IMG/VR virus record: IMGVR_UViG_3300045988_158809
Strand: one strand, 5' to 3'
Origin: a virus
Length of the DNA stretch: 64,000 nt
Part shown: piece after piece, positions 1 through 64,000 of the stretch
Position numbering within the stretch: position 1 is the stretch's first letter
Layout of the letters: the number at the start of each line of letters is the position of its first letter
The notes under the pieces: generated by a model
The model's input: the letters and a program-made list of their open reading frames with translations, nothing else
What the model was told of the DNA's origin: nothing
Databases searched by the model: none
Position numbers and translations under genes: made by a program

Positions 1-14
1 TCACTGATTTTTTT
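1..14 (+). repeat. early-region junction motif, 3' part (TCACTGATTTTTTT), cut by window edge
   Basis: Identical to the 3' half of the motif at 428-461, 695-728 and other junctions. Confidence 0.6.
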
Positions 15-54
15 CAATGCTTTTGTATCTTTTTGGGATGCCGTTCAGGAAGTA

Positions 55-390
55 ATGAAAGAACAGCCGGAAGAAGAAAAACAGCCGGAGCCGGAAGATA
101 TTGCAAAAGTGCTGGAAGTATTCCCGGCTTTACTAGATGCCGTTTGTGAAATAATGAAAGCGGAGCCAGGCAAGGAGCCACGGAACAAGGAACGCGAACA
201 GGGTACCAATGAAATATATAATTCCGTTTGCTCCTCCGCTATTCTTTCGGGTGATTATATCAAGGCACGCCAGGAAATAAAACAGGCTATAAGGCAATAC
301 CGTTTTACGTTGCCACAGCTCAAATATTTGATTTATATCCTGAATACTCACCCCGGCATAAAAAGGGAAAGCCACAGAAAGGCGGCATAA
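55..390 (+). CDS. hypothetical protein (111 aa)
   Basis: ORF track; flanked by junction motifs; no domain recognised. Confidence 0.6.
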   Translation: MKEQPEEEKQPEPEDIAKVLEVFPALLDAVCEIMKAEPGKEPRNKEREQGTNEIYNSVCSSAILSGDYIKARQEIKQAIRQYRFTLPQLKYLIYILNTHPGIKRESHRKAA

Positions 391-427
391 GCCGCCAGGC
401 CTTGCGCCGGAGCGGTTTATATTCGAG

Positions 428-461
428 CCTATGGACTCCGACAGAAATCACTGATTTTTTT
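428..461 (+). repeat. early-region junction motif CCTATGG-N-AAATCACTGATTTTTTT
   Basis: cctatggactccgacagaaatcactgattttttt read directly. Confidence 0.85.
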
Positions 462-499
462 ACTTTATATTGAATCAATAAAAAAACATACACTACATT

Positions 500-691
500 A
501 TGAAAACAAAAAGAATGACAAAAGAAGAAGGCCAACGTTGCAATATTAGCAGATTCCCAAATTTTCATAAATCCGGAAGTATAAAAGGCATGAAACGTTT
601 GTACTATGGCAAAAATGCGCTTTTGGTACGTTGTGGCGATTATATATACAATGTCACATCAGAACCGGAAATATATCAGGCTGCCAGATAA
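500..691 (+). CDS. hypothetical protein (63 aa)
   Basis: ORF track; sits between two junction motifs. Confidence 0.45.
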   Translation: MKTKRMTKEEGQRCNISRFPNFHKSGSIKGMKRLYYGKNALLVRCGDYIYNVTSEPEIYQAAR

Positions 692-694
692 CAG

Positions 695-728
695 CCTATG
701 GAATCCGACAGAAATCACTGATTTTTTT
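695..728 (+). repeat. early-region junction motif
   Basis: cctatggaatccgacagaaatcactgattttttt. Confidence 0.85.
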
Positions 729-747
729 AACTTAAAATATTAAAACT

Positions 748-1176
748 ATGTTTCAGAATATCAAACCTATATCAGAAAAGTCTTATAAAGTTTTTTCATA
801 CCTGGCAGATGCAGCCAGAAACAGCAAAAACCATGCTATAAAAATAAAAAACTCAGAAACATATACCCCCGTTACAGTGGAAATAATTTTTTCTACTCCG
901 GAGTATGAACACGTATCTATATGTCATTACGGCGAAATGAACGGCGATCTTATGGCCGATCCTGAAATGGTTTTCTTCCATGATAAAAAAGAAAATGTGG
1001 CTTATCCAGGTTATTACCTGAACCATTATGCCGGTATAGAACAAACATCTTTGCAATATGATGATTATGGTAAGCCGGTAGGCGTTAGAAGGGCTATGCA
1101 GCGCGGTCAGGCCGATTTTGCAAACATGTGGATGAAAAATATCGACGAACAGCAAGCTTTGGCCCTTATAGGATAA
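748..1176 (+). CDS. hypothetical protein (142 aa)
   Basis: ORF track; contains HYGEMNGDLMADPEM segment; no confident family assignment. Confidence 0.65.
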   Translation: MFQNIKPISEKSYKVFSYLADAARNSKNHAIKIKNSETYTPVTVEIIFSTPEYEHVSICHYGEMNGDLMADPEMVFFHDKKENVAYPGYYLNHYAGIEQTSLQYDDYGKPVGVRRAMQRGQADFANMWMKNIDEQQALALIG

Positions 1177-1180
1177 TAAA

Positions 1181-1238
1181 CCTATGGCCCCATGGAAAAA
1201 TCACTCTATGGGGCTTGACAGAAATCACTGATTTTTTT
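1181..1238 (+). repeat. early-region junction motif, double unit (24-nt phase)
   Basis: cctatggccccatggaaaaatcactctatggggcttgacagaaatcactgattttttt. Confidence 0.85.
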
Positions 1239-1239
1239 C

Positions 1240-1247
1240 TAACTTTG
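1240..1247 (+). promoter_or_regulatory. Bacteroides-type -7 box TAACTTTG
   Basis: Exact TAnnTTTG 5 nt before ATG 1253, which implies a near-leaderless mRNA. Confidence 0.45.
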
Positions 1248-1252
1248 CAAAC

Positions 1253-1555
1253 ATGAATAAAGACTTTTACATATCGACAGAAAAAGGCGTTGAATGCGTT
1301 GTTCAATCTGCTTCCCCTCAGTACATCTTCCAGATTATCCGCACGACGGACGACGCGAAGTTCCGCGCTCTTATGGAAGACTCCACACAGTTATGCCTGC
1401 AGGTGCATCCAGATCATAACATTGCCATCCGGACGGCAGGTAATAAGGTGTATATAGCCATGACATCCGCCAACGTGGAACTTATATATAAAGAGCTTCA
1501 GGAAGTCAAGAGACAGGCTGCTGAATGGCTGTGTGAATACTACGGCATTAAATAG
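1253..1555 (+). CDS. hypothetical protein (100 aa)
   Basis: ORF track; -7 box immediately upstream. Confidence 0.6.
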   Translation: MNKDFYISTEKGVECVVQSASPQYIFQIIRTTDDAKFRALMEDSTQLCLQVHPDHNIAIRTAGNKVYIAMTSANVELIYKELQEVKRQAAEWLCEYYGIK

Positions 1556-1580
1556 TAGAATATTTTTAAAAATAATTGTA

Positions 1581-1618
1581 GTTTTATTTTGCTGCATCAA
1601 AATAAAACCTTATCTTTG
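1581..1618 (+). promoter_or_regulatory. Bacteroides-type promoter (-33 TTTG 1588-1591, 19-nt spacer, -7 TATCTTTG 1611-1618) embedded in an 11-bp AT hairpin
   Basis: gttttattttg/ctgcat/caaaataaaac inverted repeat at 1581-1608; canonical spacing. Confidence 0.65.
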
Positions 1619-1646
1619 TCACAGAATTAAGAAACAAACCATTAAA

Positions 1647-1661
1647 AGTGGGGGCAACACT
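1647..1661 (+). promoter_or_regulatory. conserved 5'-leader stem-loop AGTG-GGGGCAA-CACT
   Basis: Copy 1 of GTGGKGGCAACAC; the closing pair covaries with copies at 2389-2403 and 2727-2741. Confidence 0.45.
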
Positions 1662-1680
1662 ATAAACACCGCGGAAAATC

Positions 1681-2271
1681 ATGAAAAATCAAGTAGTCAT
1701 TACCGTATTCACAAAAAAAGCTGAATACGAGCATCCGGAAGAATACAGAAGTTATGCAGGTGATACCGTATATCAGTGTATGGAAGACATATACTACGAT
1801 TATGAAATTGTAATGAAGTACGGTGTCTCAGCGTCCGACATTGCAGACCGTACGGAAATACTGGTAGAAAATACCGGCGATGCTTTCCGATATAATCCTC
1901 AAACCTGGGAGCACATCGAAAACATGAATCTCGATCCACAGCTCCCTCTGCTTCCCCTTATGAAGAAATCTTTTCTTCCCGCTCTGTTCCTGAGCAACAA
2001 CACAGACCGCCCGGAAGAAGAACAACGCCCGCGCCGTCTGAAGGGTTTTACCTTCGCCATTACCGGTACTTTGAGTACAAAGAGAAAGAACGCCGTGGCT
2101 TATATCCTGGCCAACGGCGGCGATTATCTGCCGCGTGTGACAAAGAATGTAGATTTCCTGATAGTTGGAGAGGATGCCGGCGACACGAAGACAGAACTTT
2201 GTGAGCGTTATGGAATACGGGAAATTTCCGAGTGTGATCTTAGAACTATGGCAGAAGGTAAGGCCGCATAA
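1681..2271 (+). CDS. BRCT-domain protein (196 aa)
   Basis: C-terminal RLKGFTFAITGTLS..RKNAVAYILANGGDYLPRVTKNVDFLIVGEDAG fits the BRCT pattern known from NAD-ligase C-termini. Confidence 0.6.
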   Translation: MKNQVVITVFTKKAEYEHPEEYRSYAGDTVYQCMEDIYYDYEIVMKYGVSASDIADRTEILVENTGDAFRYNPQTWEHIENMNLDPQLPLLPLMKKSFLPALFLSNNTDRPEEEQRPRRLKGFTFAITGTLSTKRKNAVAYILANGGDYLPRVTKNVDFLIVGEDAGDTKTELCERYGIREISECDLRTMAEGKAA

Positions 2272-2313
2272 TTTGATGATATAAAACATATTTTTCCATA
2301 TAAAATAATTGTG

Positions 2314-2351
2314 TTTTTATTTTGCAAAAACAAAATAAAACCTTATCTTTG
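2314..2351 (+). promoter_or_regulatory. Bacteroides-type promoter (-33 TTTG 2321-2324, 19-nt spacer, -7 TATCTTTG 2344-2351) embedded in an AT hairpin
   Basis: ttttattttg/caaaaa/caaaataaaa; near-duplicate of 1581-1618. Confidence 0.65.
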
Positions 2352-2386
2352 TATCAGTGTTAAGGAACAAACATTATTTACTTTTT

Positions 2387-2414
2387 ACCGTGGTGGCAAC
2401 ACGTCAATTCAGCA
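2387..2414 (+). promoter_or_regulatory. 28-nt conserved leader element ACCGTGGTGGCAACACGTCAATTCAGCA
   Basis: Exact 28-nt direct repeat of 2725-2752; ends 8 nt before ATG 2423. Confidence 0.6.
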
Positions 2415-2422
2415 TTATTTAT

Positions 2423-2710
2423 ATGACTAAAAATCTCAACGTATGGTGTACATTATTTCATGAAAGTGAATGTAAAATTTACATACAAGATGAAGATGGT
2501 GAAACACTTTCTGAATATCTACATGTCCAAGGAAATCCAATTTCTGTAAAAGAAGTATATAAAAAAACAGGAGAGATAAAAGGTTCTTATAAAGGGATCT
2601 GTGAATCTGTGAAAGAGATTAAAGAAAGAGAAAAAGAGTTTATGAAAAGAAATAAAGAGGATTTTGCGCGATATTACGGTAGAAGAGAAGCGGATAAATA
2701 CTTTAAATAA
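2423..2710 (+). CDS. hypothetical protein (95 aa)
   Basis: The ORF-track start 2357 runs through the promoter and leader element; the first ATG after the leader is 2423. Confidence 0.55.
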   Translation: MTKNLNVWCTLFHESECKIYIQDEDGETLSEYLHVQGNPISVKEVYKKTGEIKGSYKGICESVKEIKEREKEFMKRNKEDFARYYGRREADKYFK

Positions 2711-2724
2711 AATATTCATTTATA

Positions 2725-2752
2725 ACCGTGGTGGCAACACGTCAATTCAGCA
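2725..2752 (+). promoter_or_regulatory. 28-nt conserved leader element (second exact copy)
   Basis: Identical to 2387-2414; ends 8 nt before ATG 2761. Confidence 0.6.
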
Positions 2753-2760
2753 GACACATT

Positions 2761-3270
2761 ATGTTACTTTACGTCGAAAAAAAATCTTCACAGGAACAAA
2801 TTTATCAGTTTGCAAAAGAAGTAGGTGCAAAATGGATTGTAGTCAATTCAGATCATTATAAGGGAAACAATAAAGGGTATTACCAGGATGTAGAATCTTT
2901 CCGTAGTTCAACGGTATTCCACTGGAATTTAAAACCGGAAGATCGCGGTGCCATTTCTGTATATGTTACGGATATTGATATACCGGCTGCAGTGTCTAAG
3001 AGGATAGAATTACAGCGGGAAATAGTCAGACTTGATTACGATTTTCAGTTATTTATGAAAAAGATTGAGACTGATTATCCTTTGCAGAAAATAGATAAAA
3101 GATGGGGAGTAAATAACCCTAAAAGGCTGGAAATTGAGGAACTTAGAGATAAACGTAGAGAGGCGATAAAGAATGCTTGTGAAGAGCATGACAAAAATGT
3201 AGCTCATATCAAGTCAGAAATGATTTCCACTAATTTCGTTTCTTCCACATTTATAGAATTATCCTTATAA
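2761..3270 (+). CDS. hypothetical protein (169 aa)
   Basis: The ORF-track start 2728 lies inside the leader repeat; ATG 2761 chosen. Confidence 0.6.
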   Translation: MLLYVEKKSSQEQIYQFAKEVGAKWIVVNSDHYKGNNKGYYQDVESFRSSTVFHWNLKPEDRGAISVYVTDIDIPAAVSKRIELQREIVRLDYDFQLFMKKIETDYPLQKIDKRWGVNNPKRLEIEELRDKRREAIKNACEEHDKNVAHIKSEMISTNFVSSTFIELSL

Positions 3271-3281
3271 TTTTTTATAAG

Positions 3282-3312
3282 CCTATGTACTTTCAGAAAA
3301 ATCACTGTTTTT
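3282..3312 (+). repeat. early-region junction motif, variant CCTATGT...AAAATCACTGTTTTT
   Basis: cctatgtactttcagaaaaatcactgttttt. Confidence 0.75.
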
Positions 3313-3337
3313 ATTAAACTTCATAAAATCAATTATC

Positions 3338-3826
3338 ATGAAACGTATTGTAAACATATTAAATATTAATCAGGCTGTATGCCGTTCCAGAGAAGACAAT
3401 ACAATAGTATCTTCTCTGGAAGATGAAAAATTATCTATAGCATTTATCGAGTCTTATCTAAATGGTAATATATGGGGAGTGTATTATCAAGAAGATAACC
3501 TGGTATATGAAACAAAAGACGGTGATATTTATTTCATGTCAGAAGATTGTGTGAAACTATCAGACGACGAACAATTACTTTTTGATACCAGCGATTTCGG
3601 CTGGAAAGTAAATCCGCAAAACTGGGTGTATCTTATAGGTACTGATAGTGTTGAAAAATTGGATTTGGAAGAAAATTCGGCCGATTCTGATAGCGATGTA
3701 TGTTACTATCAGGGAGAGTCTGGAGCCATGGTGACTGAAAAAGATAGTGACGGGACTGAGAATCCACTAAAATCAGGATGGTATCCGTGCTCCAGTTACA
3801 ATGAATATGTTGAATCTTATAATTAA
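3338..3826 (+). CDS. hypothetical protein (162 aa)
   Basis: ORF track; acidic C-terminal half. Confidence 0.65.
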   Translation: MKRIVNILNINQAVCRSREDNTIVSSLEDEKLSIAFIESYLNGNIWGVYYQEDNLVYETKDGDIYFMSEDCVKLSDDEQLLFDTSDFGWKVNPQNWVYLIGTDSVEKLDLEENSADSDSDVCYYQGESGAMVTEKDSDGTENPLKSGWYPCSSYNEYVESYN

Positions 3827-3835
3827 TTTGCTACA

Positions 3836-4273
3836 ATGAAAAAATTCAAAATATCACAAGACCAGATACATTATCAGGACGATAAAGTATTATTATCATT
3901 TGCAGTTGACAAAGGTGTACCGGGATATAATTCGCGTGAAAACAAGTTTTCTGAGCCGTTTGTGGCCGATATAGATGGCCGCATGTATCTTATACGGCCC
4001 GAAAATGTAACATCGTCCTCAGACGGTAAATTCTTCCTTATGGAAGCCGTAATGCCCGACCGCACCATGAACGACGCGGAAATCATTGGATGGAAACTGA
4101 AATGCGCCCGCCAGGACGCCGGGATTACATGCGATGAACTGGCCGATCGTGCCGGCGTGCGGCGTAACACAGTTGAACTCATTGAAAAAGGTTGTTTCAA
4201 CGCGAAAATCAATCTCATTTGCAGCCTGGCAGAAGCTATGGGAATGGAAGTAACACTCACCCCTATGGAGTGA
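3836..4273 (+). CDS. XRE-family HTH protein (145 aa)
   Basis: C-terminal IIGWKLKCARQDAGITCDELADRAGVRRNTVELIEKG matches the Cro/CI-type HTH pattern. Confidence 0.65.
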   Translation: MKKFKISQDQIHYQDDKVLLSFAVDKGVPGYNSRENKFSEPFVADIDGRMYLIRPENVTSSSDGKFFLMEAVMPDRTMNDAEIIGWKLKCARQDAGITCDELADRAGVRRNTVELIEKGCFNAKINLICSLAEAMGMEVTLTPME

Positions 4274-4315
4274 CGGAAAAATCACTCTATGGCACCTCAG
4301 AAAAATCACTGTTTT
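4262..4315 (+). repeat. early-region junction motif, double unit; overlaps the stop codon of 3836..4273
   Basis: cctatggagtgacggaaaaatcactctatggcacctcagaaaaatcactgtttt. Confidence 0.85.
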
Positions 4316-4383
4316 ATCGTCTAAATGTAAATAAACAAACGTAAGGCATACGGAAAAAACTGTATTAAATGGGTATTAAATAT

Positions 4384-4500
4384 AAATTAAAAGCGCGACG
4401 GAGTACGCCGCGCTAGGATACTAAAAGTGTGAAGCAATTCACAAATGAAAACCTACTGATAGTAGATTTTCGTTTTAATCCACAAGGGAAAATCCCTTGA
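4384..4500 (-). ncRNA. candidate ~115-nt structured small RNA on the minus strand
   Basis: Minus-strand -7 box at 4506-4513. Four hairpins follow (CAAGGGA/TCCCTTG, CTACT/AGTAG, GTGAA/TTCAC and GC-rich AGCGCG..CGCGCT at 4392-4414), then TTTAATTT. No ORF. Confidence 0.45.
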
Positions 4501-4505
4501 CGGCA

Positions 4506-4513
4506 CAAAGATA
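4506..4513 (-). promoter_or_regulatory. minus-strand -7 box TATCTTTG
   Basis: + strand reads caaagata; the only leftward promoter-like box in the + strand early block. Confidence 0.45.
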
Positions 4514-4597
4514 GTATTTATCTTATATCCAAAAAATATTCATCATAATTTCTATACCTGTTTTATGAACTGAATTATTATTTTAAAAGAAAAATCA

Positions 4598-5263
4598 ATG
4601 AAAACACAAATAGAGAAACTTAGACAACTTTCAGATAAAAAGAAAGGTGTAGTAATGAATCAATATGTAGATGATTTATTACGCAATGGAAAAGCATATA
4701 CTGTACGGAGCCGGTATAGTGGACGTTACTACCATAAAAAGAGTTATACTGAAGAACTGGATAAACTTCTTACAGAGCATGGCATAAGCCATGAAATAGG
4801 AAACGACGCCCCTCGCGGTGGAATGAATGGTGAGTTTGTATCACTTAAAGGTACTGTGTTAAAGTATGTATTAGACCGCAAAAAGGAAAGAGAGGAATTC
4901 TGGAAAGCAGAACAAGATGGCAAGGATAAACAAAGGAAATTGGCTTATGAAAGATATAAACAGGAATGCGAAAAAACTTATAAGTTCTGCGTGGAGAATA
5001 ATATAGAAATTGATTTTTCTTACTTTACTGAAAAAGATAATGAAAGGTTTTTCCATCTTGATTATGACGATATAAAGAAGGAAAAATTAGGATATAAAAT
5101 ATCTATTCCTAAACGCTTTTACGGTATAGCATCGAGGTCTTCAGGTGTACATTCGAATGAAGGATTTCGTAGATACGTTAAAGAAAAACTGTTGTCTTCG
5201 GGTTTATCGCATGAAGGGTGCAAGATTACTAAAGTTTACGACTGTGGCGTTGGCGATGGTTAA
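4598..5263 (+). CDS. hypothetical protein (221 aa)
   Basis: ORF track; Lys/Glu-rich. Confidence 0.65.
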   Translation: MKTQIEKLRQLSDKKKGVVMNQYVDDLLRNGKAYTVRSRYSGRYYHKKSYTEELDKLLTEHGISHEIGNDAPRGGMNGEFVSLKGTVLKYVLDRKKEREEFWKAEQDGKDKQRKLAYERYKQECEKTYKFCVENNIEIDFSYFTEKDNERFFHLDYDDIKKEKLGYKISIPKRFYGIASRSSGVHSNEGFRRYVKEKLLSSGLSHEGCKITKVYDCGVGDG

Positions 5264-5272
5264 TTTATACCA

Positions 5273-5309
5273 CCTATGGAGTTTCAGAAATATCACTGTT
5301 TTGTTTTTT
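5273..5309 (+). repeat. early-region junction motif, variant ...AAATATCACTGTTTTGTTTTTT
   Basis: cctatggagtttcagaaatatcactgttttgtttttt. Confidence 0.8.
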
Positions 5310-5322
5310 AATTATACTATTT

Positions 5323-5616
5323 ATGGACGAAAGATTTATAATTACACGATTTACTGACGATACAAACCGCTGGGCGTTGGAAGACACTGAGTTTGGAGTG
5401 TTGTATGAATATGTTGGCGCAGACCTTAACCCTGTAAATATCCTTACAGAAAAGAAAGGATTTTTCGACGGCAAGAAAGGACATCAGCGGATGGTTAATT
5501 TAGGAGTGGACGCTATCCAGTTCATCATAAAGAATCATGAGAAGATTTTCAGACTGGCCGAAATAGAAGAAGATGATATTGATGAATATCCGCAAATGGC
5601 GACAGAACTGAACTGA
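5323..5616 (+). CDS. hypothetical protein (97 aa)
   Basis: ORF track. Confidence 0.55.
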   Translation: MDERFIITRFTDDTNRWALEDTEFGVLYEYVGADLNPVNILTEKKGFFDGKKGHQRMVNLGVDAIQFIIKNHEKIFRLAEIEEDDIDEYPQMATELN

Positions 5617-5656
5617 GTTATCCCGAATAAATCCGTTTCTCTTTATTATATTCAAC

Positions 5657-5688
5657 CCTATGGACCTATAAAAATATCACTGTTTTTT
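5657..5688 (+). repeat. early-region junction motif abutting start codon 5689
   Basis: cctatggacctataaaaatatcactgtttttt followed directly by ATG. Confidence 0.8.
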
Positions 5689-6144
5689 ATGCAAGTATTC
5701 GTAACATCTACATCGTGTATCGAGACCGCCTCACAGCTCGACAAGAAAAGACTTAACAAACAGATTATAGAAGCCGGACAAATCCTTAAAGCCATAAGAG
5801 GGGAGGGGAAAGGCTGGCACCATCATCCTGCTACCCTGATGTATTCACACCACACGGCATGGCTGGAGCTTTACCGTCTTTGCCTGCAGGCCTACATGTC
5901 CGGCAACACTCAGGAGGCAGAAGCATACAGCCGACAGGCAGACGCGATACGTCCGCCCTTCCTGACAGACAGCCTTTGCGAGCAGCACAGAAAACGCCTG
6001 TTCACCAAAGCTCCGGAGCTATATCCTTTATTCCAGGCGTACGGCACGAGCCGCGAGAACTGGTATATTGTAGATGGCAGATTATTGAGATATATCGACG
6101 GCAAACTTATAAAGAAGCCTATGGAAAATGCCGGAAATCACTGA
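5689..6144 (+). CDS. possible pyrimidine-dimer DNA glycosylase (endonuclease V/DenV)-like protein (151 aa)
   Basis: N-terminal LDKKRLNKQIIEAGQILKAIRGEGKGWHHHP resembles the LD.KgL...EA..L.G...GY.hHP pattern of bacterial Pyr_excise-type proteins; recalled by eye only. Confidence 0.4.
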   Translation: MQVFVTSTSCIETASQLDKKRLNKQIIEAGQILKAIRGEGKGWHHHPATLMYSHHTAWLELYRLCLQAYMSGNTQEAEAYSRQADAIRPPFLTDSLCEQHRKRLFTKAPELYPLFQAYGTSRENWYIVDGRLLRYIDGKLIKKPMENAGNH

Positions 6145-6151
6145 TTTTTTT
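6118..6151 (+). repeat. early-region junction motif; its TGA is the stop codon of 5689..6144
   Basis: cctatggaaaatgccggaaatcactgattttttt. Confidence 0.85.
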
Positions 6152-6229
6152 ATTTATAATCGTGTCGGCAAAAAAAGATTGTAGTGAATACTGATTATAA
6201 TAGAAGTAACAATTAAAAATGTAGATATT

Positions 6230-7006
6230 ATGGGAAAATACGATTTCGATGATTCAATATATGACTATGAAGAAGAATTGTTTTATAACATTCGTTACTC
6301 AGACGATGTGACATTGATAGAAAATGTATCACATCTGCGTCATCACATAAACTGTCATGGCTTTAGTGAAAAATTATATGAGTATCTGAATATGGATTAC
6401 GAACAAATCTGTCAAGTGGTGGAATGCGCCAAAGGATCTATTTCTGTGGCAAGTCTGAGAAAAGATTTTAATGGCGTTATGGCTCCATTGATTGAGGAAA
6501 AACAGCGTAAAGAGGAAGCAATGGCAAAGAATGAAAAACTCATTGCCTGCCTGAAGGACAAAAGAAAAACTATGTGTGGAATAGGGACAAGAAAGCTGAA
6601 ACTGTTCCTTAACAAACTGATAAAGCAAGGTGACACAACAGCAGCTTTATATAGGACAGTACTGGAAGCAGAAGACTTTAATATTAAAGCAAAAGATACC
6701 CGTCTTGATTACAAGGAAAAAGTTTACGAAAAAAAGCATGAAGAAATACACAAACTGATAGAATTATGCCGTGAATATGGAGTCACGTTCGGGAAACAGT
6801 TGTCCGATGTCAGAGATACACGATATGTGGTTTATTTTGAACTGCCAAATATGGAACAAATCAGTTTTCATACGGATTTGATTGATGCCGGTAAGATACC
6901 CGACTATACGAAGGAGTGGGACGGCAAGCGATGTTCCACCCTCGGAAAGATTGAGAATGCCATTAATTTCAGATACAGAGATAGGATTGAAGAAGTCTAT
7001 AAATAA
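6230..7006 (+). CDS. hypothetical protein (258 aa)
   Basis: ORF track. Confidence 0.65.
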   Translation: MGKYDFDDSIYDYEEELFYNIRYSDDVTLIENVSHLRHHINCHGFSEKLYEYLNMDYEQICQVVECAKGSISVASLRKDFNGVMAPLIEEKQRKEEAMAKNEKLIACLKDKRKTMCGIGTRKLKLFLNKLIKQGDTTAALYRTVLEAEDFNIKAKDTRLDYKEKVYEKKHEEIHKLIELCREYGVTFGKQLSDVRDTRYVVYFELPNMEQISFHTDLIDAGKIPDYTKEWDGKRCSTLGKIENAINFRYRDRIEEVYK

Positions 7007-7089
7007 ATCTGAACCTATATTTATCAGGAATTATAATAATTGTTTCAATCTTATTGAGAAAACGATTAATGCACAGGCTTACAGAGTAG

Positions 7090-7124
7090 CCTATGGAACT
7101 TGACATAAATCACTGATTTTTTTT
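7090..7124 (+). repeat. early-region junction motif
   Basis: cctatggaacttgacataaatcactgatttttttt. Confidence 0.85.
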
Positions 7125-7137
7125 AAATATTGGAATT

Positions 7138-8088
7138 ATGGAAGAATTAGACAGACAGATAATTGAAATGTACCGTGCAGGCATAAAGGTGTCCGAAATT
7201 TGTCGTACATTGGGCACACACACCCAGAAAGTATATAAGGTGCTCCGAGAAAACAATATCTCGAAGAACGGACGCCGACTGACTCCGGAAGTTATTCAGG
7301 AAATTGCAGAAAAGCTTCGTCAGGATGTGCCATCTACAAAGCTGGCCGAACAGTACGGATGCTCCGTCTGGACCATACACAAGATTATGCGCGAAAACAA
7401 CATACCTATGCAGGTGGGCCGTCCGTGGCATCGCCGCAAAGACAAGCAGGCAGCATCCGCGCCATCTGCTCCCATCCCTGAGTCCTTACAAGCTCCCGAA
7501 ATGCCTGATTCGCTTCGCGCACTGGTCATGGCACCTGAAAACCGTACGTACTTTGCCTGTTTCCACAAAAACAAAAAAGAAGTGTCTTCTGCAGCCGAAG
7601 CGGTAGCCTTTCTGTATTCCGTCATGTCACGCCGTTTCACGCTGTCGTCCGACGACGTGACTCGCATAGAGCAGACATTTGCCCAGCTACAGGCATTCGA
7701 CAAACCGCGCCAGACGCTTGTATGCCCGCTCAGCATAAATGAAAATCTCCGTTTTAAGATTATGCTGGCACCGGAAGTGAACGCGCAGTACAGCGCATTC
7801 CAGAAGGGACGCGACGAGAGTGTGGTGAGATTGAAAAAGACAGACTGGCGGGCTTTTAATCCGGGCATGTACGGCATCTGTATTCCGGTAGGCGTGTATT
7901 CTGAGAATGGCGATGCGGTGAAGTATTACGACTTTAAGGGAGCGGTTCAGGCCGAATGCAAGGAGCAGGCATACGATCGTGCGCTGGATAAGTTGAAGGC
8001 AGAAACCGGTGAAGATCGTTTCAACAGCCTGAAAGTTCCTGGCAAGTACAGCGACAAGGTAAAATTCACTTTCAAGCCTATGGACTGA
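7138..8088 (+). CDS. DNA-binding protein with two tandem N-terminal HTH repeats (316 aa)
   Basis: IEMYRAGIKVSEICRTLGTHTQKVYKVLRENNI and LRQDVPSTKLAEQYGCSVWTIHKIMRENNI are repeated HTH-like units. Confidence 0.55.
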   Translation: MEELDRQIIEMYRAGIKVSEICRTLGTHTQKVYKVLRENNISKNGRRLTPEVIQEIAEKLRQDVPSTKLAEQYGCSVWTIHKIMRENNIPMQVGRPWHRRKDKQAASAPSAPIPESLQAPEMPDSLRALVMAPENRTYFACFHKNKKEVSSAAEAVAFLYSVMSRRFTLSSDDVTRIEQTFAQLQAFDKPRQTLVCPLSINENLRFKIMLAPEVNAQYSAFQKGRDESVVRLKKTDWRAFNPGMYGICIPVGVYSENGDAVKYYDFKGAVQAECKEQAYDRALDKLKAETGEDRFNSLKVPGKYSDKVKFTFKPMD

Positions 8089-8134
8089 CAAAAATATCAC
8101 CCTATGGAGTTTTTGAGAAATCACTGATTTTTTT
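8077..8134 (+). repeat. early-region junction motif, double unit; overlaps the stop of 7138..8088
   Basis: cctatggactgacaaaaatatcaccctatggagtttttgagaaatcactgattttttt. Confidence 0.85.
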
Positions 8135-8154
8135 GAAACATTCATTCCATTAAA

Positions 8155-8802
8155 ATGAAAAAGAACAGATTGTTTGAAGAGCGTAAAAGAAAAGTGTCCG
8201 CAAAAGCCAAAGAATTGGTCGATTCAGCTTTTAAACGAATTGATGAAGAGCATGAACTTTTAAAGGACAAAAATCTGCCTAAAGAGGATTTATTTCAATC
8301 AATATCTAAAACAACAAACATGAAAAAAGAATTCACATTAGAACAACTCGTAACGATACGCGACGTGTTTGCCGACATGTGCGACAAGCAGATTGAACGC
8401 GGAAAAAGAGATTTGGCAGAAGAATATCTGGACATTGTGAATGTAGTTCAAGCCAAAACAGGATGCGACGAATACGAAAGTCTGGAAGATTTTCAACTTG
8501 ACGAGAGTGGAACTTACGGCTATGCGGAAAAGAGAGAGCTGGACGACCTGGAAGAAGTGGCAGTGGACGAAATGATAGCTTTCGCAAAGTCTTCTGACGA
8601 GCAGCCATGGGAAATACTGAAAGCGAGAGTAAACAATTATCTGGAGGATGTTTCGGCAAACACAGGCATGACCCGTAAGGACACAATAGACCGTAGAACC
8701 ATTTGCATAAACAGGCTAATTATTCATTGTATCCATGCCTGCACCAGCGAAGAATTGAAGCGTCTGGACGGGATAGTAAAAGAACTTGCAGAGAATTTTT
8801 AG
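8155..8802 (+). CDS. hypothetical protein (215 aa)
   Basis: ORF track; acidic. Confidence 0.65.
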   Translation: MKKNRLFEERKRKVSAKAKELVDSAFKRIDEEHELLKDKNLPKEDLFQSISKTTNMKKEFTLEQLVTIRDVFADMCDKQIERGKRDLAEEYLDIVNVVQAKTGCDEYESLEDFQLDESGTYGYAEKRELDDLEEVAVDEMIAFAKSSDEQPWEILKARVNNYLEDVSANTGMTRKDTIDRRTICINRLIIHCIHACTSEELKRLDGIVKELAENF

Positions 8803-8868
8803 CCTATGGGCTCGGAGAAATATCACTCTATGGCATTTGCCAGAAATCACTGATTTTCCCACCTATGA
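8803..8868 (+). repeat. early-region junction motif, double unit plus a third partial CCTATGA; last copy in the window
   Basis: cctatgggctcggagaaatatcactctatggcatttgccagaaatcactgattttcccacctatga. Confidence 0.8.
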
Positions 8869-8965
8869 TTACGGTAAAAATATTTTACACTAAAATCACG
8901 CAAAAAAGTCGCTACGAAAACAAAAAATTTCTACCGCGGTAGCAAAAAAACGCCTTCGTAGTCAC

Positions 8966-9011
8966 ATAAAAAATAAGCATACAGTCCGGTAGTTCTGTAT
9001 GCTTATTTTTT
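8966..9011. terminator. bidirectional intrinsic terminator
   Basis: 12-bp stem ataagcatacag / ctgtatgcttat with a 10-nt loop, flanked by an A-run and a T-run; lies between convergent gene blocks. Confidence 0.7.
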
Positions 9012-9025
9012 ATTCAGATGTCGGT

Positions 9026-9490
9026 TTAAGTCAACTCTCCACCTCCACCGTCTTCACCACCGCCAGACTCTCCGCCGCCACCGGGTGATGTCGGTTCCGT
9101 GTCGGCTTCTTCGTAAGACACGACCGACAGATTACCGATAAATTCACGAAGTTTCTTTCCCGGTTGGAAAAGTATATGTTTGCGTTTTATGGAGTCCACT
9201 GTGGCTGTATCTGCCGTGTCCTGGCTTGCTGCGCTGAAAGTTGGTTTGAAGATACCGAAATCGCCAAGCCTTACGCCGTGACCTTGTTTCATAAACGTAA
9301 TACTTACTTCAATAAGAGCTTCTATAGCTGCATAGACTTCACCGTTATTAAGACGTGATTGTTTAGCGACTTCCTGAAGAATGTCCTCATAGCTGACTGT
9401 GTGGTTTCGCTGTGCGGTAGCCACATACTTTTCTGCTTTAGTCTTGTCGAAAGCAAAAACTCTTTTCTTTACTTTGTAACCTAATGGCAT
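9026..9490 (-). CDS. HU/IHF-like DNA-binding protein, Bacteroidota type, with Gly/Glu-rich tail (154 aa)
   Basis: VSYEDILQEVAKQSRLNNGEVYAAIEALIEVSITFMKQGHGVRLGDFGIFKPTF fits the HU-fold pattern. Start moved to MPLGYKV (ATG 9490) from ORF-track 9562. Confidence 0.65.
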   Translation of the reverse strand: MPLGYKVKKRVFAFDKTKAEKYVATAQRNHTVSYEDILQEVAKQSRLNNGEVYAAIEALIEVSITFMKQGHGVRLGDFGIFKPTFSAASQDTADTATVDSIKRKHILFQPGKKLREFIGNLSVVSYEEADTEPTSPGGGGESGGGEDGGGGELT

Positions 9491-9587
9491 AATTTTAAGG
9501 TTTAGTTTTTGTGTTTTGTATTGTGCTGCATCTACCGGAATGCGCCATAAAGATAAAAACAATTATCGGAAATGCAAATTTTCGGGG

Positions 9588-9625
9588 ATAAAAAAAGCTG
9601 CTGCATTTATAGGTGCAACAGCTTT
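9588..9625 (-). terminator. intrinsic terminator after the rep gene
   Basis: Minus strand reads AAAGCTGTTGCA-loop-TGCAGCAGCTTT followed by TTTTTTT. Confidence 0.55.
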
Positions 9626-9642
9626 TATCAGAGGATATGTAA

Positions 9643-11187
9643 TTATTTTTGAACTATCTCATACTTAATCTTCGCCTTCTCGCCAAATGCAGCTTCCGAA
9701 GCCTGTTCCAGCAGGGGCTTGAAGTTTTCCTGAATATATGTGTAGAAGAATGCGGTAGGCACTTTAATCGTGACTGTACCGCAGCCCGTTCCGCCGTAAT
9801 CGAGAAAGCGTAGCCAGGTGTTATATTCCGTCACGGTGCAGTTGTTCTGAATCACGTCCATGAAGATTTGCCATGCCTGGAGTTCCTTTTCCGTAGGCTG
9901 CGGGGTGGGGGATGCTTCCTTCTCCTCCTGCTGCCCTTTCTGTTCCGGTGGTTCCGGGTGAGCTTCTGGCGTGCGGCTGGTGATGAAGTTCTTCAGCGAG
10001 GTGATGACGTATGCCTTTACTGAGCGCGGCTTGTATCGCTTCACCATATCGCCCAGTTCGAGCACATATTTGCGGAAGTCGTTCACCAGCTCGTCGGGAA
10101 GCATATCCGACAGGCCTTTCACGTCGGTATCGGTCAGCTTGTATTCGGTGCGAAGGAGCGTCCATGCGTCGGCAGGCTGGTTGATGCGCTTGCGCTGCTG
10201 ACGGAGTTCTTCGCCCAGTCCTGAAAGCTTTATCTGGAACTGCAGGTTTTCGGGGTTTCCCCGCTTTGCGCCATTCTTGTATAGCGGCTTGTAATCAAAA
10301 GTAAAGTCCACGAGGTTGTATTCAGAAAGTTCGTCCAGATCTTCCTTTATCGGGTCGAGCACAGTGGAACAGAAACGTGAAAATTTGGGGTAAATGTCCT
10401 TATCCACCTTCACCTTGTTTCCGTTCTTGTCAGTTTCGGTCACTTCCTCTATCAGTCCGAGGTACTTTTTAAGCTCTACAAGGTTGACTGATTTACTGCC
10501 TATATCCTTCCATCGGGTGAGGTAGATGTAGATGGAAGGGGTGCGCTTGCGCCGGCATATACGGGTGATGTGGCGAAGATGGTTCATGTATCCCAGTCCG
10601 TTTCCGAGGTCGCAAAGGTATCTCAGGGTATTAAGCGACATCTGGACTTCCACATAGTTTTCGCGCCGTGTGGTGCTTTTCTTGTATTTGTATGTGCCTC
10701 CGATTTTCTCTTTTTCGGGAATACTGATTTCGGTGAACACATTTGCGAACACGCGCCTTAGCTGACCTGTTTCGGCATCCCGGCGTATGTAAGTGACGGA
10801 CATGTTTTTCAGATTCCCGCACGTTTCCTGAAGGATATGATACGCGTCCGGCTTTACACCTATCGATGCGGTATCTACGCGCAGAGTGACTATCTTGTTT
10901 TCGGTCTGTTTATTGTCTTTCGACTTATCCAGGCACTCCGCAAGGTCGTTTTCTTCTGGCATTCCGAGTTCAGGGAAAAGTACGAGCTGACGCCCGGCAT
11001 TTCCTTTTTTCAGGTATTGGTTGAACTGGTCCTGCAGGGAGTTCATGAGTTCTATCATGATGCTTCGCTCCGTGAGGGTGAAGTCGCCTCCTATCGTGGC
11101 GTAAAGATACGGCTGCTTGATAAATTCACAGTCTTTCAGCTCGCTTACAAGCTGGCTTTTCGGCAGAATATCTTTCTGTTTTTTCAT
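9643..11187 (-). CDS. replication initiator (plasmid Rep-like N-terminal part) with C-terminal DnaA-domain-I-like module (514 aa)
   Basis: Adjacent to iterons. The C-terminal 80 aa (WQIFMDVIQNNCTVTEYNTWLRFLDY..TVTIKVPTAFFYTYIQENFKPLLEQ..KIKYEIV) mirror the DnaA N-terminal domain pattern. Confidence 0.6.
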   Translation of the reverse strand: MKKQKDILPKSQLVSELKDCEFIKQPYLYATIGGDFTLTERSIMIELMNSLQDQFNQYLKKGNAGRQLVLFPELGMPEENDLAECLDKSKDNKQTENKIVTLRVDTASIGVKPDAYHILQETCGNLKNMSVTYIRRDAETGQLRRVFANVFTEISIPEKEKIGGTYKYKKSTTRRENYVEVQMSLNTLRYLCDLGNGLGYMNHLRHITRICRRKRTPSIYIYLTRWKDIGSKSVNLVELKKYLGLIEEVTETDKNGNKVKVDKDIYPKFSRFCSTVLDPIKEDLDELSEYNLVDFTFDYKPLYKNGAKRGNPENLQFQIKLSGLGEELRQQRKRINQPADAWTLLRTEYKLTDTDVKGLSDMLPDELVNDFRKYVLELGDMVKRYKPRSVKAYVITSLKNFITSRTPEAHPEPPEQKGQQEEKEASPTPQPTEKELQAWQIFMDVIQNNCTVTEYNTWLRFLDYGGTGCGTVTIKVPTAFFYTYIQENFKPLLEQASEAAFGEKAKIKYEIVQK

Positions 11188-11242
11188 GGGAAAAAGTTTT
11201 ATATTCGATTCGACACTTTATCTGACCTAAGTATTACTGAGG

Positions 11243-11500
11243 TCAGCTTTTCACTTCGCGTATTTCGAAGTGTCTCTCTCCGCTGGTGAAGGTGGATACC
11301 ACGCGCGAGGTATCGTCTTCTATCAGACTGATGAATGACACGCCGAGCACCTGGGCCACTTTCTCCATAAACTCGGTGGTGCAGCTCAGGTGTCCGTTCA
11401 TGCGCTGTGAGAGCGCCACCGGAGTCATTCCGAGTTCCTGGGCAAGTTCTATCTGCGACATGCCTTTTTCTTTCAGAATTTCCTTTATTCTTAATTTCAT
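11243..11500 (-). CDS. XRE-family HTH regulator (85 aa)
   Basis: IKEILKEKGMSQIELAQELGMTPVALSQRMNG is a classic Cro/CI HTH; first gene of the minus-strand rep operon. Confidence 0.75.
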   Translation of the reverse strand: MKLRIKEILKEKGMSQIELAQELGMTPVALSQRMNGHLSCTTEFMEKVAQVLGVSFISLIEDDTSRVVSTFTSGERHFEIREVKS

Positions 11501-11522
11501 GATGAATGTGTTTTGTTTCCGG

Positions 11523-11543
11523 CAAAGGTAGAAATAATTTCTA
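11523..11543 (-). promoter_or_regulatory. minus-strand -7 box TACCTTTG (11523-11530) overlapped by the 15-bp palindrome TAGAAATAATTTCTA (11529-11543)
   Basis: Read directly; 22 nt upstream of ATG 11500. Confidence 0.5.
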
Positions 11544-11601
11544 AATAATGAAATATTATTCTGGCATATTTCTATAAATCGAAATTATAAGAAAATATAT
11601 A

Positions 11602-11737
11602 GTTGTAGTAATTTGTACCTTCAGGCTGAAAAGTTGTAGTAAATTGTACTAAATGTTGGGGTAATTTGTACAATAAGTTGTAGTAATTTGTACCAAATGT
11701 TGTAGTAAATTGTCCCTATAGTTGTAGTAATTTGTAC
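11602..11737 (+). repeat. six 17-bp iterons GTTGTAGTAATTTGTAC
   Basis: Copies start at 11602, 11633, 11655, 11677, 11699 and 11721; the last five are spaced exactly 22 bp. Confidence 0.85.
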
Positions 11738-11932
11738 CGAAGCGTTTTTAATTTGCTGATTTTCAATTATTATTGCATCGTTATATATCTATATCTTATC
11801 ATTTCATATTTAAGCAGAACGAAAGGTATTTATTCTATAAATAATAATCTTTCCTCTTTTCCATATACTATGATGGATATATGATATAGAGAGTTTGTGA
11901 CGGTTGAATTTCAGAAGGTTACAAATGCGTTT
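11738..11932. other. AT-rich spacer between iteron arms (candidate DNA-unwinding region)
   Basis: Visibly AT-rich, no ORF, flanked by oppositely oriented iterons. Confidence 0.4.
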
Positions 11933-12058
11933 GTACAAATTACTACAACATTTGGTACAAAACGCTCAAACATTAGGGGCAAAACGGTGCAACATTACGG
12001 CCAAAATGATACAGCATTAGGGACAAAAAGTTCCAACTATACGGTCACAAAAATAGCA
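11933..12058 (-). repeat. inverted iteron arm: one exact inverted iteron (11933-11949) plus five degenerate 22-bp-phased units
   Basis: gtacaaattactacaac is the reverse complement of the iteron; ACATTnGG-like unit starts at 11948, 11970, 11992, 12014 and 12036. Confidence 0.7.
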
Positions 12059-12158
12059 GCCCCGATTCACATCGGAGCTGCATTTCCGCCGGTCGCATCC
12101 GGCATACTGTAATCAATCTAAAATTCAAGTTTTATGCTAATACTCAATTCAGAGTGCA

Positions 12159-12479
12159 TTATCTGTAGTCTACGCAAATAATCGGCTCTCCTGCTACCCC
12201 CGTTATCATACGGAAACCCTGGGCTCCCAGGAGCTCCAGGTAGTTTACCAGCGGGTCGCCAAGCGGACGAGGGTAAGCCTGAAAATACGACCGCAGCCGC
12301 GCTTCATCGAAAATCTCGTCGGCATCGGCTTCGTTGTCGGTATATCTGTATGACTTCACAAATGCTTCCACCTTGTGATAGGAAACGAAGTCGAGCACGC
12401 TGGGGCCCGATTGGGTTTCGGCCTGAGACGGTTCCGAATCGTACTCGTCGCGATCGTATTTTCGTTTAGACTTTCCCAT
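12159..12479 (-). CDS. hypothetical protein (106 aa)
   Basis: ORF track; minus-strand -7 box at 12525-12532. Confidence 0.55.
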   Translation of the reverse strand: MGKSKRKYDRDEYDSEPSQAETQSGPSVLDFVSYHKVEAFVKSYRYTDNEADADEIFDEARLRSYFQAYPRPLGDPLVNYLELLGAQGFRMITGVAGEPIICVDYR

Positions 12480-12524
12480 TTTTCTAAAGCATTTTACTTA
12501 TGTTGAAGAAATTCTATTGCGTTG

Positions 12525-12532
12525 CAAATATA
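12525..12532 (-). promoter_or_regulatory. minus-strand -7 box TATATTTG
   Basis: + strand reads caaatata. Confidence 0.4.
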
Positions 12533-12627
12533 GGATATTTTCTTTATCTAAATGCTAAAAACGACAATAAATCTCCTTTATGTTTAAAAATATATACCAA
12601 AACGGTAAACATTTATGAATACTTTTA

Positions 12628-12635
12628 TATATTTG
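12628..12635 (+). promoter_or_regulatory. -7 box TATATTTG
   Basis: Exact TAnnTTTG about 80 nt upstream of the terminator at 12717. Confidence 0.4.
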
Positions 12636-12641
12636 TGCGCA

Positions 12642-12742
12642 TGAAGGCATCCGTGAGGATATCCAATTCGACTCATTAGTTGGTGAATCGTATTCTTTAT
12701 TTAGGTAACAATTCTTCTGCCACGGGAAACCGTGGCAGTTTT
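12642..12742 (+). ncRNA. candidate ~100-nt small RNA or leader transcript
   Basis: Bounded by the -7 box at 12628-12635 and a strong intrinsic terminator; no credible ORF. Confidence 0.3.
12717..12742 (+). terminator. intrinsic terminator (9-bp stem, GAAA tetraloop, TTTT)
   Basis: ctgccacgg gaaa ccgtggcag tttt. Confidence 0.7.
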
Positions 12743-12836
12743 CCGGGTATTAATGATTTGATAATTCTCATTTTCATTACTTGCTGCGCCTTTTGTGAAA
12801 AATGTGCGGCGGTCTTTTTTTATAGTAGCTATACGA

Positions 12837-12868
12837 GGGAAAGAACCGAAAGATTCTTTCCCTTTTTT
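12837..12868 (+). terminator. intrinsic terminator (9-bp stem, T6)
   Basis: gggaaagaa ccgaaaga ttctttccc tttttt. Confidence 0.7.
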
Positions 12869-12933
12869 GTGAAAAAACGGCTCAAATGGTATATTAACTT
12901 TTTGTAATGCCCAAAAACATAAAAAATAATATA

Positions 12934-12961
12934 CCATTTTGGTATAGATTCTTTATCTTTG
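12934..12961 (+). promoter_or_regulatory. module-boundary box CCATTTTGGTATAGATTCTTTA fused to -7 box TATCTTTG (12954-12961)
   Basis: Near-identical boxes at 25494-25516 and 49224-49246 (opposite strand) and a related one at 41846-41863. Confidence 0.6.
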
Positions 12962-12995
12962 TAGCAAAATTTAAAATATTAATACCGGGTATGTA

Positions 12996-14741
12996 ATGGA
13001 AAACGTTATTACAAATGCTTATGGAACAGGTAATTTATTGTCCAGAAGCAATCTCATGAAAGGCTGTACTTCTTACAGCGCAACGAGTATCGAAAACTGT
13101 TCGGGCGACTTTGCCCGTATGCTGCATCCCGCATCCGTCGGTAATCTGGTCACGGTCAGCAATCCGTACGACAAATTTTCTACGCAGGAACGTGAGGCGA
13201 TGGCCCACACCTGGCACTTTCATCTTATCTCTGCCGAATGCACCTTTGCAGAATATCTGTATAACTATGTGCGCGAACTGGAGCAGATGATGGACGCTCA
13301 CGGTTTGCTGAAGTTCAACGCCAAGCGTCTGGTGAATGAACTGAAGGATACCGTACAGAGTATGCAGGTGCTCGTAAGGGGACACGGACGCGCACAGATC
13401 AAGCTTTTCTGTGTTCCTATCTTCGCCCCGATGGCCGACGAGTATTACAACATCGGCGGAGACCTGACAAGCCGTATCGTGCTGCGCATCCGCAAGCGCA
13501 TTGACGAGGAAGTGACCCGTATGTTCTACTGCACGAAGAATATGCTGAACCGTACCGGTTGCCCGTATGCCGACGTGCTGAACCACCTGCAGATGATTAT
13601 GTTCGTGGTGACTACCGATATAGAGTTTTCCGACGTGGTGAGAGACCGCGCAAGAAAGTTGCTCGACGGTACCGGAAAGGAGATTCAGTACACCATGTCG
13701 AACCACAACGCGCGCATCGTGAAGGCCGCACGCCAGCTCATCCTCCAGCTATACAATGAAACGAAGTATCCTTTCCACAAGGAGGATATGGAAAACGTGC
13801 GTACGCTGGCCCGCGTGATTCAGGAAAGGCTGGTGGGCGAACGTACCCGCGATGCGATGGACGAAGAAATATGGGGTGTGCGCGGCGACTTTACGCTCTT
13901 CGTGCTTCTCCGTCTGGCCATGCGCCTGCAAGGTCAGGGCGAGCCGGTGAGCCGCAAGGAGCTGAAGCATCTGCTGTTCCGCCTGGGCACGAAAGAGAAT
14001 GTGCGGGCCTTTGTGAAGGAACTGCGGGCAACCGCTATTCCCGAAGGTGAGGACATGATAGACCGCCTGGAGGGGTTTGACATTCCGGAAAGCAGTGACA
14101 CCCTGATGCAGCAGTTTTTCCGCCTGTGTCTGGAAGACAAGTCGATGTACCGGCCTTTCAGCTCGGACGAGGAAGTGAAGATGCGAAATATTCGTCAGAT
14201 GGTGTACTACAGCAAGGACTCCACTATCAGCGATTCTATGCTACGCTACATCTTCATCATGAAGGGAGGAGTGAAGAAGCGGGTGGAAGAGTTTCTTTCC
14301 GCCGCCGGTACCGAAGTGATGCGCAAGACGCTGCGCAAGCTGAAAAAGATGAAGGTGGCCGACCTGCAAGGACGAAAGGGCCGTTACTACTTTGATTTCT
14401 TTAAGGGTATAGACGAGCTGCGTAAGGAGCGCGGACTGAGCGACAAGGGCATGATGCAGGCCATGGGTTTAGGAAAGACGAAATATTACGGCATGAAGAA
14501 AGTCACCTCCATGCGCTATACGCGTGGTGATGAAATAAGCCGTCTGATTCGTGACCTTTCCACTTTCATGAAGGTGGATGCCGCCTATTACCTGTATCTG
14601 TGCATCCGTGAGACGGACAACGAGCTGGTTTCCGAGCAGACGGTGGAATACGTGCTTCGACGCGGCATTGTGGTGTATCTCACGAATAATGAAATCATGG
14701 CCGAAATGGATTCTGGAGAAGAGTATCAATTGGAAGGATAA
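12996..14741 (+). CDS. hypothetical protein (581 aa)
   Basis: Long uninterrupted ORF, visibly GC-richer than its flanks; no domain recognised. Confidence 0.7.
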   Translation: MENVITNAYGTGNLLSRSNLMKGCTSYSATSIENCSGDFARMLHPASVGNLVTVSNPYDKFSTQEREAMAHTWHFHLISAECTFAEYLYNYVRELEQMMDAHGLLKFNAKRLVNELKDTVQSMQVLVRGHGRAQIKLFCVPIFAPMADEYYNIGGDLTSRIVLRIRKRIDEEVTRMFYCTKNMLNRTGCPYADVLNHLQMIMFVVTTDIEFSDVVRDRARKLLDGTGKEIQYTMSNHNARIVKAARQLILQLYNETKYPFHKEDMENVRTLARVIQERLVGERTRDAMDEEIWGVRGDFTLFVLLRLAMRLQGQGEPVSRKELKHLLFRLGTKENVRAFVKELRATAIPEGEDMIDRLEGFDIPESSDTLMQQFFRLCLEDKSMYRPFSSDEEVKMRNIRQMVYYSKDSTISDSMLRYIFIMKGGVKKRVEEFLSAAGTEVMRKTLRKLKKMKVADLQGRKGRYYFDFFKGIDELRKERGLSDKGMMQAMGLGKTKYYGMKKVTSMRYTRGDEISRLIRDLSTFMKVDAAYYLYLCIRETDNELVSEQTVEYVLRRGIVVYLTNNEIMAEMDSGEEYQLEG

Positions 14742-14753
14742 ACAATATATAAA

Positions 14754-15609
14754 ATGAATTTGACAGAGAAAATAGAGTATTCAATTAATCTATTGAAAAA
14801 GAGTGAGAAAATGGCTCTTAAAATAGACCCTGAAAACGGCTTTTATTTGGCGTTTTCGGGTGGGAAAGACTCACAGGTATTATACCATTTAGCCGTAATG
14901 GGGGGGGGTGAAATTTAAAGCCCACATGAACCTTACAAGCGTAGATCCACCGGAGGTTATCAGGTTCGTAAAACAGCATTATCCTGATGTGGAACTGATA
15001 AAGCCGAAAATGAGTATCTATGATATGGCGAAGAAGAAAGGCTGTCTTCCTACTCAGAAAGTCAGATGGTGCTGTGAGGAATTTAAGGAAATGTCTGGGG
15101 CCGGCAAGGTTACGTTAATCGGAATAAGACGAGAGGAAAGTGCAAGAAGATCGAAGCGTAATGAGGTAGAAATGAATAATTATAAATTCAGCGGAAGCTT
15201 CGGTCAGTGGAGCGAACATCGCGAGAATATGGTGACTTGCGTGGGAGGAAAAGATAAGATAATTGTCAGTCCGATACTCTACTGGACGAGCCGCGACGTT
15301 TGGGAGTTTCTTAATTCAAACTACATACCTCATTGCAGTCTTTACGATAAAGGGTATAAAAGAATAGGTTGCATACTCTGTCCAATGTCAAATTATAAAC
15401 AAAAGATTAGAGAGATAAGAGATTATCCGCATGTTAAAAGAAATTGGATAAAAGCTATAGAGTGGATGATGGAAAATAAATGGACTGAAAAACGTTTAAC
15501 GGAAGATGCGGAAATGGCTTTCAACTGGTGGATAAGCGGGAAATCTTTCAAACAGTTTTATGCGGATGAATATCTGCAACAGAAGATAGATTTTGAGAAC
15601 GTAAAATGA
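14754..15609 (+). pseudogene. PAPS-reductase-family (PP-loop ATPase) gene split by a frameshift in a G9 tract
   Basis: ATG 14754 encodes MNLTEK..FYLAFSGGKDSQVLYHLAVMGGG and stops at 14916-14918. The rest (VKFKAHMNLTSVDPPEVIRF..RREES..) continues in the next frame from 14908. Removing one G fuses both parts. Confidence 0.7.
14900..14908 (+). repeat. homopolymeric G9 tract
   Basis: Counted directly: g at 14900 plus 8 g at 14901-14908. Confidence 0.95.
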
Positions 15610-15615
15610 TTTACT

Positions 15616-16119
15616 ATGAACTATAGAAAAGAAACTGAACTTGGGCCGGATGCCATTCAGAAATGGTGTGAGGAATTGGACAGAAAGCCTAAGATGGAAA
15701 TGAGCGAAGAAGATACAAAAATCTTTGTAGGAATAAAGCTTAGAGAAGATAAGATAAACAATGATTTGTATTGTAAGACAATGCTTGCGATGTCTCTTGT
15801 ACATAATAGAATAAAACAGTTTCACACATTCACAGCCAACAATGCTGTGCTGATGTTTCTGGGCTGCATGATTGATCGTCCTGGTATCGCAGTGGAATAC
15901 TGTAACTATATGCAGTACAAATGCTGGCAGCACGGAATCAAACACGTTGATATGGATTCATTCAGCAGATATATTTTCCCCATGGGATTTTTCAGCGAAG
16001 AAACTCTTCATGAAATGTGGGAGAAACAGAAAATCATTCCTAAAGACGGCGGAGGTTTGGCAAATATGCTCGATCATCCGGAATTTATGGAAAGTATCAG
16101 AGAGATTAAAGAGAAGTGA
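15616..16119 (+). CDS. hypothetical protein (167 aa)
   Basis: ORF track. Confidence 0.65.
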   Translation: MNYRKETELGPDAIQKWCEELDRKPKMEMSEEDTKIFVGIKLREDKINNDLYCKTMLAMSLVHNRIKQFHTFTANNAVLMFLGCMIDRPGIAVEYCNYMQYKCWQHGIKHVDMDSFSRYIFPMGFFSEETLHEMWEKQKIIPKDGGGLANMLDHPEFMESIREIKEK

Positions 16120-16634
16120 GTATGGGAAAGGTTGTATTCGCAAAAACATCATGCAAGTCAGCTTCGGCAAAGCTTATTGACGACAGACTGGAGAAGGCTT
16201 TTGATGATCATATTTATATCGCTTACGATGCCCTGTATAATGATTACGGGGTGACAGGTGATTTGTCTGACGGATTATTTGCTGATAAACATGAATTTCA
16301 GCTTGATCCGGACGAAGCCGACATGAGCCTTTGGGAGAATATCCGCGATGACTGGTATATTCCGAAAGAAGATGCAGCAGATGAGAATCTTCGAAAGATA
16401 TGGAAAGATATTAATGAACTTTTCCCGAAGAAGTCAGAAATAGCAGAAATGCTGAAGTTGCCAGCCGGAACGGAAGTATTGGAATACGTTTCAAACCGGA
16501 AAGGTTTTGATGTGTTCGTATTCTACTTTAATTGCGAGTATAAACCGGAACTTCTGCCCGATGATTTGGAAGAGATTTCCGACAAGGAATACGAAAGACT
16601 TTCGGGCGGAATTATTGAATTTCTTAAACGATAA
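16116..16634 (+). CDS. hypothetical, strongly acidic protein (172 aa)
   Basis: ORF track; GTG 16116 overlaps the upstream stop (alternative ATG at 16122); Asp/Glu-rich. Confidence 0.6.
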   Translation: MSMGKVVFAKTSCKSASAKLIDDRLEKAFDDHIYIAYDALYNDYGVTGDLSDGLFADKHEFQLDPDEADMSLWENIRDDWYIPKEDAADENLRKIWKDINELFPKKSEIAEMLKLPAGTEVLEYVSNRKGFDVFVFYFNCEYKPELLPDDLEEISDKEYERLSGGIIEFLKR

Positions 16635-16640
16635 ATAGTT

Positions 16641-17123
16641 ATGGACAGATATTACAAAACAGCAAAGGATTCTGAAACTGGGAAGAAGCTTTCGGAATTG
16701 GTAGAAAGATATAACGATTTTGAAGTCAAGAAAAAGGAGTTTGCTGAGAAGTACGGAATAAAAGGATTTTACAGTTATGAAATGTATTTAGCCCATGTAG
16801 GTGATGTAGTGTTTAAAGACAGTTCGCATGTAGATAAAAACAACTGGAAGAAAGGCTGTGCTTCAAACGCCTACCTGCCTAAGCAGAACCCGAAAGACAG
16901 GCAGCTCAAAAAAGACTGGGAAGAGCTTCGTTCTAAATCCATCCAGCGTTTTGAGCTTGATAAGATTGTAGGAGGTAAGGATCCGTTTCACATGTGCGGA
17001 TTTGATTACTCCTCCGAAGATTACTTCTTCATCATCACAAACAAACCGGAGAAATTCGATTTTCCTTTCGACGTGATAGAGATTAGTAACCTGGAATATT
17101 TGGAACTTACAAAACAGAAATGA
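16641..17123 (+). CDS. hypothetical protein (160 aa)
   Basis: ORF track. Confidence 0.65.
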   Translation: MDRYYKTAKDSETGKKLSELVERYNDFEVKKKEFAEKYGIKGFYSYEMYLAHVGDVVFKDSSHVDKNNWKKGCASNAYLPKQNPKDRQLKKDWEELRSKSIQRFELDKIVGGKDPFHMCGFDYSSEDYFFIITNKPEKFDFPFDVIEISNLEYLELTKQK

Positions 17124-17124
17124 T

Positions 17125-18117
17125 ATGGAAAACAAATTACCGAAATATATCAAAGGACAGTTTGTGGTAATGAGAAGTATAGAAGAGCTTCGAGCCATGA
17201 ATTATAAAGACGATGTGCTTAATTTTGTCCGTCCACTTGCGGGACAGGTAGTTATTATAGATAATGTTTCTAAAGCAGCGAATTCTTATTTTTATACCGT
17301 ACGAAAGTATAAGGAAAATCATTGTGTAATGGTACATGAAGATTTTATTTTGTGCGATGCAAACGGCCGGACGCAAAGAGAATCTCTTGAATGTCGCAAT
17401 GAAATAGACAGTATAATAGCTCGTGATATTCATGTAGCGCAATTAGATACCAGCAAGTTCAATCCCAGCCCTATGGAAACATGGAAAGCCTTGTTTGCCA
17501 GTGTAGAATCTTTTCTCTCCGTTGCTTCTCCTGATATACAGGCATGGGCAGCCGGACAACTATATGGTTACTCTGAATGTCTGATGCAGCAGATAACTGA
17601 AACGCCTATAGAAGCTCCGGATACCGGGAAGGAAGATTTCAATGCTACAATTCTTGTATGTCTTGCAGATGATGTACTGGAATGTCCGAATGAATGTGGA
17701 GGAAAAGAATTTGCTACTGGTACATTTAAACTGAAAGATGGTGCTTATTTCAGTAAGTACAGGATAAAGTCGTCATGTGTAGTTTATACTTCAAAAAACA
17801 TCGGATTAAGAAGTTATAACCATAAATCCGGACTTTTTTCTTTGGGATTTACAATTCGTCAGGAAGGATTTACTGAAGAAGATTTAAAGGATTTCCTGTT
17901 TAAATTTAAGGGAAGGAGAGTGGTTTTATTGTATAAGGAAGATGACAAAACATATTATAGCTGTATTTATACCAATGATATTACTTCTTCTTATGTGAAT
18001 TTTCTTTTAGATGAATCTGGTCTGAAATATGTTAGCCTGATTGCAGAAAGAGTTTTTGCTTTAGAGATAAGATTAAAAGAAGAGGATTTGAATTTATCTG
18101 AATTATTAAAAGACTAA
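17125..18117 (+). CDS. hypothetical protein (330 aa)
   Basis: ORF track. Confidence 0.7.
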   Translation: MENKLPKYIKGQFVVMRSIEELRAMNYKDDVLNFVRPLAGQVVIIDNVSKAANSYFYTVRKYKENHCVMVHEDFILCDANGRTQRESLECRNEIDSIIARDIHVAQLDTSKFNPSPMETWKALFASVESFLSVASPDIQAWAAGQLYGYSECLMQQITETPIEAPDTGKEDFNATILVCLADDVLECPNECGGKEFATGTFKLKDGAYFSKYRIKSSCVVYTSKNIGLRSYNHKSGLFSLGFTIRQEGFTEEDLKDFLFKFKGRRVVLLYKEDDKTYYSCIYTNDITSSYVNFLLDESGLKYVSLIAERVFALEIRLKEEDLNLSELLKD

Positions 18118-18121
18118 TTCT

Positions 18122-18418
18122 ATGAATAACCTGATACAAATACCTCCCATAACCAACCGATTGGGGCAGGGTTGGGAACAGCCGGATGCAGCCGAAATAC
18201 TGGTGGACGATGAATATGCAGTAATGTCGAAGGAAGCTTTCGATAAACTAAAAGACTATACAGCTTCTCAACCTACAGCACTTTATAATGGGAAGATGTG
18301 GAAAGCATGTTATCGTACGAAAGACGGCCCGTTATGGGTGTTGCACTACTGTTTCAATGAGGATATGGAAAATAATCTGATAGATATCGCCGCACGTGAT
18401 ATTTTGATTTTGGAATAA
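18122..18418 (+). CDS. hypothetical protein (98 aa)
   Basis: ORF track. Confidence 0.6.
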   Translation: MNNLIQIPPITNRLGQGWEQPDAAEILVDDEYAVMSKEAFDKLKDYTASQPTALYNGKMWKACYRTKDGPLWVLHYCFNEDMENNLIDIAARDILILE

Positions 18419-18438
18419 CACAGAAAGGAGAAAGACAC

Positions 18439-19215
18439 ATGTTCACATTGACACAAGCTACACCCACCGGCGGAGATTGTACCGCCGGTTACGATGTGAA
18501 ATTCAGTAATGAATATACCGTAAGAGAGCTTATAGAAGAAGTTTTAAAGACGCATCCCGGAGAGTGGGGATATTTCGAGTTAAAGAATTTAGGAGTCAGA
18601 ACGGATTATAAGCGTGGAAGACTGCTGAAACAGCATTTTGCCGATGAACTTCTGAACTCAAAGATAGTGAAAGCTTATGCTTCGGGCGGATGGTCACGTA
18701 TGGATTATTACCTGACCATAGAGCTGAAAGACGAGCATCCGGATAAATCAGTAAAACCTACTGAAGTGAAAGGGTGTTTCCAGAATGGAAATAACCACCC
18801 GCAACCTTTGGAAACGCTGGTTCCTCTCCGGTATAGTGAGGAAAATCAGAAAGACCTTCAGATAGTAAAGCTGAAAAGGATTATCGAGGACTACAAGAAG
18901 TATGACGCACGAAGGAAGGAATATTACGCTAAATCTATGATTCGACTGGGGATGCTTGAATCCGCATTCGATGAATTGAAAGAGTGCGGTTCCTACAATT
19001 CGCTAAAGGCAAAAGTTTTGTCTCAAAGAATTGAGATTGCCAGGTTGCTTCGCATACAGGGAGTAAATGAACTGTACCACAAGATAGACCCGGACATGAT
19101 TGATCACATAAAGTCTGTTTCTGAACTGATAATAGAGAATGAGGAGCTGAAGAAACGGGTCGATAGTTTGAACTACATTGTCAGCAAGCTGCTGAGAAAG
19201 GAGAATAATCAATGA
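18439..19215 (+). CDS. hypothetical protein with coiled-coil C-terminus (258 aa)
   Basis: ORF track; AAAGGAGA 7 nt upstream of the ATG. Confidence 0.7.
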   Translation: MFTLTQATPTGGDCTAGYDVKFSNEYTVRELIEEVLKTHPGEWGYFELKNLGVRTDYKRGRLLKQHFADELLNSKIVKAYASGGWSRMDYYLTIELKDEHPDKSVKPTEVKGCFQNGNNHPQPLETLVPLRYSEENQKDLQIVKLKRIIEDYKKYDARRKEYYAKSMIRLGMLESAFDELKECGSYNSLKAKVLSQRIEIARLLRIQGVNELYHKIDPDMIDHIKSVSELIIENEELKKRVDSLNYIVSKLLRKENNQ

Positions 19216-19442
19216 TAAACAAAAGAATGAAATCCCTTCTGCTTCCCCTTATCCTGGGGATGGCCGCGTCGGGGAATCCGAAAGAAGTGTTTGCTTCTTC
19301 GTTCCCTCAGAAGCCGAAATACAACCCCGATTATAAGCCGGAACAATCCCATCGTGAGTTGAAAGAGTTTTGTATCAAAGGTAAGAAAGTGATGGCCTAT
19401 TCGCGCAAGGATGCGATAGTCCGGTTAAGACATAAGAAATAG
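19212..19442 (+). CDS. hypothetical secreted/membrane protein (76 aa)
   Basis: ORF track; N-terminal hydrophobic segment; ATGA overlap with the upstream gene. Confidence 0.55.
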   Translation: MINKRMKSLLLPLILGMAASGNPKEVFASSFPQKPKYNPDYKPEQSHRELKEFCIKGKKVMAYSRKDAIVRLRHKK

Positions 19443-19443
19443 A

Positions 19444-19701
19444 ATGATGGAATGGACTAATTTAAGACAGTTTTTTGCAGACACATTATCAGAAAATTTA
19501 ATTGCCGCCATGCTTATACAGTGGGCCATAGTGGGACTTTTCTATTTGTTCTGCTACATCGATAAGGTGAAGCCTTCTACTATGTGGTCGCGCTACATTG
19601 TGTTAGGTGTTGCTTTAGTGATTACTTTTTTGTTTGCTGGTATTTGTTTTGGATATGCTTCTATAGATATTTATCATTTTGTAAGGAGCTGGATTTTTTA
19701 A
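19444..19701 (+). CDS. hypothetical membrane protein (85 aa)
   Basis: ORF track; about three hydrophobic segments. Confidence 0.55.
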   Translation: MMEWTNLRQFFADTLSENLIAAMLIQWAIVGLFYLFCYIDKVKPSTMWSRYIVLGVALVITFLFAGICFGYASIDIYHFVRSWIF

Positions 19702-19713
19702 TGTAGATGATTC

Positions 19714-19959
19714 ATGAATAAGTTTTATTACCTACACATCGCTCCGATAATCTGCCGGATATTCGGCCATAAATGGGATGGGGAATGTTATTCATTTCTT
19801 GACGCTTATGACATCGGCATACGGCGTTTCAATCGCGGAAGGAAAGGCGGAAAACGGCGTCCTCAGATATACCGTAAACGTAGTAAGCAAACTTTTGAAT
19901 ATTGCAGCCGGTGTGGTGAAGTAATGACAAAAACAGAAAGGAGAAAACTACATAAATAA
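19714..19959 (+). CDS. hypothetical zinc-ribbon, basic protein (81 aa)
   Basis: CRIFGHKW...CSRCG Cys/His pairs. Confidence 0.55.
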   Translation: MNKFYYLHIAPIICRIFGHKWDGECYSFLDAYDIGIRRFNRGRKGGKRRPQIYRKRSKQTFEYCSRCGEVMTKTERRKLHK

Positions 19960-20149
19960 TACCTATCCCTACACACCCGACAGCAAATAGTATTGTCCGA
20001 AGTGGAACAGAAGGCAGGCTTCGACAAACGATAACGGCACCACCTCTCCGCGTAAATCTTGCTTGCGTCTGCAGTACGAGCTACAAGGATGAAACAGTAG
20101 TAGCGGAAAATTGGACGAGCGGGAAATGGGGATCTAAAAACTAAAGAAG

Positions 20150-20302
20150 ATGATTGAAGTTTTAGAATTTATATTTCAAGATTTTTGGCATTGGATTGGG
20201 ACGGTGATACTCCTTTGCTGTACTCCTGTTCCGTTTAGCCGAAATGGATTCGAATTTAATATAGGTAAAAAACAATCTAAAGACGAGGAGGAGAAGAAGT
20301 GA
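20150..20302 (+). CDS. possible small membrane protein (50 aa)
   Basis: Not in the ORF track (under 60 aa). ATG 20150; the stop overlaps GTG 20299 of the next gene; hydrophobic WHWIGTVILLCCTPVPF. Confidence 0.3.
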   Translation: MIEVLEFIFQDFWHWIGTVILLCCTPVPFSRNGFEFNIGKKQSKDEEEKK

Positions 20303-20697
20303 GCAAACAAGTATTAGATATAGAACAAATGAAGCACTTGCAGGAGCTTGGGTTAGATACAAGCAAAGCAAGTATGTGTTATGTGGTAGACGACAGTAAA
20401 GCGTACAAGCCTATACTGTGTGTTTCTGGTAATGAAAGCGAGTATCTGGATGCGATTTCCTATTCCGTTCCTGCTTTTACGTTGCAGGATATAATAGATT
20501 TTTTTCCTGTAAACATAGACGGATATGTTTTGAGCATAGGTAAAAAAGGTGTAGCGTATAACAGATATGAGGATTTAGAAACTAAAGTCGGGAAAGGAGA
20601 CCGTGAATTGATAGACGCTGCTTATAAAATGCTTTGCTGGTGCATTGAAAACAAGCATATAGATAAAAGACATTTAAGCCATGAAACGAAAGTATAA
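20299..20697 (+). CDS. hypothetical protein, member of an in-window paralog family (132 aa)
   Basis: GTG start preceded by GAGGAGGAG. The C-terminal AAYKMLCWCIENKHIDKRHL resembles the ends of 24684..25277 and 34198..34617. Confidence 0.6.
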   Translation: MSKQVLDIEQMKHLQELGLDTSKASMCYVVDDSKAYKPILCVSGNESEYLDAISYSVPAFTLQDIIDFFPVNIDGYVLSIGKKGVAYNRYEDLETKVGKGDRELIDAAYKMLCWCIENKHIDKRHLSHETKV

Positions 20698-20884
20698 ATA
20701 CACCCTCATAGTGGAGTTGTTGGGATTCATCGGTTCATACATCATTTATGCCTGTTGCACCTGTAGACTTGATATTTGGAATTTACCGGAGAGTTTTTTT
20801 CGCATGTTCCTGGTTTCGACAATAGTCATGTGCCTGATTGGAGGGATACTGGTGAATTTAGTCGAAAATGAAATAGAAAAATAG
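20681..20884 (+). CDS. hypothetical membrane protein (67 aa)
   Basis: ORF track; two hydrophobic segments. Confidence 0.5.
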   Translation: MKRKYKYTLIVELLGFIGSYIIYACCTCRLDIWNLPESFFRMFLVSTIVMCLIGGILVNLVENEIEK

Positions 20885-20915
20885 TGATACAGATTAAATA
20901 GGAAAGGAGTTTAAA

Positions 20916-21392
20916 ATGAAGATAACGCCAAAATTTGAATACGTGACAGGAAGCTTTGATACTGATAATGTCAAGATGCTTTGCCTGGCAAACGAGAACC
21001 ATGGGAAAGTAGAATTATGTATAGAAGAAAATCCTAATGGATTTAATTTCCCGATATCAACTATAAAGCTACATAGCAGAGACCTTTATGTTGATTTCAA
21101 GGAAACGCTGGAAGATGCCAAATGTTTAGGAAAAGAAATAGCAAGAAGGTGGAATGAGTTTCCTTCTTGGCGTGACGTGTCGGACGAGAAATATCCTATA
21201 GACAAGGAAGTATTTTGTAGAATGAAATCGAATGGAGCGATTGTAAGTGGATATATCTATAAAGACAATGGCAAATACAAGGTGGCTACGTCTCCCAATT
21301 TTCATTTTGAAGATTACGGCGATTACGAATGCGATTTATATATGTTGATACCGGGAATGCCGGATAATGATACGACCAAAGAGGAGGAATAA
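20916..21392 (+). CDS. hypothetical protein (158 aa)
   Basis: ORF track; AAAGGAG upstream. Confidence 0.65.
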   Translation: MKITPKFEYVTGSFDTDNVKMLCLANENHGKVELCIEENPNGFNFPISTIKLHSRDLYVDFKETLEDAKCLGKEIARRWNEFPSWRDVSDEKYPIDKEVFCRMKSNGAIVSGYIYKDNGKYKVATSPNFHFEDYGDYECDLYMLIPGMPDNDTTKEEE

Positions 21393-21395
21393 ACC

Positions 21396-21698
21396 ATGAC
21401 AGTACACAGAGTTGCAGCCAGTCTGCAAGGAATAAGGAAACATCTTTGGAAAAAGAATCTTCATAGGTTCTTTACGGTAAATGGCCGGTATCTTACCGAC
21501 GACGAAGTGCGCAAAGTAGTGGACTACGGAATATCAAAGGGATATGACACGAATAAGGAATTTACGGACGAAGAGATTATTAATTTATTAGGCTGGAAAA
21601 ATGAGAAAACAGGATTATGTATCGATAGAAGTGGCAAAGTTGCTTCAGGAGAAAGGATTCAGGGAGCCGTGCAAGGGAACTTATTTGATGGAGTTTAA
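21396..21698 (+). CDS. hypothetical protein (100 aa)
   Basis: ORF track; GAGGAGG upstream; the 3' end overlaps the next ORF by 98 nt, so the extent is uncertain. Confidence 0.45.
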   Translation: MTVHRVAASLQGIRKHLWKKNLHRFFTVNGRYLTDDEVRKVVDYGISKGYDTNKEFTDEEIINLLGWKNEKTGLCIDRSGKVASGERIQGAVQGNLFDGV

Positions 21699-22017
21699 AG
21701 ACAGATACGATTTGTTTGTTTATGACAGAAAGAAGACTTTTAAATATTTGTCCCGCATTCCTTCAAAGGGAATACAGTTGCAGTATCTTGCGCCTACAAT
21801 CTATGAAGCACGAGATTGGATCATGAAGAAATATAATATCGTACTGCTTGTGGACTGGAATGAAACATTCTCTTCCAGGAATGGATATAGTCCTCTTCAC
21901 TTCGGATTCAAGATATATAAGAAATTGGAAGTTAGAGGATACTATGAAACGATGGAGCAAGCTTTAGATGCAGGAATATTGTATGTATTGGAAAATGAAG
22001 ATTTATGGGAAAATTGA
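21601..22017 (+). CDS. hypothetical protein, distant member of the paralog family (138 aa)
   Basis: The N-terminal VSIEVAKLLQEKGF resembles the N-termini of 20299 and 34198. Confidence 0.55.
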   Translation: MRKQDYVSIEVAKLLQEKGFREPCKGTYLMEFKDRYDLFVYDRKKTFKYLSRIPSKGIQLQYLAPTIYEARDWIMKKYNIVLLVDWNETFSSRNGYSPLHFGFKIYKKLEVRGYYETMEQALDAGILYVLENEDLWEN

Positions 22018-22223
22018 ATTTTAGAGGAAACGGAGATACTACAAAAAATATTGCAACAGTTTTTAATCAATTATGTGAAGATCTGGAAAACTTAGGCGAA
22101 ATGGATCAAAGTTATTGGGCTTTACATCTTCGAGGTAATAAAGCCACACTAAGAAGCCGTGCTAAACAGATAGTTATGAGGGCGAAATTGTTGCAGGAAG
22201 CGATAAATAGTTATACAGCCTAA
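22005..22223 (+). CDS. hypothetical protein (72 aa)
   Basis: ORF track. Confidence 0.5.
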   Translation: MGKLNFRGNGDTTKNIATVFNQLCEDLENLGEMDQSYWALHLRGNKATLRSRAKQIVMRAKLLQEAINSYTA

Positions 22224-22234
22224 ACAAACATACT

Positions 22235-22459
22235 ATGTTTAACGGAGAATTTAAAATCGGTGAGGTATTTCAGTGCGGACTTCTCAAACTGAAAGTAGTA
22301 GAAGCATCAAATCCCCTTCATGTACTGGATGCGACCTTGACGTTTTTGCTGATTGTTATGGCCATTTGTACAGTCTTGTGGGATTGTGCCGGGAAAGAAA
22401 AGATAATAAGAATGTCATCTTTAAAATTGTGGATGGAATATGACAATAGAAGAATTTAG
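22235..22459 (+). CDS. hypothetical protein (74 aa)
   Basis: ORF track. Confidence 0.45.
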   Translation: MFNGEFKIGEVFQCGLLKLKVVEASNPLHVLDATLTFLLIVMAICTVLWDCAGKEKIIRMSSLKLWMEYDNRRI

Positions 22460-22640
22460 TAAAACCGGATTTCATGCAGGAATGAAGGTGAGATACAAGT
22501 GCGAAATAAGAGATTTGGTTTCTGTAGATTTTGAAGAAAATCTTATCGGGATTGAATCTGGAGAAATAGAATGTGAAGAGTGCGGACATGTTGAGACAGG
22601 CATTCAATGGGTAAGATGTGAAAACTGTGATTTGATTTAG
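22440..22640 (+). CDS. hypothetical protein (66 aa)
   Basis: ORF track; CEECG...C.NC Cys pairs. Confidence 0.5.
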   Translation: MTIEEFSKTGFHAGMKVRYKCEIRDLVSVDFEENLIGIESGEIECEECGHVETGIQWVRCENCDLI

Positions 22641-22652
22641 GAGGACTGACAC

Positions 22653-23048
22653 ATGATACTACACAGATTTTGTTCCCAGGAAGAATTTGACAGCTATAAT
22701 CGTGGAGACCGGCTTGTAAACAATAAGGATCACAGCAAAACCCGCGGAAAGGCGACTACATCCGTCGGCTTTTGCTGGTTCACGGAAGACCCTGAGAAAG
22801 CCAAACACAGGCTGTCAGGAATTGTAGATTTCGATGTCTGCATTACGGTTGAAACAGATGCAAGCAATGTGAAGGAATCGAAAGGCCGTTATTGTGTAAA
22901 CGGAAAACGAGGTGTTTACCTTACCGAATATTGCTGTACTACATACGATAACACCCGGTTCCGACTCGTGGAAGCAACGGACAAATATAAATCGTATGCT
23001 CCCAATTTCCGTGATTTGAAACGGATAATGCCGTGGATGTTTGTATAA
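22653..23048 (+). CDS. hypothetical protein (131 aa)
   Basis: ORF track; AGGAGG 6 nt upstream. Confidence 0.65.
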   Translation: MILHRFCSQEEFDSYNRGDRLVNNKDHSKTRGKATTSVGFCWFTEDPEKAKHRLSGIVDFDVCITVETDASNVKESKGRYCVNGKRGVYLTEYCCTTYDNTRFRLVEATDKYKSYAPNFRDLKRIMPWMFV

Positions 23049-23073
23049 TATAAAAAACTAAGGAGAAAAGGAA

Positions 23074-23295
23074 ATGATACAGAAAGTAGATATGTACGCA
23101 TGTGTATGCGACAGATGTAGCAAAACACATGTAAACGAGAATTTAGGATATGTAGCTTGGACAGATGGAAGTCGGGCTTTTGAAGATGCAGAAGAAGCCG
23201 GTTGGACTGAAATAGACGGAAAATATTACTGCCCTGATTGCTATGAATATGACGAAGAAACAGACGAGTATAAACCAAAATCAAAGGAAGACTAA
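23074..23295 (+). CDS. hypothetical zinc-finger protein (73 aa)
   Basis: CVCDRC ... CPDC; AAGGAG upstream. Confidence 0.55.
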   Translation: MIQKVDMYACVCDRCSKTHVNENLGYVAWTDGSRAFEDAEEAGWTEIDGKYYCPDCYEYDEETDEYKPKSKED

Positions 23296-23299
23296 AAAA

Positions 23300-23566
23300 A
23301 TGACACCAGAAGAATATATAAAATCAAAAAGACGTGAAGATTACCCAGGAGGACAGCTTTGTTATACTGTATCAGAAGAAACCGCCTTGGAAGCTGTGAG
23401 AATGGCAAGGGAAGAAAAGGATAATTCAGCAATTCAAAATACAGGAATATTTGGTCAGCAAGGTTGGATATGTCCTAAGTGCGGAAGAGTTTATTCTCCG
23501 TTCACTTCAATGTGTAGTTTTTGTTCAAATGACAACATTTTTAAAACAACTTGCATGACTAAGTGA
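23300..23566 (+). CDS. hypothetical zinc-ribbon protein (88 aa)
   Basis: The ORF-track start 23243 overlaps the upstream gene; ATG 23300 follows its stop; CPKCG...CSFC. Confidence 0.5.
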   Translation: MTPEEYIKSKRREDYPGGQLCYTVSEETALEAVRMAREEKDNSAIQNTGIFGQQGWICPKCGRVYSPFTSMCSFCSNDNIFKTTCMTK

Positions 23567-23610
23567 TATTATTATTTACGAATTATTAAAAACATTAAGG
23601 AGGACAAACA

Positions 23611-23856
23611 ATGATAACAACACAATTCATCTTAAACGTAATATGGGCTTTGCTCGGAATAGCAATATTCATCTACTCATTTATCGCCATACGCGAACAG
23701 CGAAGAAAAACAAAGTTTGAATCCCTCATGCTTCACTTCCGCTACATCGAACAACTTACGAAGATGCGCGACATCTTCCGCAGCTACGGAATGAACCAGG
23801 CAGCCGATAACCTCGACAACGACATCAAGAAACTTATAAATGACCTGAAGATATGA
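23611..23856 (+). CDS. hypothetical membrane-anchored protein (81 aa)
   Basis: N-terminal TM segment; AAGGAGG upstream. Confidence 0.55.
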   Translation: MITTQFILNVIWALLGIAIFIYSFIAIREQRRKTKFESLMLHFRYIEQLTKMRDIFRSYGMNQAADNLDNDIKKLINDLKI

Positions 23857-23878
23857 GTGTCGTAAAACTCTCCGAAAG

Positions 23879-24109
23879 ATGATAAAACTTTTTCGCGCAG
23901 ACCAGCTTTTCCCGTCATCGTACGTGGTGGCGGTGAAAAGCCTGCATAAGACAGTATCCAAATGCCGCGAGCTGACCGGAAGCATCCTTCAGAAGCTTAT
24001 CGATGATGGGTACATCCCGGAGGAGAAGAAAGAAGAAATGCTCTCCCTCTTCGACCGGGAAATGAACGAGTATTTACAGTTCAAGAAAATAGAAAAGAAA
24101 CGTAAATGA
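23879..24109 (+). CDS. hypothetical protein (76 aa)
   Basis: ORF track. Confidence 0.5.
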   Translation: MIKLFRADQLFPSSYVVAVKSLHKTVSKCRELTGSILQKLIDDGYIPEEKKEEMLSLFDREMNEYLQFKKIEKKRK

Positions 24110-24119
24110 ATTTGAAGAT

Positions 24120-24665
24120 ATGAAAGAATTAAAAATGTATGGAGGTCAGAGCATAGGTGATGCCTACAGACTTATGAAAGATTATTCTCGCCGCACAGGT
24201 GAAGTTTGCTTTGTAAACTTTAATGATCAGATATTGTATTCTTATGATAGCTGGAATGCAATTTACATGAAGGTTACTCATAGGAACAGACGTGCATTTG
24301 AAAAGATGATGCGTGACAGTCAGAGAAAGATTAAAGAATCATTCAGACGTTATTTGGCATCTTTGCCGAAGTGGAGAAGAGAATTGAAAAGCAAGGCCCG
24401 TGGCGTGATAGATGATAAATATCTTGATAAATGGGACGAGTGCGTGAATATCAGGACGAAGGATTTGTATCGCGGATTTGAATTAAAGTGTGTTCTGGAA
24501 CTTATACAAGAGCTGAATCGGGATATTCCAAAGAACGAGAGATTTGAAAACTGTAAAGCGATAATGTTTCGTCAGGACCATACGGGAGGAAGTGCATATA
24601 TGACTCTTTCTTGTTTACGTGCTTTCCATGATTTAGGAGAAGAAGCTTCCTTATATCTTCGTTGA
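24120..24665 (+). CDS. hypothetical protein (181 aa)
   Basis: ORF track. Confidence 0.65.
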   Translation: MKELKMYGGQSIGDAYRLMKDYSRRTGEVCFVNFNDQILYSYDSWNAIYMKVTHRNRRAFEKMMRDSQRKIKESFRRYLASLPKWRRELKSKARGVIDDKYLDKWDECVNIRTKDLYRGFELKCVLELIQELNRDIPKNERFENCKAIMFRQDHTGGSAYMTLSCLRAFHDLGEEASLYLR

Positions 24666-24683
24666 ACTTAAAAGGATACCTTC

Positions 24684-25277
24684 ATGAGTAAAAAGAATAT
24701 TTGGTGCCGGATATTAGGTCACAGATACCAGATGGCGCTCGGTGGATATAGATGTGCAAGGTGTGGACATTTCAGGGAAGGGGCATGGGCTAAGATACCA
24801 CCTCCACCCAAACCTCCGAAGCCAGTTGAAAAAAGAACAGATTATGAAGAGCTTTGGAAAAACTCAAGAAGCGTCACGGATATTTTTCAATCCATGCGCC
24901 TGGCATTGTGGGGGATGTCCACTGACACATGCGATGTGATGTATGTCGGCGGGAAATACATCATTCTCGACGAGCCCCCCTCTCTGCTTCCCGAACAGGA
25001 GAAAGTCGCGCAGCTCCGATGGTCACTGGCCCGACTCATTGCGCTCGTTCCGAAATGTATCATTACGCCGCGAGGAACATTTAATGACTATCTGTTCCAC
25101 ATTAGTGGAGATTTTATAGTTTATTCCCATGAGGAGAATGGAGAACACATAAGTAATCTGATATTTGTCCGGTGCAATGGAGATTATGTAAGTGGGATGA
25201 TAAGTATCATAATCTGGCTTATTCAGAAAGGATTTATTGACAAAAAATATTTACGTGAAGATGCAGAAATAAAGTAA
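24684..25277 (+). CDS. hypothetical protein: N-terminal zinc ribbon plus C-terminal paralog-family domain (197 aa)
   Basis: CRILGHRY..CARCGH; the C-terminus MISIIIWLIQKGFIDKKYLRE resembles 34198..34617. Confidence 0.65.
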   Translation: MSKKNIWCRILGHRYQMALGGYRCARCGHFREGAWAKIPPPPKPPKPVEKRTDYEELWKNSRSVTDIFQSMRLALWGMSTDTCDVMYVGGKYIILDEPPSLLPEQEKVAQLRWSLARLIALVPKCIITPRGTFNDYLFHISGDFIVYSHEENGEHISNLIFVRCNGDYVSGMISIIIWLIQKGFIDKKYLREDAEIK

Positions 25278-25302
25278 AATTTTGTTTTCCATGACTTGTT
25301 TC

Positions 25303-25347
25303 AGCACAGCCGAGAGCATTCTATGTTCTCGGCTGTGCTGATTTTTT
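25303..25347 (+). terminator. strong intrinsic terminator (14-bp stem, T6)
   Basis: cagcacagccgaga-loop-tctcggctgtgctg a tttttt. Confidence 0.85.
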
Positions 25348-25477
25348 ATGCAGTTATCATCCGTTTTTACGCTCAAAGTGGTAAAGAATCTTTGTAAAAA
25401 TCTTAAATTTTACTATAATCATTCTATCCCATGCTCAAAAACATAAGAATCTTTACAATATAGCGGTAAATTATAGA

Positions 25478-25485
25478 TAACTTTG
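25478..25485 (+). promoter_or_regulatory. -7 box TAACTTTG
   Basis: Exact TAnnTTTG 75 nt upstream of ATG 25560. Confidence 0.45.
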
Positions 25486-25493
25486 CCAAAAAA

Positions 25494-25516
25494 TTAAAGA
25501 ATCTATCCCATAATGG
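25494..25516 (-). promoter_or_regulatory. module-boundary box (minus strand reads CCATTATGGGATAGATTCTTTAA)
   Basis: Matches 12934-12955 and 49224-49246; partial half-sites at 25379-25392, 25418-25432 and 25446-25455. Confidence 0.55.
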
Positions 25517-25559
25517 TAAAGAAAAGAAATCATTTTGAGCAAAAGAACAGATAGAATTT

Positions 25560-25991
25560 ATGACGGAAGATAAAACAGAATATACAGGGACTTTCGTTGG
25601 TCTTACTGCTAAGATATATGTGGCAAAGGAAGATGGCGAGCTGGTGGAGATTAATACACAGAAAAATCCGATAGCCTTGTCGCCTTATGATGAAACGGAT
25701 AAAGTGGGTCCGACTACTTCCGATAGCGATAGGATTGTCGATGAAGGATGCCGTTCACTAAAAGAGTATTCAATCACGTGCAGCGTTCGCTGTACGGAGA
25801 TCAGGAAGCTTATGAAAATTCTGGGGATAAGTCGCGGAGGGAAACATAAAGTTCTGTCCAGTGCTCCGTATTACCGCCGTTTTGAAGGAGACTTTTTCCG
25901 CGTGATGAAATCCGTCGGCCGTCAGCATACAAAATTCAATAGGAATGTCCGTCCGAAAGGTACGCATTCTCACTTCAGGTTTTACAGATAG
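25560..25991 (+). CDS. hypothetical protein (143 aa)
   Basis: ORF track. Confidence 0.6.
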   Translation: MTEDKTEYTGTFVGLTAKIYVAKEDGELVEINTQKNPIALSPYDETDKVGPTTSDSDRIVDEGCRSLKEYSITCSVRCTEIRKLMKILGISRGGKHKVLSSAPYYRRFEGDFFRVMKSVGRQHTKFNRNVRPKGTHSHFRFYR

Positions 25992-26001
25992 CACTAATTA
26001 T

Positions 26002-26187
26002 ATGGGAAAAGTCAAGAATAAATGTGTTGAATGTGAATTATATTATCGTTTGCGTGTAAATAATCCATATCATAAAACAGCATATTGTGAAGTCGGTTCA
26101 AAATCCGTTAATATGATATCTGATAAATCTATTGCTTGTGAGAATTTTAAGATGAGAAAATCGTTAGAAAGTCGTCTGAAAGAATAA
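26002..26187 (+). CDS. hypothetical Cys-rich protein (61 aa)
   Basis: Internal ATG of ORF 25945..26187 that avoids overlapping the upstream gene. Confidence 0.45.
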   Translation: MGKVKNKCVECELYYRLRVNNPYHKTAYCEVGSKSVNMISDKSIACENFKMRKSLESRLKE

Positions 26188-26199
26188 AATCATGAAAGT

Positions 26200-26472
26200 A
26201 TGAAAAAGAAATCAGATAAAAAAGAAAATGCACAATCGCTGAAGATGAAGATAGATAAGATTGCGCTGGAATACGGTTTCTATAAAGAGTCGAGCAATGC
26301 AGCAAATCTTTCGTCGAATTATCGTGACCCGGTGCTTCCGTTGCTAATTATATTCTATGCTACGACATGTACCATCGGGATAAGTTACTGTAAGCAACCT
26401 TTCAAATGGCATAAAGAATTAAAGGAGGAAAAGATAAAAGATGTGTTTGCTAATCCTTTGAATTATGTTTGA
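26200..26472 (+). CDS. hypothetical protein (90 aa)
   Basis: ORF track. Confidence 0.5.
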   Translation: MKKKSDKKENAQSLKMKIDKIALEYGFYKESSNAANLSSNYRDPVLPLLIIFYATTCTIGISYCKQPFKWHKELKEEKIKDVFANPLNYV

Positions 26473-26505
26473 TATAATCCTAATTATGTTTAATCAGCTT
26501 TGAAA

Positions 26506-27012
26506 ATGGATAATTCTAAAGTAAAACAGCGAAAGAAAGTATGTACCAAATGCGGCAGGAAGTTATGGCTTCGTGACTTTTACCGGCGCATTGACGGAAC
26601 GCTTGCTTCTGAATGCAAGGATTGTTACAGGGCGTACAAGCGTGAATATTACCGGCAGAACTTGAAGGTGGAAGACGGCACTTTCTATCATAAATCGTAT
26701 GGCAGGATAATGGTACACAATGGACTTTCCACACGCATATTTTGGTCTCCTTCAATGATAAGCTACCTGCAAAAGCATTTCCCTACAACAAAGAATAAGG
26801 AACTGGCAGAAGAATTAGGAGTTTCTCCACGCACCATGATACGCAAGGCCCGTGAGATGGGTTTACAGAAAAACCCGCAATGGATTCAAGGTGTATGGGA
26901 CGAACACAGGTTAATGGCACAGGCAGAGAACAAGCGAAAAGGTTATCCCGGAGCATTCAAACCTGGAAATGAGATAGGAAAAGAATACAGGTTTAAGAAA
27001 AAAGTCGTATAG
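26506..27012 (+). CDS. zinc-ribbon + HTH DNA-binding protein (168 aa), paralog of 27016..27513
   Basis: CTKCG..C.DC then TKNKELAEELGVSPRTMIRKAREMGL; first ATG of the TTG-started track ORF. Confidence 0.6.
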   Translation: MDNSKVKQRKKVCTKCGRKLWLRDFYRRIDGTLASECKDCYRAYKREYYRQNLKVEDGTFYHKSYGRIMVHNGLSTRIFWSPSMISYLQKHFPTTKNKELAEELGVSPRTMIRKAREMGLQKNPQWIQGVWDEHRLMAQAENKRKGYPGAFKPGNEIGKEYRFKKKVV

Positions 27013-27015
27013 AAT

Positions 27016-27513
27016 ATGAATTTAACCAGACCTTACAAGACCTGCCGCGTATGCGGATGCACCAAGCCGAAAGAGGATTTCGTGGAAGGAAGGAAAGTAT
27101 GTCTCTCTTGCTTCTCCGAATACAATAAGCAGCTCTACAGAAAAAGACATGCAGACCGTTCGGATGGAGTAAGATACAGCAAGGAATCCCGACAGATAGT
27201 GGAATACCGTAACGGGCTACAGCGGAAATACTGGAATCCGCAGATGATAGCCGATTTCAGGAAATTGTTTCCCGTCACTACGAATGAAGAGCTTGCTTCT
27301 TTGTTCTGTGTGTCGAAAAGAACAATCAACCGTAAGGCTACGGAACTGGGGTTGAGAAAAGATGCGGAGTGGATGCGGAAGATGAGTCGTCACAACCTGT
27401 TTTTCGCATCGGTGAAGAATCGCTTAAACGGTTATTCACAACTGGTAAAGGCCCGTAAGGCACTGGAAATAAAGTATAACAATCCGAATTTTACAAGAAT
27501 AGACAGAGTATGA
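27016..27513 (+). CDS. zinc-ribbon + HTH DNA-binding protein (165 aa), paralog of 26506..27012
   Basis: CRVCG..CLSC then TTNEELASLFCVSKRTINRKATELGL. Confidence 0.6.
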   Translation: MNLTRPYKTCRVCGCTKPKEDFVEGRKVCLSCFSEYNKQLYRKRHADRSDGVRYSKESRQIVEYRNGLQRKYWNPQMIADFRKLFPVTTNEELASLFCVSKRTINRKATELGLRKDAEWMRKMSRHNLFFASVKNRLNGYSQLVKARKALEIKYNNPNFTRIDRV

Positions 27514-28292
27514 ATATAGAACTGAATACAATATATAACGAGGACTGTATGGAAGGTATGAAGCGTATTCCTGACGGATCGGTGGATTGCATTATTTGTG
27601 ATTTGCCGTATGGAGTATTGAATAGAGGAAATGAACATGCGCAGTGGGACTGTCCTTTACCTATGGATCAACTTTGGGCTGAATATAAAAGAGTAACAAA
27701 GGACAATGCAGCTATAATTCTTTTTGCTCAAGGAATGTTTACTGCAGATTTAATGGTTAGCAACAGGAACATGTGGAGATATAATCTGATATGGGATAAA
27801 ATGGGTAAAACGGGATTTTTGAACGCCAACAGAATGCCTCTCCGACAGCATGAAGATATATGTGTATTCTATAATTCTTTGCCGGTGTATAATCCACAAA
27901 TGGAGAAATGTGAATTGCATAAAAGAAATCATGGACGTGGAAATCTTAAATCGCCTGTAACAAATAGTTGTTATGGTAAACATATAGAAGTAAAAACTAT
28001 CGAAAGTGATGAAAAATTCCCTACTTCTATTATAAGTATATCAAAGGAACATAAAATAGGGCATTTTTTTCACCCCACCCAGAAACCCGTTTCCCTCCTG
28101 AAATACCTCGTCCTCACCTACTCTAACAAAGGCGACACAATTCTTGACAACTGTATTGGAAGTGGCACAACAGCCTTAGCTTGCATAGATACTGGGCGCA
28201 ACTTCATCGGATTCGAGAAAGAAAAGAAATATTTCGACATAGCCATGAAGCGTATCGCTCAAATGAGACAACAACCAAAACTTGATTTTTAA
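27510..28292 (+). CDS. DNA methyltransferase, beta-class N6-adenine/N4-cytosine type (260 aa)
   Basis: Motif IV SVDCIICDLPYG precedes the PTQKP and DNCIGSGTT (motif I) segments, the order typical of the N6_N4_Mtase family. Confidence 0.85.
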   Translation: MNIELNTIYNEDCMEGMKRIPDGSVDCIICDLPYGVLNRGNEHAQWDCPLPMDQLWAEYKRVTKDNAAIILFAQGMFTADLMVSNRNMWRYNLIWDKMGKTGFLNANRMPLRQHEDICVFYNSLPVYNPQMEKCELHKRNHGRGNLKSPVTNSCYGKHIEVKTIESDEKFPTSIISISKEHKIGHFFHPTQKPVSLLKYLVLTYSNKGDTILDNCIGSGTTALACIDTGRNFIGFEKEKKYFDIAMKRIAQMRQQPKLDF

Positions 28293-28312
28293 TAAAAACC
28301 AAAACATACAAA

Positions 28313-29077
28313 ATGGAAAAGAAACAGACCGTTTATTTCCGGTTCCCTGCAGGAAGTGAGGGAGCGGAAAGCATGAAAAAACTCGTGGAAGCAATTACAA
28401 CTTGTGAAGATAAGGCCGAAGAGCTGGCCCTGGAAATGGGAGTCACTGAATACTACCATGACAGCACGGCGGAATTCGGGGGCATTGGACTGATGAGCTT
28501 CGAACGCAAGCCGAAGTCGTCCGTTTTCAAGCAGGTGGATGTGATCAGCCATAAGGAGGGCGAATCGAAGTGTCAACTCGACAAGCTGTATCAGCTCAAC
28601 GTGGACAGCGTAGATCTGGTGATGACCGAAGAAGAAACAGAAAAGCATCTGGGCCTTACGAATGTGCTTATCAGCTCCCAGCACTACACATGGTTGGAGA
28701 TAAAGCACCGTCTTACCATTTCATCGGCTGCGCAGATGTGCGGTTACAAGCTGACCGGCGATAAGGAGCGCGACGACGAATATATCACCATGCAACTTGG
28801 AGGAAAGAAGTTCCGCATCGTGACTGTGCTGAAATCAAAGAGCCAGCAGGCAATAGAATGGTACAAGGCCGTGAACCGCCTCCCCACTCTCCCACCCTTC
28901 ACCAGCAACCAATATGCCGGTGTACCCGTGGAAGGACGGCAGCCCGTGTATTTCTTCTTCAACATAGCGGGCGATTTCTTCTGCAAGGCTCCGGCGTACA
29001 GCAGCTTTTCGCACGAGATACTGACGGAATCGGCCTTCACGAGCATTTATGAAGGACTTAATACGAATAGAACATGA
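28313..29077 (+). CDS. hypothetical protein (254 aa)
   Basis: ORF track. Confidence 0.7.
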   Translation: MEKKQTVYFRFPAGSEGAESMKKLVEAITTCEDKAEELALEMGVTEYYHDSTAEFGGIGLMSFERKPKSSVFKQVDVISHKEGESKCQLDKLYQLNVDSVDLVMTEEETEKHLGLTNVLISSQHYTWLEIKHRLTISSAAQMCGYKLTGDKERDDEYITMQLGGKKFRIVTVLKSKSQQAIEWYKAVNRLPTLPPFTSNQYAGVPVEGRQPVYFFFNIAGDFFCKAPAYSSFSHEILTESAFTSIYEGLNTNRT

Positions 29078-29182
29078 GACTACACATTGAAAAATCGGCG
29101 GGACTGTACCTCATTCCTTTCTACATAAGGCGGGGCGGTCCGGGTTATCGTGAAAAAATCATTTATTTTTTGAAGTGGCGAA

Positions 29183-29620
29183 TTGCCGTTATTTGGAACA
29201 AGAAAGATGGACGCTAAGGAATTGAAACAGGTTTTGGAGCAGGACTTGTCGGTGCTTTCACCTCGTGAGAGAGCATACGCGCTGGCAGAAAAAATCAAAG
29301 TGTATCGTGAATATGGTATGAGAAACGTGGCGAAGGAAAAGGAGACCGACGTGGAGAAGGCTTTGCGCATGACACGCAATGTTTCCTTCCTCACCACGAA
29401 GGAAGAAAAGGAAATGTATGCGGGCGCTTTGCTGGCCGCAATCCGCTGGGGGCATAAGATTGACCGGATAAACAAGGCTTCGCAGAAGTCGGTAATTGAG
29501 CAGGCCGGTGGACAGAAGCCGGAGAAAAAAGCGGAGACGCAGGAAGAGCGAAGAGAACGCATACGCAAGAATTTTGAGAGATCTGTGAAACTACAAGATT
29601 TTTATAGGAGATATAATTAA
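29183..29620 (+). CDS. hypothetical protein (145 aa)
   Basis: ORF track; Lys/Glu-rich. Confidence 0.6.
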   Translation: MPLFGTRKMDAKELKQVLEQDLSVLSPRERAYALAEKIKVYREYGMRNVAKEKETDVEKALRMTRNVSFLTTKEEKEMYAGALLAAIRWGHKIDRINKASQKSVIEQAGGQKPEKKAETQEERRERIRKNFERSVKLQDFYRRYN

Positions 29621-30165
29621 TGTACAGATTAGACAATCTAATAGAACAGTGGGCGACGGAGTTCAAGCTTGTCTCCCACAATCCCGAAGGCGGTGCAGAC
29701 GGCAAACGGTTTTTCCGCATCGACTCCATATCGGACCTGAAACCCGTTATTCTGAGTCTGACGAAAATCAAGACTCCCGTAGTGGCATACAGCACGCAGA
29801 TAGAAGGCTCGTCCAACGAGGGCGGAAACGGAACGTACTATCTGGCGAACATCTACATACTCGTTCCGCAGGAGAAAACCACAGCCCCCTACCGTGAGGA
29901 CTTGAACGCGGCAAACGCCAAATATCTGGCAGTGGAGATAGCGGAAAAGCTGAAGGCATGGCTCATGGAGAAGAAGAAGAACGAAAAGCAATACCCGGAA
30001 CTGAGAGGTCTAAACCTGAAAACGGCAGCTATGGGATCATTCCCCAAACATTTCAACAACTGGTGGCCGCTCCATATCCAAATGGATTATCTGAACGCCG
30101 ATTACGTGTGCGTAAATCCCGAAGACTATCACCAGGACGAAGCCGGGGAGGGCGCACAGTCATGA
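29620..30165 (+). CDS. hypothetical protein, paralog of the tail-module gene 58183..58689 (181 aa)
   Basis: N-termini nearly identical: DNLIEQWATEFKLVSHNPEGGADGKRFFRID vs DNLLEKWATTFKAISHNPEGGAAGKRFFRID; shared C-terminal CVNPEDY. Confidence 0.7.
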   Translation: MYRLDNLIEQWATEFKLVSHNPEGGADGKRFFRIDSISDLKPVILSLTKIKTPVVAYSTQIEGSSNEGGNGTYYLANIYILVPQEKTTAPYREDLNAANAKYLAVEIAEKLKAWLMEKKKNEKQYPELRGLNLKTAAMGSFPKHFNNWWPLHIQMDYLNADYVCVNPEDYHQDEAGEGAQS

Positions 30166-30650
30166 AACGTCTGCCTCTTATAGTAGCCGCCTCCCTCCTC
30201 TGTGCTACCCTCTTCTTCGGATGCCGCACACAGCAGACCGGCACCACACGCATCATCACCCTTCGCGGCGACACTGTGATACGCAACCGTGTGGTACCCG
30301 TGGTATCGCCGGCAGACTCGGCCAGGATAAAAGCCCTCATGCGGTGCGACGAGAACGGACGTGTCCTCCTTGACTGGTACGAGCAGGAATGCAGCAAGAA
30401 CGCGCGTCTGAAGTTCAAACTCGATTCGCTTGGCAAGCTGATGATAGACTTCGACGTTCTCCGCGATACGGTGTACATTCCCGTGGCAGACACAACCGTG
30501 AACCGCAGCAGCAGCGTGGAAGAAGTCAATACGGTGGAAGTGGAGCGAAAAATGCGCTGGTGGGAGAAATATCTTATAGGAGTCGGGATATTGGCGCATG
30601 GTGTGTTAATCGGCTTCGGAATCTTTAAACTAAGGAAATTGTGGATTTGA
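30162..30650 (+). CDS. lipoprotein with C-terminal transmembrane helix (162 aa); unimolecular-spanin-like architecture
   Basis: MKRLPLIVAASLLCATLFFGC lipobox; C-terminal YLIGVGILAHGVLIGFGIF; the ORF-track start 29958 overlaps the upstream gene. Confidence 0.55.
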   Translation: MKRLPLIVAASLLCATLFFGCRTQQTGTTRIITLRGDTVIRNRVVPVVSPADSARIKALMRCDENGRVLLDWYEQECSKNARLKFKLDSLGKLMIDFDVLRDTVYIPVADTTVNRSSSVEEVNTVEVERKMRWWEKYLIGVGILAHGVLIGFGIFKLRKLWI

Positions 30651-30967
30651 TGAAAAAGACGAAAGTATATATCAGTCTGCCTATCTCAGGGCACGACATC
30701 GAGCAGGTGAAGAAACGCGCGGAGGAAGTGAAGCTGCGAATAGAGAACGACAGAGTGGAAGCCATTACCCCCTTCGACGTGTGCGACGAGAAAGACCGTC
30801 CATACTCCTACTACATGGGGCGCGACATCGAAGCCCTGATAGAGTGCGACGGCATCTATGTGTGCAACGGTTGGCACTCGTCGAAAGGCTGTCAGGCGGA
30901 AGTCCATGTAGCTGTGGTGTACGACAAGAAAATGGTGTTTGAGAGTAAAAGTAAGGTGTTTGTATGA
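30650..30967 (+). CDS. DUF4406-like / nucleoside 2-deoxyribosyltransferase-like protein (105 aa)
   Basis: VYISLPISG ... DIEALIECDGIYVCNGWHSSKGCQAEVHVA matches the pattern recalled for this family; TGATG overlap with the upstream stop. Confidence 0.5.
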   Translation: MKKTKVYISLPISGHDIEQVKKRAEEVKLRIENDRVEAITPFDVCDEKDRPYSYYMGRDIEALIECDGIYVCNGWHSSKGCQAEVHVAVVYDKKMVFESKSKVFV

Positions 30968-31887
30968 AAATAGGTTTGCTTTCGGTTGACAGCAGTTATC
31001 CCAACCTCGCGCTTATGAAGATTTCCGCATATCATAAACAACGCGGCGATGAAGTGGAATGGTACTCTCCTTTCGAGCATTACGATAAGGTTTATGCAGC
31101 AAAGGTATTCAGTTTCACTCCCGATTACGGATATTACATCAATGCTGACGAGGTGGAGCGTGGCGGAACAGGCTACGACATACAGAAATGTCTGCCAAAG
31201 GAAATTGAAACCGTGCAGCCGGACTACAGCATATGTGGCTCGATAGAAAAGAATGTGGCATACGGATTTCTCACCCGCGGCTGTCCGAACCGCTGTAAAT
31301 GGTGCGTCGTTCCTAAGAAAGAAGGTAAGATAGCTCCTTATATGGACGTGGAAGAAATAGCTATTGACGGCCGGAACAATCTTATTCTCATGGATAACAA
31401 CGTGCTGGCAAGCGATTACGGTATCAGTCAGATAGAAAAGATAGTGAAGCTGAAATATCGGGTAGATTTCAATCAGGGACTTGATGCCCGTCTGGTCACT
31501 CCCGAAATAGCCAAACTCCTTTCAAAGGTGAAATGGATAAAGCGAATCCGTTTCGGTTGCGACACTCTCGGACAGATAGACGATTGTGAAAAAGCCATAT
31601 CACTCCTGGAGAGAAACGGTTACAAAGGTGAATACTTTTTCTACTGCATTCTTCTGGACGATTTCGACGAAGCTTTCCGGCGCGTAAACCACTGGAAGCA
31701 GAGAGGCGGACGGTTCTATCCGCATTGCCAGCCATACCGCGACGTGAACAATCCTCACCAGATGATACCGCAATGGCAAAAGGATATGGCAAGCTGGGCA
31801 GACAAGAAGTGGATATTCAAGTCGTGCGAGTTTAAGGACTATGAGCCACGAAAAGGATTTAAGTGTAGTGCGTATTTTGAAAAGTAA
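30964..31887 (+). CDS. radical SAM enzyme (307 aa)
   Basis: GCPNRCKWC is a CxxxCxxC cluster motif in the usual position; ATGA overlap with the upstream gene. Confidence 0.7.
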   Translation: MKIGLLSVDSSYPNLALMKISAYHKQRGDEVEWYSPFEHYDKVYAAKVFSFTPDYGYYINADEVERGGTGYDIQKCLPKEIETVQPDYSICGSIEKNVAYGFLTRGCPNRCKWCVVPKKEGKIAPYMDVEEIAIDGRNNLILMDNNVLASDYGISQIEKIVKLKYRVDFNQGLDARLVTPEIAKLLSKVKWIKRIRFGCDTLGQIDDCEKAISLLERNGYKGEYFFYCILLDDFDEAFRRVNHWKQRGGRFYPHCQPYRDVNNPHQMIPQWQKDMASWADKKWIFKSCEFKDYEPRKGFKCSAYFEK

Positions 31888-32087
31888 GCTTTTATAAACT
31901 ACAACTCCCCCCACCCTGATTGCAGGACTTGAACTCCTCGGTTTCCGTCGCAGCCTGATAGACGATTTCAAGGGAGAGATTACAGTGATAACCGACGGAG
32001 TTATCACTACAGCAGATAGAGATTTCCTGAAAAGGAATCCTGAATATGTGGAATTTTATCCGACGCAGGAATTAGATACAGTAAATC

Positions 32088-32624
32088 ATGAGAACAAATG
32101 AAATCAGAAAAGCGGTGTTTCGCATTATCGAGAAATATACCGATATAAAAATAAAATCGGGCACCTTACTACGCGATGATGCCGGACTTGACAGCATGGA
32201 GCAGTTGGAAATATGCAATGATATAGAATCCGAGTTTAATTTAATCATTGAAGACAGTGAACTGTTTACCCCGAAAGTGGAGAATGCCACAGCAGGAGAA
32301 ATCGTGGAAATGGTAATAGAGAAACTGAAAGAACAGGACGCGCAGCAGAAGGAAGCACCTGAAGAAGAAACGGAGGAGCAGACGGAAGAAACATCCGATA
32401 AAAATAATGAAACAGATACATCCGGTTTAAGACGTAGGCTCGCCTTAATGATAAACGCCCGTTCTATCCTGTATTTTAATAATATGATTACAGAATCAGA
32501 GAACGACCGCATACACTCAAAGATAATGCAGTTTGCCGAAAAGAGTAAAATTCAAATATCGCGTGCGCAAATAGATTCAGTGAATTTTACATACGACGAT
32601 AATGCTAAAGACGAGGAGGAATAA
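32088..32624 (+). CDS. acyl-carrier-protein (PP-binding) domain fused through an acidic linker to a ~65-aa domain (178 aa)
   Basis: DAGLDSMEQLEICNDIESEFNLIIEDSEL carries the DSL/DSM phosphopantetheine-Ser motif; the C-terminal domain is paralogous to 33037..33279. Confidence 0.6.
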   Translation: MRTNEIRKAVFRIIEKYTDIKIKSGTLLRDDAGLDSMEQLEICNDIESEFNLIIEDSELFTPKVENATAGEIVEMVIEKLKEQDAQQKEAPEEETEEQTEETSDKNNETDTSGLRRRLALMINARSILYFNNMITESENDRIHSKIMQFAEKSKIQISRAQIDSVNFTYDDNAKDEEE

Positions 32625-32627
32625 ATT

Positions 32628-33044
32628 ATGTTTACACAATCATGTTTTATAAGGAAAAACTCTCCGGAGATTAGAGAAAAGCTTAAAGAGCTTGGATATC
32701 ATGTGTACGATTTAGACATGAATAAGGATTCTCCGGCAGATTGGTGTACGGTTATTGAATCTGAAGCTGATTATGTAGGTATATGGTGTAAAGAACCTGC
32801 TAACAAAGAAAAGTTCCTTGATTGCGGAACTAATGAAGAGTTATTTCTTGCACTTGCAGCACTCAGGGATGATACCGATGCTTACCAGTGGTTTGTAAAC
32901 GAAATCGGGAATGTTTGGTGGAGAACAGAGTTTGATTCTTTCCTGGAATGTTTCATTGAATCAAACGAAGATAGCGAATTAAAGTATGAAGATTTTCATA
33001 AAGCAACACCTGAAGAACTTATCAAACATTTCAAACATGGATAA
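32628..33044 (+). CDS. hypothetical protein (138 aa)
   Basis: ORF track; GAGGAGG upstream; ends in KHFKHG. Confidence 0.65.
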   Translation: MFTQSCFIRKNSPEIREKLKELGYHVYDLDMNKDSPADWCTVIESEADYVGIWCKEPANKEKFLDCGTNEELFLALAALRDDTDAYQWFVNEIGNVWWRTEFDSFLECFIESNEDSELKYEDFHKATPEELIKHFKHG

Positions 33045-33279
33045 AGAGAATAAAGATTTAAGATGCAAACTTGCTTTAATGATAAATACTCGATTTTTTT
33101 TGTATGAAAATAAAATGATTACTGAAGCTGAGAATGAACGTATTTGTAAAAGAATAAACAAGTTCTCAGAGAAACATAATGTCAAATTGTCCATAGGACA
33201 GATACACGGTGTTTCTTTCGTTTATGACGATAATACTAAATTTGAAGATGTGTTAACCAAACATTTTGGACATGGATAA
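33037..33279 (+). CDS. hypothetical protein (80 aa), stand-alone paralog of the C-terminal domain of 32088..32624
   Basis: LRCKLALMINTRFFLYENKMITEAENERI vs LRRRLALMINARSILYFNNMITESENDRI; ends in KHFGHG. Confidence 0.6.
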   Translation: MDKENKDLRCKLALMINTRFFLYENKMITEAENERICKRINKFSEKHNVKLSIGQIHGVSFVYDDNTKFEDVLTKHFGHG

Positions 33280-33922
33280 AGAATACAAACGTGGTTTGCT
33301 TCGGAAGTTTTCTCCATACACGGAAGTAGATGAATTCTCAGACGAAAATGATGCTTTCGACTCTATAGTGTTAGGCTTATATCTATCATCAAGAACAAGA
33401 CCTAAGCCGGAACAGGTAACAGAACAACAACTTGAAAAATTCTCAGAACAAATGAATGAAATGTCAGAAAAATACGGTAAAAGACCGATAGAAGAGGTAC
33501 GGGAAATGTACCGTGGTCATATCAGAAGGATTTTAATTGGGTTAAATAATTTATATAATAATGGAGTTCTTTCAGATTCTGATTATCAGCAGGCTAAAGA
33601 AAGATTGAAAAAGGTAGCCGATGAATACAATATTGATAATTTTGAGAATCTGCCATACATAGAGGAAACACAAGATTTGATTCAAAAAGAGAATGAAGAA
33701 AAGACAGAAAGACTTGCAGAAATATTGAATGACTGCCTTGAAGAACACGGGCTCGCTCGTCTCTCTTCTGCTTCTCCCTCTCCCACCCTACCCGTTTATG
33801 TTTTGGAGTCCAAACCGGAATTTCCAGCAATGATTAATTGCAGTTTTAAAGACGGGAAAGCAAAACGTTGTGAGTGCAGAGCAAAAGAAAGAATGACGAA
33901 GAAACAGAATAAAAGATATTAA
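33272..33922 (+). CDS. hypothetical protein (216 aa)
   Basis: ATG in the duplicated junction CATGGATAAAGA; the track start 33266 is TTG. Confidence 0.65.
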   Translation: MDKEYKRGLLRKFSPYTEVDEFSDENDAFDSIVLGLYLSSRTRPKPEQVTEQQLEKFSEQMNEMSEKYGKRPIEEVREMYRGHIRRILIGLNNLYNNGVLSDSDYQQAKERLKKVADEYNIDNFENLPYIEETQDLIQKENEEKTERLAEILNDCLEEHGLARLSSASPSPTLPVYVLESKPEFPAMINCSFKDGKAKRCECRAKERMTKKQNKRY

Positions 33923-33923
33923 T

Positions 33924-34208
33924 ATGACAACAAACATTACAATCATAGCAGTAACCTTTCTCCTATGCTTCACATTCCTTGTGGCATACTTCGGCTACCT
34001 CATAATGAAAACTGAGATTTATAAAGTCCGCAGGTTGCTACGCATTATTGCCAGGCTAAGGAAGGAACTCTTAGAACTTAGAAAATTCTCTGATGAGACA
34101 ATATATGAATGGGGTAAAGATATGGATAAAAGAAATAGTCAGTACGACGAACTTCTCGATAAATTTTATCAGTATGAATCCGCAAAACAAAACAACAATG
34201 AACTTTAA
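33924..34208 (+). CDS. hypothetical membrane-anchored protein (94 aa)
   Basis: N-terminal TM segment. Confidence 0.55.
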   Translation: MTTNITIIAVTFLLCFTFLVAYFGYLIMKTEIYKVRRLLRIIARLRKELLELRKFSDETIYEWGKDMDKRNSQYDELLDKFYQYESAKQNNNEL

Positions 34209-34617
34209 ATCACTACCCACAACCAGCGAACAGCAGTCGCAAACGCTACTTAAAGCCGGACTGAATCCAAAGACTGCCGACTGTTACATAGAAGAAGACG
34301 GCCACACGATAATCGCGAGGGATGATTACAATTTGGAAATAGCATTAGATTATCGGAACCTCACTCCGTCGTGGAGTCTTTCCCGATTGTTGGATATGAT
34401 GCCGTTTGAAGTTCCCGATCCTAAATCGGGATATAAACCACATCACCCTGAATTAATAAAGCGTCGTGAGGACTATGTTCTTTCGATAAGAAGATCTACA
34501 GCCGACTGTCTTGTAGGAACACATATCGAGGACAATCCGATAGAATGTGCAGTTTCTATGATAGGCTGGCTGATACGGAAAAATCATTTCAATAAAGAAT
34601 ATCTAAAAAAGAAATAA
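34198..34617 (+). CDS. hypothetical protein, paralog-family member (139 aa)
   Basis: Internal ATG of ORF 34093..34617; PSWSLSRLLDMMP and the C-terminal MIGWLIRKNHFNKEYLKK resemble 24684..25277. Confidence 0.6.
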   Translation: MNFKSLPTTSEQQSQTLLKAGLNPKTADCYIEEDGHTIIARDDYNLEIALDYRNLTPSWSLSRLLDMMPFEVPDPKSGYKPHHPELIKRREDYVLSIRRSTADCLVGTHIEDNPIECAVSMIGWLIRKNHFNKEYLKKK

Positions 34618-34619
34618 CC

Positions 34620-34958
34620 ATGCAAATACTCAAACAAATCTACCCTACCGCCCGTGTGCCGCACCGTTGCGACCTTTGTGGCGGTACTATCAATCCAGGA
34701 GAAACATACAAAAGGACTACCGTTTCGGAAGACGGCAGAGTGTCCGATTCTGTTACGCACATACATTGCAGCAATCTTATAGACAGGCTCGATATGGACG
34801 AATACTATGAGGGTGTTTTGATTGAGGATTACGAATGTATCGTTCAGGACTATGTTTCGGACAATCATCGTGATGATCCGCAATGGGATATAAAGGATTT
34901 GCCGAAATGTACAAGAATGATTTATGAAGAACTTTGTAAGGAGGAAAGTAAGGTATGA
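34620..34958 (+). CDS. hypothetical protein (112 aa)
   Basis: ORF track; CDLCGG Cys motif. Confidence 0.6.
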   Translation: MQILKQIYPTARVPHRCDLCGGTINPGETYKRTTVSEDGRVSDSVTHIHCSNLIDRLDMDEYYEGVLIEDYECIVQDYVSDNHRDDPQWDIKDLPKCTRMIYEELCKEESKV

Positions 34959-35221
34959 AAATAGCAGGATGTGTGTTCCGCCAGTCAGAAATTCAAATAA
35001 ACAACGAGAACACTTTTGCAGCACGTTACAGGAAGAGAACTATATACGTTTCGTCTGAACATGGATTCGGAAAAGCAAAAGAGCCAGGAAAGACTCGATT
35101 TTATCAGGAAGTATATGGTGATGATGGTATTTACGATATGGAATGTTATAATGATTTCCACAATATCGAGGAAGCAATTATAGATACGTTAGAAGGTGCA
35201 GGTTTAGCAAAGAACAATTAA
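34955..35221 (+). CDS. hypothetical protein (88 aa)
   Basis: ORF track; AAGGAGG upstream. Confidence 0.55.
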   Translation: MKIAGCVFRQSEIQINNENTFAARYRKRTIYVSSEHGFGKAKEPGKTRFYQEVYGDDGIYDMECYNDFHNIEEAIIDTLEGAGLAKNN

Positions 35222-35234
35222 AAACGAAATAATT

Positions 35235-35654
35235 ATGCGAAGAATCATACAAATAGATGAATCAGAATATAATCAGCTTGTAGATAAGGCAAACCTTAAC
35301 GAAAAGCAGATTGAAGAAAAGGCCGTAGCGCTTTATGAGGAGAAAGGAGTAGCTAACGTAGATATAACCGTGAAAACGGACAGCGATTGTTATTCCTCCA
35401 GATACTTTAAATGCGGTAGCTTTGTGTGGTATAAGGATGAACGTTTCTTCATTTCTGAAAAGTTGAGAAACAATCTTAGAAAGTTTATTACAGAACTGGT
35501 GCAGTATAAAGTAAACCAGGATTACGAAAAGCCTGAAAGGCTTGCAGAGGATTATGAACGCAAGTTGAATTTCCTTAAAAATGTGCGATACATTTTTTAC
35601 GCTGTAGCTTTATCCGGCTGGGCCGCATTTGTAACATTATTATGTATGAAGTAA
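35235..35654 (+). CDS. hypothetical protein with C-terminal TM segment (139 aa)
   Basis: ORF track. Confidence 0.6.
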   Translation: MRRIIQIDESEYNQLVDKANLNEKQIEEKAVALYEEKGVANVDITVKTDSDCYSSRYFKCGSFVWYKDERFFISEKLRNNLRKFITELVQYKVNQDYEKPERLAEDYERKLNFLKNVRYIFYAVALSGWAAFVTLLCMK

Positions 35655-35670
35655 ATTGAAACAGTAGAAT

Positions 35671-36231
35671 ATGAAACAGATAAACGAAATTGACTTAAAC
35701 TCTTACCGTGACAGAGTTTATCAGAATGCGGTAAACCATGGGTGGCATGAAGAAGAGAAAAGTATTGAGCATTGGCTTTGCATGGTAATGTCCGAACTGA
35801 TGGAAGCGGTGGAAGCAGACAGGTTGGGGAAATATGCAGACCGAAACCAGTTTGAGAATTATATGAATCTGGTAGAGCGTTCAAACGACGAATTTGTATA
35901 TGCTTTCAAATATGGAATAAAAGACTCGGTTGAAGATGAGCTTGCAGATGCTTGTATCAGGCTGTTTGATATGGCTGGAGTATATAATGCTGATTTTAAT
36001 CTTCTCACTCCTACCGAATATGAAACTTCAAGATATTCAAAATTAACTTTCACGGAGTCTGTTTATAAGATGATTGAAAATCTTTGCCTTTTCCAATTTA
36101 ATATAATAGGACACCTGGACGAAATCTTTACCTTCTGCCGTTCTCGCAATATAGACATTTTCTGGTTCATCGATCAGAAGATGAAATACAACGAATTCCG
36201 GCCATTTAAACACGGTGGAAAGAAATATTAA
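35671..36231 (+). CDS. MazG-like all-alpha nucleoside triphosphate pyrophosphohydrolase (186 aa)
   Basis: MVMSELMEAVEADR ... ELADACIRLFDMAG fits the EExxE/D and ELAD..I signature of MazG-type enzymes. Confidence 0.5.
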   Translation: MKQINEIDLNSYRDRVYQNAVNHGWHEEEKSIEHWLCMVMSELMEAVEADRLGKYADRNQFENYMNLVERSNDEFVYAFKYGIKDSVEDELADACIRLFDMAGVYNADFNLLTPTEYETSRYSKLTFTESVYKMIENLCLFQFNIIGHLDEIFTFCRSRNIDIFWFIDQKMKYNEFRPFKHGGKKY

Positions 36232-36305
36232 TCAGTTAAAACATGTAAAGCAATCCGGTTTGATTTTTGTCAGACCGGAACCCGCTTTACAAGTCATTCT
36301 GGGAG

Positions 36306-36371
36306 CGAAAAATTTTCATTGCAATCACAGAAAATTTTTATTGCATTCGCAGAAAATTTTCATTGCAATGC
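36306..36371 (+). repeat. three tandem 22-bp repeats, each containing the palindrome GAAAATTTTC (imperfect in copy 2)
   Basis: cgaaaaattttcattgcaatca / cagaaaatttttattgcattcg / cagaaaattttcattgcaatgc. Confidence 0.85.
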
Positions 36372-36451
36372 CGGATTTACGTTTTCGCAACCTCATTTTT
36401 ACGGCGTAAAATAAACGCTTTATTTTGACATTTAGAAACAATTTGTTTACA

Positions 36452-36459
36452 TATATTTG
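36452..36459 (+). promoter_or_regulatory. -7 box TATATTTG
   Basis: Exact TAnnTTTG 5 nt before ATG 36465. Confidence 0.45.
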
Positions 36460-36464
36460 CAATC

Positions 36465-36950
36465 ATGAACACGACATTTGAAAAGTCAGCAAACAGTACC
36501 GACGAATGGTACACCCCGAAAGAAATACTCGATGAGCTGGGCCCTTTCGACCTCGACCCATGTGCGCCGGTAGTTCCACTGTGGCCAACGGCTGCCACCA
36601 TGTATAATAAGAACGACGACGGACTTTCTAAGCCGTGGTTTGGCCGTGTATGGCTCAACCCTCCCTACTCCCGTCCGCTCATCGAGCAGTTTATCAACCG
36701 CATGGCGGAACACGGAAACGGCATCGCGCTTCTATTCAACCGGTGCGACAGCAAGATGTTTCAGGATGTGATTTTCAAGAAAGCATCCGCCATGAAGTTT
36801 TTGCGCCACAGAATAAAGTTCTACAGGTCAGATGGTTGTAGGGGGGGGTCGCCCGGATGTGGCAGTATTTTGATAGCTTTTGGCGATGAGAATGCAAATG
36901 TCATTCGTGATTGTAAGATAGAAGGTAAATTTGTATCACTTAAAGATTAA
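36465..36950 (+). CDS. phage Dam-type DNA N6-adenine methyltransferase (161 aa) containing an in-frame G8 tract
   Basis: DEWYTPKEILDELGPFDLDPCA and VWLNPPYS are hallmark segments of the small phage Dam family. Confidence 0.75.
   Translation: MNTTFEKSANSTDEWYTPKEILDELGPFDLDPCAPVVPLWPTAATMYNKNDDGLSKPWFGRVWLNPPYSRPLIEQFINRMAEHGNGIALLFNRCDSKMFQDVIFKKASAMKFLRHRIKFYRSDGCRGGSPGCGSILIAFGDENANVIRDCKIEGKFVSLKD
36841..36848 (+). repeat. homopolymeric G8 tract inside the Dam-type MTase ORF
   Basis: Counted directly; encodes ..CRGGS.. in frame. Confidence 0.95.
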
Positions 36951-36955
36951 TCGTT

Positions 36956-37642
36956 ATGGATAAGGAAGAAGAAGAAAGACTGGAATACAAACAGTATATG
37001 CAGGTGGTTGACGCTTGTCGTGAATTATTCAAAAAGAAATTGCAGGATTACGGTGCTGCATGGCGCATTCTACGCCCGGCGTCCGTGACCGACCAGATAT
37101 ATATCAAAGTGGCTCGCATCCGTAGCCTGCAGCTCTCCGGCGAGAACCTGGTGGGCGATTCGATAGAAAGTGAGTTTATCGGTATCGTGAATTATGGTAT
37201 TATCGGACTGATACAGTTTGAAGATGGGTTTTCTGAAAAGAATGATACGCCAATCGATTTGGCGGAGAAACTTTACGATAGTCACTTTGCAGAGTGCTTT
37301 AACGTAATGAAAAAGAAAAACCATGATTACGGCGAAGCATGGAGGAACATGCGTGTGGAGACTATCACAGATTTAATTTTGACAAAGGTGTTCCGAACAA
37401 AGCAGATTGAGGACCATGACGGGCATACTATCGCATCGGAGGGAATCCCTGCCAACTACATCGACATGGTGAATTATGCTATCTTTGCGTTGTGCCTGCT
37501 TCAGGAACGTCCGGTTTCAAGTACAGATAAATTAGATGGTGAGGAAATGCCAGATTTCTCTTTAATGCCAATTCCTCCAAGTGGGAAATATTATGCGGCA
37601 GAACGTAATCCTGAAGTAAATCCTTCCACTGAAACCAAGTAA
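36956..37642 (+). CDS. DUF1599-like protein with two internal repeats (228 aa)
   Basis: KKLQDYGAAWRILRPASVTDQIYIKVARIRSL and KKNHDYGEAWRNMRVETITDLILTKVFRTKQI are two repeats of the pattern I recall for DUF1599. Confidence 0.5.
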   Translation: MDKEEEERLEYKQYMQVVDACRELFKKKLQDYGAAWRILRPASVTDQIYIKVARIRSLQLSGENLVGDSIESEFIGIVNYGIIGLIQFEDGFSEKNDTPIDLAEKLYDSHFAECFNVMKKKNHDYGEAWRNMRVETITDLILTKVFRTKQIEDHDGHTIASEGIPANYIDMVNYAIFALCLLQERPVSSTDKLDGEEMPDFSLMPIPPSGKYYAAERNPEVNPSTETK

Positions 37643-37689
37643 TAATTTTGTATCACTATGTTTGTAAATTGGAAAAGATACTATATCCT

Positions 37690-38241
37690 ATGAAACTATT
37701 CAAAAAACTGAAAACCTTCTTCTCTGCTCCCCCCACCCCACTGTCAGAGGAAGCGCAGGCAGTAGAGTTTTTACGGAAGGAATCGGCACCGTACAGGGCG
37801 GTGCAGTTTGTCGACCGCATGGTCACTTCCGGAACCATATTCATCCGTCAGGAAGAGTCGGAAGTGTACATATCCACCAAATTAGTCTATCTGTATGCCG
37901 ACAAGAAACTATGGACTAATTTTCTGAAATCTGTCGGACTTTGGTTTTGTTACCAGAAGTCGCGCGAAATGTGGAGCCGCAGGTTTGTCGATGCGGAGAA
38001 TCAGGCCATCCGTGAATCCGGAAAGACACCGGAGGAACTGGGAGAAGCGGAAGTGCGTAGACTGAAATGGGAAGCTCGCCAGAAAGTAAAAGTAAGCGAC
38101 CTGTCTGCCCCGGCTCCAGGAAAATATAATTTCCTGCTCGTGTCCGAACATGACGGTTCGCCCGTGCTGGTAGGAAGTTATCAGGACGGACAAGTCACGA
38201 TGCGTAATTTTGACGAAGTGAAGGACCTGCTAAAAAAATAA
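37690..38241 (+). CDS. hypothetical protein (183 aa)
   Basis: First ATG of the TTG-started ORF 37648..38241; -7 box TATGTTTG at 37657-37664. Confidence 0.6.
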   Translation: MKLFKKLKTFFSAPPTPLSEEAQAVEFLRKESAPYRAVQFVDRMVTSGTIFIRQEESEVYISTKLVYLYADKKLWTNFLKSVGLWFCYQKSREMWSRRFVDAENQAIRESGKTPEELGEAEVRRLKWEARQKVKVSDLSAPAPGKYNFLLVSEHDGSPVLVGSYQDGQVTMRNFDEVKDLLKK

Positions 38242-38245
38242 TGCT

Positions 38246-38773
38246 ATGCCGGTACGTGGATATGTCAAACCGATTTCTGCAAGGCAGAAGTTGGAATTTA
38301 TTATTCAAGAAGCGCTCGAAGCCATAGAAAATAACTTCGAAACGCAGGGTATTTTCCCCTATGAAGTGTATCCTGGATACAGGGAAATAAACGAGGAAGC
38401 CGGTACCGGATCATGGAAAAGTACCGGAAAAGGTATGCAGTCTTTCCGTGGCCAGATACTTGCCGACAAGGTATCCAATTCGCGCATAGATTTCTTCTAC
38501 GACCGTCACCTTGATTTCGTGGATATGGGTGTGGGCAAAGGTCGTCCCATCGGGAAAGTGGAACGCCGTTTGAGCGCGGACTACAAAATCCGCTACATGG
38601 AGTGGAACGCGAAGGAAGGAAGTACGCAGCGTCCGGCCATTTCGATGGAGTTTCGTCACCAGACGCGAAGGATGCAACGTTACTGGGCAAACCGTTTCAA
38701 ATTTGATGCTCAGTGCGTGCTTGTTTTTGGTATAGAAGGTACACTCGAAGGTAATGAACCCGAATATACTTAA
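38246..38773 (+). CDS. hypothetical protein, paralog of the tail-module gene 58691..59206 (175 aa)
   Basis: FPYEVYPGYREINE..WKSTGKGMQSFRGQIL..FVDMGVGKGRPIG vs YPFEVYPGYKEKNE..WKSTGRAYRSFRGEIL..FVDMGVGKGRKIG. Confidence 0.7.
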   Translation: MPVRGYVKPISARQKLEFIIQEALEAIENNFETQGIFPYEVYPGYREINEEAGTGSWKSTGKGMQSFRGQILADKVSNSRIDFFYDRHLDFVDMGVGKGRPIGKVERRLSADYKIRYMEWNAKEGSTQRPAISMEFRHQTRRMQRYWANRFKFDAQCVLVFGIEGTLEGNEPEYT

Positions 38774-38884
38774 TTCACAGTTTGAAACTTTGGTAAACAA
38801 ATTTAAAGATTACGAGGTAAGGGGATTTTCGGACGATTTTATGCCGGAATCCCCCTTCACCCCCAAAAAAGAAGGTTGTCCCCT

Positions 38885-39040
38885 ACCCTTCCAGACAAAA
38901 AACGCAACTGCCGGACAACGAAAAACGCCTGTTTTGTCTGAAATTCACTTCGTTTTGTCCAGACTGATTTTCTGTAAACTACTATATATCAAAACAATAA
39001 GCCTAAAAATGGGGTTATTTTGTCCAATTGTCTGAAATTT
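38885..39040. repeat. cluster of TTTTGTCTG / CAGACAAAA boxes
   Basis: cagacaaaaaac, gttttgtctgaaat, gttttgtccagac and attttgtccaattgtctgaaat read directly; related to 48971-49080. Confidence 0.65.
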
Positions 39041-39099
39041 CGGGTAAATTACTTATGTTTCAAAAATATTTTTCTGTTGTGCCGTGCGTTGTGCGTCCT

Positions 39100-39590
39100 A
39101 AATGTTTACAAATTATAAACAGGTGAGTAAGTGATTGCGTGAGTAAATGTATATACACCGAAGTGAATCTGTGATAAATCATCTGTTCACCCAGGTGTAT
39201 GTGTACTTTCTCACTCAGGTGTGTTTGTGTTTTTCTACAAGTGATTTTGTGTGTAAGTGATTTTGCATTTGCGTGACTACGTGACAATGCACGCAGGTGA
39301 GTATGTGAGTGAAGATGTATAAATGTGTACGTGATTAATCATCTACGCATATATACATTTATGCATATAATAACTTACTCACTTACGCACTTACGCACGC
39401 GTTCACTTACACACCTGAGTGTGTGAACACATAAACATTTAAACATATAAACACATACACATATAAATGTAAATTCACTTAAATGATAAAGCACGTAATC
39501 ACATGAGTGTTTATTCACATTATCACATGAACACCTAAATATTTTCTCACTTAATCACCTAAACACTTGCACATATTTTAAATTTTGCCT
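39100..39590. repeat. centromere-like repeat field: TAAGTGA/CAGGTG-type motifs on the left, their complements TCACTTA/CACCT on the right, around an AT-rich centre near 39355
   Basis: The left half is GT-rich and the right half CA-rich on the + strand. At least 4 TAAGTGA and at least 4 TCACTTA; lies directly upstream of parA; no credible ORF. Confidence 0.55.
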
Positions 39591-39597
39591 ACATTTG
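39590..39597 (+). promoter_or_regulatory. -7 box TACATTTG upstream of parA
   Basis: Exact TAnnTTTG 27 nt before ATG 39625. Confidence 0.45.
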
Positions 39598-39624
39598 CAG
39601 TGTCGAATTTAAACATATAAGAAA

Positions 39625-40479
39625 ATGGCAAAAATTATTTCAGTGGTCAACTTCAAAGGGGGAGTGGCCAAATCAACCACAGCTTTTAATCTTGCGGCTG
39701 CACTTTGGATGTGCGGCAAACGTGTTTTGATAGTAGATGCAGATCCGCAGTATGAACTTACTACCCGTATCGGGTTTAATGAGCGCGATGCGGAGACTAT
39801 GTATGAATGGATGCTGTCGGAGGGTACGAAGAATGAACTTCCGGCTCCTATATATAACAGGTATGCCGGAAACGATGATTTCTGTTTTATCCCATCAAGT
39901 TCAAAGGTCTCAAACATCGAGCAGGCTCTTGTCACTCAGCCCAACCGCTTCAAGTCTCCGTATATGATATTGAGAAATCTGCTGCATAAGTATTGCGAAG
40001 ATTTCGATTATATCTTCCTGGACTGTCCACCGTCGCCGGGATTTATGAATAATCTGGCTCTTATCGCGAGTGATGAAATTATCGTGCCTGTGGAATGTGC
40101 CGGTGAGTCAATCGACGGACTTATCAAACTTGATATGACTATTCAGGACGTGAAGGAACAGGTGAATCCTGATTTGACGATAAAAGGCTACCTGCTTACC
40201 AAGTACGACGACCGTACAAAAATCACACGAAAAATCAGAGAGGAAATTTCGGAGGAGGGGTTACTCCTGAATACGAAAATCCGCTCGTCTATCAAGTTTA
40301 AGGAGGCGGGTATGTTCTATAAGAACATCTTTGAGTATGATCCGAACGGAAACGGCGCCGAGGATTATATGTCGCTGGCAGAGGAACTGTTTGATGTGAA
40401 AAGGCCGGACAACTGGAAGACTGTTTCGGCTGAGTGTTGGGAAAAGACTATTGGTTCGCAAACCGAGGACGAAGAATAA
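39625..40479 (+). CDS. parA: ParA/Soj-family partition ATPase (284 aa)
   Basis: Deviant Walker A VVNFKGGVAKSTTAFNLA, VLIVDADPQ, and Walker B-like DYIFLDCPPS. Confidence 0.85.
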   Translation: MAKIISVVNFKGGVAKSTTAFNLAAALWMCGKRVLIVDADPQYELTTRIGFNERDAETMYEWMLSEGTKNELPAPIYNRYAGNDDFCFIPSSSKVSNIEQALVTQPNRFKSPYMILRNLLHKYCEDFDYIFLDCPPSPGFMNNLALIASDEIIVPVECAGESIDGLIKLDMTIQDVKEQVNPDLTIKGYLLTKYDDRTKITRKIREEISEEGLLLNTKIRSSIKFKEAGMFYKNIFEYDPNGNGAEDYMSLAEELFDVKRPDNWKTVSAECWEKTIGSQTEDEE

Positions 40480-40494
40480 AGAAAGGAGGTTGAT

Positions 40495-41001
40495 ATGGTA
40501 TCTTTTCAGAAAAGCAGAAGTGCGCAGACAGGCAAAGAGGGCTCTTTCCTGCAGAAGAGAAAAAAAGAACTTCAGGGAAATGGTTCTGGAATAGCCGATG
40601 ATTTTTCCGCTCCATTGCATCAGCCGGAAGAAATGTATCAGTCTGAACAAGCATATAGTCAGACGATGGGAGAGGGGAGTGATAAAGTGCCGGTGGCGGT
40701 TCCGGAACAGACAGACGAAGGAACTGTGCCTGAAAATAAGAAGGAATCTCAAAAAACTTCCGAAAAGGTTGGGGAAGCAACGGAGAGTAAAAAGAAAAAG
40801 ACCATCATCAGAAAGACCATCGCGATAGAGGAAGATGTATTCATGCAGCTTCAGCTATTAAAGGCTTATCACCGGCTGGACCATCAGGACGTGATAGCGG
40901 TGGCCGTGAAAGAATTTCTGAAGCGTCACACTGAGAACGGACGCATTAAGGAAGCCGACATAAAAAGCATCATGAAGATGGTAGACGAACTGAAAAAGTA
41001 A
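40495..41001 (+). CDS. probable partition adaptor / centromere-binding protein with C-terminal ribbon-helix-helix (168 aa)
   Basis: Position directly after parA; the C-terminal KTIAIEEDVFMQLQLLKAYHRLDHQDVIAVAVKEFLKRH is RHH-like; AAGGAGG upstream. Confidence 0.45.
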   Translation: MVSFQKSRSAQTGKEGSFLQKRKKELQGNGSGIADDFSAPLHQPEEMYQSEQAYSQTMGEGSDKVPVAVPEQTDEGTVPENKKESQKTSEKVGEATESKKKKTIIRKTIAIEEDVFMQLQLLKAYHRLDHQDVIAVAVKEFLKRHTENGRIKEADIKSIMKMVDELKK

Positions 41002-41033
41002 ATCCACATCCTATTTTCAGTATATATCTTTGG

Positions 41034-41063
41034 CCTGCATACTTTAGGTGTGCAGGTTTTTTT
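41034..41063 (+). terminator. intrinsic terminator
   Basis: cctgca-loop-tgcagg ttttttt. Confidence 0.55.
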
Positions 41064-41163
41064 GTATATTTGTGCCGTATTCGACACTTTTCCCCGTTCA
41101 GGGAAAAAGTTAGGGGACGCAAGCCGTTTCGCGCCCCCTTTTCTTTTTTATATATAGGATAGT

Positions 41164-41784
41164 TTACAAGCTGGTTCCGTGCGAATCCTGCTCTGACAGC
41201 ACATCCGACGTGGCGTATTTCCTGGGAGAAGGACTTTTGAGCTGGTTTCTCAGTACGGCCACTTCTTCGCGCAGCCTTATTATCTCATCGCTTTGCTCCT
41301 TCAACCGCTTTTCGTACTTCGTTTCAATGGATTTTCTTTCCTGCTGCAGCGATTCCATGTTCTTCTTCGCCCATTTCTCGGCGGCCGCTTCACGTATGTC
41401 GCCTATGCGTTCCAGAAAGTCTTTCTCCATCTGGTTTATTTTGTTTTCATATCCTTCCTTAATCGCCCTCATCTGCTCCTCATATTTCATCACTTCGGCC
41501 ACATTGATGGATTTTTCCGAAGGCAGGCTTTTAAGTGCTTCTGTGTGGTCCTTGTCGTCGGTGTAAAGCGGTGATACCGGCATACCGTTTTCGGTAATGA
41601 AATCTCCCAGAGGGATTTTGAATTCATTGCAGATTTTCAGCAGCTTGGAAATGTAAATGTCTTCGCCGTGCACCCAGCGTATTACGGTCGGTCGTGAAGT
41701 ATTGGTCGATTCGGATAAAGTGCGCTGTGAAAAAGTCTTATTTTTTATATGCCTGGTAAGGCTTTTGTGATTGTATTCGTACAT
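41164..41784 (-). CDS. HTH (XRE-like) regulator with coiled-coil C-terminus (206 aa)
   Basis: FSQRTLSESTNTSRPTVIRWVHGEDIYISKLLKICNEFKIPLGDFI; divergent from the replication module. Confidence 0.6.
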   Translation of the reverse strand: MYEYNHKSLTRHIKNKTFSQRTLSESTNTSRPTVIRWVHGEDIYISKLLKICNEFKIPLGDFITENGMPVSPLYTDDKDHTEALKSLPSEKSINVAEVMKYEEQMRAIKEGYENKINQMEKDFLERIGDIREAAAEKWAKKNMESLQQERKSIETKYEKRLKEQSDEIIRLREEVAVLRNQLKSPSPRKYATSDVLSEQDSHGTSL

Positions 41785-41827
41785 AAAACTTGAATTAAAT
41801 GTTAAAGATTTAATCTCTCACAAAAAA

Positions 41828-41873
41828 ATGGTATATAAACTTTACAAATGGTATAGATTATTTACTATCTTTG
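41828..41873 (+). promoter_or_regulatory. related module-boundary box (ATGGTATATAAAC, then AAATGGTATAGATTATTT) fused to -7 box TATCTTTG (41866-41873)
   Basis: Same GGTATAGATTnTTTA-TATCTTTG arrangement as at 12941-12961. Confidence 0.5.
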
Positions 41874-41898
41874 TTCAAATTTAAAAAATTTCCATCGA

Positions 41899-42315
41899 AT
41901 GAGAAAATTGTATTTTGCAAAAATACTTAATGGTAGAGGGCACTCTAAGTCTTCCGACTTCTCCGTAAAGGAAAAGGAAAAACTGTTTTCATTCTTTGAA
42001 GGTTACGGCATGAAACGCGGAACGGTTTACAACCGTTTTTTCCGTGACGGGTTCAAGGAGTGGGAGCTGTGCGGAGTGGAGTTCTGCATTAAAGATTATT
42101 GCCACTCGAATGGGATTGAACCGCCTGCAGACATGAGAACTTTCTTCCGCGAAAGTGAGCGGAAAGAAATGTTTATCTCTTACATGAGCAAAATGGGCAT
42201 GTCTCGCCCCACCGTGCGGAAGCGTTTTGCTGCATGGTCATTCAAGGAGTGGGAGCTGTCTGGCGTCAGAAACCTTATCGACCGTCTGCTGGCGGAGGAG
42301 GTGGACGATGCTTAA
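41899..42315 (+). CDS. hypothetical protein with an internal duplication (138 aa)
   Basis: GMKRGTVYNRFFRDGFKEWELCGV and GMSRPTVRKRFAAWSFKEWELSGV are repeated. Confidence 0.6.
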   Translation: MRKLYFAKILNGRGHSKSSDFSVKEKEKLFSFFEGYGMKRGTVYNRFFRDGFKEWELCGVEFCIKDYCHSNGIEPPADMRTFFRESERKEMFISYMSKMGMSRPTVRKRFAAWSFKEWELSGVRNLIDRLLAEEVDDA

Positions 42316-42919
42316 ACCGTTTGAATCATCCCTACAGCCGGGTGGTGAAATCACGATACGGATAGTAGGAGAGAACACCTGCTTTATGTTCGATTCTACC
42401 GAAGGTTCCGATTTCATCGCGTCGCTGGTGGATGAAATGGAAAGGCGGCATCCTTCCGTGGTGCGTTCTGTGGAACAGAAGATCAGGCTTACCAACCGTT
42501 CGCTCTATGCCGTAATGATGAAGGATTTGAGGACTTACCGTCTGAACGTGGCGCGTGTCATTCTTTCCTGCTGTTTCGGTGAGAACGATGAGCATCCCGA
42601 CTGGGACGGTAAGGAGTTCCGGTTTGAGTTCCCGCGCATGTGCCGTGATGCTGCCTATTGCGTATGGAACGGATATTCGGAGCGTAACAAGGACAGCTAC
42701 AAGGTGATTTGCGGTGCGAAAGCGGAATACGGATTCACTCCGCAGGAAAGGAGAGTGGTGCTGAACATTCAGCGCGGAATTACGGATTTAGGAACCATTG
42801 CCGATGTGATGGGGCTCACGAAGGCAAGCATCTGGAAGTTCATGACTTCCATTTACCGGAAAACGGAAACCACTTCGCTTCCGGATCTGGTGTCAAAGAT
42901 TAAGGGATTGAAATTGTAA
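42308..42919 (+). CDS. protein with C-terminal LuxR/GerE-type HTH (203 aa)
   Basis: FTPQERRVVLNIQRGITDLGTIADVMGLTKASIWKFMTSIYRK; ATG 42308 chosen over track start 42227. Confidence 0.45.
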   Translation: MLKPFESSLQPGGEITIRIVGENTCFMFDSTEGSDFIASLVDEMERRHPSVVRSVEQKIRLTNRSLYAVMMKDLRTYRLNVARVILSCCFGENDEHPDWDGKEFRFEFPRMCRDAAYCVWNGYSERNKDSYKVICGAKAEYGFTPQERRVVLNIQRGITDLGTIADVMGLTKASIWKFMTSIYRKTETTSLPDLVSKIKGLKL

Positions 42920-42924
42920 ATGCC

Positions 42925-43494
42925 ATGCGTAAGTATAAGCTGATACCCAAAGAAAAATGCCGGCAGGCGTTCGACCTGTATAGGGAGCGCAACCGCTATT
43001 CGCCAGTCAGTCTGATCGCGTTTTGCGAAGCCTGTAAGATACCCTATTGGGTAATGCGCCGGTGGATGCGGAACAATAACGAAACGGTGCGCCAGGCGCG
43101 GACGGGTGTTCCTGCAAGGGATAAGGTGCGGATGCCCGACATGGGAATTGGTTTTTACTGCATTGACTGGGAAGACGGAAAGCCTTATCGGCTCATTTTC
43201 CGCATTCTTCCGTTTGAAATCGCCACTAAGATTGGCGAAATCATGCTTTCCATGAGGGTGTGCAGCTCGTGTGAGGTAAAGACAAAGACAGATTCCTACC
43301 GACGTGATTACGTGGCAGAACGGATTGAAATCAAAACCGAAGGATATACCGAAGGTTTTTCTGTTGAAAACTTGGAGAGGCTTTGCCGGGAGGTGGCTTT
43401 TGCCAGTGGATATGATTTGTACGAGCTCCCGGTGAACGATTTGATTAACCTGAAAGTCAAGACGGCTTTCAACAAAAGAAAAAGATATATATGA
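42925..43494 (+). CDS. hypothetical protein (189 aa)
   Basis: ORF track. Confidence 0.65.
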   Translation: MRKYKLIPKEKCRQAFDLYRERNRYSPVSLIAFCEACKIPYWVMRRWMRNNNETVRQARTGVPARDKVRMPDMGIGFYCIDWEDGKPYRLIFRILPFEIATKIGEIMLSMRVCSSCEVKTKTDSYRRDYVAERIEIKTEGYTEGFSVENLERLCREVAFASGYDLYELPVNDLINLKVKTAFNKRKRYI

Positions 43495-44213
43495 AAAAAC
43501 TGAATGTGGTTGTGGATATTGAAACATTGTCTTTAAGGCCCGACGCGGCTATTATCAGTATTGCGGCGGTGCCGTTTGTTTTGGATAAGAAGTCGCTACA
43601 AGATAATAATAAATACGGGTACTACGGTGTTCCTGCTTTCGATGAAATGACGAAAGGTGTATCATGCCCTGAAGAATATGCTCATTTCTATGAAACAATC
43701 GACGCGACATCATGCGCCATGGCTGGAATGGCTTTCGATATGGAGACTGTCAAGTTCTGGTCCGAAATGCCCGATGCGGCAAAATCCGCCATCCTTGAAA
43801 AACCGCGCGTAAGCATCCGTCAGGCATTAGAGGATTTTGTGGCTTACCTGGATAATCTGAAAGGAATGAACCAGGCCGATGAGCTTGTTATCTGGACGCA
43901 GGGAAGTGACTTCGATATTCCGATACTGAAAAATGCCATGTACAAGGTGCTCGGACTTACTCCGGAAACGCTTCCGTGGAAGCACCGCAATATCCGCGAC
44001 GCGCGTACTTTCATGATAGAATCGCTATCTTTGGTTTATCCCGACACTCCGGTGAACGAGCTTTACGGAAAACTTCTGCCATACGACGAACTGACGAAAC
44101 ACAACAGTCTGCACGATTGCATGTGGACGGCTCTGAACATTATCAACGAAAAACGTCGATTGTATGGAATGTTTACATCTGGTGACGGGGGAGAAAAAGC
44201 TTCTTCGGACTGA
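43491..44213 (+). CDS. DEDDh-type 3'-5' exonuclease (240 aa)
   Basis: ExoI VVDIET, ExoII QGSDFDIPIL, ExoIII HNSLHD. Confidence 0.7.
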   Translation: MKKLNVVVDIETLSLRPDAAIISIAAVPFVLDKKSLQDNNKYGYYGVPAFDEMTKGVSCPEEYAHFYETIDATSCAMAGMAFDMETVKFWSEMPDAAKSAILEKPRVSIRQALEDFVAYLDNLKGMNQADELVIWTQGSDFDIPILKNAMYKVLGLTPETLPWKHRNIRDARTFMIESLSLVYPDTPVNELYGKLLPYDELTKHNSLHDCMWTALNIINEKRRLYGMFTSGDGGEKASSD

Positions 44214-44577
44214 TTATTTCCGCTTGAATCCGTGGTTCAAGAGAATGAGGGCAGATATGGGTGCGGCCGAGTTCGACGAATGTTACCGCGGAGTTTACAA
44301 GCTTATGAGCAAACTCTATTTCGAGAATTATTTCATCATCGAAAAGGTTTGCATCAAGAAACCTGAGTATCACGATATAGTCTTGGCCTGTTGCGATGTA
44401 TATTGGCACATGGATTTGTTCGTCAATATGGATTACAACCGCGAAACGGACGCGATAACAGTCAGACGGCCTACGTTCCCGTTTCTGAAATGTACGGATC
44501 ACTACTGGCCGCCCGACGTTTACAGCCGACTTATCCGACAACCGGGTTTATGGGGAATAAATCCTGAAGATGTATAA
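44164..44577 (+). CDS. hypothetical protein (137 aa; start uncertain)
   Basis: ORF track; overlaps the upstream gene by 50 nt. Confidence 0.5.
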   Translation: MECLHLVTGEKKLLRTDYFRLNPWFKRMRADMGAAEFDECYRGVYKLMSKLYFENYFIIEKVCIKKPEYHDIVLACCDVYWHMDLFVNMDYNRETDAITVRRPTFPFLKCTDHYWPPDVYSRLIRQPGLWGINPEDV

Positions 44578-47500
44578 CTTTCCATTATCTGAAAAAATGA
44601 GCGATTTATTAGAAACATTAGACAATATAGACTTGAATGCGGTGATGCAGTCACACGGCTTCCAGCCTGCAGCAAAGCAGGAGAAGGAGGACGCTGTGAT
44701 GTATTTCTGCCCGTTCCACAAATCGGACAGGCAGCCGCATTTCCTTATAAGCAAAGGCTCGTCACGCGGAGGTCTGTACAATGCTCCGGCATGGCGCTGT
44801 CTTCGTGATGAACGCCGCAGCGGTTACGGAGCCATTGCGCTGGAAGCCGCACTTTCGGGTATGTCGGTCGAAGGTAACGACTTGCGCCAGGTGATGCAGA
44901 GCCTTTGCAAGATAGCCGGTATAGACGCCGACTGCCTGAATGACGAGAACCGCAACGGCATAGTTTCTTTTCCCGACGGATTTCCTGCCGAAGCTTCCGT
45001 GGAGCGCATGGAAGGTTTCACTCCATACGCATTGCAGCTTTTGGGGTGCCGCACAGAGAGAATGTATGAATATAAGAAGGGCGAGGGTAGGGCAGCACTG
45101 AAAGATGAAGAAGGGCAGCCCGTATATCGTTATTCTTTCGGACCGAAGTTTTCCGACAAGTACGCGAAAGACTCCAATTTCGACATCGAGCGTCTGCACA
45201 CCGAAATGTGCTGCTGGCAGATTGCATCGTATATCACTCCCGGCAAAGGCAAGAGCAAAGGTACAAAGGTGACAGCCCATGAGCTTTATCCTATCTTCGC
45301 ATTTATCTACACCACGAAGGGAGACAAGGAATACGGCATCATCTACGAACCTGAATACAGCGAGCCGGAGAGCGGAGTATGCGGCCGTCGTACAGTGTTC
45401 TACACCGGCGGACTGGCAGAAAAGGACGTGAATCTCACTCTTTGCGGCGACGCGGTTTGCATGGAAGTATTGAAAGGTATAACTATTCCCGATGCAGTGA
45501 AACGCGTGAATACCGGCGAGCCGCTACAGGAAGAGATAGAAACAAAGAACGATGACGGCGAAAAGGTGTACGAGCGTCTGCCGAAAGAAAAAGTTCGCGC
45601 CTATCATCTTATATACTGTAACTCCGCCCTCGATGCGCTTTGCTCGTACTTCCACCTGAATGCGGTGCGCGACTCCTACCGCGACGAACAACTTAAAGAA
45701 AGTTTCTTTCACGTATGCTGGAACGAGAAGCCCGATACTGAATACAGCGTTTACACCTACGCCATGCAGAAAAAGATAGCGAAAAATCTTTACGTTCTTC
45801 TTAATTTGAACAATGCCGGAAAGAATGCTTCATTCCGTATCGGCAAGAGATTTTCGGACGTGCGTCTGGCTTTTTTGCCGTATAACACCGAGAAGTACGT
45901 TATCTGCAAGGGCGGCGAGCTGAGGACCTGTGCCAGTGTGACCGATTTCTTCCGCACCTATCAGATGAATAAGGACGAAGCCATGAGTAGCGACTACGAC
46001 CTGAACAAGTTTCACCTCCAGTCTCTCACTGCTGCCCTTCCTGTCAATCCGCTTATCTACGAGCCGAAGTACGACAAGAAAGGCACGCTCATGAGCTACA
46101 ACTACCGTCTGGACGTGATGCGTCTGTGGCTTTTTATGGCTTCCGAAGGTTACTGCCGCGAGGTGGAAAAGGACTCTAAGGACACTATGGGCCGTATACT
46201 CCGCATAAGGGGCTGTTTCGTGAAGGAACTGGAGCCGCAGTCCGTCATCGTCGATGCGTCGGAGCACCTGAAGGAACTCGCCAAACGTCTGGCACGTCCG
46301 AATACCGACGACTACAATAAAATGACAAACGCTTTCGTCAATTCCCGGAGCATTACCAACATATCCATTTCCAACCTGCCTGTCATCAAGGTGGAATACA
46401 ATCGCGGATATGGTCCGGAACTCGATCATTTCTTCTACCGCAACGGAGCTTTGCGTATCACTCCCGACATGATAGACTTCGTATCGTACAATGACATCGA
46501 CTTTCATGTAGATGAAGCGCAGATACTCCCTTTCGATTTTGAAATGCCCTGCACCCGTGGTAACGAGCCTTTCTCCATTTATGAGAATCCCGAATATCGC
46601 GAGCGTCTGAAAACTCTGAACGAGCATAAGAAGGACACGAAGAACTATACCCAGTTTATGATTGAACAGGAGGAAGGAGAGCTCAATAAATGGGCGCAGC
46701 ACAACCGATGGAAGTTTGATTTCAAGGGGCGCGAGGAAAAGGACTGGTGGAAACCGCTCCGCGTTATCCGCTGCTTTGCGAATGAAGAGTTTGAGAAAGA
46801 AGCCGAACTTCGTCGCGAGAGAAAGGAGTTTTCGGAAGAACAGCATAACGACCTGCAGAGCCGCATGGCCAACCTGATTTACTCCCTTGGCCGTCCGCTG
46901 TTCCGCTTCAAGGGCAACGGTCTGAACTTCATGCCCTACCTTACGGAAAACAACGTGACCAGCGAGGGTAGGAGTGAGGGAGGTTCCGGTAAGTCTGTTT
47001 TCGGCAATATCTTTATGGGTTGTGCCGGTAAGGTACTTTCGCTCGATGCCCGCAATTTCAAGCCGGACACTGATACATCGCTCTTCCTGGCAACCTACAT
47101 ACACCGCGTGCACCGTGTGGTACACTGGGAGGACTGGCCGCGCATTCCGATTGATCCGCTATTCAACTACGTCACCAGTGGTTTCGTATCGCGCGACTAT
47201 CACAAGAAGGCCGTCCGCGTACCGCTTTCGGAAAGTCCCGGCATGATCGTATCGAGCAACTATCAGCAACGCTACGACAATGACTCCGCCGAAGGACGTA
47301 CCGTACAGACAGGTTTCTCCCACTATTTCCACCGCGCCAACAGCCGCAAGAACCAGCGAGCTTCAATGATTAGCGCCATCATGCCGGAGCTCCGCGACAC
47401 GCCCGAAGAAATGCCGACGGAGATACGCAACCAGATAGCCTACATTTGCGCTTTGGCCGTACAGTTCTGCATGAACGCCAAGGAACGCGTGCTTCCCCCA

Positions 47501-48154
47501 ATGGACAACCTGAACACCCGAAGCCGTGTGGCCGCAATGGGTTCCAAGTTTGTGGAATGGGCAGAGGACTTTTTCGCCAAGCCATACGTTTATAACTGCC
47601 CTATCGACATAAAGACCATTCAGAGCGAATACATAGACCTCTGTGAAGCGTCCGAAAGTAAAAAGGATTTATTCTCCCTGAATGCCTTCCGCGACAAGAT
47701 AAAGGAATATTGCAACGATATGGGTATAGACCCTCTGCCGGAAGTCTGTCTGAGTGGCGGTACCACCGGGAAGAAGTATCTCCGCGCAAAAGCTTGGGTA
47801 CGCCAGACATATTTCGACGACGAAAAGATTTGGGGACCGGGAATGCGAAAGGATATAAGGGTACTGACGCAATCGCAAAGCTGCCTGTTCTTCTGCCGCA
47901 AAGGCCAGGAACCAAAGGATTACGAGGAAGTACGCCGTATCTGCCGCGACTATTCAGCACAGGAAGACCCGGAACCATATCTCGATCCTGACGGGAATCC
48001 CGTAACACTTACAGAAGAGGAGCAGACGAAATGGAATGATTATCTGACGATGAAACAGGGCGGCAAACGTTCTTATCAGAAGTCTGGAGAAGCGGCAAGC
48101 ACAGCGTCAGGAAACGATGGGAATAAAGAAGTGAAGGATGATTTACCGTTTTAA
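44570..48154 (+). CDS. primase / P-loop helicase fusion (1194 aa) ending in an SSB-type DDLPF tail
   Basis: N-terminal CPFHKSDRQPHF resembles the DnaG CHC2 zinc finger; Walker A GRSEGGSGKSVF near residue 800; C-terminus KEVKDDLPF. Confidence 0.7.
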   Translation: MYNFPLSEKMSDLLETLDNIDLNAVMQSHGFQPAAKQEKEDAVMYFCPFHKSDRQPHFLISKGSSRGGLYNAPAWRCLRDERRSGYGAIALEAALSGMSVEGNDLRQVMQSLCKIAGIDADCLNDENRNGIVSFPDGFPAEASVERMEGFTPYALQLLGCRTERMYEYKKGEGRAALKDEEGQPVYRYSFGPKFSDKYAKDSNFDIERLHTEMCCWQIASYITPGKGKSKGTKVTAHELYPIFAFIYTTKGDKEYGIIYEPEYSEPESGVCGRRTVFYTGGLAEKDVNLTLCGDAVCMEVLKGITIPDAVKRVNTGEPLQEEIETKNDDGEKVYERLPKEKVRAYHLIYCNSALDALCSYFHLNAVRDSYRDEQLKESFFHVCWNEKPDTEYSVYTYAMQKKIAKNLYVLLNLNNAGKNASFRIGKRFSDVRLAFLPYNTEKYVICKGGELRTCASVTDFFRTYQMNKDEAMSSDYDLNKFHLQSLTAALPVNPLIYEPKYDKKGTLMSYNYRLDVMRLWLFMASEGYCREVEKDSKDTMGRILRIRGCFVKELEPQSVIVDASEHLKELAKRLARPNTDDYNKMTNAFVNSRSITNISISNLPVIKVEYNRGYGPELDHFFYRNGALRITPDMIDFVSYNDIDFHVDEAQILPFDFEMPCTRGNEPFSIYENPEYRERLKTLNEHKKDTKNYTQFMIEQEEGELNKWAQHNRWKFDFKGREEKDWWKPLRVIRCFANEEFEKEAELRRERKEFSEEQHNDLQSRMANLIYSLGRPLFRFKGNGLNFMPYLTENNVTSEGRSEGGSGKSVFGNIFMGCAGKVLSLDARNFKPDTDTSLFLATYIHRVHRVVHWEDWPRIPIDPLFNYVTSGFVSRDYHKKAVRVPLSESPGMIVSSNYQQRYDNDSAEGRTVQTGFSHYFHRANSRKNQRASMISAIMPELRDTPEEMPTEIRNQIAYICALAVQFCMNAKERVLPPMDNLNTRSRVAAMGSKFVEWAEDFFAKPYVYNCPIDIKTIQSEYIDLCEASESKKDLFSLNAFRDKIKEYCNDMGIDPLPEVCLSGGTTGKKYLRAKAWVRQTYFDDEKIWGPGMRKDIRVLTQSQSCLFFCRKGQEPKDYEEVRRICRDYSAQEDPEPYLDPDGNPVTLTEEEQTKWNDYLTMKQGGKRSYQKSGEAASTASGNDGNKEVKDDLPF

Positions 48155-48190
48155 ATAAAATATAAGTATAACATTTAAACAGAAAGAATT

Positions 48191-48724
48191 ATGAGTAATT
48201 TTAGTTTATCAGTAGATTTGTTGAAATTTATTGGCGCAGAAGTATGCAGCCTTGATTTTAAAGGACAGAAACGTAACTGTATCATCATCCCTGTGAATTG
48301 GAATGATATAGAAGTGAAATTAGATAACAATGGAAAGCCTGCAGCCGCACCGGTCTATATGAGAGGATGGGAGGCAAAGGAGTCTTACATTGAAGCCTGC
48401 AAGAAAAAGAACTCCGACAATAAGGATTTCGTGCCGCCTTCACATTTGCTCGAAGTAAACTGGCATGAGGATTTTATGAATCAGGCGGTAGAGACTGTAT
48501 ATAACCGAATGAAGGCCGACCCGCAGAATGCAAGTATCAGTGAAGAAGATTTGAGGAAGAAAGCGCTTTACGAGGTTAGAAACAAACTTCGCGTCGGCAA
48601 TATGAAGATGTTGGCTAAACGTGAACAGCCCACACTCCAGGGCGATGCTGCCCCTCTGAATGCCGCTCCGCAGGAATTTTCTAAGGAGGTTGAAGTAGAC
48701 GAGAAAGACGACCTTCCATTCTGA
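48191..48724 (+). CDS. probable ssDNA-binding / replisome accessory protein with SSB-type C-terminal tail (177 aa)
   Basis: Acidic C-terminus EVEVDEKDDLPF, like the bacterial SSB tip (D-D-D-I/L-P-F); no classical OB motif recognised. Confidence 0.45.
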   Translation: MSNFSLSVDLLKFIGAEVCSLDFKGQKRNCIIIPVNWNDIEVKLDNNGKPAAAPVYMRGWEAKESYIEACKKKNSDNKDFVPPSHLLEVNWHEDFMNQAVETVYNRMKADPQNASISEEDLRKKALYEVRNKLRVGNMKMLAKREQPTLQGDAAPLNAAPQEFSKEVEVDEKDDLPF

Positions 48725-48757
48725 TATAAGCCATTTTTCGTATATACTTTTTCATTT

Positions 48758-48798
48758 ATCCCGCTCCGCGAATCCAGTATTCGGGGGCGGGATTTTTC
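48758..48798 (+). terminator. intrinsic terminator
   Basis: atcccgc..gaat-ccagt-attc..gcgggat ttttt. Confidence 0.6.
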
Positions 48799-48970
48799 GT
48801 TTTTCGTCGCGCGCACAATCCCCGTAACCCCTAAAAGAGAATGGTAGCAACCATAGCGGTTGCAGACAACGGACTTAATGTATAAAAGGGGCAGCAATGG
48901 AGAGTAAAAATGCTGACTTCGGAATTTTTTATTTTTGAAACCATTAAACTTTAGAGTAATATATAGACTT

Positions 48971-49080
48971 TTAGACAAAATATCAGACAAAACCTATTCA
49001 GAAATACTTATAAGGCACTTTTGATTTTGTCTGATTTTGTCTGTGATTGTTTTTCATTGTCTGAACTGGACAAAACAAGG
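48971..49080. repeat. second cluster of CAGACAAAA / TTTTGTCTG boxes
   Basis: tagacaaaatatcagacaaaac ... gattttgtctgattttgtctgtg ... cattgtctgaactggacaaaac. Confidence 0.65.
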
Positions 49081-49223
49081 CTAAAAACTGTATATTTTCT
49101 GCATAAATCAGTAAAAACGTGATTTCCGTGCCGTGCGAACGTCGGCTTTTCATTCTTTCGGTTTGTGCTGTCTTATCGTATTTTTTGTGATGGTTTTCCG
49201 GATATATTTTCTGCCACATAACA

Positions 49224-49265
49224 TTAAAGAATCTATCCCGAAATGGCATAAAATATTTACCTTTG
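49224..49265 (+). promoter_or_regulatory. module-boundary box (minus strand reads CCATTTCGGGATAGATTCTTTAA, 49224-49246) followed by -7 box TACCTTTG (49258-49265)
   Basis: Read directly. Confidence 0.55.
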
Positions 49266-49290
49266 TGATGTGTGTTTTAATTATTTTAAT

Positions 49291-49458
49291 ATGAAAACGA
49301 TTTTAAGTATCTTGACGGTCTCTAAAAGTGGATGCAGAAAAGTTCTGCACACTTCGTATGTCACTTCAGACTTGAATGCTTATCGTGCGGAGATTCTGGA
49401 ACGCAATCCTGATTTGGAAAGAGTGTTTTTCATGTACGAAGAGCAAAACGTAGAGTAA
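49291..49458 (+). CDS. possible small protein (55 aa)
   Basis: Internal ATG of ORF 49270..49458, about 25 nt after the -7 box. Confidence 0.35.
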   Translation: MKTILSILTVSKSGCRKVLHTSYVTSDLNAYRAEILERNPDLERVFFMYEEQNVE

Positions 49459-49513
49459 ACTCTAATGTTTAATGTTTTTTGTGAGAATTCTGACATTTTC
49501 GCAAAAAAGTATC

Positions 49514-49541
49514 TATCTTTGTATCGTAATCAATTTAAAAT
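49514..49541 (+). promoter_or_regulatory. -7 box TATCTTTG (49514-49521) plus conserved 16-nt leader GTAATCAATTTAAAAT (49526-49541)
   Basis: The leader is identical to 54078-54093. Confidence 0.55.
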
Positions 49542-49544
49542 AAC

Positions 49545-49943
49545 ATGTACACACGTCTGGTGAAGAGTGTCGTGGTTGTTCTTTTGTTGACGCTATTCGC
49601 ATGTAGTGAGAAAGAATCTCCTATCGACCTTAACAAATCGGACATTGTGGGTGAGTGGGAAACGGAATATTTTGAGTGCGCTCCTATGTATGGCCCGCTA
49701 AAGGCTGTATTTACGGATGAAGGCACTTTCCGTTTTGAGTATTACATGAGCTTCAATGAGGATGATGACCGGAGTCTGGTCAGGGAAACTGGTATGTATT
49801 CGGTTTCTGGAAACAAGTTGAAGTATCAAAGTGAATACGGTTACTCCGGTGAGGTTTCTATCGAAGCGTTTACCGGGCGCACAGCCATCTTCAATGTTTC
49901 GAACGGAGAAATCGGATTCTCCGCCAAAGCTTCCAAAAAGTAG
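49545..49943 (+). CDS. lipoprotein (132 aa), paralog of 54101..54499
   Basis: Signal peptide plus lipobox LTLFAC; shared DIVGEWETEYF / DLVGTWKTDYF and PMYGPL / PFYGPM. Confidence 0.75.
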   Translation: MYTRLVKSVVVVLLLTLFACSEKESPIDLNKSDIVGEWETEYFECAPMYGPLKAVFTDEGTFRFEYYMSFNEDDDRSLVRETGMYSVSGNKLKYQSEYGYSGEVSIEAFTGRTAIFNVSNGEIGFSAKASKK

Positions 49944-49969
49944 CTTGGGTGTACAGGGAATCAAGTTGT

Positions 49970-50001
49970 CCGGCATGGTTTTTCCATGCCGGATTTTTTT
50001 T
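49970..50001 (+). terminator. intrinsic terminator (9-bp stem, T8)
   Basis: ccggcatgg ttttt ccatgccgg a tttttttt. Confidence 0.8.
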
Positions 50002-50026
50002 GTCACTTTACAAACTTCTTGATACA

Positions 50027-50034
50027 TATCTTTG
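50027..50034 (+). promoter_or_regulatory. -7 box TATCTTTG
   Basis: 24 nt before ATG 50059. Confidence 0.45.
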
Positions 50035-50058
50035 GTGTCATAAAAATATATTTTCATT

Positions 50059-50361
50059 ATGGCACAGACAACTCTAACCTTCCAGCCGCAAATGGTTGAC
50101 GGAAAACAGCGTTACGTTTGCGAAGAAACCGTAACAGCCGACTATGCGCTACATATAGAAAGGACCGGCGCCGGAAAACTTAACTTCTTTGTACGATCTA
50201 CAGCCGACGGCAAATACTGTCCGTCGGACGTAAGCTCATTCCTGCAGAACCTCGCAAAAGAGGTGTTCGATTATGATTTCACTCACCTGGTGTACCCGAA
50301 GTACATCCGCATTGAGAGCGATACGGAGGTCACTTCTGCTACCCTCATTACAGCAGAGTAA
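50059..50361 (+). CDS. hypothetical protein (100 aa)
   Basis: ORF track; first gene of the tail-fibre block. Confidence 0.6.
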   Translation: MAQTTLTFQPQMVDGKQRYVCEETVTADYALHIERTGAGKLNFFVRSTADGKYCPSDVSSFLQNLAKEVFDYDFTHLVYPKYIRIESDTEVTSATLITAE

Positions 50362-50364
50362 CGT

Positions 50365-50523
50365 ATGAAAATCAATTTTATAGGAGTAAACAGATTGAAA
50401 ACAGGGGGGCAGTATATCAATTTTGCAATTGAAAAATCCAAACCAGGAAAACCTGTTACTCCTCCTGAAGAAAAATACCTCGTACTCGACAAAGGAAAGC
50501 TCGATGTAAACAAATTAAAATAA
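50365..50523 (+). CDS. possible small protein (52 aa)
   Basis: Not in the track (under 60 aa); fills the gap between neighbouring genes exactly. Confidence 0.35.
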   Translation: MKINFIGVNRLKTGGQYINFAIEKSKPGKPVTPPEEKYLVLDKGKLDVNKLK

Positions 50524-50529
50524 TATGCC

Positions 50530-50781
50530 ATGGCAGATATTCAGAAATTAAATAAAACATTCACCAGAGAGCAGGTGTTGCAGTCTGATGAAATGAACAC
50601 TATAACGAAGAAGATAGACGAACTCGTAGATGGAGTAAACTCTTCCTTGAAACAAGTACCTGAAGGCTACATAACAGAAGAAGAACTTGCGAAGAAAGGG
50701 TACGCTACCTCTCAGGATTTAAGCAATGCTATAGGAGATATAAACACAGTACTTGATGAAGTAAACGGGGAGGTGATATAA
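50530..50781 (+). CDS. tail-fibre-associated protein (83 aa)
   Basis: The C-terminal INTVLDEVNGEVI motif is common at phage fibre N-termini/connectors; ATGA-type overlap with the next gene. Confidence 0.45.
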   Translation: MADIQKLNKTFTREQVLQSDEMNTITKKIDELVDGVNSSLKQVPEGYITEEELAKKGYATSQDLSNAIGDINTVLDEVNGEVI

Positions 50782-52199
50782 TGGGAACGACAGCAGACAA
50801 ACTAAACAAGTTAAAAGAAAGCAAAGCCGCCATAAAGGCAGCCATTGAAGCAAAGGGTGTAGAAAATGTAGGAGAAATCCTTTCCGAATACCCGGCTAAA
50901 ATAGCAGCCATTCCGACAGGGGATGAATACGCCCTTGAATCGCAAATGCTGATACTGCCGGTACGTTCGACCATTATCACCACGAGTGAAGGAAAGACTG
51001 CAGCGATAGCCACAAACGACCATATCAAGATTGTAGATGCAGACCTGAAACATTACACAGTAAAAGAATGGAACGACCGAAGCGTGGCAAATGGCTTCGA
51101 CAACGAACTCATTGCTCCTCCTGTAGGCTTTTCTCTGGAGTGTAACGGAGTCAGAACTATATTATACTGGCCGTGGATGGGAGAATACTATGCTACATCC
51201 GGCACTACAAGCAAGGTGTCAAACGCGATGCAACACTCCGTGTTTGAATACGACCAGATGACTGGAGCGCGCGAAGGTACAGATTATCACGGCACGGCAG
51301 ATGAAAACCTTGGCACGCACGCCGCAGGAAGTCACTTCGCGGCGGATTGGAGCGTGTCCGTGACCGAAGACGACAAACTGGAACTCTATTGCGGCAATAC
51401 CAAGCAACGCTGGATAATGGAAAAGAATTGCGGCAATGTAAATGCTATGATAGCGGATAATTACGCCGAACGTCTTGAAGCCATGTATGTACAGAATGAA
51501 TGGCTTCGCCACAGGTTTGCCATCTGTAGCGGCATAGCATCTTCTGAAGCAGAAGGCACAATAACCAATGTGGAAATCCTAAATTCATCAGGCGTACAGG
51601 CTCAGGTAGGTGAAGATATGTTTTTCTTCGTAAACGGCCAGAACACAGGTTTGAAAGCAATGTACAATACAAATAATAAGTATTTAGTAAACAACGCATA
51701 CTATTTCAAACCTGAATACGCTGAATGGCTGTACGAACAGCAGAAAACAAACGGTGTAAACATGAACGACACCGGAGTAAACTCCGTCGAACGACCTCTT
51801 CTTTCTCCGGGCGCAAAAGGAGCGGAAGCCATTACTGTTGATGGTTATTGGTATATCATCACCCCATACATAAGCAGACCGGGAAGTTCCAGTACAGATT
51901 ACGACTGGAATATGGCTGACTCTCCCGCTGTGTATTACATCAAATCTCTTGAAAATAAATATATGGTTGGAGAGAAAGAGTTATACGCATACTGGACAAA
52001 TAAAAGCATAATTTCAGGATTAATAAATTATCTTAATGTTTATGAAAAATGGGGTGTACCCAATGTCCTGGGCAGCAATGTCTGGAGCTGTGTCCGCTTA
52101 AATGGCTTCAGAGCCTGGTACGTGACCATGGGCTACGGCTACTTGCACATCAACGACCCGATCTACACCGGCAGTGTGGTGCCGGCCTCCGCTTTTTAG
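50781..52199 (+). CDS. tail fibre / receptor-binding-like protein (472 aa)
   Basis: N-terminal DKLNKLKESKAAIKAAIEAKGVENVGEILSEYPAKIAAI is a motif I recognise from phage fibre proteins; position in the tail block. Confidence 0.5.
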   Translation: MGTTADKLNKLKESKAAIKAAIEAKGVENVGEILSEYPAKIAAIPTGDEYALESQMLILPVRSTIITTSEGKTAAIATNDHIKIVDADLKHYTVKEWNDRSVANGFDNELIAPPVGFSLECNGVRTILYWPWMGEYYATSGTTSKVSNAMQHSVFEYDQMTGAREGTDYHGTADENLGTHAAGSHFAADWSVSVTEDDKLELYCGNTKQRWIMEKNCGNVNAMIADNYAERLEAMYVQNEWLRHRFAICSGIASSEAEGTITNVEILNSSGVQAQVGEDMFFFVNGQNTGLKAMYNTNNKYLVNNAYYFKPEYAEWLYEQQKTNGVNMNDTGVNSVERPLLSPGAKGAEAITVDGYWYIITPYISRPGSSSTDYDWNMADSPAVYYIKSLENKYMVGEKELYAYWTNKSIISGLINYLNVYEKWGVPNVLGSNVWSCVRLNGFRAWYVTMGYGYLHINDPIYTGSVVPASAF

Positions 52200-52342
52200 G
52201 AAAAGTGCCAGCCTGGATAGCTGTCGAAAGCGACTGTTACAAAAACAAGCACGCATCGCTCGAAGCAGCATCGTTTCATTCCAACCTGTCGCGTATTTAT
52301 GAATTGATAAACAGAATAAACAACGGCTAATTTTAGAAAAAT

Positions 52343-52717
52343 ATGAAATATGGGAAATTAATCAATGATACTCTTGAGATTAAAGAGTTTGAAAACGGAA
52401 TGGAGGTAGGCGGCAGCCTTACCGAGCAACAGATTATCGCACAAGGCTATAAGCCATACTGCGAAACGGAAAAGCCTGAAGAAGCAGACTTCTTCATCAA
52501 CCGTGAACATGAAACCTGCATAGTTCAGGAGTGGGGAACGATAACCGAAGAATCCGGCATAAGCCGCGAGGCACTGCTGTTCTTTATCGAGAATACAGAC
52601 AGCAACTCCGTTATCACACTCACGCTTCCGGCAAAAGACTATGCCTCAATCATCGAGGACGAAGAAATCCTGTCGGTACTGAAAAACAAACCATCAATCT
52701 CAATCGTGACATTATGA
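52343..52717 (+). CDS. hypothetical protein (124 aa)
   Basis: ORF track. Confidence 0.6.
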   Translation: MKYGKLINDTLEIKEFENGMEVGGSLTEQQIIAQGYKPYCETEKPEEADFFINREHETCIVQEWGTITEESGISREALLFFIENTDSNSVITLTLPAKDYASIIEDEEILSVLKNKPSISIVTL

Positions 52718-53238
52718 TAAAATTTACAGAAAAAGAGATTTACAGTACAGAAGGCCTGTACATAAATCGTATCGGAACAAACATCTATTTCAAGCGTGCC
52801 AACCGCCTTCCTTCCGACATGGAGGAAATGTTCAAAGAAGTAAGCGATCTGCCCACCGACGAACTGGGAGCCGCAAAAGCCGCGAAGATATTCGAGATAG
52901 ACAGCTACGACACTAGCGACGCGGTAAACAGCTTCACTCTCGACGGCGAATCCGTTTGGCTCGACAAGAACACCCGCGTAGGACTGATGAACTCCACCCG
53001 GATACAGAAGGCAGCCTCCATGATCACCACCAAACTCTGGTTCGGAGGTAAAAGCTACACCCTCGAATGCGACACAGCCATACAGATGCTCTCTGCCCTT
53101 GAACTGTACGCCCTGCAGTGTTACAACGTAACGGCACAACACAAGGCAAATGTGGAAGCCCTGCAAAGCGTGGAAGAAGTGGAAGCCTACGACCACACAA
53201 CAGGATATCCTGAAAAACTTAATCTGAACACAAAATGA
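52714..53238 (+). CDS. hypothetical protein, possibly DUF4376-like fibre accessory (174 aa)
   Basis: ATG 52714 (ATGA overlap) chosen over track start 52531, which lies inside the upstream gene. Confidence 0.5.
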   Translation: MIKFTEKEIYSTEGLYINRIGTNIYFKRANRLPSDMEEMFKEVSDLPTDELGAAKAAKIFEIDSYDTSDAVNSFTLDGESVWLDKNTRVGLMNSTRIQKAASMITTKLWFGGKSYTLECDTAIQMLSALELYALQCYNVTAQHKANVEALQSVEEVEAYDHTTGYPEKLNLNTK

Positions 53239-53750
53239 TACTCATAATCTTATCAATGGGCGTCATCCTCACATACGTGGGGGTGATGGTTTACAAAACA
53301 AAGGAGATACCTTACTCCATTAGCGACACATACTATTCGTTGAAACATAAGCTGTGGTTCGGCTTTACCATGGCCGCAACCGCCCTCCTCCTCATGCCCG
53401 CCATCCTCTCTGCTACCCCCGAAAATTATCAGTTCACCGCATTTTTGATGTGCGGAGCGTTGCTGTTCGTGGGTGCGGCACCCAATTTCAAAGCCGGGAT
53501 GGACCGGTCTGTACACATCGTCGCTACCACGATAGCTGCGCTCAACAGTCAGATATGGACAGCACTTACCTGCCCGTGGATGCTGCTTGTATGGATTGCG
53601 TGGGCATTATATATCGGTATACGCTTGAAACAAGTCTGGAATGGGGATTTATGGTACAGCTTCGTGCTATGCAAGCCGCTGTTCTGGGCGGAGGTGATAG
53701 CGTTCGGGATGGTTTATGGAACATTGTTTATAGCGGGAAATATATACTGA
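53235..53750 (+). CDS. polytopic membrane protein (171 aa)
   Basis: 5-6 hydrophobic segments. Confidence 0.65.
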   Translation: MILIILSMGVILTYVGVMVYKTKEIPYSISDTYYSLKHKLWFGFTMAATALLLMPAILSATPENYQFTAFLMCGALLFVGAAPNFKAGMDRSVHIVATTIAALNSQIWTALTCPWMLLVWIAWALYIGIRLKQVWNGDLWYSFVLCKPLFWAEVIAFGMVYGTLFIAGNIY

Positions 53751-53768
53751 ATATTTATTTTTATAATT

Positions 53769-53939
53769 ATGAAAAAGAAACTTATCATTTTAGCAATCGC
53801 TATTGTTGTTATTGTAGGATTGCTTGCTTATTACCAGTACGTGCCTTTCTGGGCGAGTATTGTAAGTACAGGAGCATTTATCGCCGGCATGGTAGTCGGT
53901 TGGATGGCCAAAGTCTGGTCAGAGAAACACATCGTTTGA
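53769..53939 (+). CDS. small two-TM membrane protein, holin-like architecture (56 aa)
   Basis: Not in the track. MKKKLIILAIAIVVIVGLLAYYQYVPFWASIVSTGAFIAGMVVGWMAKVWSEKHIV; followed by a terminator. Confidence 0.45.
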   Translation: MKKKLIILAIAIVVIVGLLAYYQYVPFWASIVSTGAFIAGMVVGWMAKVWSEKHIV

Positions 53940-53966
53940 CAGGATGATGTTTCATTTTAAGTTGAA

Positions 53967-53999
53967 GAGGAAAAGTTTTTGCTTTTCCTCTTTTTTTTT
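53967..53999 (+). terminator. intrinsic terminator (9-bp stem, T9)
   Basis: gaggaaaag tttttg cttttcctc ttttttttt. Confidence 0.8.
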
Positions 54000-54064
54000 G
54001 TAGAGCTAACTATTAGTTTATACTCATTATTAGTGAGATTTGATTTTTAGATAGATTATTTTTT

Positions 54065-54093
54065 TATTTTTGCTCATGTAATCAATTTAAAAT
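54065..54093 (+). promoter_or_regulatory. -7 box TATTTTTG (54065-54072) plus conserved 16-nt leader GTAATCAATTTAAAAT (54078-54093)
   Basis: The leader is identical to 49526-49541. Confidence 0.55.
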
Positions 54094-54100
54094 TATTATT

Positions 54101-54499
54101 ATGAAAGCAATGTGTTTTTTCAGAGTGGCAATAATTTTGCTTCTCTTATCTCTGTCGTCCTGCAAGAAGGAGACTGATATTTACTTATCTATTGAAGATT
54201 TGGTTGGAACATGGAAGACAGATTATTTTGATAAGTCACCATTTTATGGCCCCATGGCAATAACATTCAGAGACGACTATACTTTAACTATTCATTACAA
54301 AAAGACTTTAGACGATGGGCCTATGTCTAATGTTTATGTTTTGAGTATGTTTGATATTGATGGTAACAAAATTAATTATTACGGTTCTGATGGAAATACA
54401 TCCACTCTTTTGATAAAATCGTTTTCATGGAATACAATGAAATTCAGAATGTCTGATCACGAGATTAATTTAACTCTTGAAGCAGAAAAGATAGAATGA
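54101..54499 (+). CDS. lipoprotein (132 aa), paralog of 49545..49943
   Basis: Signal peptide plus lipobox LSLSSC. Confidence 0.75.
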   Translation: MKAMCFFRVAIILLLLSLSSCKKETDIYLSIEDLVGTWKTDYFDKSPFYGPMAITFRDDYTLTIHYKKTLDDGPMSNVYVLSMFDIDGNKINYYGSDGNTSTLLIKSFSWNTMKFRMSDHEINLTLEAEKIE

Positions 54500-54605
54500 T
54501 TTCTTGAAAAATTATCGTTAAATTATTTTGTTTAATTCCAGGAAAGAACTTCCTTTGCGTTAAATAAAAACCCGAATTTTAAATAATAAACAAAAGTTTA
54601 CATGA

Positions 54606-54640
54606 AGCGGAAAGCCTAAAAATGAGGTTTTCCGCTTTAT
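54606..54640. terminator. hairpin between convergent genes (8-bp stem AGCGGAAA/TTTCCGCT)
   Basis: Read directly; the loop carries the 18-mer shared with 38999-39016. Confidence 0.5.
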
Positions 54641-54651
54641 TATTGAAACAG

Positions 54652-54981
54652 TTAAATATTTTCCTTGAATTTCCTGTAAAGGCAGTATGTTGAAACAACA
54701 AACCAAACAAAAGCCGGGAAAGCGATAAGCGGATGCGAATCAACCATACAGACACCGGAAACTGAAGCCATTGCGTTTATGCCTGTTTTTGACAACATTA
54801 TCCGTACCTCATGCTTCTCCAATTCGCACCACTCCAACATGTATTTGAGAAGTTTTCTTTTCATTCGTGTGCGGATTGGTGTTATGGTTTCCGTCTGAGC
54901 ATTTTTAGGAACTGTTCCCACTCTTTCTACAGGTTGAATGTTGTTTAGTATTATAAGTGTATCGTTCTTTGCCATAGTCAA
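54652..54981 (-). CDS. hypothetical membrane protein (109 aa)
   Basis: ORF track; C-terminal hydrophobic segments; overlaps the stop of the upstream gene. Confidence 0.55.
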   Translation of the reverse strand: MTMAKNDTLIILNNIQPVERVGTVPKNAQTETITPIRTRMKRKLLKYMLEWCELEKHEVRIMLSKTGINAMASVSGVCMVDSHPLIAFPAFVWFVVSTYCLYRKFKENI

Positions 54982-56135
54982 AGTTCTTTTGAAATTTTCA
55001 TCATGTTTTCCATTATCTCTTCCAGAGTGTTGCTTGGAGCAACTTTATTTATTTCGTAAAGCTTGATTATTGAGTCAAGCAGGACAACCTTCTGCTCATT
55101 TGTTTTTGCTTGTGACCTTTGTAGAGCCGTTTGCTTGACGGATTTCGTTTTAGGTACAATGCTGTAGTCACTGCTGAACACTTTTTCAAAGATTTCCCTG
55201 TACAATTGAACCGGTTCAACCATTATTCTTTCAAAGGTTTTGATACTCATGTAGTATTTGCCTAAAGCATCCTTATGAGTTCTTTCGCTTCCCTTCTGAG
55301 TGTAATCTTTGTCATAAACAAAGATATTCGGCTGTCCGTTACGTCCAAGCAGCTTATCCATGACACGGCGCTTTGCGCTAAACCTCATACCCCAAACTTC
55401 ATCTACCGGAACAGGAAATTTGTTGTTGTCGGCACATTTCATCTTTATTTCAAGAAAATACGCTTCAATCTCTTCGCGTGTGGATTCGGCAGTGAGGCGA
55501 AGCATTTCTTTTGATGTGGGCTTGTGTACAATGGCTTTCTGAGGTTTTTCGGCTACTTTGTGGAACACTTGGCGGTACACCTCAAACACGGCTCTGATTT
55601 TTCGGGCGATGAAGAATTCAAGGCATGAAACGGAGAGGTAGTATTTTTCTATCGGACGGCCTTTTCTTGATTTTTCCGCATTTCTGCGTAAAAATTGATT
55701 ATCAGCACCTTGCGGTTGCGTTTCCGTAATATTCGCATCTTCTCCGAATACATCTTTTGTCCATTCTTTGTCCGAAGTGTTTGATTTTTTGATATTTTGG
55801 TCAAAAAATTGATATTCAGTTACTTGTGTATTTTTAATTCCGTTTTTAAAGCCTGTGTTTTTAGGCTGGAATGAATCTCGCTTGCCATTTTGGTCAAGCG
55901 AGTTTGATTTTGGTTTTTCGCTCTTTGTAATAAAATCTATGCTCTCAATAAAGTTGTTTTTTAAAGCCTTTACAGCCACACCTTTTTCAGCATACGCCAA
56001 CATCCAAACATCATCAAGTTCCACCGGAAACTCTTTGTTCTCTCTCGTCAGTTTTAGGATTCCCTGAAAGTAACTCTTAATAGTTGCTTCGGGACAGTCC
56101 TTTGTCAGTTTCAAAATTTCTGTTGCCATTTTCAC
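54978..56135 (-). CDS. hypothetical protein built from two tandem ~180-aa repeats, antirepressor-like (385 aa)
   Basis: EATIKSYFQGILKLTRENKEFPVELDDVW / REEIEAYFLEIKMKCADNNKFPVPVDEVW and KYYLSVSCLEFF / KYYMSIKTFERI. Confidence 0.5.
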   Translation of the reverse strand: MKMATEILKLTKDCPEATIKSYFQGILKLTRENKEFPVELDDVWMLAYAEKGVAVKALKNNFIESIDFITKSEKPKSNSLDQNGKRDSFQPKNTGFKNGIKNTQVTEYQFFDQNIKKSNTSDKEWTKDVFGEDANITETQPQGADNQFLRRNAEKSRKGRPIEKYYLSVSCLEFFIARKIRAVFEVYRQVFHKVAEKPQKAIVHKPTSKEMLRLTAESTREEIEAYFLEIKMKCADNNKFPVPVDEVWGMRFSAKRRVMDKLLGRNGQPNIFVYDKDYTQKGSERTHKDALGKYYMSIKTFERIMVEPVQLYREIFEKVFSSDYSIVPKTKSVKQTALQRSQAKTNEQKVVLLDSIIKLYEINKVAPSNTLEEIMENMMKISKEL

Positions 56136-56386
56136 TCAATTTTTAAGTTTATATTCTGTTTAATTTGATTGTTGTCTTTCTGAAACATAGCAAGTAGACC
56201 AATAAATGATTCAAAGAAATATTTGTTTACCTCTATATTTCCGGTTGCATTGCTGATTGTTACTGTATTACCGCTTTCGCAAATTGAAACGCTTTCGGTC
56301 GTTCCTATTTCCGTGTCAATGATATAGTTTATTTCCTTTGTAATTTTCTTTGTTCCCATGATTCCTGATGCTTTTTTGTTATACAT
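56132..56386 (-). CDS. hypothetical protein (84 aa)
   Basis: ORF track; overlapping start/stop with neighbours. Confidence 0.5.
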   Translation of the reverse strand: MYNKKASGIMGTKKITKEINYIIDTEIGTTESVSICESGNTVTISNATGNIEVNKYFFESFIGLLAMFQKDNNQIKQNINLKIE

Positions 56387-56606
56387 AATTCTTAACGTAG
56401 TTCATTGCCCTGTAGTGTTGTCCGTACATCTGAACATCCGGTCTGTAAGGCTCAAACACGAACTCTTTCACTCCATCAGGATGCACAGCCATTGCCTCTG
56501 CTCCGTCTTTATGGTACACTATCTTCACCACTGCCGCATTACTTAACTTTTCATGAATGCGCCTGCAGGCTTCCACCTGCTCTTTTCCGATTCTGGTCTT
56601 TTCCAT
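56379..56606 (-). CDS. hypothetical protein (75 aa)
   Basis: ORF track. Confidence 0.5.
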   Translation of the reverse strand: MEKTRIGKEQVEACRRIHEKLSNAAVVKIVYHKDGAEAMAVHPDGVKEFVFEPYRPDVQMYGQHYRAMNYVKNYV

Positions 56607-56624
56607 AATTATATAAGTATTGGT

Positions 56625-56882
56625 TTAAAATTTTCTGTAACCATAGTCAACACGCCAGTCGTTTCTACCGAAAGTCACATTGCGGTATGCGCGCTCATTC
56701 TGTATGTCTTTTGCAGAACGAGTGAATGATACAGCTTTCCCCTCATTTGCTTCCCTTTCTTTCAAGGCTACCTTTGCGCGACGCCATGCTTCTTTCAATG
56801 CCTGGCTCATTGTGCACCATGAGTTTCTGAAAATGCGGTGAGCTGCTTTCATTATTTCTGACTTGTTGAATTTTGATTTCAT
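56625..56882 (-). CDS. hypothetical basic protein (85 aa)
   Basis: ATG 56882 chosen; the track start 56912 is TTG and lies inside the -7 box. Confidence 0.5.
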   Translation of the reverse strand: MKSKFNKSEIMKAAHRIFRNSWCTMSQALKEAWRRAKVALKEREANEGKAVSFTRSAKDIQNERAYRNVTFGRNDWRVDYGYRKF

Positions 56883-56909
56883 ATTTACTGCTACTTTATT
56901 ATTATGGCG

Positions 56910-56991
56910 CAAATATATAGTAATAGTATATATAAAACAAAGCAGAAAATAAATAAATACTTTATATTAACATCTTTTATATATAGTAATA
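56910..56991. promoter_or_regulatory. divergent control region: minus-strand -7 box TATATTTG (56910-56917) and two direct 12-bp repeats TATATAGTAATA (56914-56925, 56980-56991)
   Basis: Read directly. Confidence 0.45.
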
Positions 56992-57014
56992 CTTTACTTT
57001 ATAGATAGATGGTT

Positions 57015-57022
57015 TATTTTTG
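57015..57022 (+). promoter_or_regulatory. -7 box TATTTTTG
   Basis: 28 nt before ATG 57051. Confidence 0.45.
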
Positions 57023-57050
57023 CAGAAACATTTATAACCTATAACTTAAT

Positions 57051-57329
57051 ATGAAATATAGAATTAAAGAAATTTGTGACGAGAAGGGAATAAAAGTCAA
57101 TTCCCTTACTGAAACGGTTGGTATTACATTACCAGCTCTTTACAATATCGTAAATGGAAAAATGTCGCCTAAAATGGAAACATTGGTAAAAATTGCCGAA
57201 GCCCTAAATGTACCTTTGTGGCAATTATTTGCTTCACCTGAAGAAGTCAGAAAAGAAACGGAGACAGCAGGAAATTATGTTTGCCCCAAATGTGGCGCAA
57301 AGTTAGAGATTGAGATAAAAGAAGTTTAA
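57051..57329 (+). CDS. XRE-family HTH regulator with C-terminal zinc ribbon (92 aa)
   Basis: IKEICDEKGIKVNSLTETVGITLPALYNIVNG; CPKCG. Confidence 0.7.
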   Translation: MKYRIKEICDEKGIKVNSLTETVGITLPALYNIVNGKMSPKMETLVKIAEALNVPLWQLFASPEEVRKETETAGNYVCPKCGAKLEIEIKEV

Positions 57330-57347
57330 TTTTAAAATTCAGTAGTT

Positions 57348-58157
57348 ATGGGGGCTTTAATAGTTGCTTTTGTTATAGCTATTTTTATTGGAACATTTAT
57401 TTATGCATGGAAAGAAGAAAAGGTTGAAGGAGAGGTTTCTTCCGAAGAGTTGTTGGAGAGAATAAAATGTTCTGACATTAAAAGAATAGATTTCAGGATA
57501 AGAGGTATTGCTTTTTTATCCGAAGAAAGCAGGCAAATGGTGTTTTCCTTGATGCCGACAGATACTTTATATTTAAGGCGAGAACCTTGGAATCCTGTAG
57601 ATTCGAATGCTGTGGCGGTTTTCAGAGGTGATGAAAAGATTGGATATGTAGAAAAACCTATAAACAAGGTTATTCTTAAATATATATCAAGTGATTTTAT
57701 GTATAATTGCTGTTTTGCATATAAGGAAAGGAATGATAAGGATTATATGGAATATTATTGTTCGTTTTTTATTGAATCAAAAGGGAGCAATGATAAATTG
57801 CCGTCAGGTGTTCTAAATCCTACAATGGATAATATTTTCACTAATCCAAAAATAGATTTTCCTTTTGGTAAAGAAAATTATGATTTTTATGCCGTTCCTG
57901 GAGAATGGATTTTCAGTGAATACCAATCTTATGGAAAGAAAAGCAAACTTGAGGTTAAAGAAGATCCTGATACAAGAGAATTATATGATGCAAATAAAGA
58001 TTTAATGTCTGATTTTTTAAATAATTTATATCTTTTGAACGAGGAAACTACAACTGTAAATGACGTTATTAGAAAATATAGAGAATTATTTAAAAAAAGA
58101 TATATGGAAGGTTGGATTAACAAGTATTTAGCTACTCATGATATATTTATAGATTAA
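57348..58157 (+). CDS. membrane-anchored HIRAN-domain protein (269 aa)
   Basis: N-terminal TM ALIVAFVIAIFIGTFIY; IRGIAF..DTLYLRREPWNPVDSNAVAVFRGDEKIGYVEK fits the HIRAN pattern (L.REP.NP.D.NA..V....IGY). Confidence 0.65.
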   Translation: MGALIVAFVIAIFIGTFIYAWKEEKVEGEVSSEELLERIKCSDIKRIDFRIRGIAFLSEESRQMVFSLMPTDTLYLRREPWNPVDSNAVAVFRGDEKIGYVEKPINKVILKYISSDFMYNCCFAYKERNDKDYMEYYCSFFIESKGSNDKLPSGVLNPTMDNIFTNPKIDFPFGKENYDFYAVPGEWIFSEYQSYGKKSKLEVKEDPDTRELYDANKDLMSDFLNNLYLLNEETTTVNDVIRKYRELFKKRYMEGWINKYLATHDIFID

Positions 58158-58182
58158 TTATTTAACAGTAAAAATATTAGAC

Positions 58183-58689
58183 ATGCAGAGATTTGACAAT
58201 TTACTTGAAAAGTGGGCTACAACCTTTAAGGCCATATCTCACAATCCTGAAGGAGGAGCGGCAGGAAAACGTTTTTTCAGGATAGACGGACCGGAACATT
58301 TAAGTACAGTCCTGAACTCAATAGTAGGAGTTAAAACACCGATTGTGGGGTATATAACGCAAATAGCAGGAACGGCAATTGACAATAAGGACGGGCTTAT
58401 GGAGTATATTCACAGGGTGTTTATCTTTTCATACGCCAGAGTTCAGAACAATTACAGGGACGACCTTGTGGCTACTGAAAGCAAGGTGGAAGCTGTGGAG
58501 ATTGCCGAAAAGCTTATAGCTTATTTGCGCCAGTTGAAAAAACAGGACCCTGAGTACCGTGGCCTGAGTCTTGACGATACAGCCTTGATGGCATATCCGG
58601 TGAAATTTGGCAACTGGTATCCTGTTGAAGTAACTTTCTACCAGACGCAGAATTATAACATGTGTGTTAATCCTGAAGATTATTATTAA
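58183..58689 (+). CDS. tail-module protein, function unassigned (168 aa); paralog of 29620..30165
   Basis: Two genes upstream of the tape measure. Confidence 0.65.
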   Translation: MQRFDNLLEKWATTFKAISHNPEGGAAGKRFFRIDGPEHLSTVLNSIVGVKTPIVGYITQIAGTAIDNKDGLMEYIHRVFIFSYARVQNNYRDDLVATESKVEAVEIAEKLIAYLRQLKKQDPEYRGLSLDDTALMAYPVKFGNWYPVEVTFYQTQNYNMCVNPEDYY

Positions 58690-58690
58690 A

Positions 58691-59206
58691 ATGGAAGAAG
58701 ATAAAAAAATAATTCCTGTAAACAGAAAAGTTGCCTTCATTGTGTCCGATACACTGACGGCGTTAAAAGAAAATTTTGATACACAGCGTATCTATCCGTT
58801 TGAGGTTTATCCGGGTTACAAGGAGAAAAACGAAAAGGTAAAAAAAGGATGGAAAAGTACAGGGCGTGCTTATAGATCGTTCAGAGGCGAGATTTTAAGC
58901 TCCAAGATAGACGATGTTCATATCCGATTTACCTATATGTATTACATGAGGTTTGTCGATATGGGTGTGGGTAAAGGACGAAAAATCGGTGATGTAAATA
59001 CCCAGCTTGATGCATCCAGAAAAGTCAGGTATGTCAAGATATGGAATGCGGCAAAAGGGGAAACGCATCGTCCGGCATTGATGATGGAGTATAAACGTCA
59101 GAGCAAAAGGCTTGAAAGCTATTGGGTTAACGCATTCGAAGATGCAGCTATGTTCACTATCATGCGAACGCTTGACGGAATGGAAATCAATATCGGAGAA
59201 GAGTGA
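58691..59206 (+). CDS. tail-module protein, function unassigned (171 aa); paralog of 38246..38773
   Basis: ATG 58691 directly after the upstream stop (track start 58664 overlaps); immediately upstream of the tape measure. Confidence 0.65.
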   Translation: MEEDKKIIPVNRKVAFIVSDTLTALKENFDTQRIYPFEVYPGYKEKNEKVKKGWKSTGRAYRSFRGEILSSKIDDVHIRFTYMYYMRFVDMGVGKGRKIGDVNTQLDASRKVRYVKIWNAAKGETHRPALMMEYKRQSKRLESYWVNAFEDAAMFTIMRTLDGMEINIGEE

Positions 59207-59207
59207 G

Positions 59208-59235
59208 AAAGGAGGGCGGCGGCTCTCCTTTTTTT
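59208..59235 (+). terminator. terminator-like hairpin (7-bp stem, T-run)
   Basis: aaaggag ggcggcggct ctccttt tttt. Confidence 0.4.
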
Positions 59236-59266
59236 GTCTCTAAAGCCTTTATTGTGAGGGCTAAAT

Positions 59267-59298
59267 TTGCCATAAACAATCATTCTTATTTATGGCAA
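59267..59298 (+). promoter_or_regulatory. 10-bp perfect inverted repeat enclosing the tape-measure start codon
   Basis: ttgccataaa (59267-59276) / 12-nt loop / tttatggcaa (59289-59298); the ATG is 59292-59294. Confidence 0.5.
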
Positions 59299-62200
59299 AA
59301 AGCGACAGCAACAAGGTTGCACATATAGAACTTCTACTTAATGGTAATAAGGCACGAAATGTGCTTGAAGGATTACGTCGCGGTGCGGAATCCTTGAAAA
59401 AAGAACTGGAGGAACTGAAAGCGACAGGCCTTCCTGATGATGACAAGCGTGTCAAACAGTTGACCGCTGCATTAAAAGATGCCACGAGTGCGGTAAACGC
59501 GGCAGAACGTAATTTGCTTGACCTTGACAGTATTGTGAAAAATCTTAGCAGTCAAAGTCTGAAAAAACTTGAAGCTGCCGCAAGACAGCTAAAGAAACAA
59601 ATGTCGCTTACGGCTGGAGATGACCCGAAGTTAAATGAACTCATAAAGCAGTATCAGACTATCAATGAACAGATTGATAATATCACTAATCGGTGGAAAA
59701 AGCAAAACACAGAACTTAATCAGACTGAGAAGGAGTTGCTTGATATCAAGAAGATAATAGACAGTCTTGATACGCAGAGCGTTGATGTTCTGGAAAAAGC
59801 CAAAAGTCAGATAAAGAAAGAATACACGAGTGTTTCGCCAACCGATCCTAAAATGAAGGAACTGGCGGCACAGTATAAAATCATTGATGAAAGAATAAGT
59901 GATATAAACAACGGGCTAAAGCGGCAAAACACAGAACTTGACAGTTCTGAAAAAGAATTGCTGGACATTAAGAAGATTGTAGATACTCTTGATACTCAAA
60001 GCCTGAAAATCTTGAATCAGGCAAAGACTCAAATAGAAAAAGACCTGAACGAGGCAATACCCGGTTCAGAACAAATGGCTGAATTGTCAGAGCAGTATAA
60101 GGTTATAAAAAACAGAATATCCGAAGTTTCTGATACCTGGAAAAAACAGGAAGAGGTAATTGAAGATGTAGAAGAAGAATTGCTTGATGTCAATAAGATT
60201 CTGAAAGAACTTAACAAGCAGGATTTGGCTACTCTTACCAAAGCCATGAAGCAGGTAAGGGATGAAATGGAACATACGGCTGCCAATTCTCCTAAAATGA
60301 AAGAATTGGCCAAGCTGTATCAAGCCCTTGATGACCAGGTATCGAAAATAACAGGTTCATGGAAGCGTCAGGACGGCGCTATTACGTCTGTGGTGCGCAG
60401 ACTTGCCGCGTATGTGTCGGTGTATGGCGGATTTAATCTGGTTACAGACCGTTTGCGACAGATAGTTACTGGGAATCTGGAATTTTCCGATTCCCTTGCA
60501 GATATTCAGAAAACTACCGGACTTTCTGCCGACGGTGTAGCTGAATTAAGTTACCAGATAAGCAAGATTGATACCCGTACAAGTGTTCAGGCTCTTCATG
60601 AACTTGCATACGAAGCCGGAAAGCTTGGTATAGGTAGCGAAGGTGTGGAAGGTGTGGCAGGATTCGTTCGTGCAGCAGATAAGATTTCAGTTGCTTTGGG
60701 AGAAGAACTTGGAGGTTCGGAAGCGATTAAGGAACTGATGAAAATGAATGATGTGTTAGGCCTTACACAGAAAATGGGTATTGAAAAATCCCTTATGGCC
60801 ACAGGTTCTGCAATCAATCTTTTAGGACAGACTTCTACTGCTAATGCAAGTTATATAGCTGATTTCGCAAAGAGACTTTCAGGTATTGCCACACAGGCCC
60901 ATATAACAATGGATGAAATTCTGGCTTTTGGTGCGGCAGCAGACGCAACAGGTCAGGAGGTGGAAGTGGCGGCTACTGCAATGAACTTGTTTATCACACA
61001 GTTACAGACACACTATAAGACAGTTTCTCAGGCAGCCGGAGTAAATGAAGAAACAATAAAGAATCTTCTTGAAATGGGTAAGACTACCGAAGCTGTCATG
61101 ATAGTTCTTAGAGGATTGTCAGAGAAAGGCGGTCTTTCACAGTTAGGGCCAATTATGAAAGATTTAGGTTCGGAAGGTGCGCGTATGTCTGGTGTGCTTG
61201 CCAACTTCGCAAGTAATCTTGATATGGTGGAACAGGCTTTAATGGTCTCAAAAAAAGGTTTTACAGAAGCTACTTCAGTAACCAACGAATATAACATCAA
61301 GAATGAAAATGCGGCGGCCATAATGGAGAAGATGGCTAATTCATGGGAGAAGATGTTTGTCAATTCCCAGAATACCGGACTTGTGAAAGATATGGCCGAC
61401 AATTTCTATGAGCTTTCAAAATCCTTGCAGCAAAGCAGCGTGTGGATGAACTCTATATATGCTATATTATGGGGATTACAGAAACTCATATCCACACTCA
61501 TTGCTTCCCTTCCTGTTTTGATAACGCTGTTTACTTTGAAGGGGCTTGTGGTGGGTATCGCTCGTCTTTCAGCCTTTATAAAAGAAGCCCGTGCGGCTGC
61601 TACTGCAATGACCGTGCTTAATTCAGCCATGAAAAGCAATGTCATAATTTCTGTTATCAGTCTTGTGGCCGGTCTTGCATTCAGTCTTGTAAATCTAAAA
61701 CGTGAACTATCCGATGTAGAAAAATCTGCAAACGACCTTAGTGACAGCTTTCGCAAATTCAGTAAGGACAGTAACGCCGCAGGAATAGAAGCAAATACCC
61801 TTTTTGGACGATTGAAAAACCTGAAAGCAGGTACTGATGAACGTCGTGATTTGCTCATTAAGATTAATGAACTATATGGAAAATACATTCCCCATCTGCT
61901 TTCCGAAAAATCCACTCTTGAAGAAATTAAGGAAGCCCAGGATGCGGTAAACGCTTCGCTGGCACAATCCATAGCCTACCGTTCAAAGGAGTCGGCCATA
62001 CAGCGAGTTGGTGAACAATATACAAGCAAGCTGGCCGACCAGATTAGTGATTTGCAGAATGTGTATAGTGCGGCTGGAGTAGGGAACTTAGGAGATATTG
62101 ATGCACAGAAGTTAGCAGAACTTACGGCAAAGTATTATGATGCAGGGCTGAAATGGCGCTCGGCGCAAAAACAGATCTGGCAGGACATGTACGGGCAGAA

Positions 62201-64000
62201 AGGTATGTCACACAGTCTGGTTACTGAGAACAGTGTGTTTATCAATCGAATGGATGAAGCGCAGCGTGCTGTAAATAATTATGTGGCCCATTTCTACAAC
62301 CAGCAGCAGGCAATAAAAAATATCAATAAAAAGTACGATCCGGTTATCGGTTCCTACAAGCCGAAGGAAGAAGAGGAAGGTCCGTATAAAATTACGGAGG
62401 CAGAAAAAGACTCTGAAGCCAAACGCCGACAACGTGAAGCATTGAAATATGCGCGCGATGAATACGATGCGGTTATGGCAGCTATCAAGGTGTATTACAG
62501 CCAGCAGCGTCAGGTTATCAATGACAGCTACCTGCAGCAGAAGATTACAACCGAACAGCGGGAAAAGGAACTTACTGACATTGAACTGAGAGAATTGAAC
62601 ACACGCATAGAGGCACGTAAGAAGCTTCATGGCGATGCCGATGAGAACTGGGCTACAGAACTTGGTTACATTTCGCAGAATGACATTGCAAAAACGGATT
62701 CTTCGCAAAAGGCTATTGTAAACCTCACCTCGAAAAACCTGGACGACATTCGCGAAAAACTGAAAAAGTTTGGTACCGGTGAAATGGATGGAATATGGTC
62801 TGAGCTGGAAAAAGATCTTTTGAAGATTCAGGAAATATCCATCGATTTGCAGAAGGAAATCGAGGACATTCTTCTGAAAAAAGATTATTCCGGGCAGGTG
62901 GAAAGAAACTATCAGGCACAGCTTGAAAAGCTCGGACTTTTCTTTACGCAATATGAAGAGATGGCGAAGGAAGGAATGGAGGGTGCTTCCGGAGAAATGC
63001 TTTTAGGCCTGAAAAAGCTGGCCAACCAGGCAGCAGGTGAAGGAATGAAGGCATTGCTCGATATAAGCAAACAGCTTTACACCATCGATATAAATACCGA
63101 AGAAGGACAGGCGGCTTTCCGTAAGATGTTGTCCGACCAGGCTATTTTCGGCGAAGAAATGGTAAATCTGGAAGGAGACCGTCTGAAGGCACTTTATTAC
63201 AAGACCATTGAATACGGCGACGCTACCACTCAGGCCATAAAAAAGCAGCGCGAGGAGCAGTTGAAGATTGCAGCAGAAAGATTTGCTCCACGCCAGCGCG
63301 AGCTTGATAAAGAGGGAAAAGGTTATGAATGGGCTGTAAATTTCCGGAAAGCAGAGCATGACATTGGTCTGGCCACTCCAGGAATGGTGCTCGATACGGA
63401 AGTGGAAATGTATCGTCAACGACTGGAAGCCGCTCAGGAATATTACGATTATCTGGCCACGCATGGATACGATGTGGAAGAGCAGCGTATGGTAGTAGAA
63501 CAGGCCGCTTCCGATTTGTCGGAAAAGATGGTGGAGCAGGTAAAAAACAGGTTGAGCACCTATAAAGACTATTTCGATGCCTTTGAGGAAATGGGAGAAA
63601 ACTTTACCTTTGAGGGTGGAGAAGAAGGGCTTGAAGCGCGACAGGAAGCGTTTGAGAATTTCGTGAAGGAAATGGGAAATCTCACGAAAGAGCTCATCAT
63701 GAACTGGGTGAAGGAGAAGATAGAACATGCGCTCATTCGTGCGGCGATGGTTGATACAGAGAAAGAATCGCAGGATGAAATGAGTGATGTGTCAAAGGAA
63801 GGTTTGGAAAGTGAGGGAGATATAGCGAAGAAAGCTGGTAAGAAAACTTTGAGCGAAATAGCAAAAGTTGGCTTGTCAAAGATTTCCTTGAAAAAGAAAG
63901 AAAACAAGGATGTGACAAATGTAGTTCAGGAAGGGCAGAATGCTGAACAGACCTTAGTTCAGGAAGGAGCCGGGGCCATTGCTAACGCTACAATGCAAAT
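59292..64000 (+). CDS. tail tape measure protein, 3'-truncated by the window end (more than 1569 aa)
   Basis: The frame is open from ATG 59292 to the window end. I checked codons 59292-60240 explicitly and read the rest through without seeing a stop. It is absent from the ORF track because it is unterminated. Features: coiled-coil repeats, the core segment LADIQKTTGLSADGVAELSYQISKIDTRTSVQALHELAYEAGKLG and a hydrophobic segment, all typical of tape measures. Confidence 0.8.
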   Translation, partial: MAKSDSNKVAHIELLLNGNKARNVLEGLRRGAESLKKELEELKATGLPDDDKRVKQLTAALKDATSAVNAAERNLLDLDSIVKNLSSQSLKKLEAAARQLKKQMSLTAGDDPKLNELIKQYQTINEQIDNITNRWKKQNTELNQTEKELLDIKKIIDSLDTQSVDVLEKAKSQIKKEYTSVSPTDPKMKELAAQYKIIDERISDINNGLKRQNTELDSSEKELLDIKKIVDTLDTQSLKILNQAKTQIEKDLNEAIPGSEQMAELSEQYKVIKNRISEVSDTWKKQEEVIEDVEEELLDVNKILKELNKQDLATLTKAMKQVRDEMEHTAANSPKMKELAKLYQALDDQVSKITGSWKRQDGAITSVVRRLAAYVSVYGGFNLVTDRLRQIVTGNLEFSDSLADIQKTTGLSADGVAELSYQISKIDTRTSVQALHELAYEAGKLGIGSEGVEGVAGFVRAADKISVALGEELGGSEAIKELMKMNDVLGLTQKMGIEKSLMATGSAINLLGQTSTANASYIADFAKRLSGIATQAHITMDEILAFGAAADATGQEVEVAATAMNLFITQLQTHYKTVSQAAGVNEETIKNLLEMGKTTEAVMIVLRGLSEKGGLSQLGPIMKDLGSEGARMSGVLANFASNLDMVEQALMVSKKGFTEATSVTNEYNIKNENAAAIMEKMANSWEKMFVNSQNTGLVKDMADNFYELSKSLQQSSVWMNSIYAILWGLQKLISTLIASLPVLITLFTLKGLVVGIARLSAFIKEARAAATAMTVLNSAMKSNVIISVISLVAGLAFSLVNLKRELSDVEKSANDLSDSFRKFSKDSNAAGIEANTLFGRLKNLKAGTDERRDLLIKINELYGKYIPHLLSEKSTLEEIKEAQDAVNASLAQSIAYRSKESAIQRVGEQYTSKLADQISDLQNVYSAAGVGNLGDIDAQKLAELTAKYYDAGLKWRSAQKQIWQDMYGQKGMSHSLVTENSVFINRMDEAQRAVNNYVAHFYNQQQAIKNINKKYDPVIGSYKPKEEEEGPYKITEAEKDSEAKRRQREALKYARDEYDAVMAAIKVYYSQQRQVINDSYLQQKITTEQREKELTDIELRELNTRIEARKKLHGDADENWATELGYISQNDIAKTDSSQKAIVNLTSKNLDDIREKLKKFGTGEMDGIWSELEKDLLKIQEISIDLQKEIEDILLKKDYSGQVERNYQAQLEKLGLFFTQYEEMAKEGMEGASGEMLLGLKKLANQAAGEGMKALLDISKQLYTIDINTEEGQAAFRKMLSDQAIFGEEMVNLEGDRLKALYYKTIEYGDATTQAIKKQREEQLKIAAERFAPRQRELDKEGKGYEWAVNFRKAEHDIGLATPGMVLDTEVEMYRQRLEAAQEYYDYLATHGYDVEEQRMVVEQAASDLSEKMVEQVKNRLSTYKDYFDAFEEMGENFTFEGGEEGLEARQEAFENFVKEMGNLTKELIMNWVKEKIEHALIRAAMVDTEKESQDEMSDVSKEGLESEGDIAKKAGKKTLSEIAKVGLSKISLKKKENKDVTNVVQEGQNAEQTLVQEGAGAIANATMQ
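59619..60380 (+). repeat. about 3.4 tandem in-frame repeats of 222-225 nt (74-75 aa) in the tape measure N-terminus
   Basis: Units start at 59619, 59844, 60066 and 60288: DPKLNELIKQYQTINEQI.. / DPKMKELAAQYKIIDERI.. / EQMAELSEQYKVIKNRI.. / PKMKELAKLYQALDDQV.. Confidence 0.8.

What the first reader, a model, noticed from the sequence alone, without database searches (positions are those of the whole stretch)
1..8868. One sequence motif marks every gene junction of the first 8.9 kb and nothing else in the window
The motif CCTATGG-N8-10-(A/T)AATCACTG(A)-T5-8 occurs at 12 consecutive junctions (16 units).
- Positions: 1-14 (cut by the window edge), 428, 695, 1181 (double), 3282, 4262 (double), 5273, 5657, 6118, 7090, 8077 (double), 8803 (double plus a partial third).
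- Doubled units are phased at exactly 24 nt, with ATCACT running straight into CTATGG.
- There are two subtypes. AAATCACTGATTT is a 6+1+6 palindrome and is found at 0.4-1.2 kb and 6.1-8.9 kb. A(A/T)ATCACTGTTTT is found at 3.3-5.7 kb.
- The motif is tolerated inside coding ends. The TGA at 6142-6144 is both motif and stop codon, and the stops at 4271-4273 and 8086-8088 fall in the spacer. One copy abuts the start codon at 5689.
- It has no Bacteroides -7 box and no stable hairpin, so it is neither a canonical host promoter nor an intrinsic terminator.

I cannot assign it to any described element. Candidates are a phage-specific early promoter or terminator for a non-host or modified RNA polymerase, an RNA-processing site, or an operator array for one of the early HTH proteins.
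Basis: seen in the sequence. Interest (0 to 1): 0.8.

Follow-up and report, generated by a model that had tools for sequence, protein, structure and literature searches.

The report
Phage gene-junction motif marking swappable cassettes
A 25-base two-box sequence followed by a run of T sits at most gene boundaries in the variable early arm of an uncultured gut phage; it marks exactly where genes, and even protein domains, are swapped between related phages, and it most likely acts as a hairpin-free stop or attenuation signal for transcription.

Summary
The motif is real and far beyond chance. There are 15 full units plus one cut by the window edge, all on the + strand within 1-8868. They score 27-37 bits, and nothing else in the 64 kb exceeds 8 bits.

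- The spacing is fixed, not N8-10: YCTATGG-N12-ATCACY, then G(A)T4-8.
- Four junctions in the stretch lack the motif. Two of these carry host-type Bacteroidota promoter modules.
- The array continues upstream of the window, inside a polyvalent J-domain/LPD29 gene.

The window is about two thirds of an uncultured ~98-kb tailed phage with an iteron/Rep/ParA replicon.

What is shown:
- The same boxes recur in related gut phages whose proteins are only 25-50% identical. There are 120 distinct units with 82 different spacers.
- Single units have no conserved RNA structure.
- Mosaic breakpoints between phages fall inside the conserved boxes.
- Genes and protein modules appear or disappear exactly at the motif.
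- A sister lineage has lost the motif and keeps only decayed relics.

What is inferred:
- A factor-dependent transcript stop or attenuation signal at the T-tract is the most likely function (about 0.35).
- The rivals are a phage-specific promoter, an RNA cleavage site, a roadblock operator and a dedicated recombination site.
- The closest analogue is the PeSL cassette of T4-like phages, but the motif is not a member of that family.

The parts
1..14 (+). 3' part of a unit (TCACTG + T7) cut by the window edge. In the colinear contig the full unit lies inside the 586-aa polyvalent ORF, read in frame as SYGDGEKSLIFF.
428..461 (+). Single unit CCTATGG-N12-ATCACT plus GATTTTTTT, at junction 390/500.
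695..728 (+). Single unit plus GATTTTTTT, at junction 691/748.
1181..1238 (+). Double unit at 24-nt phase plus GATTTTTTT. The RNA can form a 10-11-bp hairpin between the unit-1 spacer and box 1 of unit 2. It is followed by TAACTTTG at 1240.
3282..3312 (+). Single unit (box 1 variant CCTATGT) plus GTTTTT, at junction 3270/3338.
4262..4315 (+). Double unit plus GTTTT. The stop codon of ORF 3836-4273 lies in the spacer of unit 1. The RNA can form an 11-bp hairpin.
5273..5302 (+). Single unit plus GTTTT, at junction 5263/5323.
5657..5688 (+). Single unit plus GTTTTTT, abutting the ATG at 5689.
6118..6151 (+). Single unit plus GATTTTTTT. The TGA at 6142-6144 spans the last base of box 2, the invariant G and the next A, and is the stop codon of ORF 5689-6144.
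7090..7124 (+). Single unit plus GATTTTTTTT, at junction 7006/7138.
8077..8134 (+). Double unit (first unit ends ATCACC) plus GATTTTTTT. The stop codon of ORF 7138-8088 lies in the spacer of unit 1.
8803..8868 (+). Double unit plus GATTTT, then a partial third box 1 (CCTATGA at 8862-8868). It follows the last gene of the block and faces the convergent HU-like gene.
1569..1639 (+). Context: a 71-nt host-type promoter module (TTTG-N19-TATCTTTG) filling a junction that lacks the motif.
2302..2372 (+). Context: a second copy (85% identical) of the host-type promoter module, at another junction that lacks the motif.
8966..9013 (.). Context: a canonical bidirectional hairpin terminator (19-bp perfect arms with T-runs on both sides), about 100 nt after the last unit.

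Best explanation
What it is (shown). A strand-specific, two-box recognition element, YCTATGG-N12-ATCACY. The last five spacer bases are purine-rich (A-R-A-W). At gene junctions it is followed by an invariant G and a T-tract. It is repeated along the accessory early arm of an uncultured ~98-kb Bacteroidota tailed phage. The boxes stay the same in phages whose shared proteins have drifted to 25-50% identity, while the 7-nt core of the spacer is free. The element is therefore read by a sequence-specific factor, not through a fold. It is also the seam of the mosaic: homology between related phages breaks inside its conserved boxes, and genes and in-frame protein modules are gained or lost exactly there.

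How it most likely works (inferred). It punctuates transcripts made by the host RNA polymerase from the host-type promoters of the block. A factor recognises the two boxes in the nascent RNA or on the exposed non-template strand. It takes the place of the terminator hairpin directly upstream of the U-tract. A fraction of polymerases then pause and release, or the RNA ends there. This insulates each cassette and grades expression along the block. Because the same ~19-nt stretch (box 2 plus T-tract) and the 7-nt box 1 recur at every cassette end, phage recombination uses them as short homologies. That makes cassettes, and modules of the polyvalent protein, exchangeable.
For: Reality and specificity:
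- establish the motif. Searches find it in 9 viral and 37 metagenomic stretches, including gut contigs of 82-99 kb.
- One representative genome for each of 185,579 bacterial and archaeal species gave only 5 single, chance-level hits.
- There are 120 distinct units with 82 distinct spacers. Relatives carrying the motif share only 22-52% protein identity.
- Single units show no structure.

Points favouring a 3'-end signal:
- 81% of junction copies have at least 4 T after G(A/T), against 29% of copies inside ORFs.
- The block has no convincing canonical + strand terminator: the only two + strand terminator-like hits are weak and lie inside ORFs. The phage uses canonical hairpin terminators elsewhere.
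- A copy follows the last gene of the block, and none precedes the first gene, which has a host-type promoter instead.
- The median distance from the upstream stop codon is 12 nt, and units often overlap the stop.
- Box 1 and the spacer travel with the upstream gene. Host-type promoter modules always travel with their downstream gene and never swap with a motif.
- In the sister lineage that lost the motif, the DUF6908 gene has no replacement promoter at the decayed site, so the motif was not needed to start its transcript.

Recombination role:
- Breakpoints fall at positions 6-7, 10-17 or 27-34 of the unit.
- Module indels in the polyvalent protein lie exactly at the motif.
Against: - No transcript data exist, and no binding factor was identified.
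- Copies with a full T7 tract occur inside the polyvalent ORF, where efficient termination would be harmful. Any stop must therefore be partial or conditional.
- Junctions carry either the motif (59) or a host-type promoter module (20), never both. That exclusivity is what one would expect if the motif were itself a promoter or a 5'-end-forming site.
- Ten or more genes lie downstream of motifs with no other promoter, so read-through must be substantial.
- The linkage of box 1 and spacer to the upstream gene could simply follow from the longest homology lying at the 3' side of the unit.
- A strong canonical terminator with a + strand T-run lies 100 nt beyond the last unit, so transcription evidently passes the motif.
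Confidence: 0.35

Rival explanations
1. Phage-specific promoter. Host RNA polymerase, redirected by a phage-encoded sigma-like or activator protein, starts at or near the T-tract of each unit, giving each cassette its own transcript.
For: - The information content (27-37 bits) and the one-copy-per-gene pattern resemble phage-specific promoters.
- The motif and host-type promoter modules are mutually exclusive at junctions: 59 / 20 / 0 both.
- The distance from the invariant G to the next ATG clusters at 16-32 nt.
- The geometry CTATGG - 17/18 nt - TGn + T-rich resembles -35 / extended -10 spacing (inference).
Against: - The last copy has no gene downstream, and the first gene of the block has no copy.
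- Box 1 and the spacer are linked to the upstream gene, unlike the true promoter modules.
- The decayed motif in the sister lineage was not replaced by any promoter.
- No RNAP or sigma-like gene was recognised.
- The first units of doubles have no T-tract.
Confidence: 0.2
2. RNA-processing site. A sequence-specific endoribonuclease, or a host RNase guided by a bound protein, cuts the polycistronic early RNA in the U-rich tract. This creates separate mRNAs, as RNase III sites do between T7 early genes.
For: - The position is at junctions and after the last gene, and absent before the first.
- Exclusivity with promoter modules fits the idea that each gene gets a defined 5' end either way.
- The motif is single-stranded, and a U-rich tract follows it.
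Against: - Copies inside the polyvalent ORF would cut its mRNA.
- No candidate nuclease was identified.
- Nothing distinguishes this from termination without RNA data.
Confidence: 0.12
3. DNA operator or roadblock array ('stoperator-like'). A phage repressor binds the asymmetric double-stranded site at each junction and blocks elongating polymerase in an orientation-dependent way. This would silence the accessory arm in a plasmid-prophage state.
For: - The site is asymmetric and two-box, with many copies in one orientation relative to transcription, mostly in short intergenic spaces and sometimes inside ORFs.
- The phage has a plasmid-type replicon, with iterons, a Rep protein and ParA.
- Tandem arrays of units occur.
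Against: - No copy lies at or near any promoter or in the HTH/Rep control region.
- The candidate HTH proteins do not co-vary with the motif.
- The T-tract lies downstream of the site, where a roadblock would not use it.
- The motif is confined to one 11-kb arm.
Confidence: 0.1
4. Dedicated recombination site. The unit is the address of a site-specific or guided recombination system that inserts and excises cassettes, in an integron-like manner. The expression signals would be secondary.
For: - Every mapped mosaic breakpoint lies within or at the edge of the unit.
- Indels of genes and of in-frame protein modules fall exactly at the unit.
- 33 of 35 ORF-internal copies share one reading frame, which keeps exchanged modules in frame.
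- Doubles join precisely at ATCACY|CTATGG although their spacers are unrelated.
Against: - No integrase or recombinase was recognised in the proteins scanned from the block and the window.
- The site lacks the inverted-repeat or folded architecture of known recombinase sites.
- Breakpoints are spread over both conserved boxes, as expected for short-homology recombination, rather than falling at one crossover point.
- The T-tract is unexplained.
- An exonuclease of the phage recombination type is present, so general recombination suffices.
Confidence: 0.1

Closest known systems
PeSL (promoter-early stem-loop) cassettes of T4-like phages (PMC2839356, PMC4122927)
   Same: Both are short conserved regulatory repeats. 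Both concentrate at the junctions of small non-essential genes in hyperplastic regions, and both serve as points of exchange for insertions, deletions and replacements between related phages.
   Different: PeSLs are built from a host sigma-70 consensus promoter plus a stable stem-loop. This motif has neither the host (Bacteroidota) promoter consensus nor a conserved stem-loop. It also occurs in frame inside a protein-coding gene at domain boundaries.
Mycobacteriophage stoperators (cluster A repressor sites; PMC9283540)
   Same: Both are asymmetric sites present in many copies, in one orientation relative to transcription, mostly in short intergenic spaces, and they affect elongation rather than initiation (abstract seen).
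   Different: Stoperators are 13-bp contiguous sites spread over the whole genome, and they match the operator at the early promoter. This unit is 25 nt with two boxes and a T-tract, is confined to one arm, and has no copy at any promoter. No binding protein is known.
Intrinsic (Rho-independent) terminators
   Same: Both have a T-tract of 4-8 on the sense strand directly after the conserved element, and both lie just downstream of stop codons.
   Different: Single units have no G+C-rich hairpin and no covarying pairs. The same phage uses canonical hairpin terminators elsewhere.
Hairpin-independent, sequence-specific stop signals: T7 RNAP class II signal ATCTGTT + U-run, and the poxvirus early signal TTTTTNT (own knowledge)
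   Same: Both combine a conserved short sequence with a U-run and no hairpin. ATCACTGTTTT superficially resembles ATCTGTTTT.
   Different: Those signals are read by viral polymerases or their cofactors. No polymerase gene was recognised in this phage. The resemblance is a lead, not a test.
Integron attC sites (own knowledge)
   Same: Both are one oriented site at the 3' end of each promoterless cassette in an array driven from upstream promoters.
   Different: attC sites are imperfect inverted repeats recognised as folded single strands by an adjacent IntI integrase. Here there is no fold and no integrase was found, and the sequence rather than the structure is conserved.
Intergenic repeats of halovirus HF2 that carry promoters (PMC8707807)
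   Same: Both are families of 29-58-bp repeats at gene junctions of a virus genome (abstract seen).
   Different: Those repeats are in an archaeal virus, are AT-rich, and have demonstrated promoter activity. There is no sequence relation, and no promoter evidence here.

Membership tests
Intrinsic terminator | Stable G+C-rich stem-loop immediately upstream of the U-tract | tested here: not met
   Single units give z-scores from +1.2 to -1.9. RNAalifold finds 0 pairs on 30 distinct units. The terminator scan finds none at the units. Some 24-nt doubles fold, but the stem ends 18 nt before the T-tract.
Intrinsic terminator | U-tract of about 4-9 directly after the element | tested here: met
   86 of 106 distinct junction copies have at least 4 T after G(A/T).
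Bacteroidota primary-sigma promoter | -33 TTTG and -7 TAnnTTTG at about 19-nt spacing (consensus from own knowledge) | tested here: not met
   The consensus scan finds such promoters at 1611, 2344 and 12954 but not in the units. Only the copy at 1205-1238 is followed by a -7-like box.
PeSL cassettes | Host consensus promoter plus stem-loop in one cassette | tested here: not met
   compared with the definition read.
PeSL cassettes | Concentrated at junctions of variable small genes, with indels and replacements between relatives that break at the repeat | tested here: met
Stoperator array | The same site also forms the operator at the early lytic promoter and is bound by the immunity repressor | tested here: not met
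   No unit or half-palindrome lies near any promoter or in 8.9-13 kb. Repressor binding is not testable here.
Stoperator array | Asymmetric site, many copies, one orientation relative to transcription | tested here: met
   All copies in all multi-copy loci lie on the gene strand.
Integron attC / cassette array | Imperfect inverted repeats that fold as a single strand, with an adjacent tyrosine recombinase (IntI) | tested here: not met
   There is no fold. No recombinase domain was found in the block or in the scanned window proteins, although many ORFs are unannotatable.
Promoter or terminator of a phage-encoded RNA polymerase | A phage RNAP gene in the genome | tested here: inconclusive
   No DFDxD/DxDGD motif occurs in any long frame of the window. 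No RNAP family appears in the Pfam/PHROGs scans. The gene maps of most of the rest of the genome show a tape-measure protein, primases, TerL and a portal-like protein. Many ORFs have no detectable family, and a few kb of the genome were not seen.
Known RNA families (Rfam 15) | A match at gathering score | tested here: not met
   0 matches in the whole window.
ops/RfaH-type or consensus elemental pause | G(-10), Y(-1), G(+1) and a ~12-nt non-template-strand element | tested here: inconclusive
   ATCAC[T/C]G gives an invariant Y(-1)G(+1). Position -10 is A in 110 of 120 units, and -11 is G in 70 of 120. Factor binding is not testable.

The most novel reading that the evidence does not exclude
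The motif is the address of a purpose-built shuffling device for a phage counter-defence arsenal. Accessory genes are exchanged at it. Because nearly all ORF-internal copies keep one reading frame (xCC TAT GGn ... AAA TCA CTG), whole protein domains of the J-domain/LPD29 polyvalent protein are exchanged in frame at the same address. This would be a prokaryotic-virus analogue of phase-compatible exon shuffling or of an integron. TnpB/omega-RNA cassettes that sit between units may use motif units as homing targets.
Probability: 0.12. Interest if true: 0.9.

Novelty: new variant of a known kind. Interest (0 to 1): 0.6.

Why it matters
- Nothing is known about how large uncultured Bacteroidota phages organise early transcription. 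A high-information, hairpin-free junction signal read by an unknown factor would be a new control element for gut-phage biology, and a candidate insulator part for Bacteroides engineering.
- Independently of its molecular function, the motif gives a base-pair-resolution view of how a phage family swaps accessory (probably anti-defence) genes and fuses them into a polyvalent protein.
- The same seam is used between genes and between protein domains, and one case shows a former 5' leader now translated as a linker.
- The sister lineage that lost the motif provides a natural control for finding the factor.

Tried and rejected
- **Mini-ORF.** The ATG of CCTATGG is in frame with the TGA of ACTGA (7 codons). 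Rejected: stop codons are not depleted in that frame (18/120 units, against 18 and 16 in the other frames).
- **TGA recoding at 59-60.6 kb.** Only TGA stops appear in one minus frame there. Rejected: the region is the antisense of a + strand 1852-aa tape-measure gene.
- **Antisense or guide RNA partner.** No reverse-complement copy of the unit exists anywhere in the window or in the loci covering most of the rest of the genome. The AGTGAT cluster at 39.1-39.3 kb belongs to a centromere-like repeat field upstream of ParA.
- **Cro/CI-type HTH next to Rep as binder.** Its control region holds no unit or palindrome and has other palindromes.
- **IHF-like reading of box 2.** AATCACTGATTTT compared with WATCARNNNNTTR, given the adjacent HU-like gene. 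This is recalled from memory only, has two mismatches, and does not fit the internal units of doubles. It is kept as a lead.
- **crAss-like virion-RNAP promoters.** That paper reports no common early motif, and this phage is not crAss-like.
- **Close relatives in annotated collections.** None were found in the phage or plasmid collections. Only distant protein matches were found.
- **Literature search for the sequence.** It returned only unrelated primer hits.
- **Bulk Pfam scan of 40 middle-region ORFs.** Almost nothing was recognisable.
- **Rfam search around the TnpB cassette.** No match.

Full report

Yes. Reading 1-9600 and anchoring on ATCAC shows 15 complete units and one cut by the window edge.
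- I number the unit from its first base. Box 1 is positions 1-7. The spacer is 8-19, and its last five bases are purine-rich. Box 2 is positions 20-25.
- Terminal units are followed by an invariant G at position 26, an optional A, and 4-8 T.
- In doubles the next unit starts on the last base of the previous one, which gives the 24-nt phase.
- A PWM built from the 15 units scores them at 27-37 bits. Nothing else on either strand of the 64 kb exceeds 8 bits, and shuffled sequence peaks at 5-17 bits.
- The pattern search gave 5 exact matches against 0 expected. The repeat finder recovers the family without prior knowledge.

The title claim 'every gene junction' is too strong. Four junctions lack the motif: 1555/1681, 2271/2423, 2710/2761 and 3826/3836.

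The array is also not bounded by the window. The colinear contig has two further copies upstream, and the edge copy lies inside a long ORF.

**2. What is the window?**

It is about two thirds of an uncultured tailed phage of about 95-98 kb.
- Exact copies of its proteins occur on many gut-metagenome contigs of that size.
- Upstream of the block lies an endolysin.
- Downstream lie an iteron origin (22-nt repeats at 11598-11740, with an inverted set at 11924-12055), a Rep3/DnaA_N initiator and an HU-like gene.
- Further on are ParA with a centromere-like repeat field, an exonuclease, a DNA methylase and a radical-SAM protein.
- There is also a 1852-aa tape-measure gene starting near 59292.
- TerL and a portal-sized ORF lie in the remainder of the genome.
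- TerL is at most 33% identical to terminases of Bacteroidota phages, and Rep is distantly related to Bacteroidales plasmid initiators.
- Consensus Bacteroidota promoters (TTTG...TAnnTTTG) head the gene blocks.
- No close relative exists in the annotated phage or plasmid collections.
- No RNA polymerase-like gene was recognised.

**3. Distribution beyond the window**

- The pattern with its T-tract occurs in 9 IMG/VR stretches and 37 metagenome stretches. The multi-copy ones include gut contigs of 82-99 kb.
- It gives only 5 single, chance-level hits in one representative genome for each of 185,579 bacterial and archaeal species. It is therefore a phage feature, not a host one.
- Across these loci there are 120 distinct units with 82 distinct 7-nt spacer cores. 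The boxes are essentially invariant.
- Some motif-bearing relatives share only 22-52% protein identity with the window phage in the few genes they have in common.
- In every multi-copy locus all copies lie on the strand of the genes.

Such sequence conservation with a free spacer, and no fold, points to recognition by a protein or other sequence reader. The absence of a fold rests on two results:
- RNAalifold finds 0 pairs on 30 distinct units.
- Single-unit z-scores range from +1.2 to -1.9.

**4. The seam of the mosaic (shown)**

I compared all pairs of copies that share one flanking gene but not the other.
- When the upstream gene is shared, homology ends right after box 1 (position 6-7), at the end of the T-tract (30-34), or after the second unit of a double.
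- When the downstream gene is shared, homology begins at box 2 (10-17) or in the T-tract (27-31).

Crossovers therefore lie inside the conserved boxes, mostly in the 19-nt box 2 plus T-tract. Box 1 and the spacer travel with the upstream gene.

Examples:
- In L040 the 258-aa gene (6230-7006 here) is absent, and a single unit joins its two neighbours.
- L001/L006 and L003/L004 carry different cassettes between conserved units.

**5. Copies inside a gene**

- The 586-aa J-domain/LPD29 polyvalent protein upstream contains two units, read as SYGDGEKSL.
- Across the family, 33 of 35 ORF-internal copies use this one frame, although a second frame is also open.
- Within intact copies the synonymous positions inside the boxes do not vary (TAT, TCA, CTG/CCG, preceding codon NCC). 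The third base of the Gly codon, which lies outside the box, does vary. That scan can only see fairly intact copies.
- Homologues of the protein show module indels exactly at the units. P0113 lacks the 110-aa KAFAVVGDT module, and one unit marks the joint.
- P0049 and L015 have a whole cassette inserted after the unit, and its AT-rich former leader is translated in frame.
- In the 583-aa class the copy has decayed (SYAEPENVLIF).

Intragenic copies are thus products of the same exchange process and can be lost.

**6. A lineage without the motif**

- Phages carrying the 583-aa protein (78% identical) have no intact unit in about 20 kb around it.
- Only a relic remains after the polyvalent gene: GCTATGGAATTTTTCAAAAATCACAgattctt.
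- Their junctions are short and plain. One has a canonical hairpin terminator followed by a host-type promoter.
- The DUF6908 gene behind the relic has no replacement promoter.
- The small HTH upstream of the block is 88% conserved there, so it is not a motif-specific factor.

**7. What does the unit do?**

Evidence for a 3'-end or punctuation signal:
- The T-tract is present in 81% of junction copies and only 29% of ORF-internal copies.
- The block has no convincing canonical + strand terminator; the only two + strand hits are weak and lie inside ORFs. The phage uses canonical terminators elsewhere.
- A copy lies after the last gene, and none lies before the first.
- Units are close to, or overlap, the upstream stop codon.
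- Box 1 and the spacer are linked to the upstream gene. By contrast, host-type promoter modules stay with their downstream genes in every homologous occurrence and are never exchanged for a motif.
- The decayed site in the sister lineage needed no new promoter.

Evidence against:
- Full units with T7 tracts occur inside an ORF.
- Junction types are mutually exclusive: 59 with the motif, 20 with a host-type promoter module, 0 with both, and 62 with neither.
- Many downstream genes need read-through.
- A strong bidirectional terminator lies 100 nt after the last unit.

My reading is a partial or conditional, factor-dependent stop or attenuator, in which a bound factor replaces the hairpin upstream of the U-tract. 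My confidence is about 0.35. The rivals are a promoter (0.2), a cleavage site (0.12), a roadblock operator (0.1) and a dedicated recombination site (0.1). The remainder is unknown.

Only the final Y-G of ATCACYG fits the consensus pause element. Position -10 is A.

The 24-nt doubles can fold through box 1 pairing with the next box 1 (CUAUGG pairs with itself through G-U) and through GUGA:UCAC. Only 6 of 18 do so more than spacer-shuffled controls. I do not know why the 24-nt phase recurs with unrelated spacers.

**8. Comparison with known systems**

- Functionally the closest system is the PeSL cassette of T4-like phages. These are conserved regulatory repeats at junctions of variable small genes that mediate modular shuffling.
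- The motif is not a PeSL, because both defining parts are absent: the host consensus promoter and the stem-loop.
- It shares orientation and copy number with mycobacteriophage stoperators, but it has no copy at any promoter.
- It shares array logic with integron attC sites, but it has no fold and no integrase.
- It has the T-tract of an intrinsic terminator, but not the hairpin.
- No Rfam family matches. A literature search for the sequence found nothing relevant.

**9. Verdict**

The motif is a real, family-wide, high-information junction element of unknown reader. Its role as the boundary of gene and domain exchange is shown. Its molecular function is inferred, and RNA-end mapping can test it directly. 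I rate it as a new variant of a known kind (regulatory junction repeats that drive modular shuffling), with interest about 0.6.

Noticed in passing
window 11598-11740 and 11924-12055; Rep 9643-11187 (-); ParA 39625-40479; 39060-39600: Plasmid-type replicon in a tailed phage. It has six 22-nt iterons, an inverted set of five, a Rep3/DnaA_N initiator, ParA, and a ~500-nt field of 8-nt GTGAGTAA/CACTTAC repeats in inverted halves upstream of ParA (centromere-like). This suggests a phage-plasmid lifestyle.
   Followed up: partly
window 1569-1639 and 2302-2372 (also L007 ~6640-6680, L035 ~3760-3810): A conserved ~71-80-nt promoter module with a perfect Bacteroidota consensus (TTTG-N19-TATCTTTG) recurs in the block and across the family. 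It always stays with the same downstream genes and never shares a junction with the motif.
   Followed up: yes
window 4320-4597: This 287-nt gene-free gap after a double unit holds a minus-strand consensus promoter (TATCTTTG at 4513 with TTTG at -33) and a minus-strand hairpin terminator (4414-4392). A small RNA of about 100 nt, antisense to the block, is possible.
   Followed up: no
L015 2562-2830, 2857-4088, 4089-4290; also L003 13495-14607, L065 5484-6782 and 15987-17147: TnpB (IS605 OrfB) cassettes sit between motif units. In L015 six tandem 45-nt units precede the gene. The sequence right after the presumed omega-RNA region is a unit lacking its first CCT (ATGGACTTTCACAGAAATCACT), identical to an intact unit in other family members (L035 7775, L056 2742). 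The guide may therefore target a motif unit. No Rfam match.
   Followed up: partly
L007 7883-9643 (window 1-390 is its 3' end); P0049, P0113; L015 1026-1742: The polyvalent protein combines a J-domain, LPD29, a small KAFAVVGDT module and a C-terminal module. In some phages a complete downstream cassette, including its AT-rich 5' leader, is fused in frame and translated as a linker.
   Followed up: yes
L065-L067 (contigs carrying protein P0012): A sister lineage with a 78% identical polyvalent protein has no intact motif. Only decayed relics remain, and its junctions are ordinary tight operon junctions. It is a natural control for finding the trans-acting factor.
   Followed up: partly
window 2375-2414 and 2713-2752: A 40-nt leader repeat (CCGTGGTGGCAACACGTCAATTCAGCA, 90% identical) lies upstream of two adjacent genes. 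Related GC-rich palindromic leaders (for example ggaccccggcgccggtccggttaaccgg) precede the first genes of the block in L035 4230-4600.
   Followed up: no
window 12586-12626 and 12913-12953: Inverted 41-nt arms containing TATACCAAAACGGTA / TACCATTTTGGTATA sit next to consensus promoters at 12628 and 12954. They are probable operators of the switch region between the Rep operon and the long + strand block.
   Followed up: no
L007 5283-5600 (upstream of the window); also L035 3440-3720: A lone TTCACTGATTTTT (box-2-like half plus T-run, with no box 1) stands at the very start of the early arm. It is followed by a ~300-nt G+C-rich stretch, unlike the rest of the genome, that is called as a 140-aa ORF.
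   Followed up: no
window 8966-9013: A perfect 19-bp-arm bidirectional terminator with T-runs on both sides lies between the early block and the convergent HU-like gene.
   Followed up: partly
window 59292-64000: The + strand ORF running off the window end is an 1852-aa tape-measure-domain protein. The short minus-strand ORFs listed there are artefacts.
   Followed up: yes

Follow-up and report, generated by a model that had tools for sequence, protein, structure and literature searches.

Gene organization of the xre-rep locus

The window (the whole 64,000-nt stretch of IMG/VR record IMGVR_UViG_3300045988_158809 analyzed here) belongs to a circular, ~98-kb tailed phage of human-gut Bacteroidales. 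Its replication locus comprises the following features.

8966-9013, unstranded: perfect 19-bp inverted repeat with T-runs (100% complementary; inverted-repeat scan), downstream of the HU gene
9026-9490, minus: HU-family DNA-binding protein of the HU-HIG type, 154 aa, glycine-rich tail (PF18291, E 8.4e-26)
9593-9626, minus: hairpin AAAAGCTGTTGCA-N8-TGCAGCAGCTTTTTTT, then a T-run, 17 nt past the rep stop codon
9643-11187, minus: rep, 514-aa initiator (Pfam, hhalign, PDB profile, Foldseek)
11243-11500, minus: xre, 85-aa HTH_3 regulator (HTH_3, E 1.8e-12), 55-nt gap to the downstream rep
11523-11585, minus: xre-rep promoter/operator region (direct-repeat and inverted-repeat scans)
11598-11738, plus: left iteron array, six copies of GTTGTAGTAATTTGTAC at 22-bp spacing with 0-2 mismatches (repeat and motif scans)
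11739-11927, unstranded: A+T-rich spacer, putative DNA-unwinding element (composition)
11928-12055, minus: right iteron array, inverted, 22-bp spacing, a single perfect copy (11933-11949) accompanied by 4-5 degenerate ones
12056-12081, minus: terminator-like stem-loop closing a 106-aa minus-strand gene (12159-12479), 11-pair stem with 7 G-C pairs and a T-run

The three minus-strand reading frames, which an earlier note on this sequence had described as an XRE repressor, a 514-aa initiator, and an HU-like protein, were recovered from the ORF list at the coordinates given there, as an HTH_3, a Rep_3-type, and an HU-HIG protein, respectively. Rep consists of a tandem winged-helix core of the Rep_3 type (approximately residues 20-330), a helical linker (approximately residues 340-405), and a C-terminal DnaA domain I (approximately residues 433-512; nt 9652-9891). 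The core scores 20.8 bits against Pfam Rep3_C (PF21205), just below the cut-off of 21.1, and Pfam gave no match to Rep3_N (PF01051) in the window Rep; among its 96 nearest cluster representatives, 55 match Rep3_C and 42 match Rep3_N. By hhalign, the family profile aligned through both winged-helix domains with the plasmid Reps of Bacteroides fragilis (99.3%, E 4e-20) and Segatella copri (99.8%, E 1e-27), which themselves score above the Pfam cut-off for Rep3_N and/or Rep3_C. A Foldseek search with the AlphaFold model, which is of moderate quality (pLDDT 70 overall, 84-91 across DnaA domain I), retrieved RctB domains 2-3 (E 4e-4) and, weakly, RepE54 (E 0.04-0.1). With its tandem winged-helix domains, adjacent cognate iterons, and A+T-rich region, and with plasmid maintenance initiators as its nearest relatives, Rep is a distant member of the Rep_3 family. 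The origin has no DnaA boxes, which are typical of the F, pSC101, R6K, RK2, and P1 origins, but are not universal.

The C-terminal assignment is based on (i) a Pfam DnaA_N match (PF11638; 34 bits, cut-off 24.6) at residues 438-496, (ii) a match of the family profile to DnaA domain I in the PDB (4tps, 4tps_B; E 1e-9), and (iii) a Foldseek superposition of this domain on DnaA domain I with a TM score of 0.79-0.82 and an rmsd of 1.6-1.7. In DnaA itself, domain I makes the contacts with the helicase, HU, and DiaA. Neither this fusion nor the mirror symmetry of the origin was contained in the earlier note.

Upstream of xre, a Bacteroidetes-type -7 box, TACCTTTG, lies at 11523-11530, and two ATTTC-N8-GAAAT palindromes (11537-11554 and 11568-11585) are spaced 31 bp apart. 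Loci L016 and L018 share this layout, with palindromes at -80/-50 and a TAnnTTTG box; their palindromes are a TTTCC-N6-GGAAA variant, and one of the L018 copies can also be read as ATTTC-N8-GAAAT. The operators and the TAnnTTTG box are thus positionally conserved across three lineages, and we infer that the XRE protein is an autorepressor of the xre-rep operon.

The HU-like reading frame spans 9562 to 9026, whereas the gene callers used in metagenome annotations begin at the ATG at 9490 to give 154 aa; it further matches Bac_DNA_binding (E 2.4e-8) and TIGR01201 HU_rel (66.7 bits). While the proposed XRE-Rep-HU operon holds for xre and rep, which are adjacent in this order in 40 of 41 related IMG/VR loci, as well as in L016-L018, it does not extend to HU, which stands beside rep in one of the 41. 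Moreover, the hairpin and T-run past the rep stop codon form a probable terminator, which suggests that HU is transcribed as a unit of its own; judging from gene order, it is a lineage-specific neighbor outside the conserved xre-rep module. The inverted repeat downstream of HU is also terminator-like and could work in either direction.

A mirror-symmetric iteron origin and its conservation

The 17-mer iteron core, with up to 3 mismatches, has seven matches in the window, all at the origin locus, where 0.15 would be expected; none of 100 shuffles gave seven matches. The degenerate copies of the right array preserve GTTG...TTTGTNC. Between the arrays, the 185-bp spacer at 11739-11923 is 73.5% A+T, a content that ranks among the highest 2% for 185-nt segments of the window. 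The iteron origin noted beside the operon was found, its iterons being exclusive to this locus; rather than a single array, it contains two opposed arrays that bracket the A+T-rich spacer in a mirror-symmetric layout. The DnaA box TTATCCACA, allowing up to one mismatch, is absent from 11500-12160. On the far side of the right array, the stem-loop at 12056-12081 would protect the origin against transcription running in from that side. The GC skew keeps its sign across the origin, so composition does not speak for replication that is predominantly bidirectional from there; the skew may simply track transcription direction.

The rep family forms 58 clusters at 90% identity and is present on at least 41 IMG/VR viral contigs. 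We compared 41 related IMG/VR loci around rep, of which 39 were analyzable for iterons. All 39 carry iteron arrays at multiples of 21/22 bp, located 370-430 bp upstream of rep, and in 37 the arrays lie on both strands; the inter-array gap, in the 37 of 39 loci where it could be scored, is ~200-300 bp long and 73-80% A+T. Related phages whose Rep is only 39-48% identical retain this layout with different iteron sequences, such that the iteron sequence varies together with the Rep lineage. Taken across these loci, gene order and origin layout indicate that the xre-rep-origin module is a core component of a clade of ~95-120-kb gut Bacteroidales tailed phages, and it is very likely that the locus is a functional Rep_3-type origin-initiator module.

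Partition genes, regulators, and the phage genome

Beyond the origin, the window contains a partition locus and further regulatory, replication, and structural genes.

39120-39560, unstranded: centromere-like region immediately upstream of parA, GTGNGTAA-like repeats at 8-bp phasing that form two fields of opposite orientation
39625-40479, plus: parA, 284 aa, Walker-type (AAA_31, E 2.8e-44; phrog_164, E 6.6e-56)
40495-41001, plus: 168-aa ORF downstream of parA (weak similarity to its L016 counterpart)
41164-41865, minus: 206-aa HTH regulator (HTH_26, E 2.6e-7; phrog_8, E 1.9e-9)
44570-48154, plus: 1194-aa ORF, putative primase-helicase (weak matches: motifs, Foldseek)
59265-64000, plus: tape-measure-type protein, 5' part of 1852 aa (PhageMin_Tail PF10145, E 1e-10)

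The ParA gene that had been noted at 39.6 kb is borne out by both family matches; its match to the NF041546 ParA_partition model (E 2e-27) falls under that model's cut-off. Thirteen of the 40 window matches to the GTGNGTAA-like motif fall within the 440 bp at 39120-39560, in forward and then reverse orientation, and the parA of L016 is adjoined by an analogous 8-bp-phased repeat field. The 168-aa ORF has no family match in Pfam, PHROGs, or NCBIfam and is weakly similar (E 2e-6) to the ORF that follows parA in L016; its C-terminus, judged by eye, reads as ribbon-helix-helix-like, by which it would be the centromere-binding partner of ParA. In 33 of the 41 related loci, parA lies within ~3 kb of rep.

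The HTH regulator gene, a candidate CI-like lysis/lysogeny switch, diverges from an operon containing an exonuclease and the 1194-aa ORF, and two 20-bp direct repeats (41826-41865) lie inside this divergent intergenic region. The 1194-aa ORF shows a CPFH motif and, in the family alignment, an invariant GGSGKS Walker A motif; it has no Pfam match, its AlphaFold model has a pLDDT of 50, and its best Foldseek matches, D5/E5 primase-helicases, are not significant. This putative primase-helicase is a candidate for a second, lytic replication function.

That the element is a tailed phage follows from (i) the tape-measure protein, whose full-length gene is present on L009, (ii) a homolog of the large terminase, which matches annotated terminases with E 5e-37 and was identified on a relative of 87% identity, and (iii) a GH108 lysin outside the window, on the same contig or on the 87%-identical relative. 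The earlier reading of a plasmid-type replicon within a phage genome is upheld by these genes together with the Rep_3 homology to Bacteroidales plasmids. No sequence relationship to deposited phages was detected. As to topology, which the note had proposed to check, one independent scaffold closes on itself through an exact 55-nt end overlap, the junction being internal sequence in another sample, and contigs from different samples begin at different points of the same genome. The largest contigs measure 95-123 kb, with none above 200 kb, and host flanks are absent throughout the set of over 40 contigs that range from 55 to 123 kb.

In agreement with the earlier observation for the 64 kb, no integrase or recombinase family was found among the window genes by precomputed Pfam and our own profile scans. 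Extending the search to ~95% of the genome (the structural region partly via the 87%-identical relative, with ~3 kb outside the survey) likewise gave no match to an integrase, recombinase, or transposase family of Pfam, PHROGs, or NCBIfam. The only large minus-strand ORF left unassigned is kin to antirepressor-type proteins, rather than to recombinases. Among 185,579 species, each represented by one genome, there were just two distant matches, both on small MAG contigs, and none of the isolate genomes and PLSDB plasmids searched carries the element.

Mode of persistence and relation to known replicons

A circular phage with a plasmid-style replication module, a partition locus, and no detectable integrase probably persists as a phage-plasmid. 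The reading we favor, and consider probable, is that the locus is a plasmid-derived, iteron-controlled working replicon of the theta type, core to its phage clade, that together with ParA supports a low-copy circular plasmid prophage; from the gene content, extrachromosomal maintenance of the prophage is likely. An iteron initiator alone is no proof of such a prophage, because the lambda O/origin system is of the same functional type and lambda integrates. In lambda, the phage-encoded O initiator binds iterons beside an A+T-rich region and host helicase is recruited, an arrangement of phage initiator, iterons, and A+T-rich DNA that the present locus resembles; the lambda iterons lie within the O gene, the P protein is needed for helicase delivery, and lambda has no partition system.

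The main rival is accordingly a purely lytic origin, in which the module serves only early theta replication, the phage is virulent or in a carrier state, and ParA is otherwise employed. Conservation of the module as a core gene set of the clade is what a lytic origin would predict, the phage possibly carries genes for a primase-helicase and a PriCT-type primase protein of its own, and the lack of the element from the lysogen and plasmid records searched points the same way. A circular assembly is likewise compatible with a permuted linear genome, being equally expected from virion DNA with terminal redundancy or circular permutation. Partition, however, is required only for stable low-copy inheritance, which the parA gene and adjoining repeat field, tightly linked to the origin in most relatives, would fit instead; further, the XRE-gated initiator, the CI-like HTH switch, and an antirepressor-related ORF are temperate-type features, and the closest relatives of Rep serve plasmid maintenance. 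We therefore regard a solely lytic role as unlikely.

Two other readings carry far less weight. Were the element a large plasmid that had acquired phage genes as defective-phage or tailocin-like cargo, and not an infectious phage, its plasmid-type rep and par genes would be expected, and most of its structural genes are indeed unrecognized by PHROGs; yet it has a large terminase with a neighboring portal-sized ORF common to at least 80 IMG/VR viral contigs, as well as a tape-measure protein and an endolysin, no conjugation or mobilization gene was seen in it, and a relative of its Rep is named a Caudoviricetes protein in nr, all of which make this account improbable. An ordinary integrating prophage, with a replicon active only after excision, would need an integrase that is too divergent to detect or lies in the remaining ~3 kb, for which the many ORFs lacking a family assignment leave room. 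Against it stand the negative integrase survey, the contigs free of host flanks, the near absence of the family from species-representative genomes, and the assembly of one genome from differing start points into a circle, and we consider it very improbable.

For the favored plasmid-prophage reading, we propose that Rep binds the 22-bp iterons, as its homology and the lineage-matched change in iteron sequence suggest, and that Rep molecules on the two opposed arrays would enclose the 185-bp A+T-rich spacer and drive its melting. Given an origin free of DnaA boxes and a DnaA domain I on Rep, the initiator may itself recruit the replicative helicase, either host DnaB or the putative primase-helicase of the phage, and mirror symmetry would favor helicase loading on both sides. 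Bacteroidota use DciA rather than DnaC. XRE would repress the xre-rep promoter through the two palindromic operators, which overlap the Bacteroidetes-type promoter in a conserved layout, and would thereby set Rep dose and copy number, while ParA, the 168-aa protein, and the repeats preceding parA would segregate the copies; HU would be an accessory, lineage-specific factor that may help to bend the origin. A broader proposal, which we put forward tentatively and hold to be possible but doubtful, is that this abundant ~95-120-kb human-gut Bacteroidales clade consists of circular phage-plasmids in which Rep_3 with a captured DnaA domain I would be an initiator sufficient by itself: independent of DnaA, it would recruit helicase to both sides of a mirror-symmetric iteron origin that lacks DnaA boxes. 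No description of such a design, combining a Rep_3-DnaA domain I protein with a mirror-symmetric iteron origin, was found for plasmids or phages in the literature searched. The fusion offers a direct test case for helicase recruitment by an iteron initiator, and, if the favored reading is right, the 2.5-kb xre-rep-origin cassette would become a candidate for a new replicon in the Bacteroides genetic toolbox.

Among known systems, Bacteroidales Rep_3 plasmids (B. fragilis CP103262.1, rep_cluster_663; S. copri NZ_CP137558.1) have a homologous initiator (22-27% identity), 22-bp iterons adjoining rep, and the same host order. Their Reps, however, are 385-411 aa long without a DnaA_N match, compared with 514 aa including DnaA domain I in the phage; they have no annotated upstream xre and do not reside in a tailed phage, and the iteron arrays of the B. 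fragilis plasmid are direct, rather than mirrored around an A+T-rich gap. Like the P1- and SSU5-type phage-plasmids of Enterobacteria, which have ParAB and a RepA with iterons, the present element is a tailed phage with an iteron initiator and ParA but no detectable integrase. A second, lytic replicon is known in P1; its counterpart in the present element may be the putative primase-helicase operon, which has a repressor of its own. The present element differs from these phage-plasmids in the DnaA domain I of Rep, the symmetric origin, the lack of the DnaA boxes that are present in P1 oriR, and the host phylum, and its plasmid maintenance is putative.

The earlier remark that phage-plasmids are not well documented in Bacteroidota is outdated, as Carjivirus communis (prototypic crAssphage) is described in PMC10983915 as a linear phage-plasmid that relies on RepL; PMC12823448 cites the 2025 paper in Cell Host Microbe. 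This lifestyle has so far been documented in the phylum only for crAssphage. If our inference holds, persistence as phage-plasmids within the dominant gut phylum would be no crAssphage oddity, but a mode shared by a separate, widespread clade, and it would help to explain how integrase-free phages that are misclassified as virulent persist in the gut. crAssphage (~97 kb) and the present phage are both gut Bacteroidales phages that lack an integrase and have a proposed plasmid persistence; whereas crAssphage belongs to Crassvirales, carries RepL genes, and is reported as linear, the present phage combines iterons and ParA with an initiator that fuses Rep_3 to DnaA_N, and has a circular assembly, a tape-measure protein, and a G+C content of 32-53%.

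Replication module and iteron origin

The three minus-strand ORFs that the earlier note had claimed at 9026-12058, encoding an XRE regulator, a 514-aa initiator (Rep), and an HU-like protein, were all recovered as described by ORF calling, and two iteron arrays around an A+T-rich spacer lie upstream of xre-rep.

9026-9490, minus strand: protein of the HU family (Bacteroidetes HU-HIG type, E 8.4e-26) whose tail is rich in glycine; last ORF of the three; 154 aa long when started, as by the gene callers, from the ATG at 9490
9643-11187, minus strand: Rep, 514 aa
11243-11500, minus strand: xre, encoding an 85-aa HTH_3/XRE regulator (E 1.8e-12)
11598-11738: left iteron array, upstream of xre; six 22-bp-spaced copies of GTTGTAGTAATTTGTAC, followed by a 185-bp spacer of 73.5% A+T
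11928-12055: right iteron array, inverted relative to the left one; besides one perfect copy, it has four or five degenerate ones

With up to three mismatches allowed, the iteron 17-mer occurs seven times in the 64 kb, always at the origin (0.15 expected), and the degenerate copies of the right array retain GTTG...TTTGTNC. No DnaA box was found in the origin with one mismatch allowed. Three related loci, L016, L018, and L019, whose Reps are 48%, 43%, and 39% identical, respectively, each have an A+T-rich gap of 175-200 bp that is bordered by an array of 21-22-bp repeats on either side, the two arrays being opposed; this arrangement is located just upstream of xre-rep or rep, and the repeat sequence is different in each of these lineages. 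Among the related IMG/VR loci, all 39 that were analysable have arrays at multiples of 21 or 22 bp; 37 loci have arrays on both sides of a gap of about 200-300 bp (73-80% A+T) located 370-430 bp before rep, and the iterons form several sequence groups that track Rep identity. Of the computational evidence, this joint change of Rep and repeats argues most strongly that the iterons are where Rep binds and that the origin locus works.

Three lineages (the window, L016, and L018) have a layout in common in the interval from the iterons to xre: a pair of palindromes at a distance of about 31 bp (in the window ATTTC-N8-GAAAT; in L016 and L018 variants such as TTTCC-N6-GGAAA), followed by a Bacteroidetes-type -7 box, TAnnTTTG. 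This layout suggests that XRE would act as an autoregulator at a Bacteroidetes promoter.

The proposal of an XRE-Rep-HU operon stood in its first part, since xre lies alongside rep in 40 of the 41 loci compared for gene content, but not in its second. HU accompanies rep in one locus of the 41, namely in the window's own lineage, and the stop codon of rep is followed by a hairpin with a T-run; HU is therefore accessory to the module. To judge from the hairpin, it is probably transcribed separately from rep. A 581-aa ORF beside the origin was also considered as part of the module and was set aside, as no homology was detected between it and the ORFs of 577 and 572 aa that occupy a similar place in relatives. 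An Rfam scan of 8800-13100 returned a single, chance sub-threshold hairpin match. In some strains, IS605-family insertions, absent from the window, lie at distances from rep of between a few hundred bases and 2 kb (13495-14607 in the related contigs L003 and L004 and 12147-13877 in L017); they encode TnpB with OrfB_IS605 and Cas12f1-like_TNB domains, and the L017 insertion additionally encodes a Y1 transposase.

Rep_3 relationship and DnaA domain I of the initiator

Rep is a distant member of the Rep_3 proteins to which DnaA domain I has been added. A DnaA N-terminal domain is clear at its C-terminus (PF11638, 34 bits vs. a cut-off of 24.6), and a Rep3_C (WH2) match falls just under the Pfam cut-off (20.8 vs. 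21.1 bits); a PHROGs search with Rep found no family, and in NCBIfam the DnaA N-terminus alone was matched. The sole tblastn matches were "replication initiation proteins" of Bacteroidales plasmids, with 22-27% identity over aa 9-402. Three plasmid Reps that we examined have Rep3_N and/or Rep3_C above the Pfam cut-offs and no DnaA_N match in Pfam, and 22-bp iterons adjoin rep in two of these three plasmids. Further, hhalign comparisons of a profile of 26 phage homologues with two of these plasmid Reps gave probabilities of 99.3% (E 4e-20) and 99.8% (E 1e-27), with alignments spanning both winged-helix domains. When 1.84 billion cluster representatives were searched exhaustively, 285 relatives emerged, and among the nearest 96, Rep3_C is present in 55, Rep3_N in 42, and DnaA_N in 17; the Rep-DnaA_N fusion therefore defines a subfamily.

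Against PDB sequences, the Rep family profile found B. subtilis DnaA domain I alone (E 1e-9) and did not match RepE, so a fold search was needed to bring out the RepE likeness. In Foldseek, the AlphaFold model of Rep (pLDDT 70) matches RctB domains 2-3 at E 4e-4 and, weakly, RepE54. Its modelled C-terminal domain is a good match to DnaA domain I (TM about 0.8, rmsd 1.6) and also matches DciA.

Phage identity, partition, and mode of maintenance

The window matches a 98,060-bp contig exactly (positions 13801-77800 there) and ends inside an 1852-aa tape-measure-type ORF; the gene at 61-64 kb is this plus-strand tape-measure ORF and not the minus-strand ORFs presumed there. In L009, a related contig that has the tape-measure-type gene in full (1852 aa), the gene after it encodes a protein with a BT4734-like/PriCT_2 primase domain (L009 11110-17711, equivalent to the window from 59265 onward). 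A GH108/PG_binding_3 lysin is encoded on the window's contig, upstream of the window, and a large terminase homologue, a 664-aa protein (E 5e-37 to annotated ones), is found on an 87%-identical IMG/VR genome; the 598-aa ORF adjoining it recurs on at least 80 viral contigs, which are 75-145 kb long. In L009, the tape-measure-type gene lies ~10 kb upstream of the terminase gene, outside any recognisable tail module, and most structural genes are unrecognised by PHROGs.

The partition locus and the genes beyond it are as follows.

39120-39560: 8-bp-phased GTGNGTAA-like repeats, about 440 bp (forward 39123-39307, reverse 39372-39558), directly upstream of parA
39625-40479: parA
43491-44213: Rv2179c-like 3'-5' exonuclease, upstream of the 1194-aa ORF
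44570-48154, plus strand: 1194-aa ORF

parA is at most about 3 kb from rep in 33 of the 41 IMG/VR loci and 28 kb from it in the window's lineage. The repeat field is probably the partition centromere, and a similar 8-bp-phased field adjoins parA in L016 (7624-8230). The 168-aa ORF directly after parA is weakly similar to its L016 counterpart, and its C-terminus, read by eye, appears ribbon-helix-helix-like. Immediately downstream, a 206-aa HTH regulator is divergent from the operon holding the exonuclease and the 1194-aa ORF. The latter has two motifs, CPFH and an invariant Walker A (GGSGKS), had no match in Pfam, PHROG, or PDB sequences, and gave an AlphaFold model (pLDDT 50) without significant Foldseek matches; judged by its motifs, it may be a lytic replication protein, possibly a new primase-helicase.

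At least 22 contigs from gut metagenomes encode an identical Rep protein, and homologues of 35-95% identity form 58 clusters on contigs of up to 115 kb; the largest contig with Rep or its relatives does not exceed 123 kb. Among 185,579 species, represented by one genome each, two distant Rep-family matches were found, on small contigs of Bacteroidaceae MAG bins. An independent 98,091-bp scaffold closes on itself by an exact 55-nt overlap, which gives a circle of 98,036 bp; its junction is identical to internal sequence from another sample, and the start points of other assemblies differ. Carrier samples include SRR6474299. The earlier note had seen no integrase, and this held beyond the window: Pfam annotation of 4.3-82.5 kb and scans of the remainder, together covering all but about 3 kb of the genome, found no integrase, recombinase, transposase, or telomere-resolvase families. 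The sole sizeable unassigned minus-strand ORF, of 385 aa (54978-56135), was rejected as a hidden integrase, having no recombinase match; it has no family match of its own and is related to antirepressor-type proteins, with partial relatives that carry ANT/KilAC or pRha domains. The cassette to which it belongs (54650-57350) is on the minus strand, is low in GC (32-37%), and comprises five ORFs of small or medium size; it varies by strain (383, 354, or 259 aa in the related contigs L009-L011) and faces two genes, one with an HTH_19 and the other with a HIRAN domain.

We conclude with high confidence that the replicon is genuine, derives from plasmids, and forms part of the core of its clade. 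That it supports plasmid-prophage maintenance is likely, because of the partition-cassette linkage, the repressor-type switches, and the lack of an integrase and of host flanks. The main rival is that the phage does not integrate and uses the origin for lytic replication only. The circular assembly would also fit permuted virion DNA. GC skew gives no origin signal across the window: it has a positive sign to the left and to the right of the origin, its cumulative value climbs steadily over 1-64000, and it tracks gene orientation instead. The extrachromosomal maintenance advocated in the earlier note is thus likely; no lysogen is known.

Comparison with known replicons and further genes

A Rep_3/iteron replicon with ParA is the standard design of enterobacterial phage-plasmids (P1-like and SSU5-like). 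A megablast of 9000-12200 against phage and plasmid collections gave no match, and we found no deposited phage encoding the window's Rep and no deposited phage or plasmid matching the element at the DNA level. The 93-kb S. copri plasmid with the best Rep match, a candidate related phage-plasmid, proved to be an ordinary cargo plasmid. The iteron arrays of a B. fragilis plasmid are direct, whereas those of the window are mirror-symmetric. Relative to the comparators examined, three features are new, namely the host lineage, the DnaA-domain-I fusion in combination with an origin without DnaA boxes, and the mirror-symmetric iteron arrangement; our literature search found no paper on this host lineage, fusion, or iteron symmetry as seen here and nothing relevant on iteron origins in Bacteroides phages or on Rep-DnaA_N fusions. 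The suggestion that phage-plasmids are not well documented in Bacteroidota has to be revised, since crAssphage, which uses RepL and is described as linear, is already reported as one (PMC10983915; cited in PMC12823448), the sole such report known for this phylum. A gut survey for phage-plasmids likewise lists, within Bacteroidota, crAssphage relatives only (bioRxiv 10.1101/2025.02.07.636470).

Elsewhere in the window, a 22-bp unit, AAAATTTTCATTGCAATCACAG, is present in 2.8 tandem copies at 36309-36369, a short way upstream of the gene for a Dam-type methyltransferase (36465-36950). Genes of DNA-modification type are clustered at 27510-31887; they include an N6_N4 methyltransferase (27510-28292), a DUF4406 gene, and a radical-SAM protein (30964-31887; phrog_9298, E 3e-123), and possibly serve DNA hypermodification or anti-restriction. 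Some strains (L002 and L003) carry a PAPS-reductase-like gene near 15 kb.

Follow-up and report, generated by a model that had tools for sequence, protein, structure and literature searches.

A run of nine guanines splits a PAPS-reductase-fold gene into two reading frames in the window, i.e. the whole 64,000-nt stretch of virus DNA analysed here, and the length of this run differs among near-identical genomes of related phages. We consider it probable, from comparison of the sequences, that slippage at the tract gives heritable ON and OFF alleles of the gene, that the window carries an OFF allele, that a Dam-family methyltransferase gene of the same phage is built on the same design, and that the likely use of both is bet-hedging. 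This contingency-locus reading is drawn from four observations: the length polymorphism of the tract, its recurrence on separate tips of the gene tree, the tract being the sole lesion of the interrupted alleles tested, and the purifying selection on the gene.

In the mechanism proposed, the G tract would be a hypermutable simple-sequence repeat in the 5' part of the PAPS-reductase-fold gene, at which slipped-strand mispairing in replication would add or remove G's. Tracts of G8 or G11 would set the gene ON and give the full-length enzyme, other lengths would set it OFF by truncation past the PP-loop, and the G9 of the window would be a heritable OFF allele. The second G tract would toggle the Dam-family methyltransferase likewise. 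Progeny with and without DNA modification would then meet restriction, BREX and modification-dependent nucleases differently, which would make the variation a form of bet-hedging. That the changes of tract length are reversible, that switching is rapid and that it has an adaptive value is what we infer from these comparisons.

The interrupted gene and its G9 tract

The features of the two genes and of their tracts are collected in Table 1.

Table 1. Positions in the window of the two genes with length-variable G tracts and of the gene upstream of the first
Feature	Position	Strand	Remark
581-aa gene, ends 12 nt upstream of the PAPS-like gene	12996..14741	+	context only
Whole PAPS-reductase-fold gene, in two frames here (putative OFF allele)	14754..15609	+	284 aa in a G8 allele
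5' fragment ORF, 54 aa and stop, with PP-loop motif SGGKDS and the end ...LAVMGGGEI	14754..14918	+	
G9 homopolymer, frameshifting tract, codons 49-51	14900..14908	+	in-frame lengths are G8 and G11
3' fragment ORF, +1 frame, 233 aa from GTG 14908, with CC...CxxC cysteines (RWCC, GCILCP)	14908..15609	+	
Dam-family N6-adenine methyltransferase gene, 161 aa, intact (putative ON allele)	36465..36950	+	Pfam PF05869
G8 homopolymer, codons 124-126 (AGG GGG GGG), second length-variable tract	36841..36848	+	

The sequence of the window at the tract is ...GCCGTAAT-GGGGGGGGG-TGAAATTTAA, in which GGGGGGGGG is the G9, and the tract with both its flanks can be written GCCGTAAT-Gn-TGAAATTT. The frame opened by the ATG at 14754 ends with a stop at 14916-14918, after 54 amino acids (...AFSGGKDSQVLYHLAVMGGGEI and stop) and only three codons past the tract. 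The 3' fragment is 227 aa long (P0035) when read from the alternative ATG at 14926. The first-pass annotation had described the ATG frame as ending just after the G9 run, and its coordinates and ORFs were confirmed. Removal of one G yields a protein of 284 aa, in which the Pfam PAPS_reduct match extends over residues 32-210, with the break inside the match. This repaired protein scores 86 bits for a cutoff of 22.5 (E 3.6e-24), and the 3' fragment alone is still recognised with an E value of 1.7e-18. The break is a +1 G insertion in comparison with the in-frame G8 allele, and 284-aa G8 alleles exist naturally (P0126 and P0002), in agreement with the earlier claim that a G8 allele would encode one continuous protein of this length. 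The homopolymer is then located inside the ORF, at codons 49-51, where a change in its length shifts the frame: G8 and G11 give full-length products, and G6, G7, G9, G10 and G12 lead to a stop at about 51-67 aa, past the PP-loop.

The window contains ten G5 runs, one G6, no G7, one G8 and one G9, and about 0.09 runs of nine or more G's are expected in it. The G8 pattern GGGGGGGG matches the window 3 times; dinucleotide shuffles of it average 0.45 matches, and 1 of 100 of them reached 3. GGG is also the rarest Gly codon of the window, with 10.5% of the Gly codons in 30 ORFs. The first-pass annotation had judged a 9-nt G run improbable by chance, which these values bear out; its mention of an AT-rich genome was overstated, the GC content of the window being 42%.

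The same annotation had named a homopolymer sequencing or assembly error as the trivial alternative, the true allele being G8 and the frameshift artefactual. Long G runs are indeed harder to sequence, and one relative (L105), with G8 followed by an extra A, resembles an error-type lesion. Against this, the 54-aa fragment (P0121) is found as an exact match on 8 contigs of up to 98,163 nt, and the 227-aa fragment likewise on 8, in assemblies of JGI, Logan and ENA. Two of the loci, L081 from Logan and L082 from ENA (assembled with SPAdes at 38x coverage), match the window with 100% identity and present G9. The window strain appears to be uniformly G9 in its assemblies, and its exact G8-repaired protein was not found in a collection of 15 billion sequences. 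Changes of the tract by +2, +3, -1 and -2 are observed, and the G6 and G7 alleles are each common to five samples.

Neighbouring and control sequences behave differently from the two tracts. In the sister clade, a 573-aa gene contains a coding G7 tract (IRGGGT) at a distance of about 1.7 kb, and this tract has seven G's in 38 of 38 loci. Cluster lengths were also compared for ten control genes of this element; they are essentially uniform, two unrelated dimorphisms excepted. Four of the ten contain A7 runs, and their clusters are likewise uniform but for a single 241-aa form. By comparison, truncation affects 6 of 7 members of the PAPS cluster, and among the 15 members listed for the Dam cluster at least 6 are changed at the tract. 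Since the same strain presents G9 in three pipelines, the alleles are recurrent, the nearby G7 is invariant and the control genes are uniform, an assembly error is highly improbable, and the relatives, pipelines and controls together support the contingency-locus reading.

Tract length and gene integrity among relatives

Consensus assemblies of more than 120 loci were read at the homologous position. In the DNA of the related phage contigs of about 98 kb, the tract was found as G6, G7, G8, G9, G10 and G11, and a G12 was deduced from a protein fragment (P0303). In IMG/VR, pattern scans that accept any tract length returned 31 contigs, among which 24 are in frame (23 with G8 and one with G11, i.e. 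with one more Gly) and 7 are out of frame (two with G9, four with G10 and the G8 with extra A). In-frame lengths are not enriched among the non-G8 variants of this census, only 1 of 8 being in frame. The five samples with G7 in their DNA, and the five with G6, differ in the SNPs that flank the tract. Additionally, when the N-terminal 49 residues of the protein were used as a query, about 26 clusters were obtained of fragments of 46-67 aa that end directly past the tract, those of P0298, P0291 and P0296 having 67, 37 and 23 members. The C-termini of the fragments agree with the predictions for G6, G7, G9, G10 and G12. The first-pass annotation had pointed to the tract length in related genomes as a check, and in this comparison the homopolymer is kept, while near-identical genomes differ in its length, which ranges from G6 to G12.

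The length differences recur between very close relatives. L119 (G9, SRR13447394) agrees with L120 (G8, SRR14099384) at 1771 of 1771 nt, L116 (G8) and L117 (G9) share 99.85% and 99.1% identity on the two sides of the tract, and L083 (G11) and L084 (G8) are 98.5% identical. The proteins P0126 and P0127, as well as P0001 and P0124, form pairs of a full-length and a truncated product whose shared parts are identical. When the gene was placed in a neighbour-joining tree, out-of-frame alleles were present on at least 10 separate tips, and some of these alleles show zero divergence from their in-frame siblings. Differences in tract length are therefore recurrent among near-identical genomes, as in a contingency locus.

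This distribution bears on a second explanation, according to which the G9 allele is decoded into a full-length protein, either because the ribosome shifts by +1 on GGG GGG G or because the RNA polymerase slips on the G run. A 9-nt homopolymer permits perfect re-pairing after a +1 slip, and the proximity of the 0-frame stop to the tract would also fit such a recoding. Most of the relatives, however, are in frame, G9 is found on scattered tips with G8 alleles nested between them, the out-of-frame lengths are of both the -1 and the +1 type, and deeper relatives have no tract at all. No stimulatory element was noticed when the sequence was read by eye. We hold recoding of this kind to be very unlikely, and a gene with conserved programmed frameshifting or transcriptional slippage was rejected because the out-of-frame state is not conserved across the relatives. 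Low-level leakiness via transcriptional slippage on long runs is established in other systems, and it may exist here alongside the switch.

We then considered whether the interrupted alleles are otherwise intact. Twelve non-G8 alleles were reset to G8 in silico and translated. Proteins of 280-284 aa were obtained from nine alleles that are out of frame and from L086, which has an in-frame G11; in the other two, L104 (out of frame) and L083, the locus ended before a stop was reached. In 9 of the 9 out-of-frame alleles that can be read to a stop codon there is no lesion other than the tract, in a gene that is otherwise maintained. Within the ATG subclade of the tract-bearing relatives, the branch to the window included, dN/dS is 0.08-0.14. 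By this measure, which was taken within clades only because dS between the subclades is saturated or unreliable (codon misregistration, pS above 0.75), the PAPS-like gene is under purifying selection, with a dN/dS of about 0.1.

The tract-bearing relatives form one monophyletic group, made of the 'ATG' and 'CAG' subclades, in which GGG GGG is flanked by G's. Deeper relatives encode the same Ala-Gly as GCA GGA, with no tract, so that the passage from GCA GGA to GGG GGG required several substitutions to G from a non-tract ancestor. The two halves of the ATG subclade are separated by a dS of about 0.9-1.2 (window compared with L001), and the tract is kept in both. In 29 of 33 unique sequences, the invariant Gly codon in the tract has G as its third base, compared to about 0.6-0.67 at typical 4-fold sites. 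This synonymous-site conservation, which ranks at about the top 12% of 4-fold sites, is suggestive of selection on the tract but not decisive.

A second tract in a Dam-family methyltransferase gene

The second tract is carried by a gene whose protein scores 45.6 bits with PF05869 for a cutoff of 28.1, matches phrog_111 with an E value of 3.6e-38 and presents the NPPY sequence. Score and (D/N)PPY motif place it in the Phage Dam family, and it falls below the cutoff of the NCBIfam equivalog TIGR01712 (37 for a cutoff of 97). With its flanks, the tract is TGGTTGTA-Gn-TCGCCCGG. In the 90% cluster of this protein (149 members), the variants part ways exactly at the tract. Alongside the in-frame 161-aa form, a variant of 135 aa exhibits the end ...CRGGRPDVAVF predicted for G7, one such protein (P0130) alone being present on 22 contigs, and a variant of 141 aa and one of 160 aa, the latter shortened in frame, are also found. 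A G7 was seen at this position in the DNA of L209, and the tract is polymorphic from about G6 to G10. The presence of a second G tract in a Dam-type gene, already noticed in the first-pass annotation, is confirmed, and the tract turns out to be length-variable as well.

The census of lengths was moved to the 90% protein cluster because the IMG/VR relatives of the Dam-like protein, with 81% amino acid identity or less, have no tract: they encode RGDSPG with CGC GGA GAT at this place. The origin of AGG GGG GGG from CGC GGA GAT involved several substitutions toward G. A conserved Asp was lost when the Dam tract arose.

The PAPS and Dam tracts are 22 kb apart. In the approximately 73 kb examined, i.e. 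the window and about 9 kb upstream of it, both long G tracts are in DNA-modification-type genes.

These data can also be confronted with a third explanation, in which the tract is a mutational hot spot with no adaptive role: the gene would be dispensable, its OFF alleles neutral or slightly deleterious, and pseudogenisation recurrent. The uniform G9 of the window strain in its assemblies fits a fixed loss-of-function allele too, and the missing enrichment of in-frame lengths among the non-G8 variants goes in the same direction. G6 and G7 alleles, which are expected to be less mutable, persist in several samples with their flanking SNPs, and the tract is interrupted or lost in some lineages (L002, L008, L005/L009 and L026/L049). 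On the other side, two subclades have kept the tract, in which the rarest Gly codon is used twice, although dS has reached about 1 or more, and no OFF allele tested has a second lesion. That both long G tracts fall in DNA-modification-type genes, each built by several substitutions to G, also argues against a hot spot of this sort, which we consider unlikely. What also counts against the contingency-locus reading is that the phase variation known from Bacteroidales is mainly invertase-based, not repeat-based, and that mismatch repair is present in these bacteria.

The enzyme, the phage and related systems

The product of the PAPS-like gene belongs to the PAPS_reduct superfamily (PF01507), with SGGKDS at residues 35-40 and a fold that agrees by Foldseek. 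The AlphaFold model of the ON allele P0002 (pLDDT 76, pTM 0.75) matched CysD, APS/PAPS reductases, the PAPS domain of FAD synthase, TtuA and LarE, the last two being Fe-S sulfur transferases. With the curated NCBIfam models, the repaired protein remained below every cutoff. A CysH/APS reductase of sulfur assimilation was rejected on its scores (TIGR00434, 45 for a cutoff of 165; PRK02090, 50 for 154; TIGR02055, 41 for 235) and on the absence of the C-terminal ECG(L/I)H motif from the protein. Its CC...CxxC cysteines are of the kind typical of APS reductases. Family-level identity with DndC, SspD or BrxP was likewise rejected, the score with TIGR03183 (DndC) being 17 bits for a cutoff of 290. 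The best match in the PADLOC defence library is BrxP (E 5.8e-18), over the PAPS-reductase domain only (232 of 779 profile positions), and weaker matches were obtained with DndC (7e-5) and SspD (5e-3). From sequence and model, the protein can be called a putative PAPS-reductase-fold (PP-loop) ATP pyrophosphatase, BrxP/DndC/SspD-like and with APS-reductase-like Fe-S cysteines. It is possibly a nucleic-acid sulfur or adenylyl transferase, and it may have a role in DNA modification.

As for a P-loop NTPase partner (DndD, SspC or BrxC), no Walker A motif was detected in the six neighbouring ORFs. Five neighbours were scanned (581, 167, 172, 160 and 330 aa) and gave no family matches. The 581-aa protein of the upstream gene has no Walker A and no match in Pfam, PHROG, NCBIfam, PADLOC or PDB sequences, and the close relatives that were examined have a homologue of 570-581 aa in the same position. 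The downstream proteins of 167, 172, 160 and 330 aa have no match in PHROGs or NCBIfam, and the 330-aa one also none in Pfam and PADLOC. The neighbourhood of the PAPS-like gene, at the level of these profile and motif searches, gave no functional clue. The gene at 17125-18117 shows a length dimorphism (330 aa or 596 aa), and variable cargo adjoins the PAPS-like gene.

Proteins identical to those of the window are found on contigs of about 98 kb from JGI, Logan and ENA. An ORF that starts at 59292 and encodes at least 1569 aa contains a PhageMin_Tail (tape-measure) domain, and a GH108 endolysin is encoded just upstream of the window. Relatives are named 'Caudoviricetes sp.' in their sources, and relatives of the PAPS-like gene were found in Bacteroides, Paraprevotella, Prevotella and Tannerellaceae genomes. 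Because of the tape-measure domain, the endolysin, the source names and the genomes of the relatives, the element is assigned on its gene content to the tailed phages of gut Bacteroidales, which agrees with the Bacteroidota phage of the first-pass annotation.

The window also encodes a Rep-like initiator (DnaA_N with a weak Rep3_C match) and a ParA-like protein, plasmid-type genes in a tailed phage, which is possibly maintained in a plasmid-like manner. The PAPS region gave no DNA match to INPHARED other than a single one of 171 nt at 70% identity, and no match to the PLSDB plasmids. Three DNA methyltransferase-type genes and one radical-SAM-like protein are present in the window; the latter falls in a mixed cluster with proteins named as adenine methyltransferases. 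Minus-strand ORFs at the end of the window were discarded as spurious, since they lie inside the long plus-strand tape-measure-like ORF.

Simple-sequence-repeat contingency loci are classical in bacteria, phase-variable methyltransferases included. The phasevarions of Haemophilus, Neisseria, Helicobacter and Campylobacter are based on chromosomal mod genes of restriction-modification systems with repeats, and they regulate sets of host genes. The Dam-like gene has the same design, a repeat in a methyltransferase ORF, but it would encode an orphan phage enzyme, and its tract is near the 3' end.

The closest parallel in phages is the DNA glucosyltransferase gene agt of T2, in which an A run is a contingency locus with respect to TgvAB and McrBC; changes of +1 or -1 switch the enzyme off and on again, and the reversion rates were measured (Gomez, Barrick and Waters 2025, preprint, PMC12633550). 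Both cases concern a homopolymer in a modification-type gene of a phage, with a proposed bet-hedging between defences that require and defences that attack the modification. Unlike T2, a lytic coliphage with A runs and its own polymerase, the present phage is one of Bacteroidales, the runs are of G, the genes are PAPS-fold and Dam-like, and the evidence is comparative. Hypermutable polyG tracts in ORFs, with ON and OFF subpopulations, are attributed to Campylobacter phages by the work of Sorensen et al. 2021 (Cell Rep 35:109214) as cited in PMC12823448. Length-variable polyG in phage ORFs is common to both cases, and the difference is in the DNA-modification-type genes and the Bacteroidales phage found here. 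The Campylobacter phage tracts are reportedly in receptor-binding or tail-fibre genes, so that host recognition is altered, and the host lineage is said to be known for its polyG hypermutability.

With respect to the PAPS-like enzyme, BrxP is needed for phosphorothioate (PT) modification in Bacteroides salyersiae and requires a P-loop NTPase partner (Yuan et al. 2026, PMC12914056). The PP-loop PAPS-reductase domain is shared with BrxP, DndC and SspD, and the genus of B. salyersiae is within the host range of the phage group. The likeness is limited to the match of this domain, and the NTPase partner of these systems is the one that was not found in the six neighbouring ORFs. A wider scheme would be a combinatorial epigenetic switchboard, in which independent polyG tracts toggle at least two DNA-modification enzymes, so that the progeny would be a mixture of up to four modification states. 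In it, the PAPS-fold enzyme would install a BrxP-like sulfur or backbone 'self' mark that mimics those of the Bacteroides BREX type 4 or Ssp-like systems, the OFF state would escape modification-sensing nucleases, and the whole would be a phage counterpart of phasevarions. We put this scheme forward as a speculation of rather low probability.

Hypermutable phage tracts are already known from Campylobacter phages and T2/T4, and what is new here is the host group and the gene families only; in our literature searches, repeat-based switching was not found described for any Bacteroidales phage or any PAPS-reductase-like gene. The evidence from natural populations is unusually rich for this tract. 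For the annotation of viromes, it means that a split 'PAPS reductase' or a truncated Dam gene should be neither automatically corrected nor dismissed as a pseudogene. The system allows tract length to be set against modification chemistry and host range, and the substrate of the PAPS-fold enzyme is worth determining. Should the two tracts indeed act as switches, slippage would vary the DNA-modification state of uncultured Bacteroidales phages of the gut, as it does in T2 with agt, and this would help to explain how such abundant phages persist against the restriction, BREX, phosphorothioate and type IV defences of Bacteroides, which are numerous and variable.

Gene order and tract variants around the PAPS-reductase-like gene

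The 581-aa protein encoded upstream of the PAPS-reductase-fold gene (PAPS-like gene) in the window has a 573-aa homologue in the sister clade, where it is found downstream of the PAPS-like gene with an SSB gene in between. Therefore, the subclades differ in gene order around the PAPS-like gene. The 573-aa homologue contains a coding G7 tract (IRGGGT), which is invariant. The cargo adjoining the PAPS-like gene also differs between close relatives (L117-L120), and mobile-element genes are listed in the Table.

Two odd variants of the PAPS-like tract were observed. In the relative L105 (about 9137-9174), a G8 run is followed by one additional A, which places the gene out of frame. The relative L220 (about 772) exhibits a G6 allele in which the T after the tract is mutated to G, re-forming a G8 run, and the frame is still not restored.

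Table. Features of the window and of related contigs
Feature	Location	Strand	Remark
581-aa protein	window 12996-14741		upstream of PAPS-like gene
573-aa homologue	L007 4381-6102		sister clade
Resolvase and Tn3-family transposase	L117 4372-6395		adjoins PAPS-like gene in one close relative
HTH_3 gene	L118-L120		downstream of PAPS-like gene, substituting for a 167-aa gene
IS605 OrfB/Cas12f-like (TnpB) gene	L219 1-14		near PAPS-like gene in one sister-clade contig
Pyr_excise (T4 DenV-like)	window about 5689-6144	+	match found on the corresponding gene of identical contig L210
N6_N4_Mtase, type II-like methyltransferase	window 27510-28292	+	E 1.7e-31
Radical-SAM-like protein	window 30964-31887	+	307 aa; phrog_9298, E 3e-123
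330-aa protein	window 17125-18117	+	
Rep-type initiator, ParA-like partition ATPase, HU-like gene	window 9643-11187; 39625-40479	-; +	
Tape-measure-like ORF	window 59292-64000	+	at least 1569 aa; PhageMin_Tail
GH108 endolysin	immediately upstream of window		

The Dam-gene tract and further modification and repair genes

In the Dam-family methyltransferase gene, formation of the G tract (window 36841-36848) turned the RGDSPG motif into RGGSPG, replacing Asp by Gly. This Asp is near-invariant among relatives with at most 81% identity (loci L129-L208). The Arg codon of the same motif in this predicted Dam-family enzyme is likewise altered, to AGG.

The window also presents another methyltransferase gene and a gene whose counterpart on the identical contig L210 matches Pyr_excise (Table). 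The 28-32 kb region, with a GC content of 0.48-0.49 that is above that of the flanking regions, encodes a radical-SAM-like protein, for which the score with Pfam Radical_SAM is under the cutoff. This protein belongs to a 90% identity cluster of 687 members; the same cluster includes proteins of 211-222 aa named adenine-specific DNA methyltransferase by one source.

Length dimorphism and co-occurrence of phage and plasmid-type genes

In clustering at ≥90% identity, the 330-aa protein shares its group with versions of 596 aa, which are found on many contigs of about 99 kb (27 contigs for the sequence P0190). This dimorphism of 330 versus 596 aa could correspond to domain gain or loss, or to a fusion.

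The Rep-type initiator matches DnaA_N and, weakly, Rep3_C. The presence of this initiator, the HU-like gene and the ParA-like ATPase together with tailed-phage genes suggests a phage-plasmid lifestyle for the tailed phage of the window.
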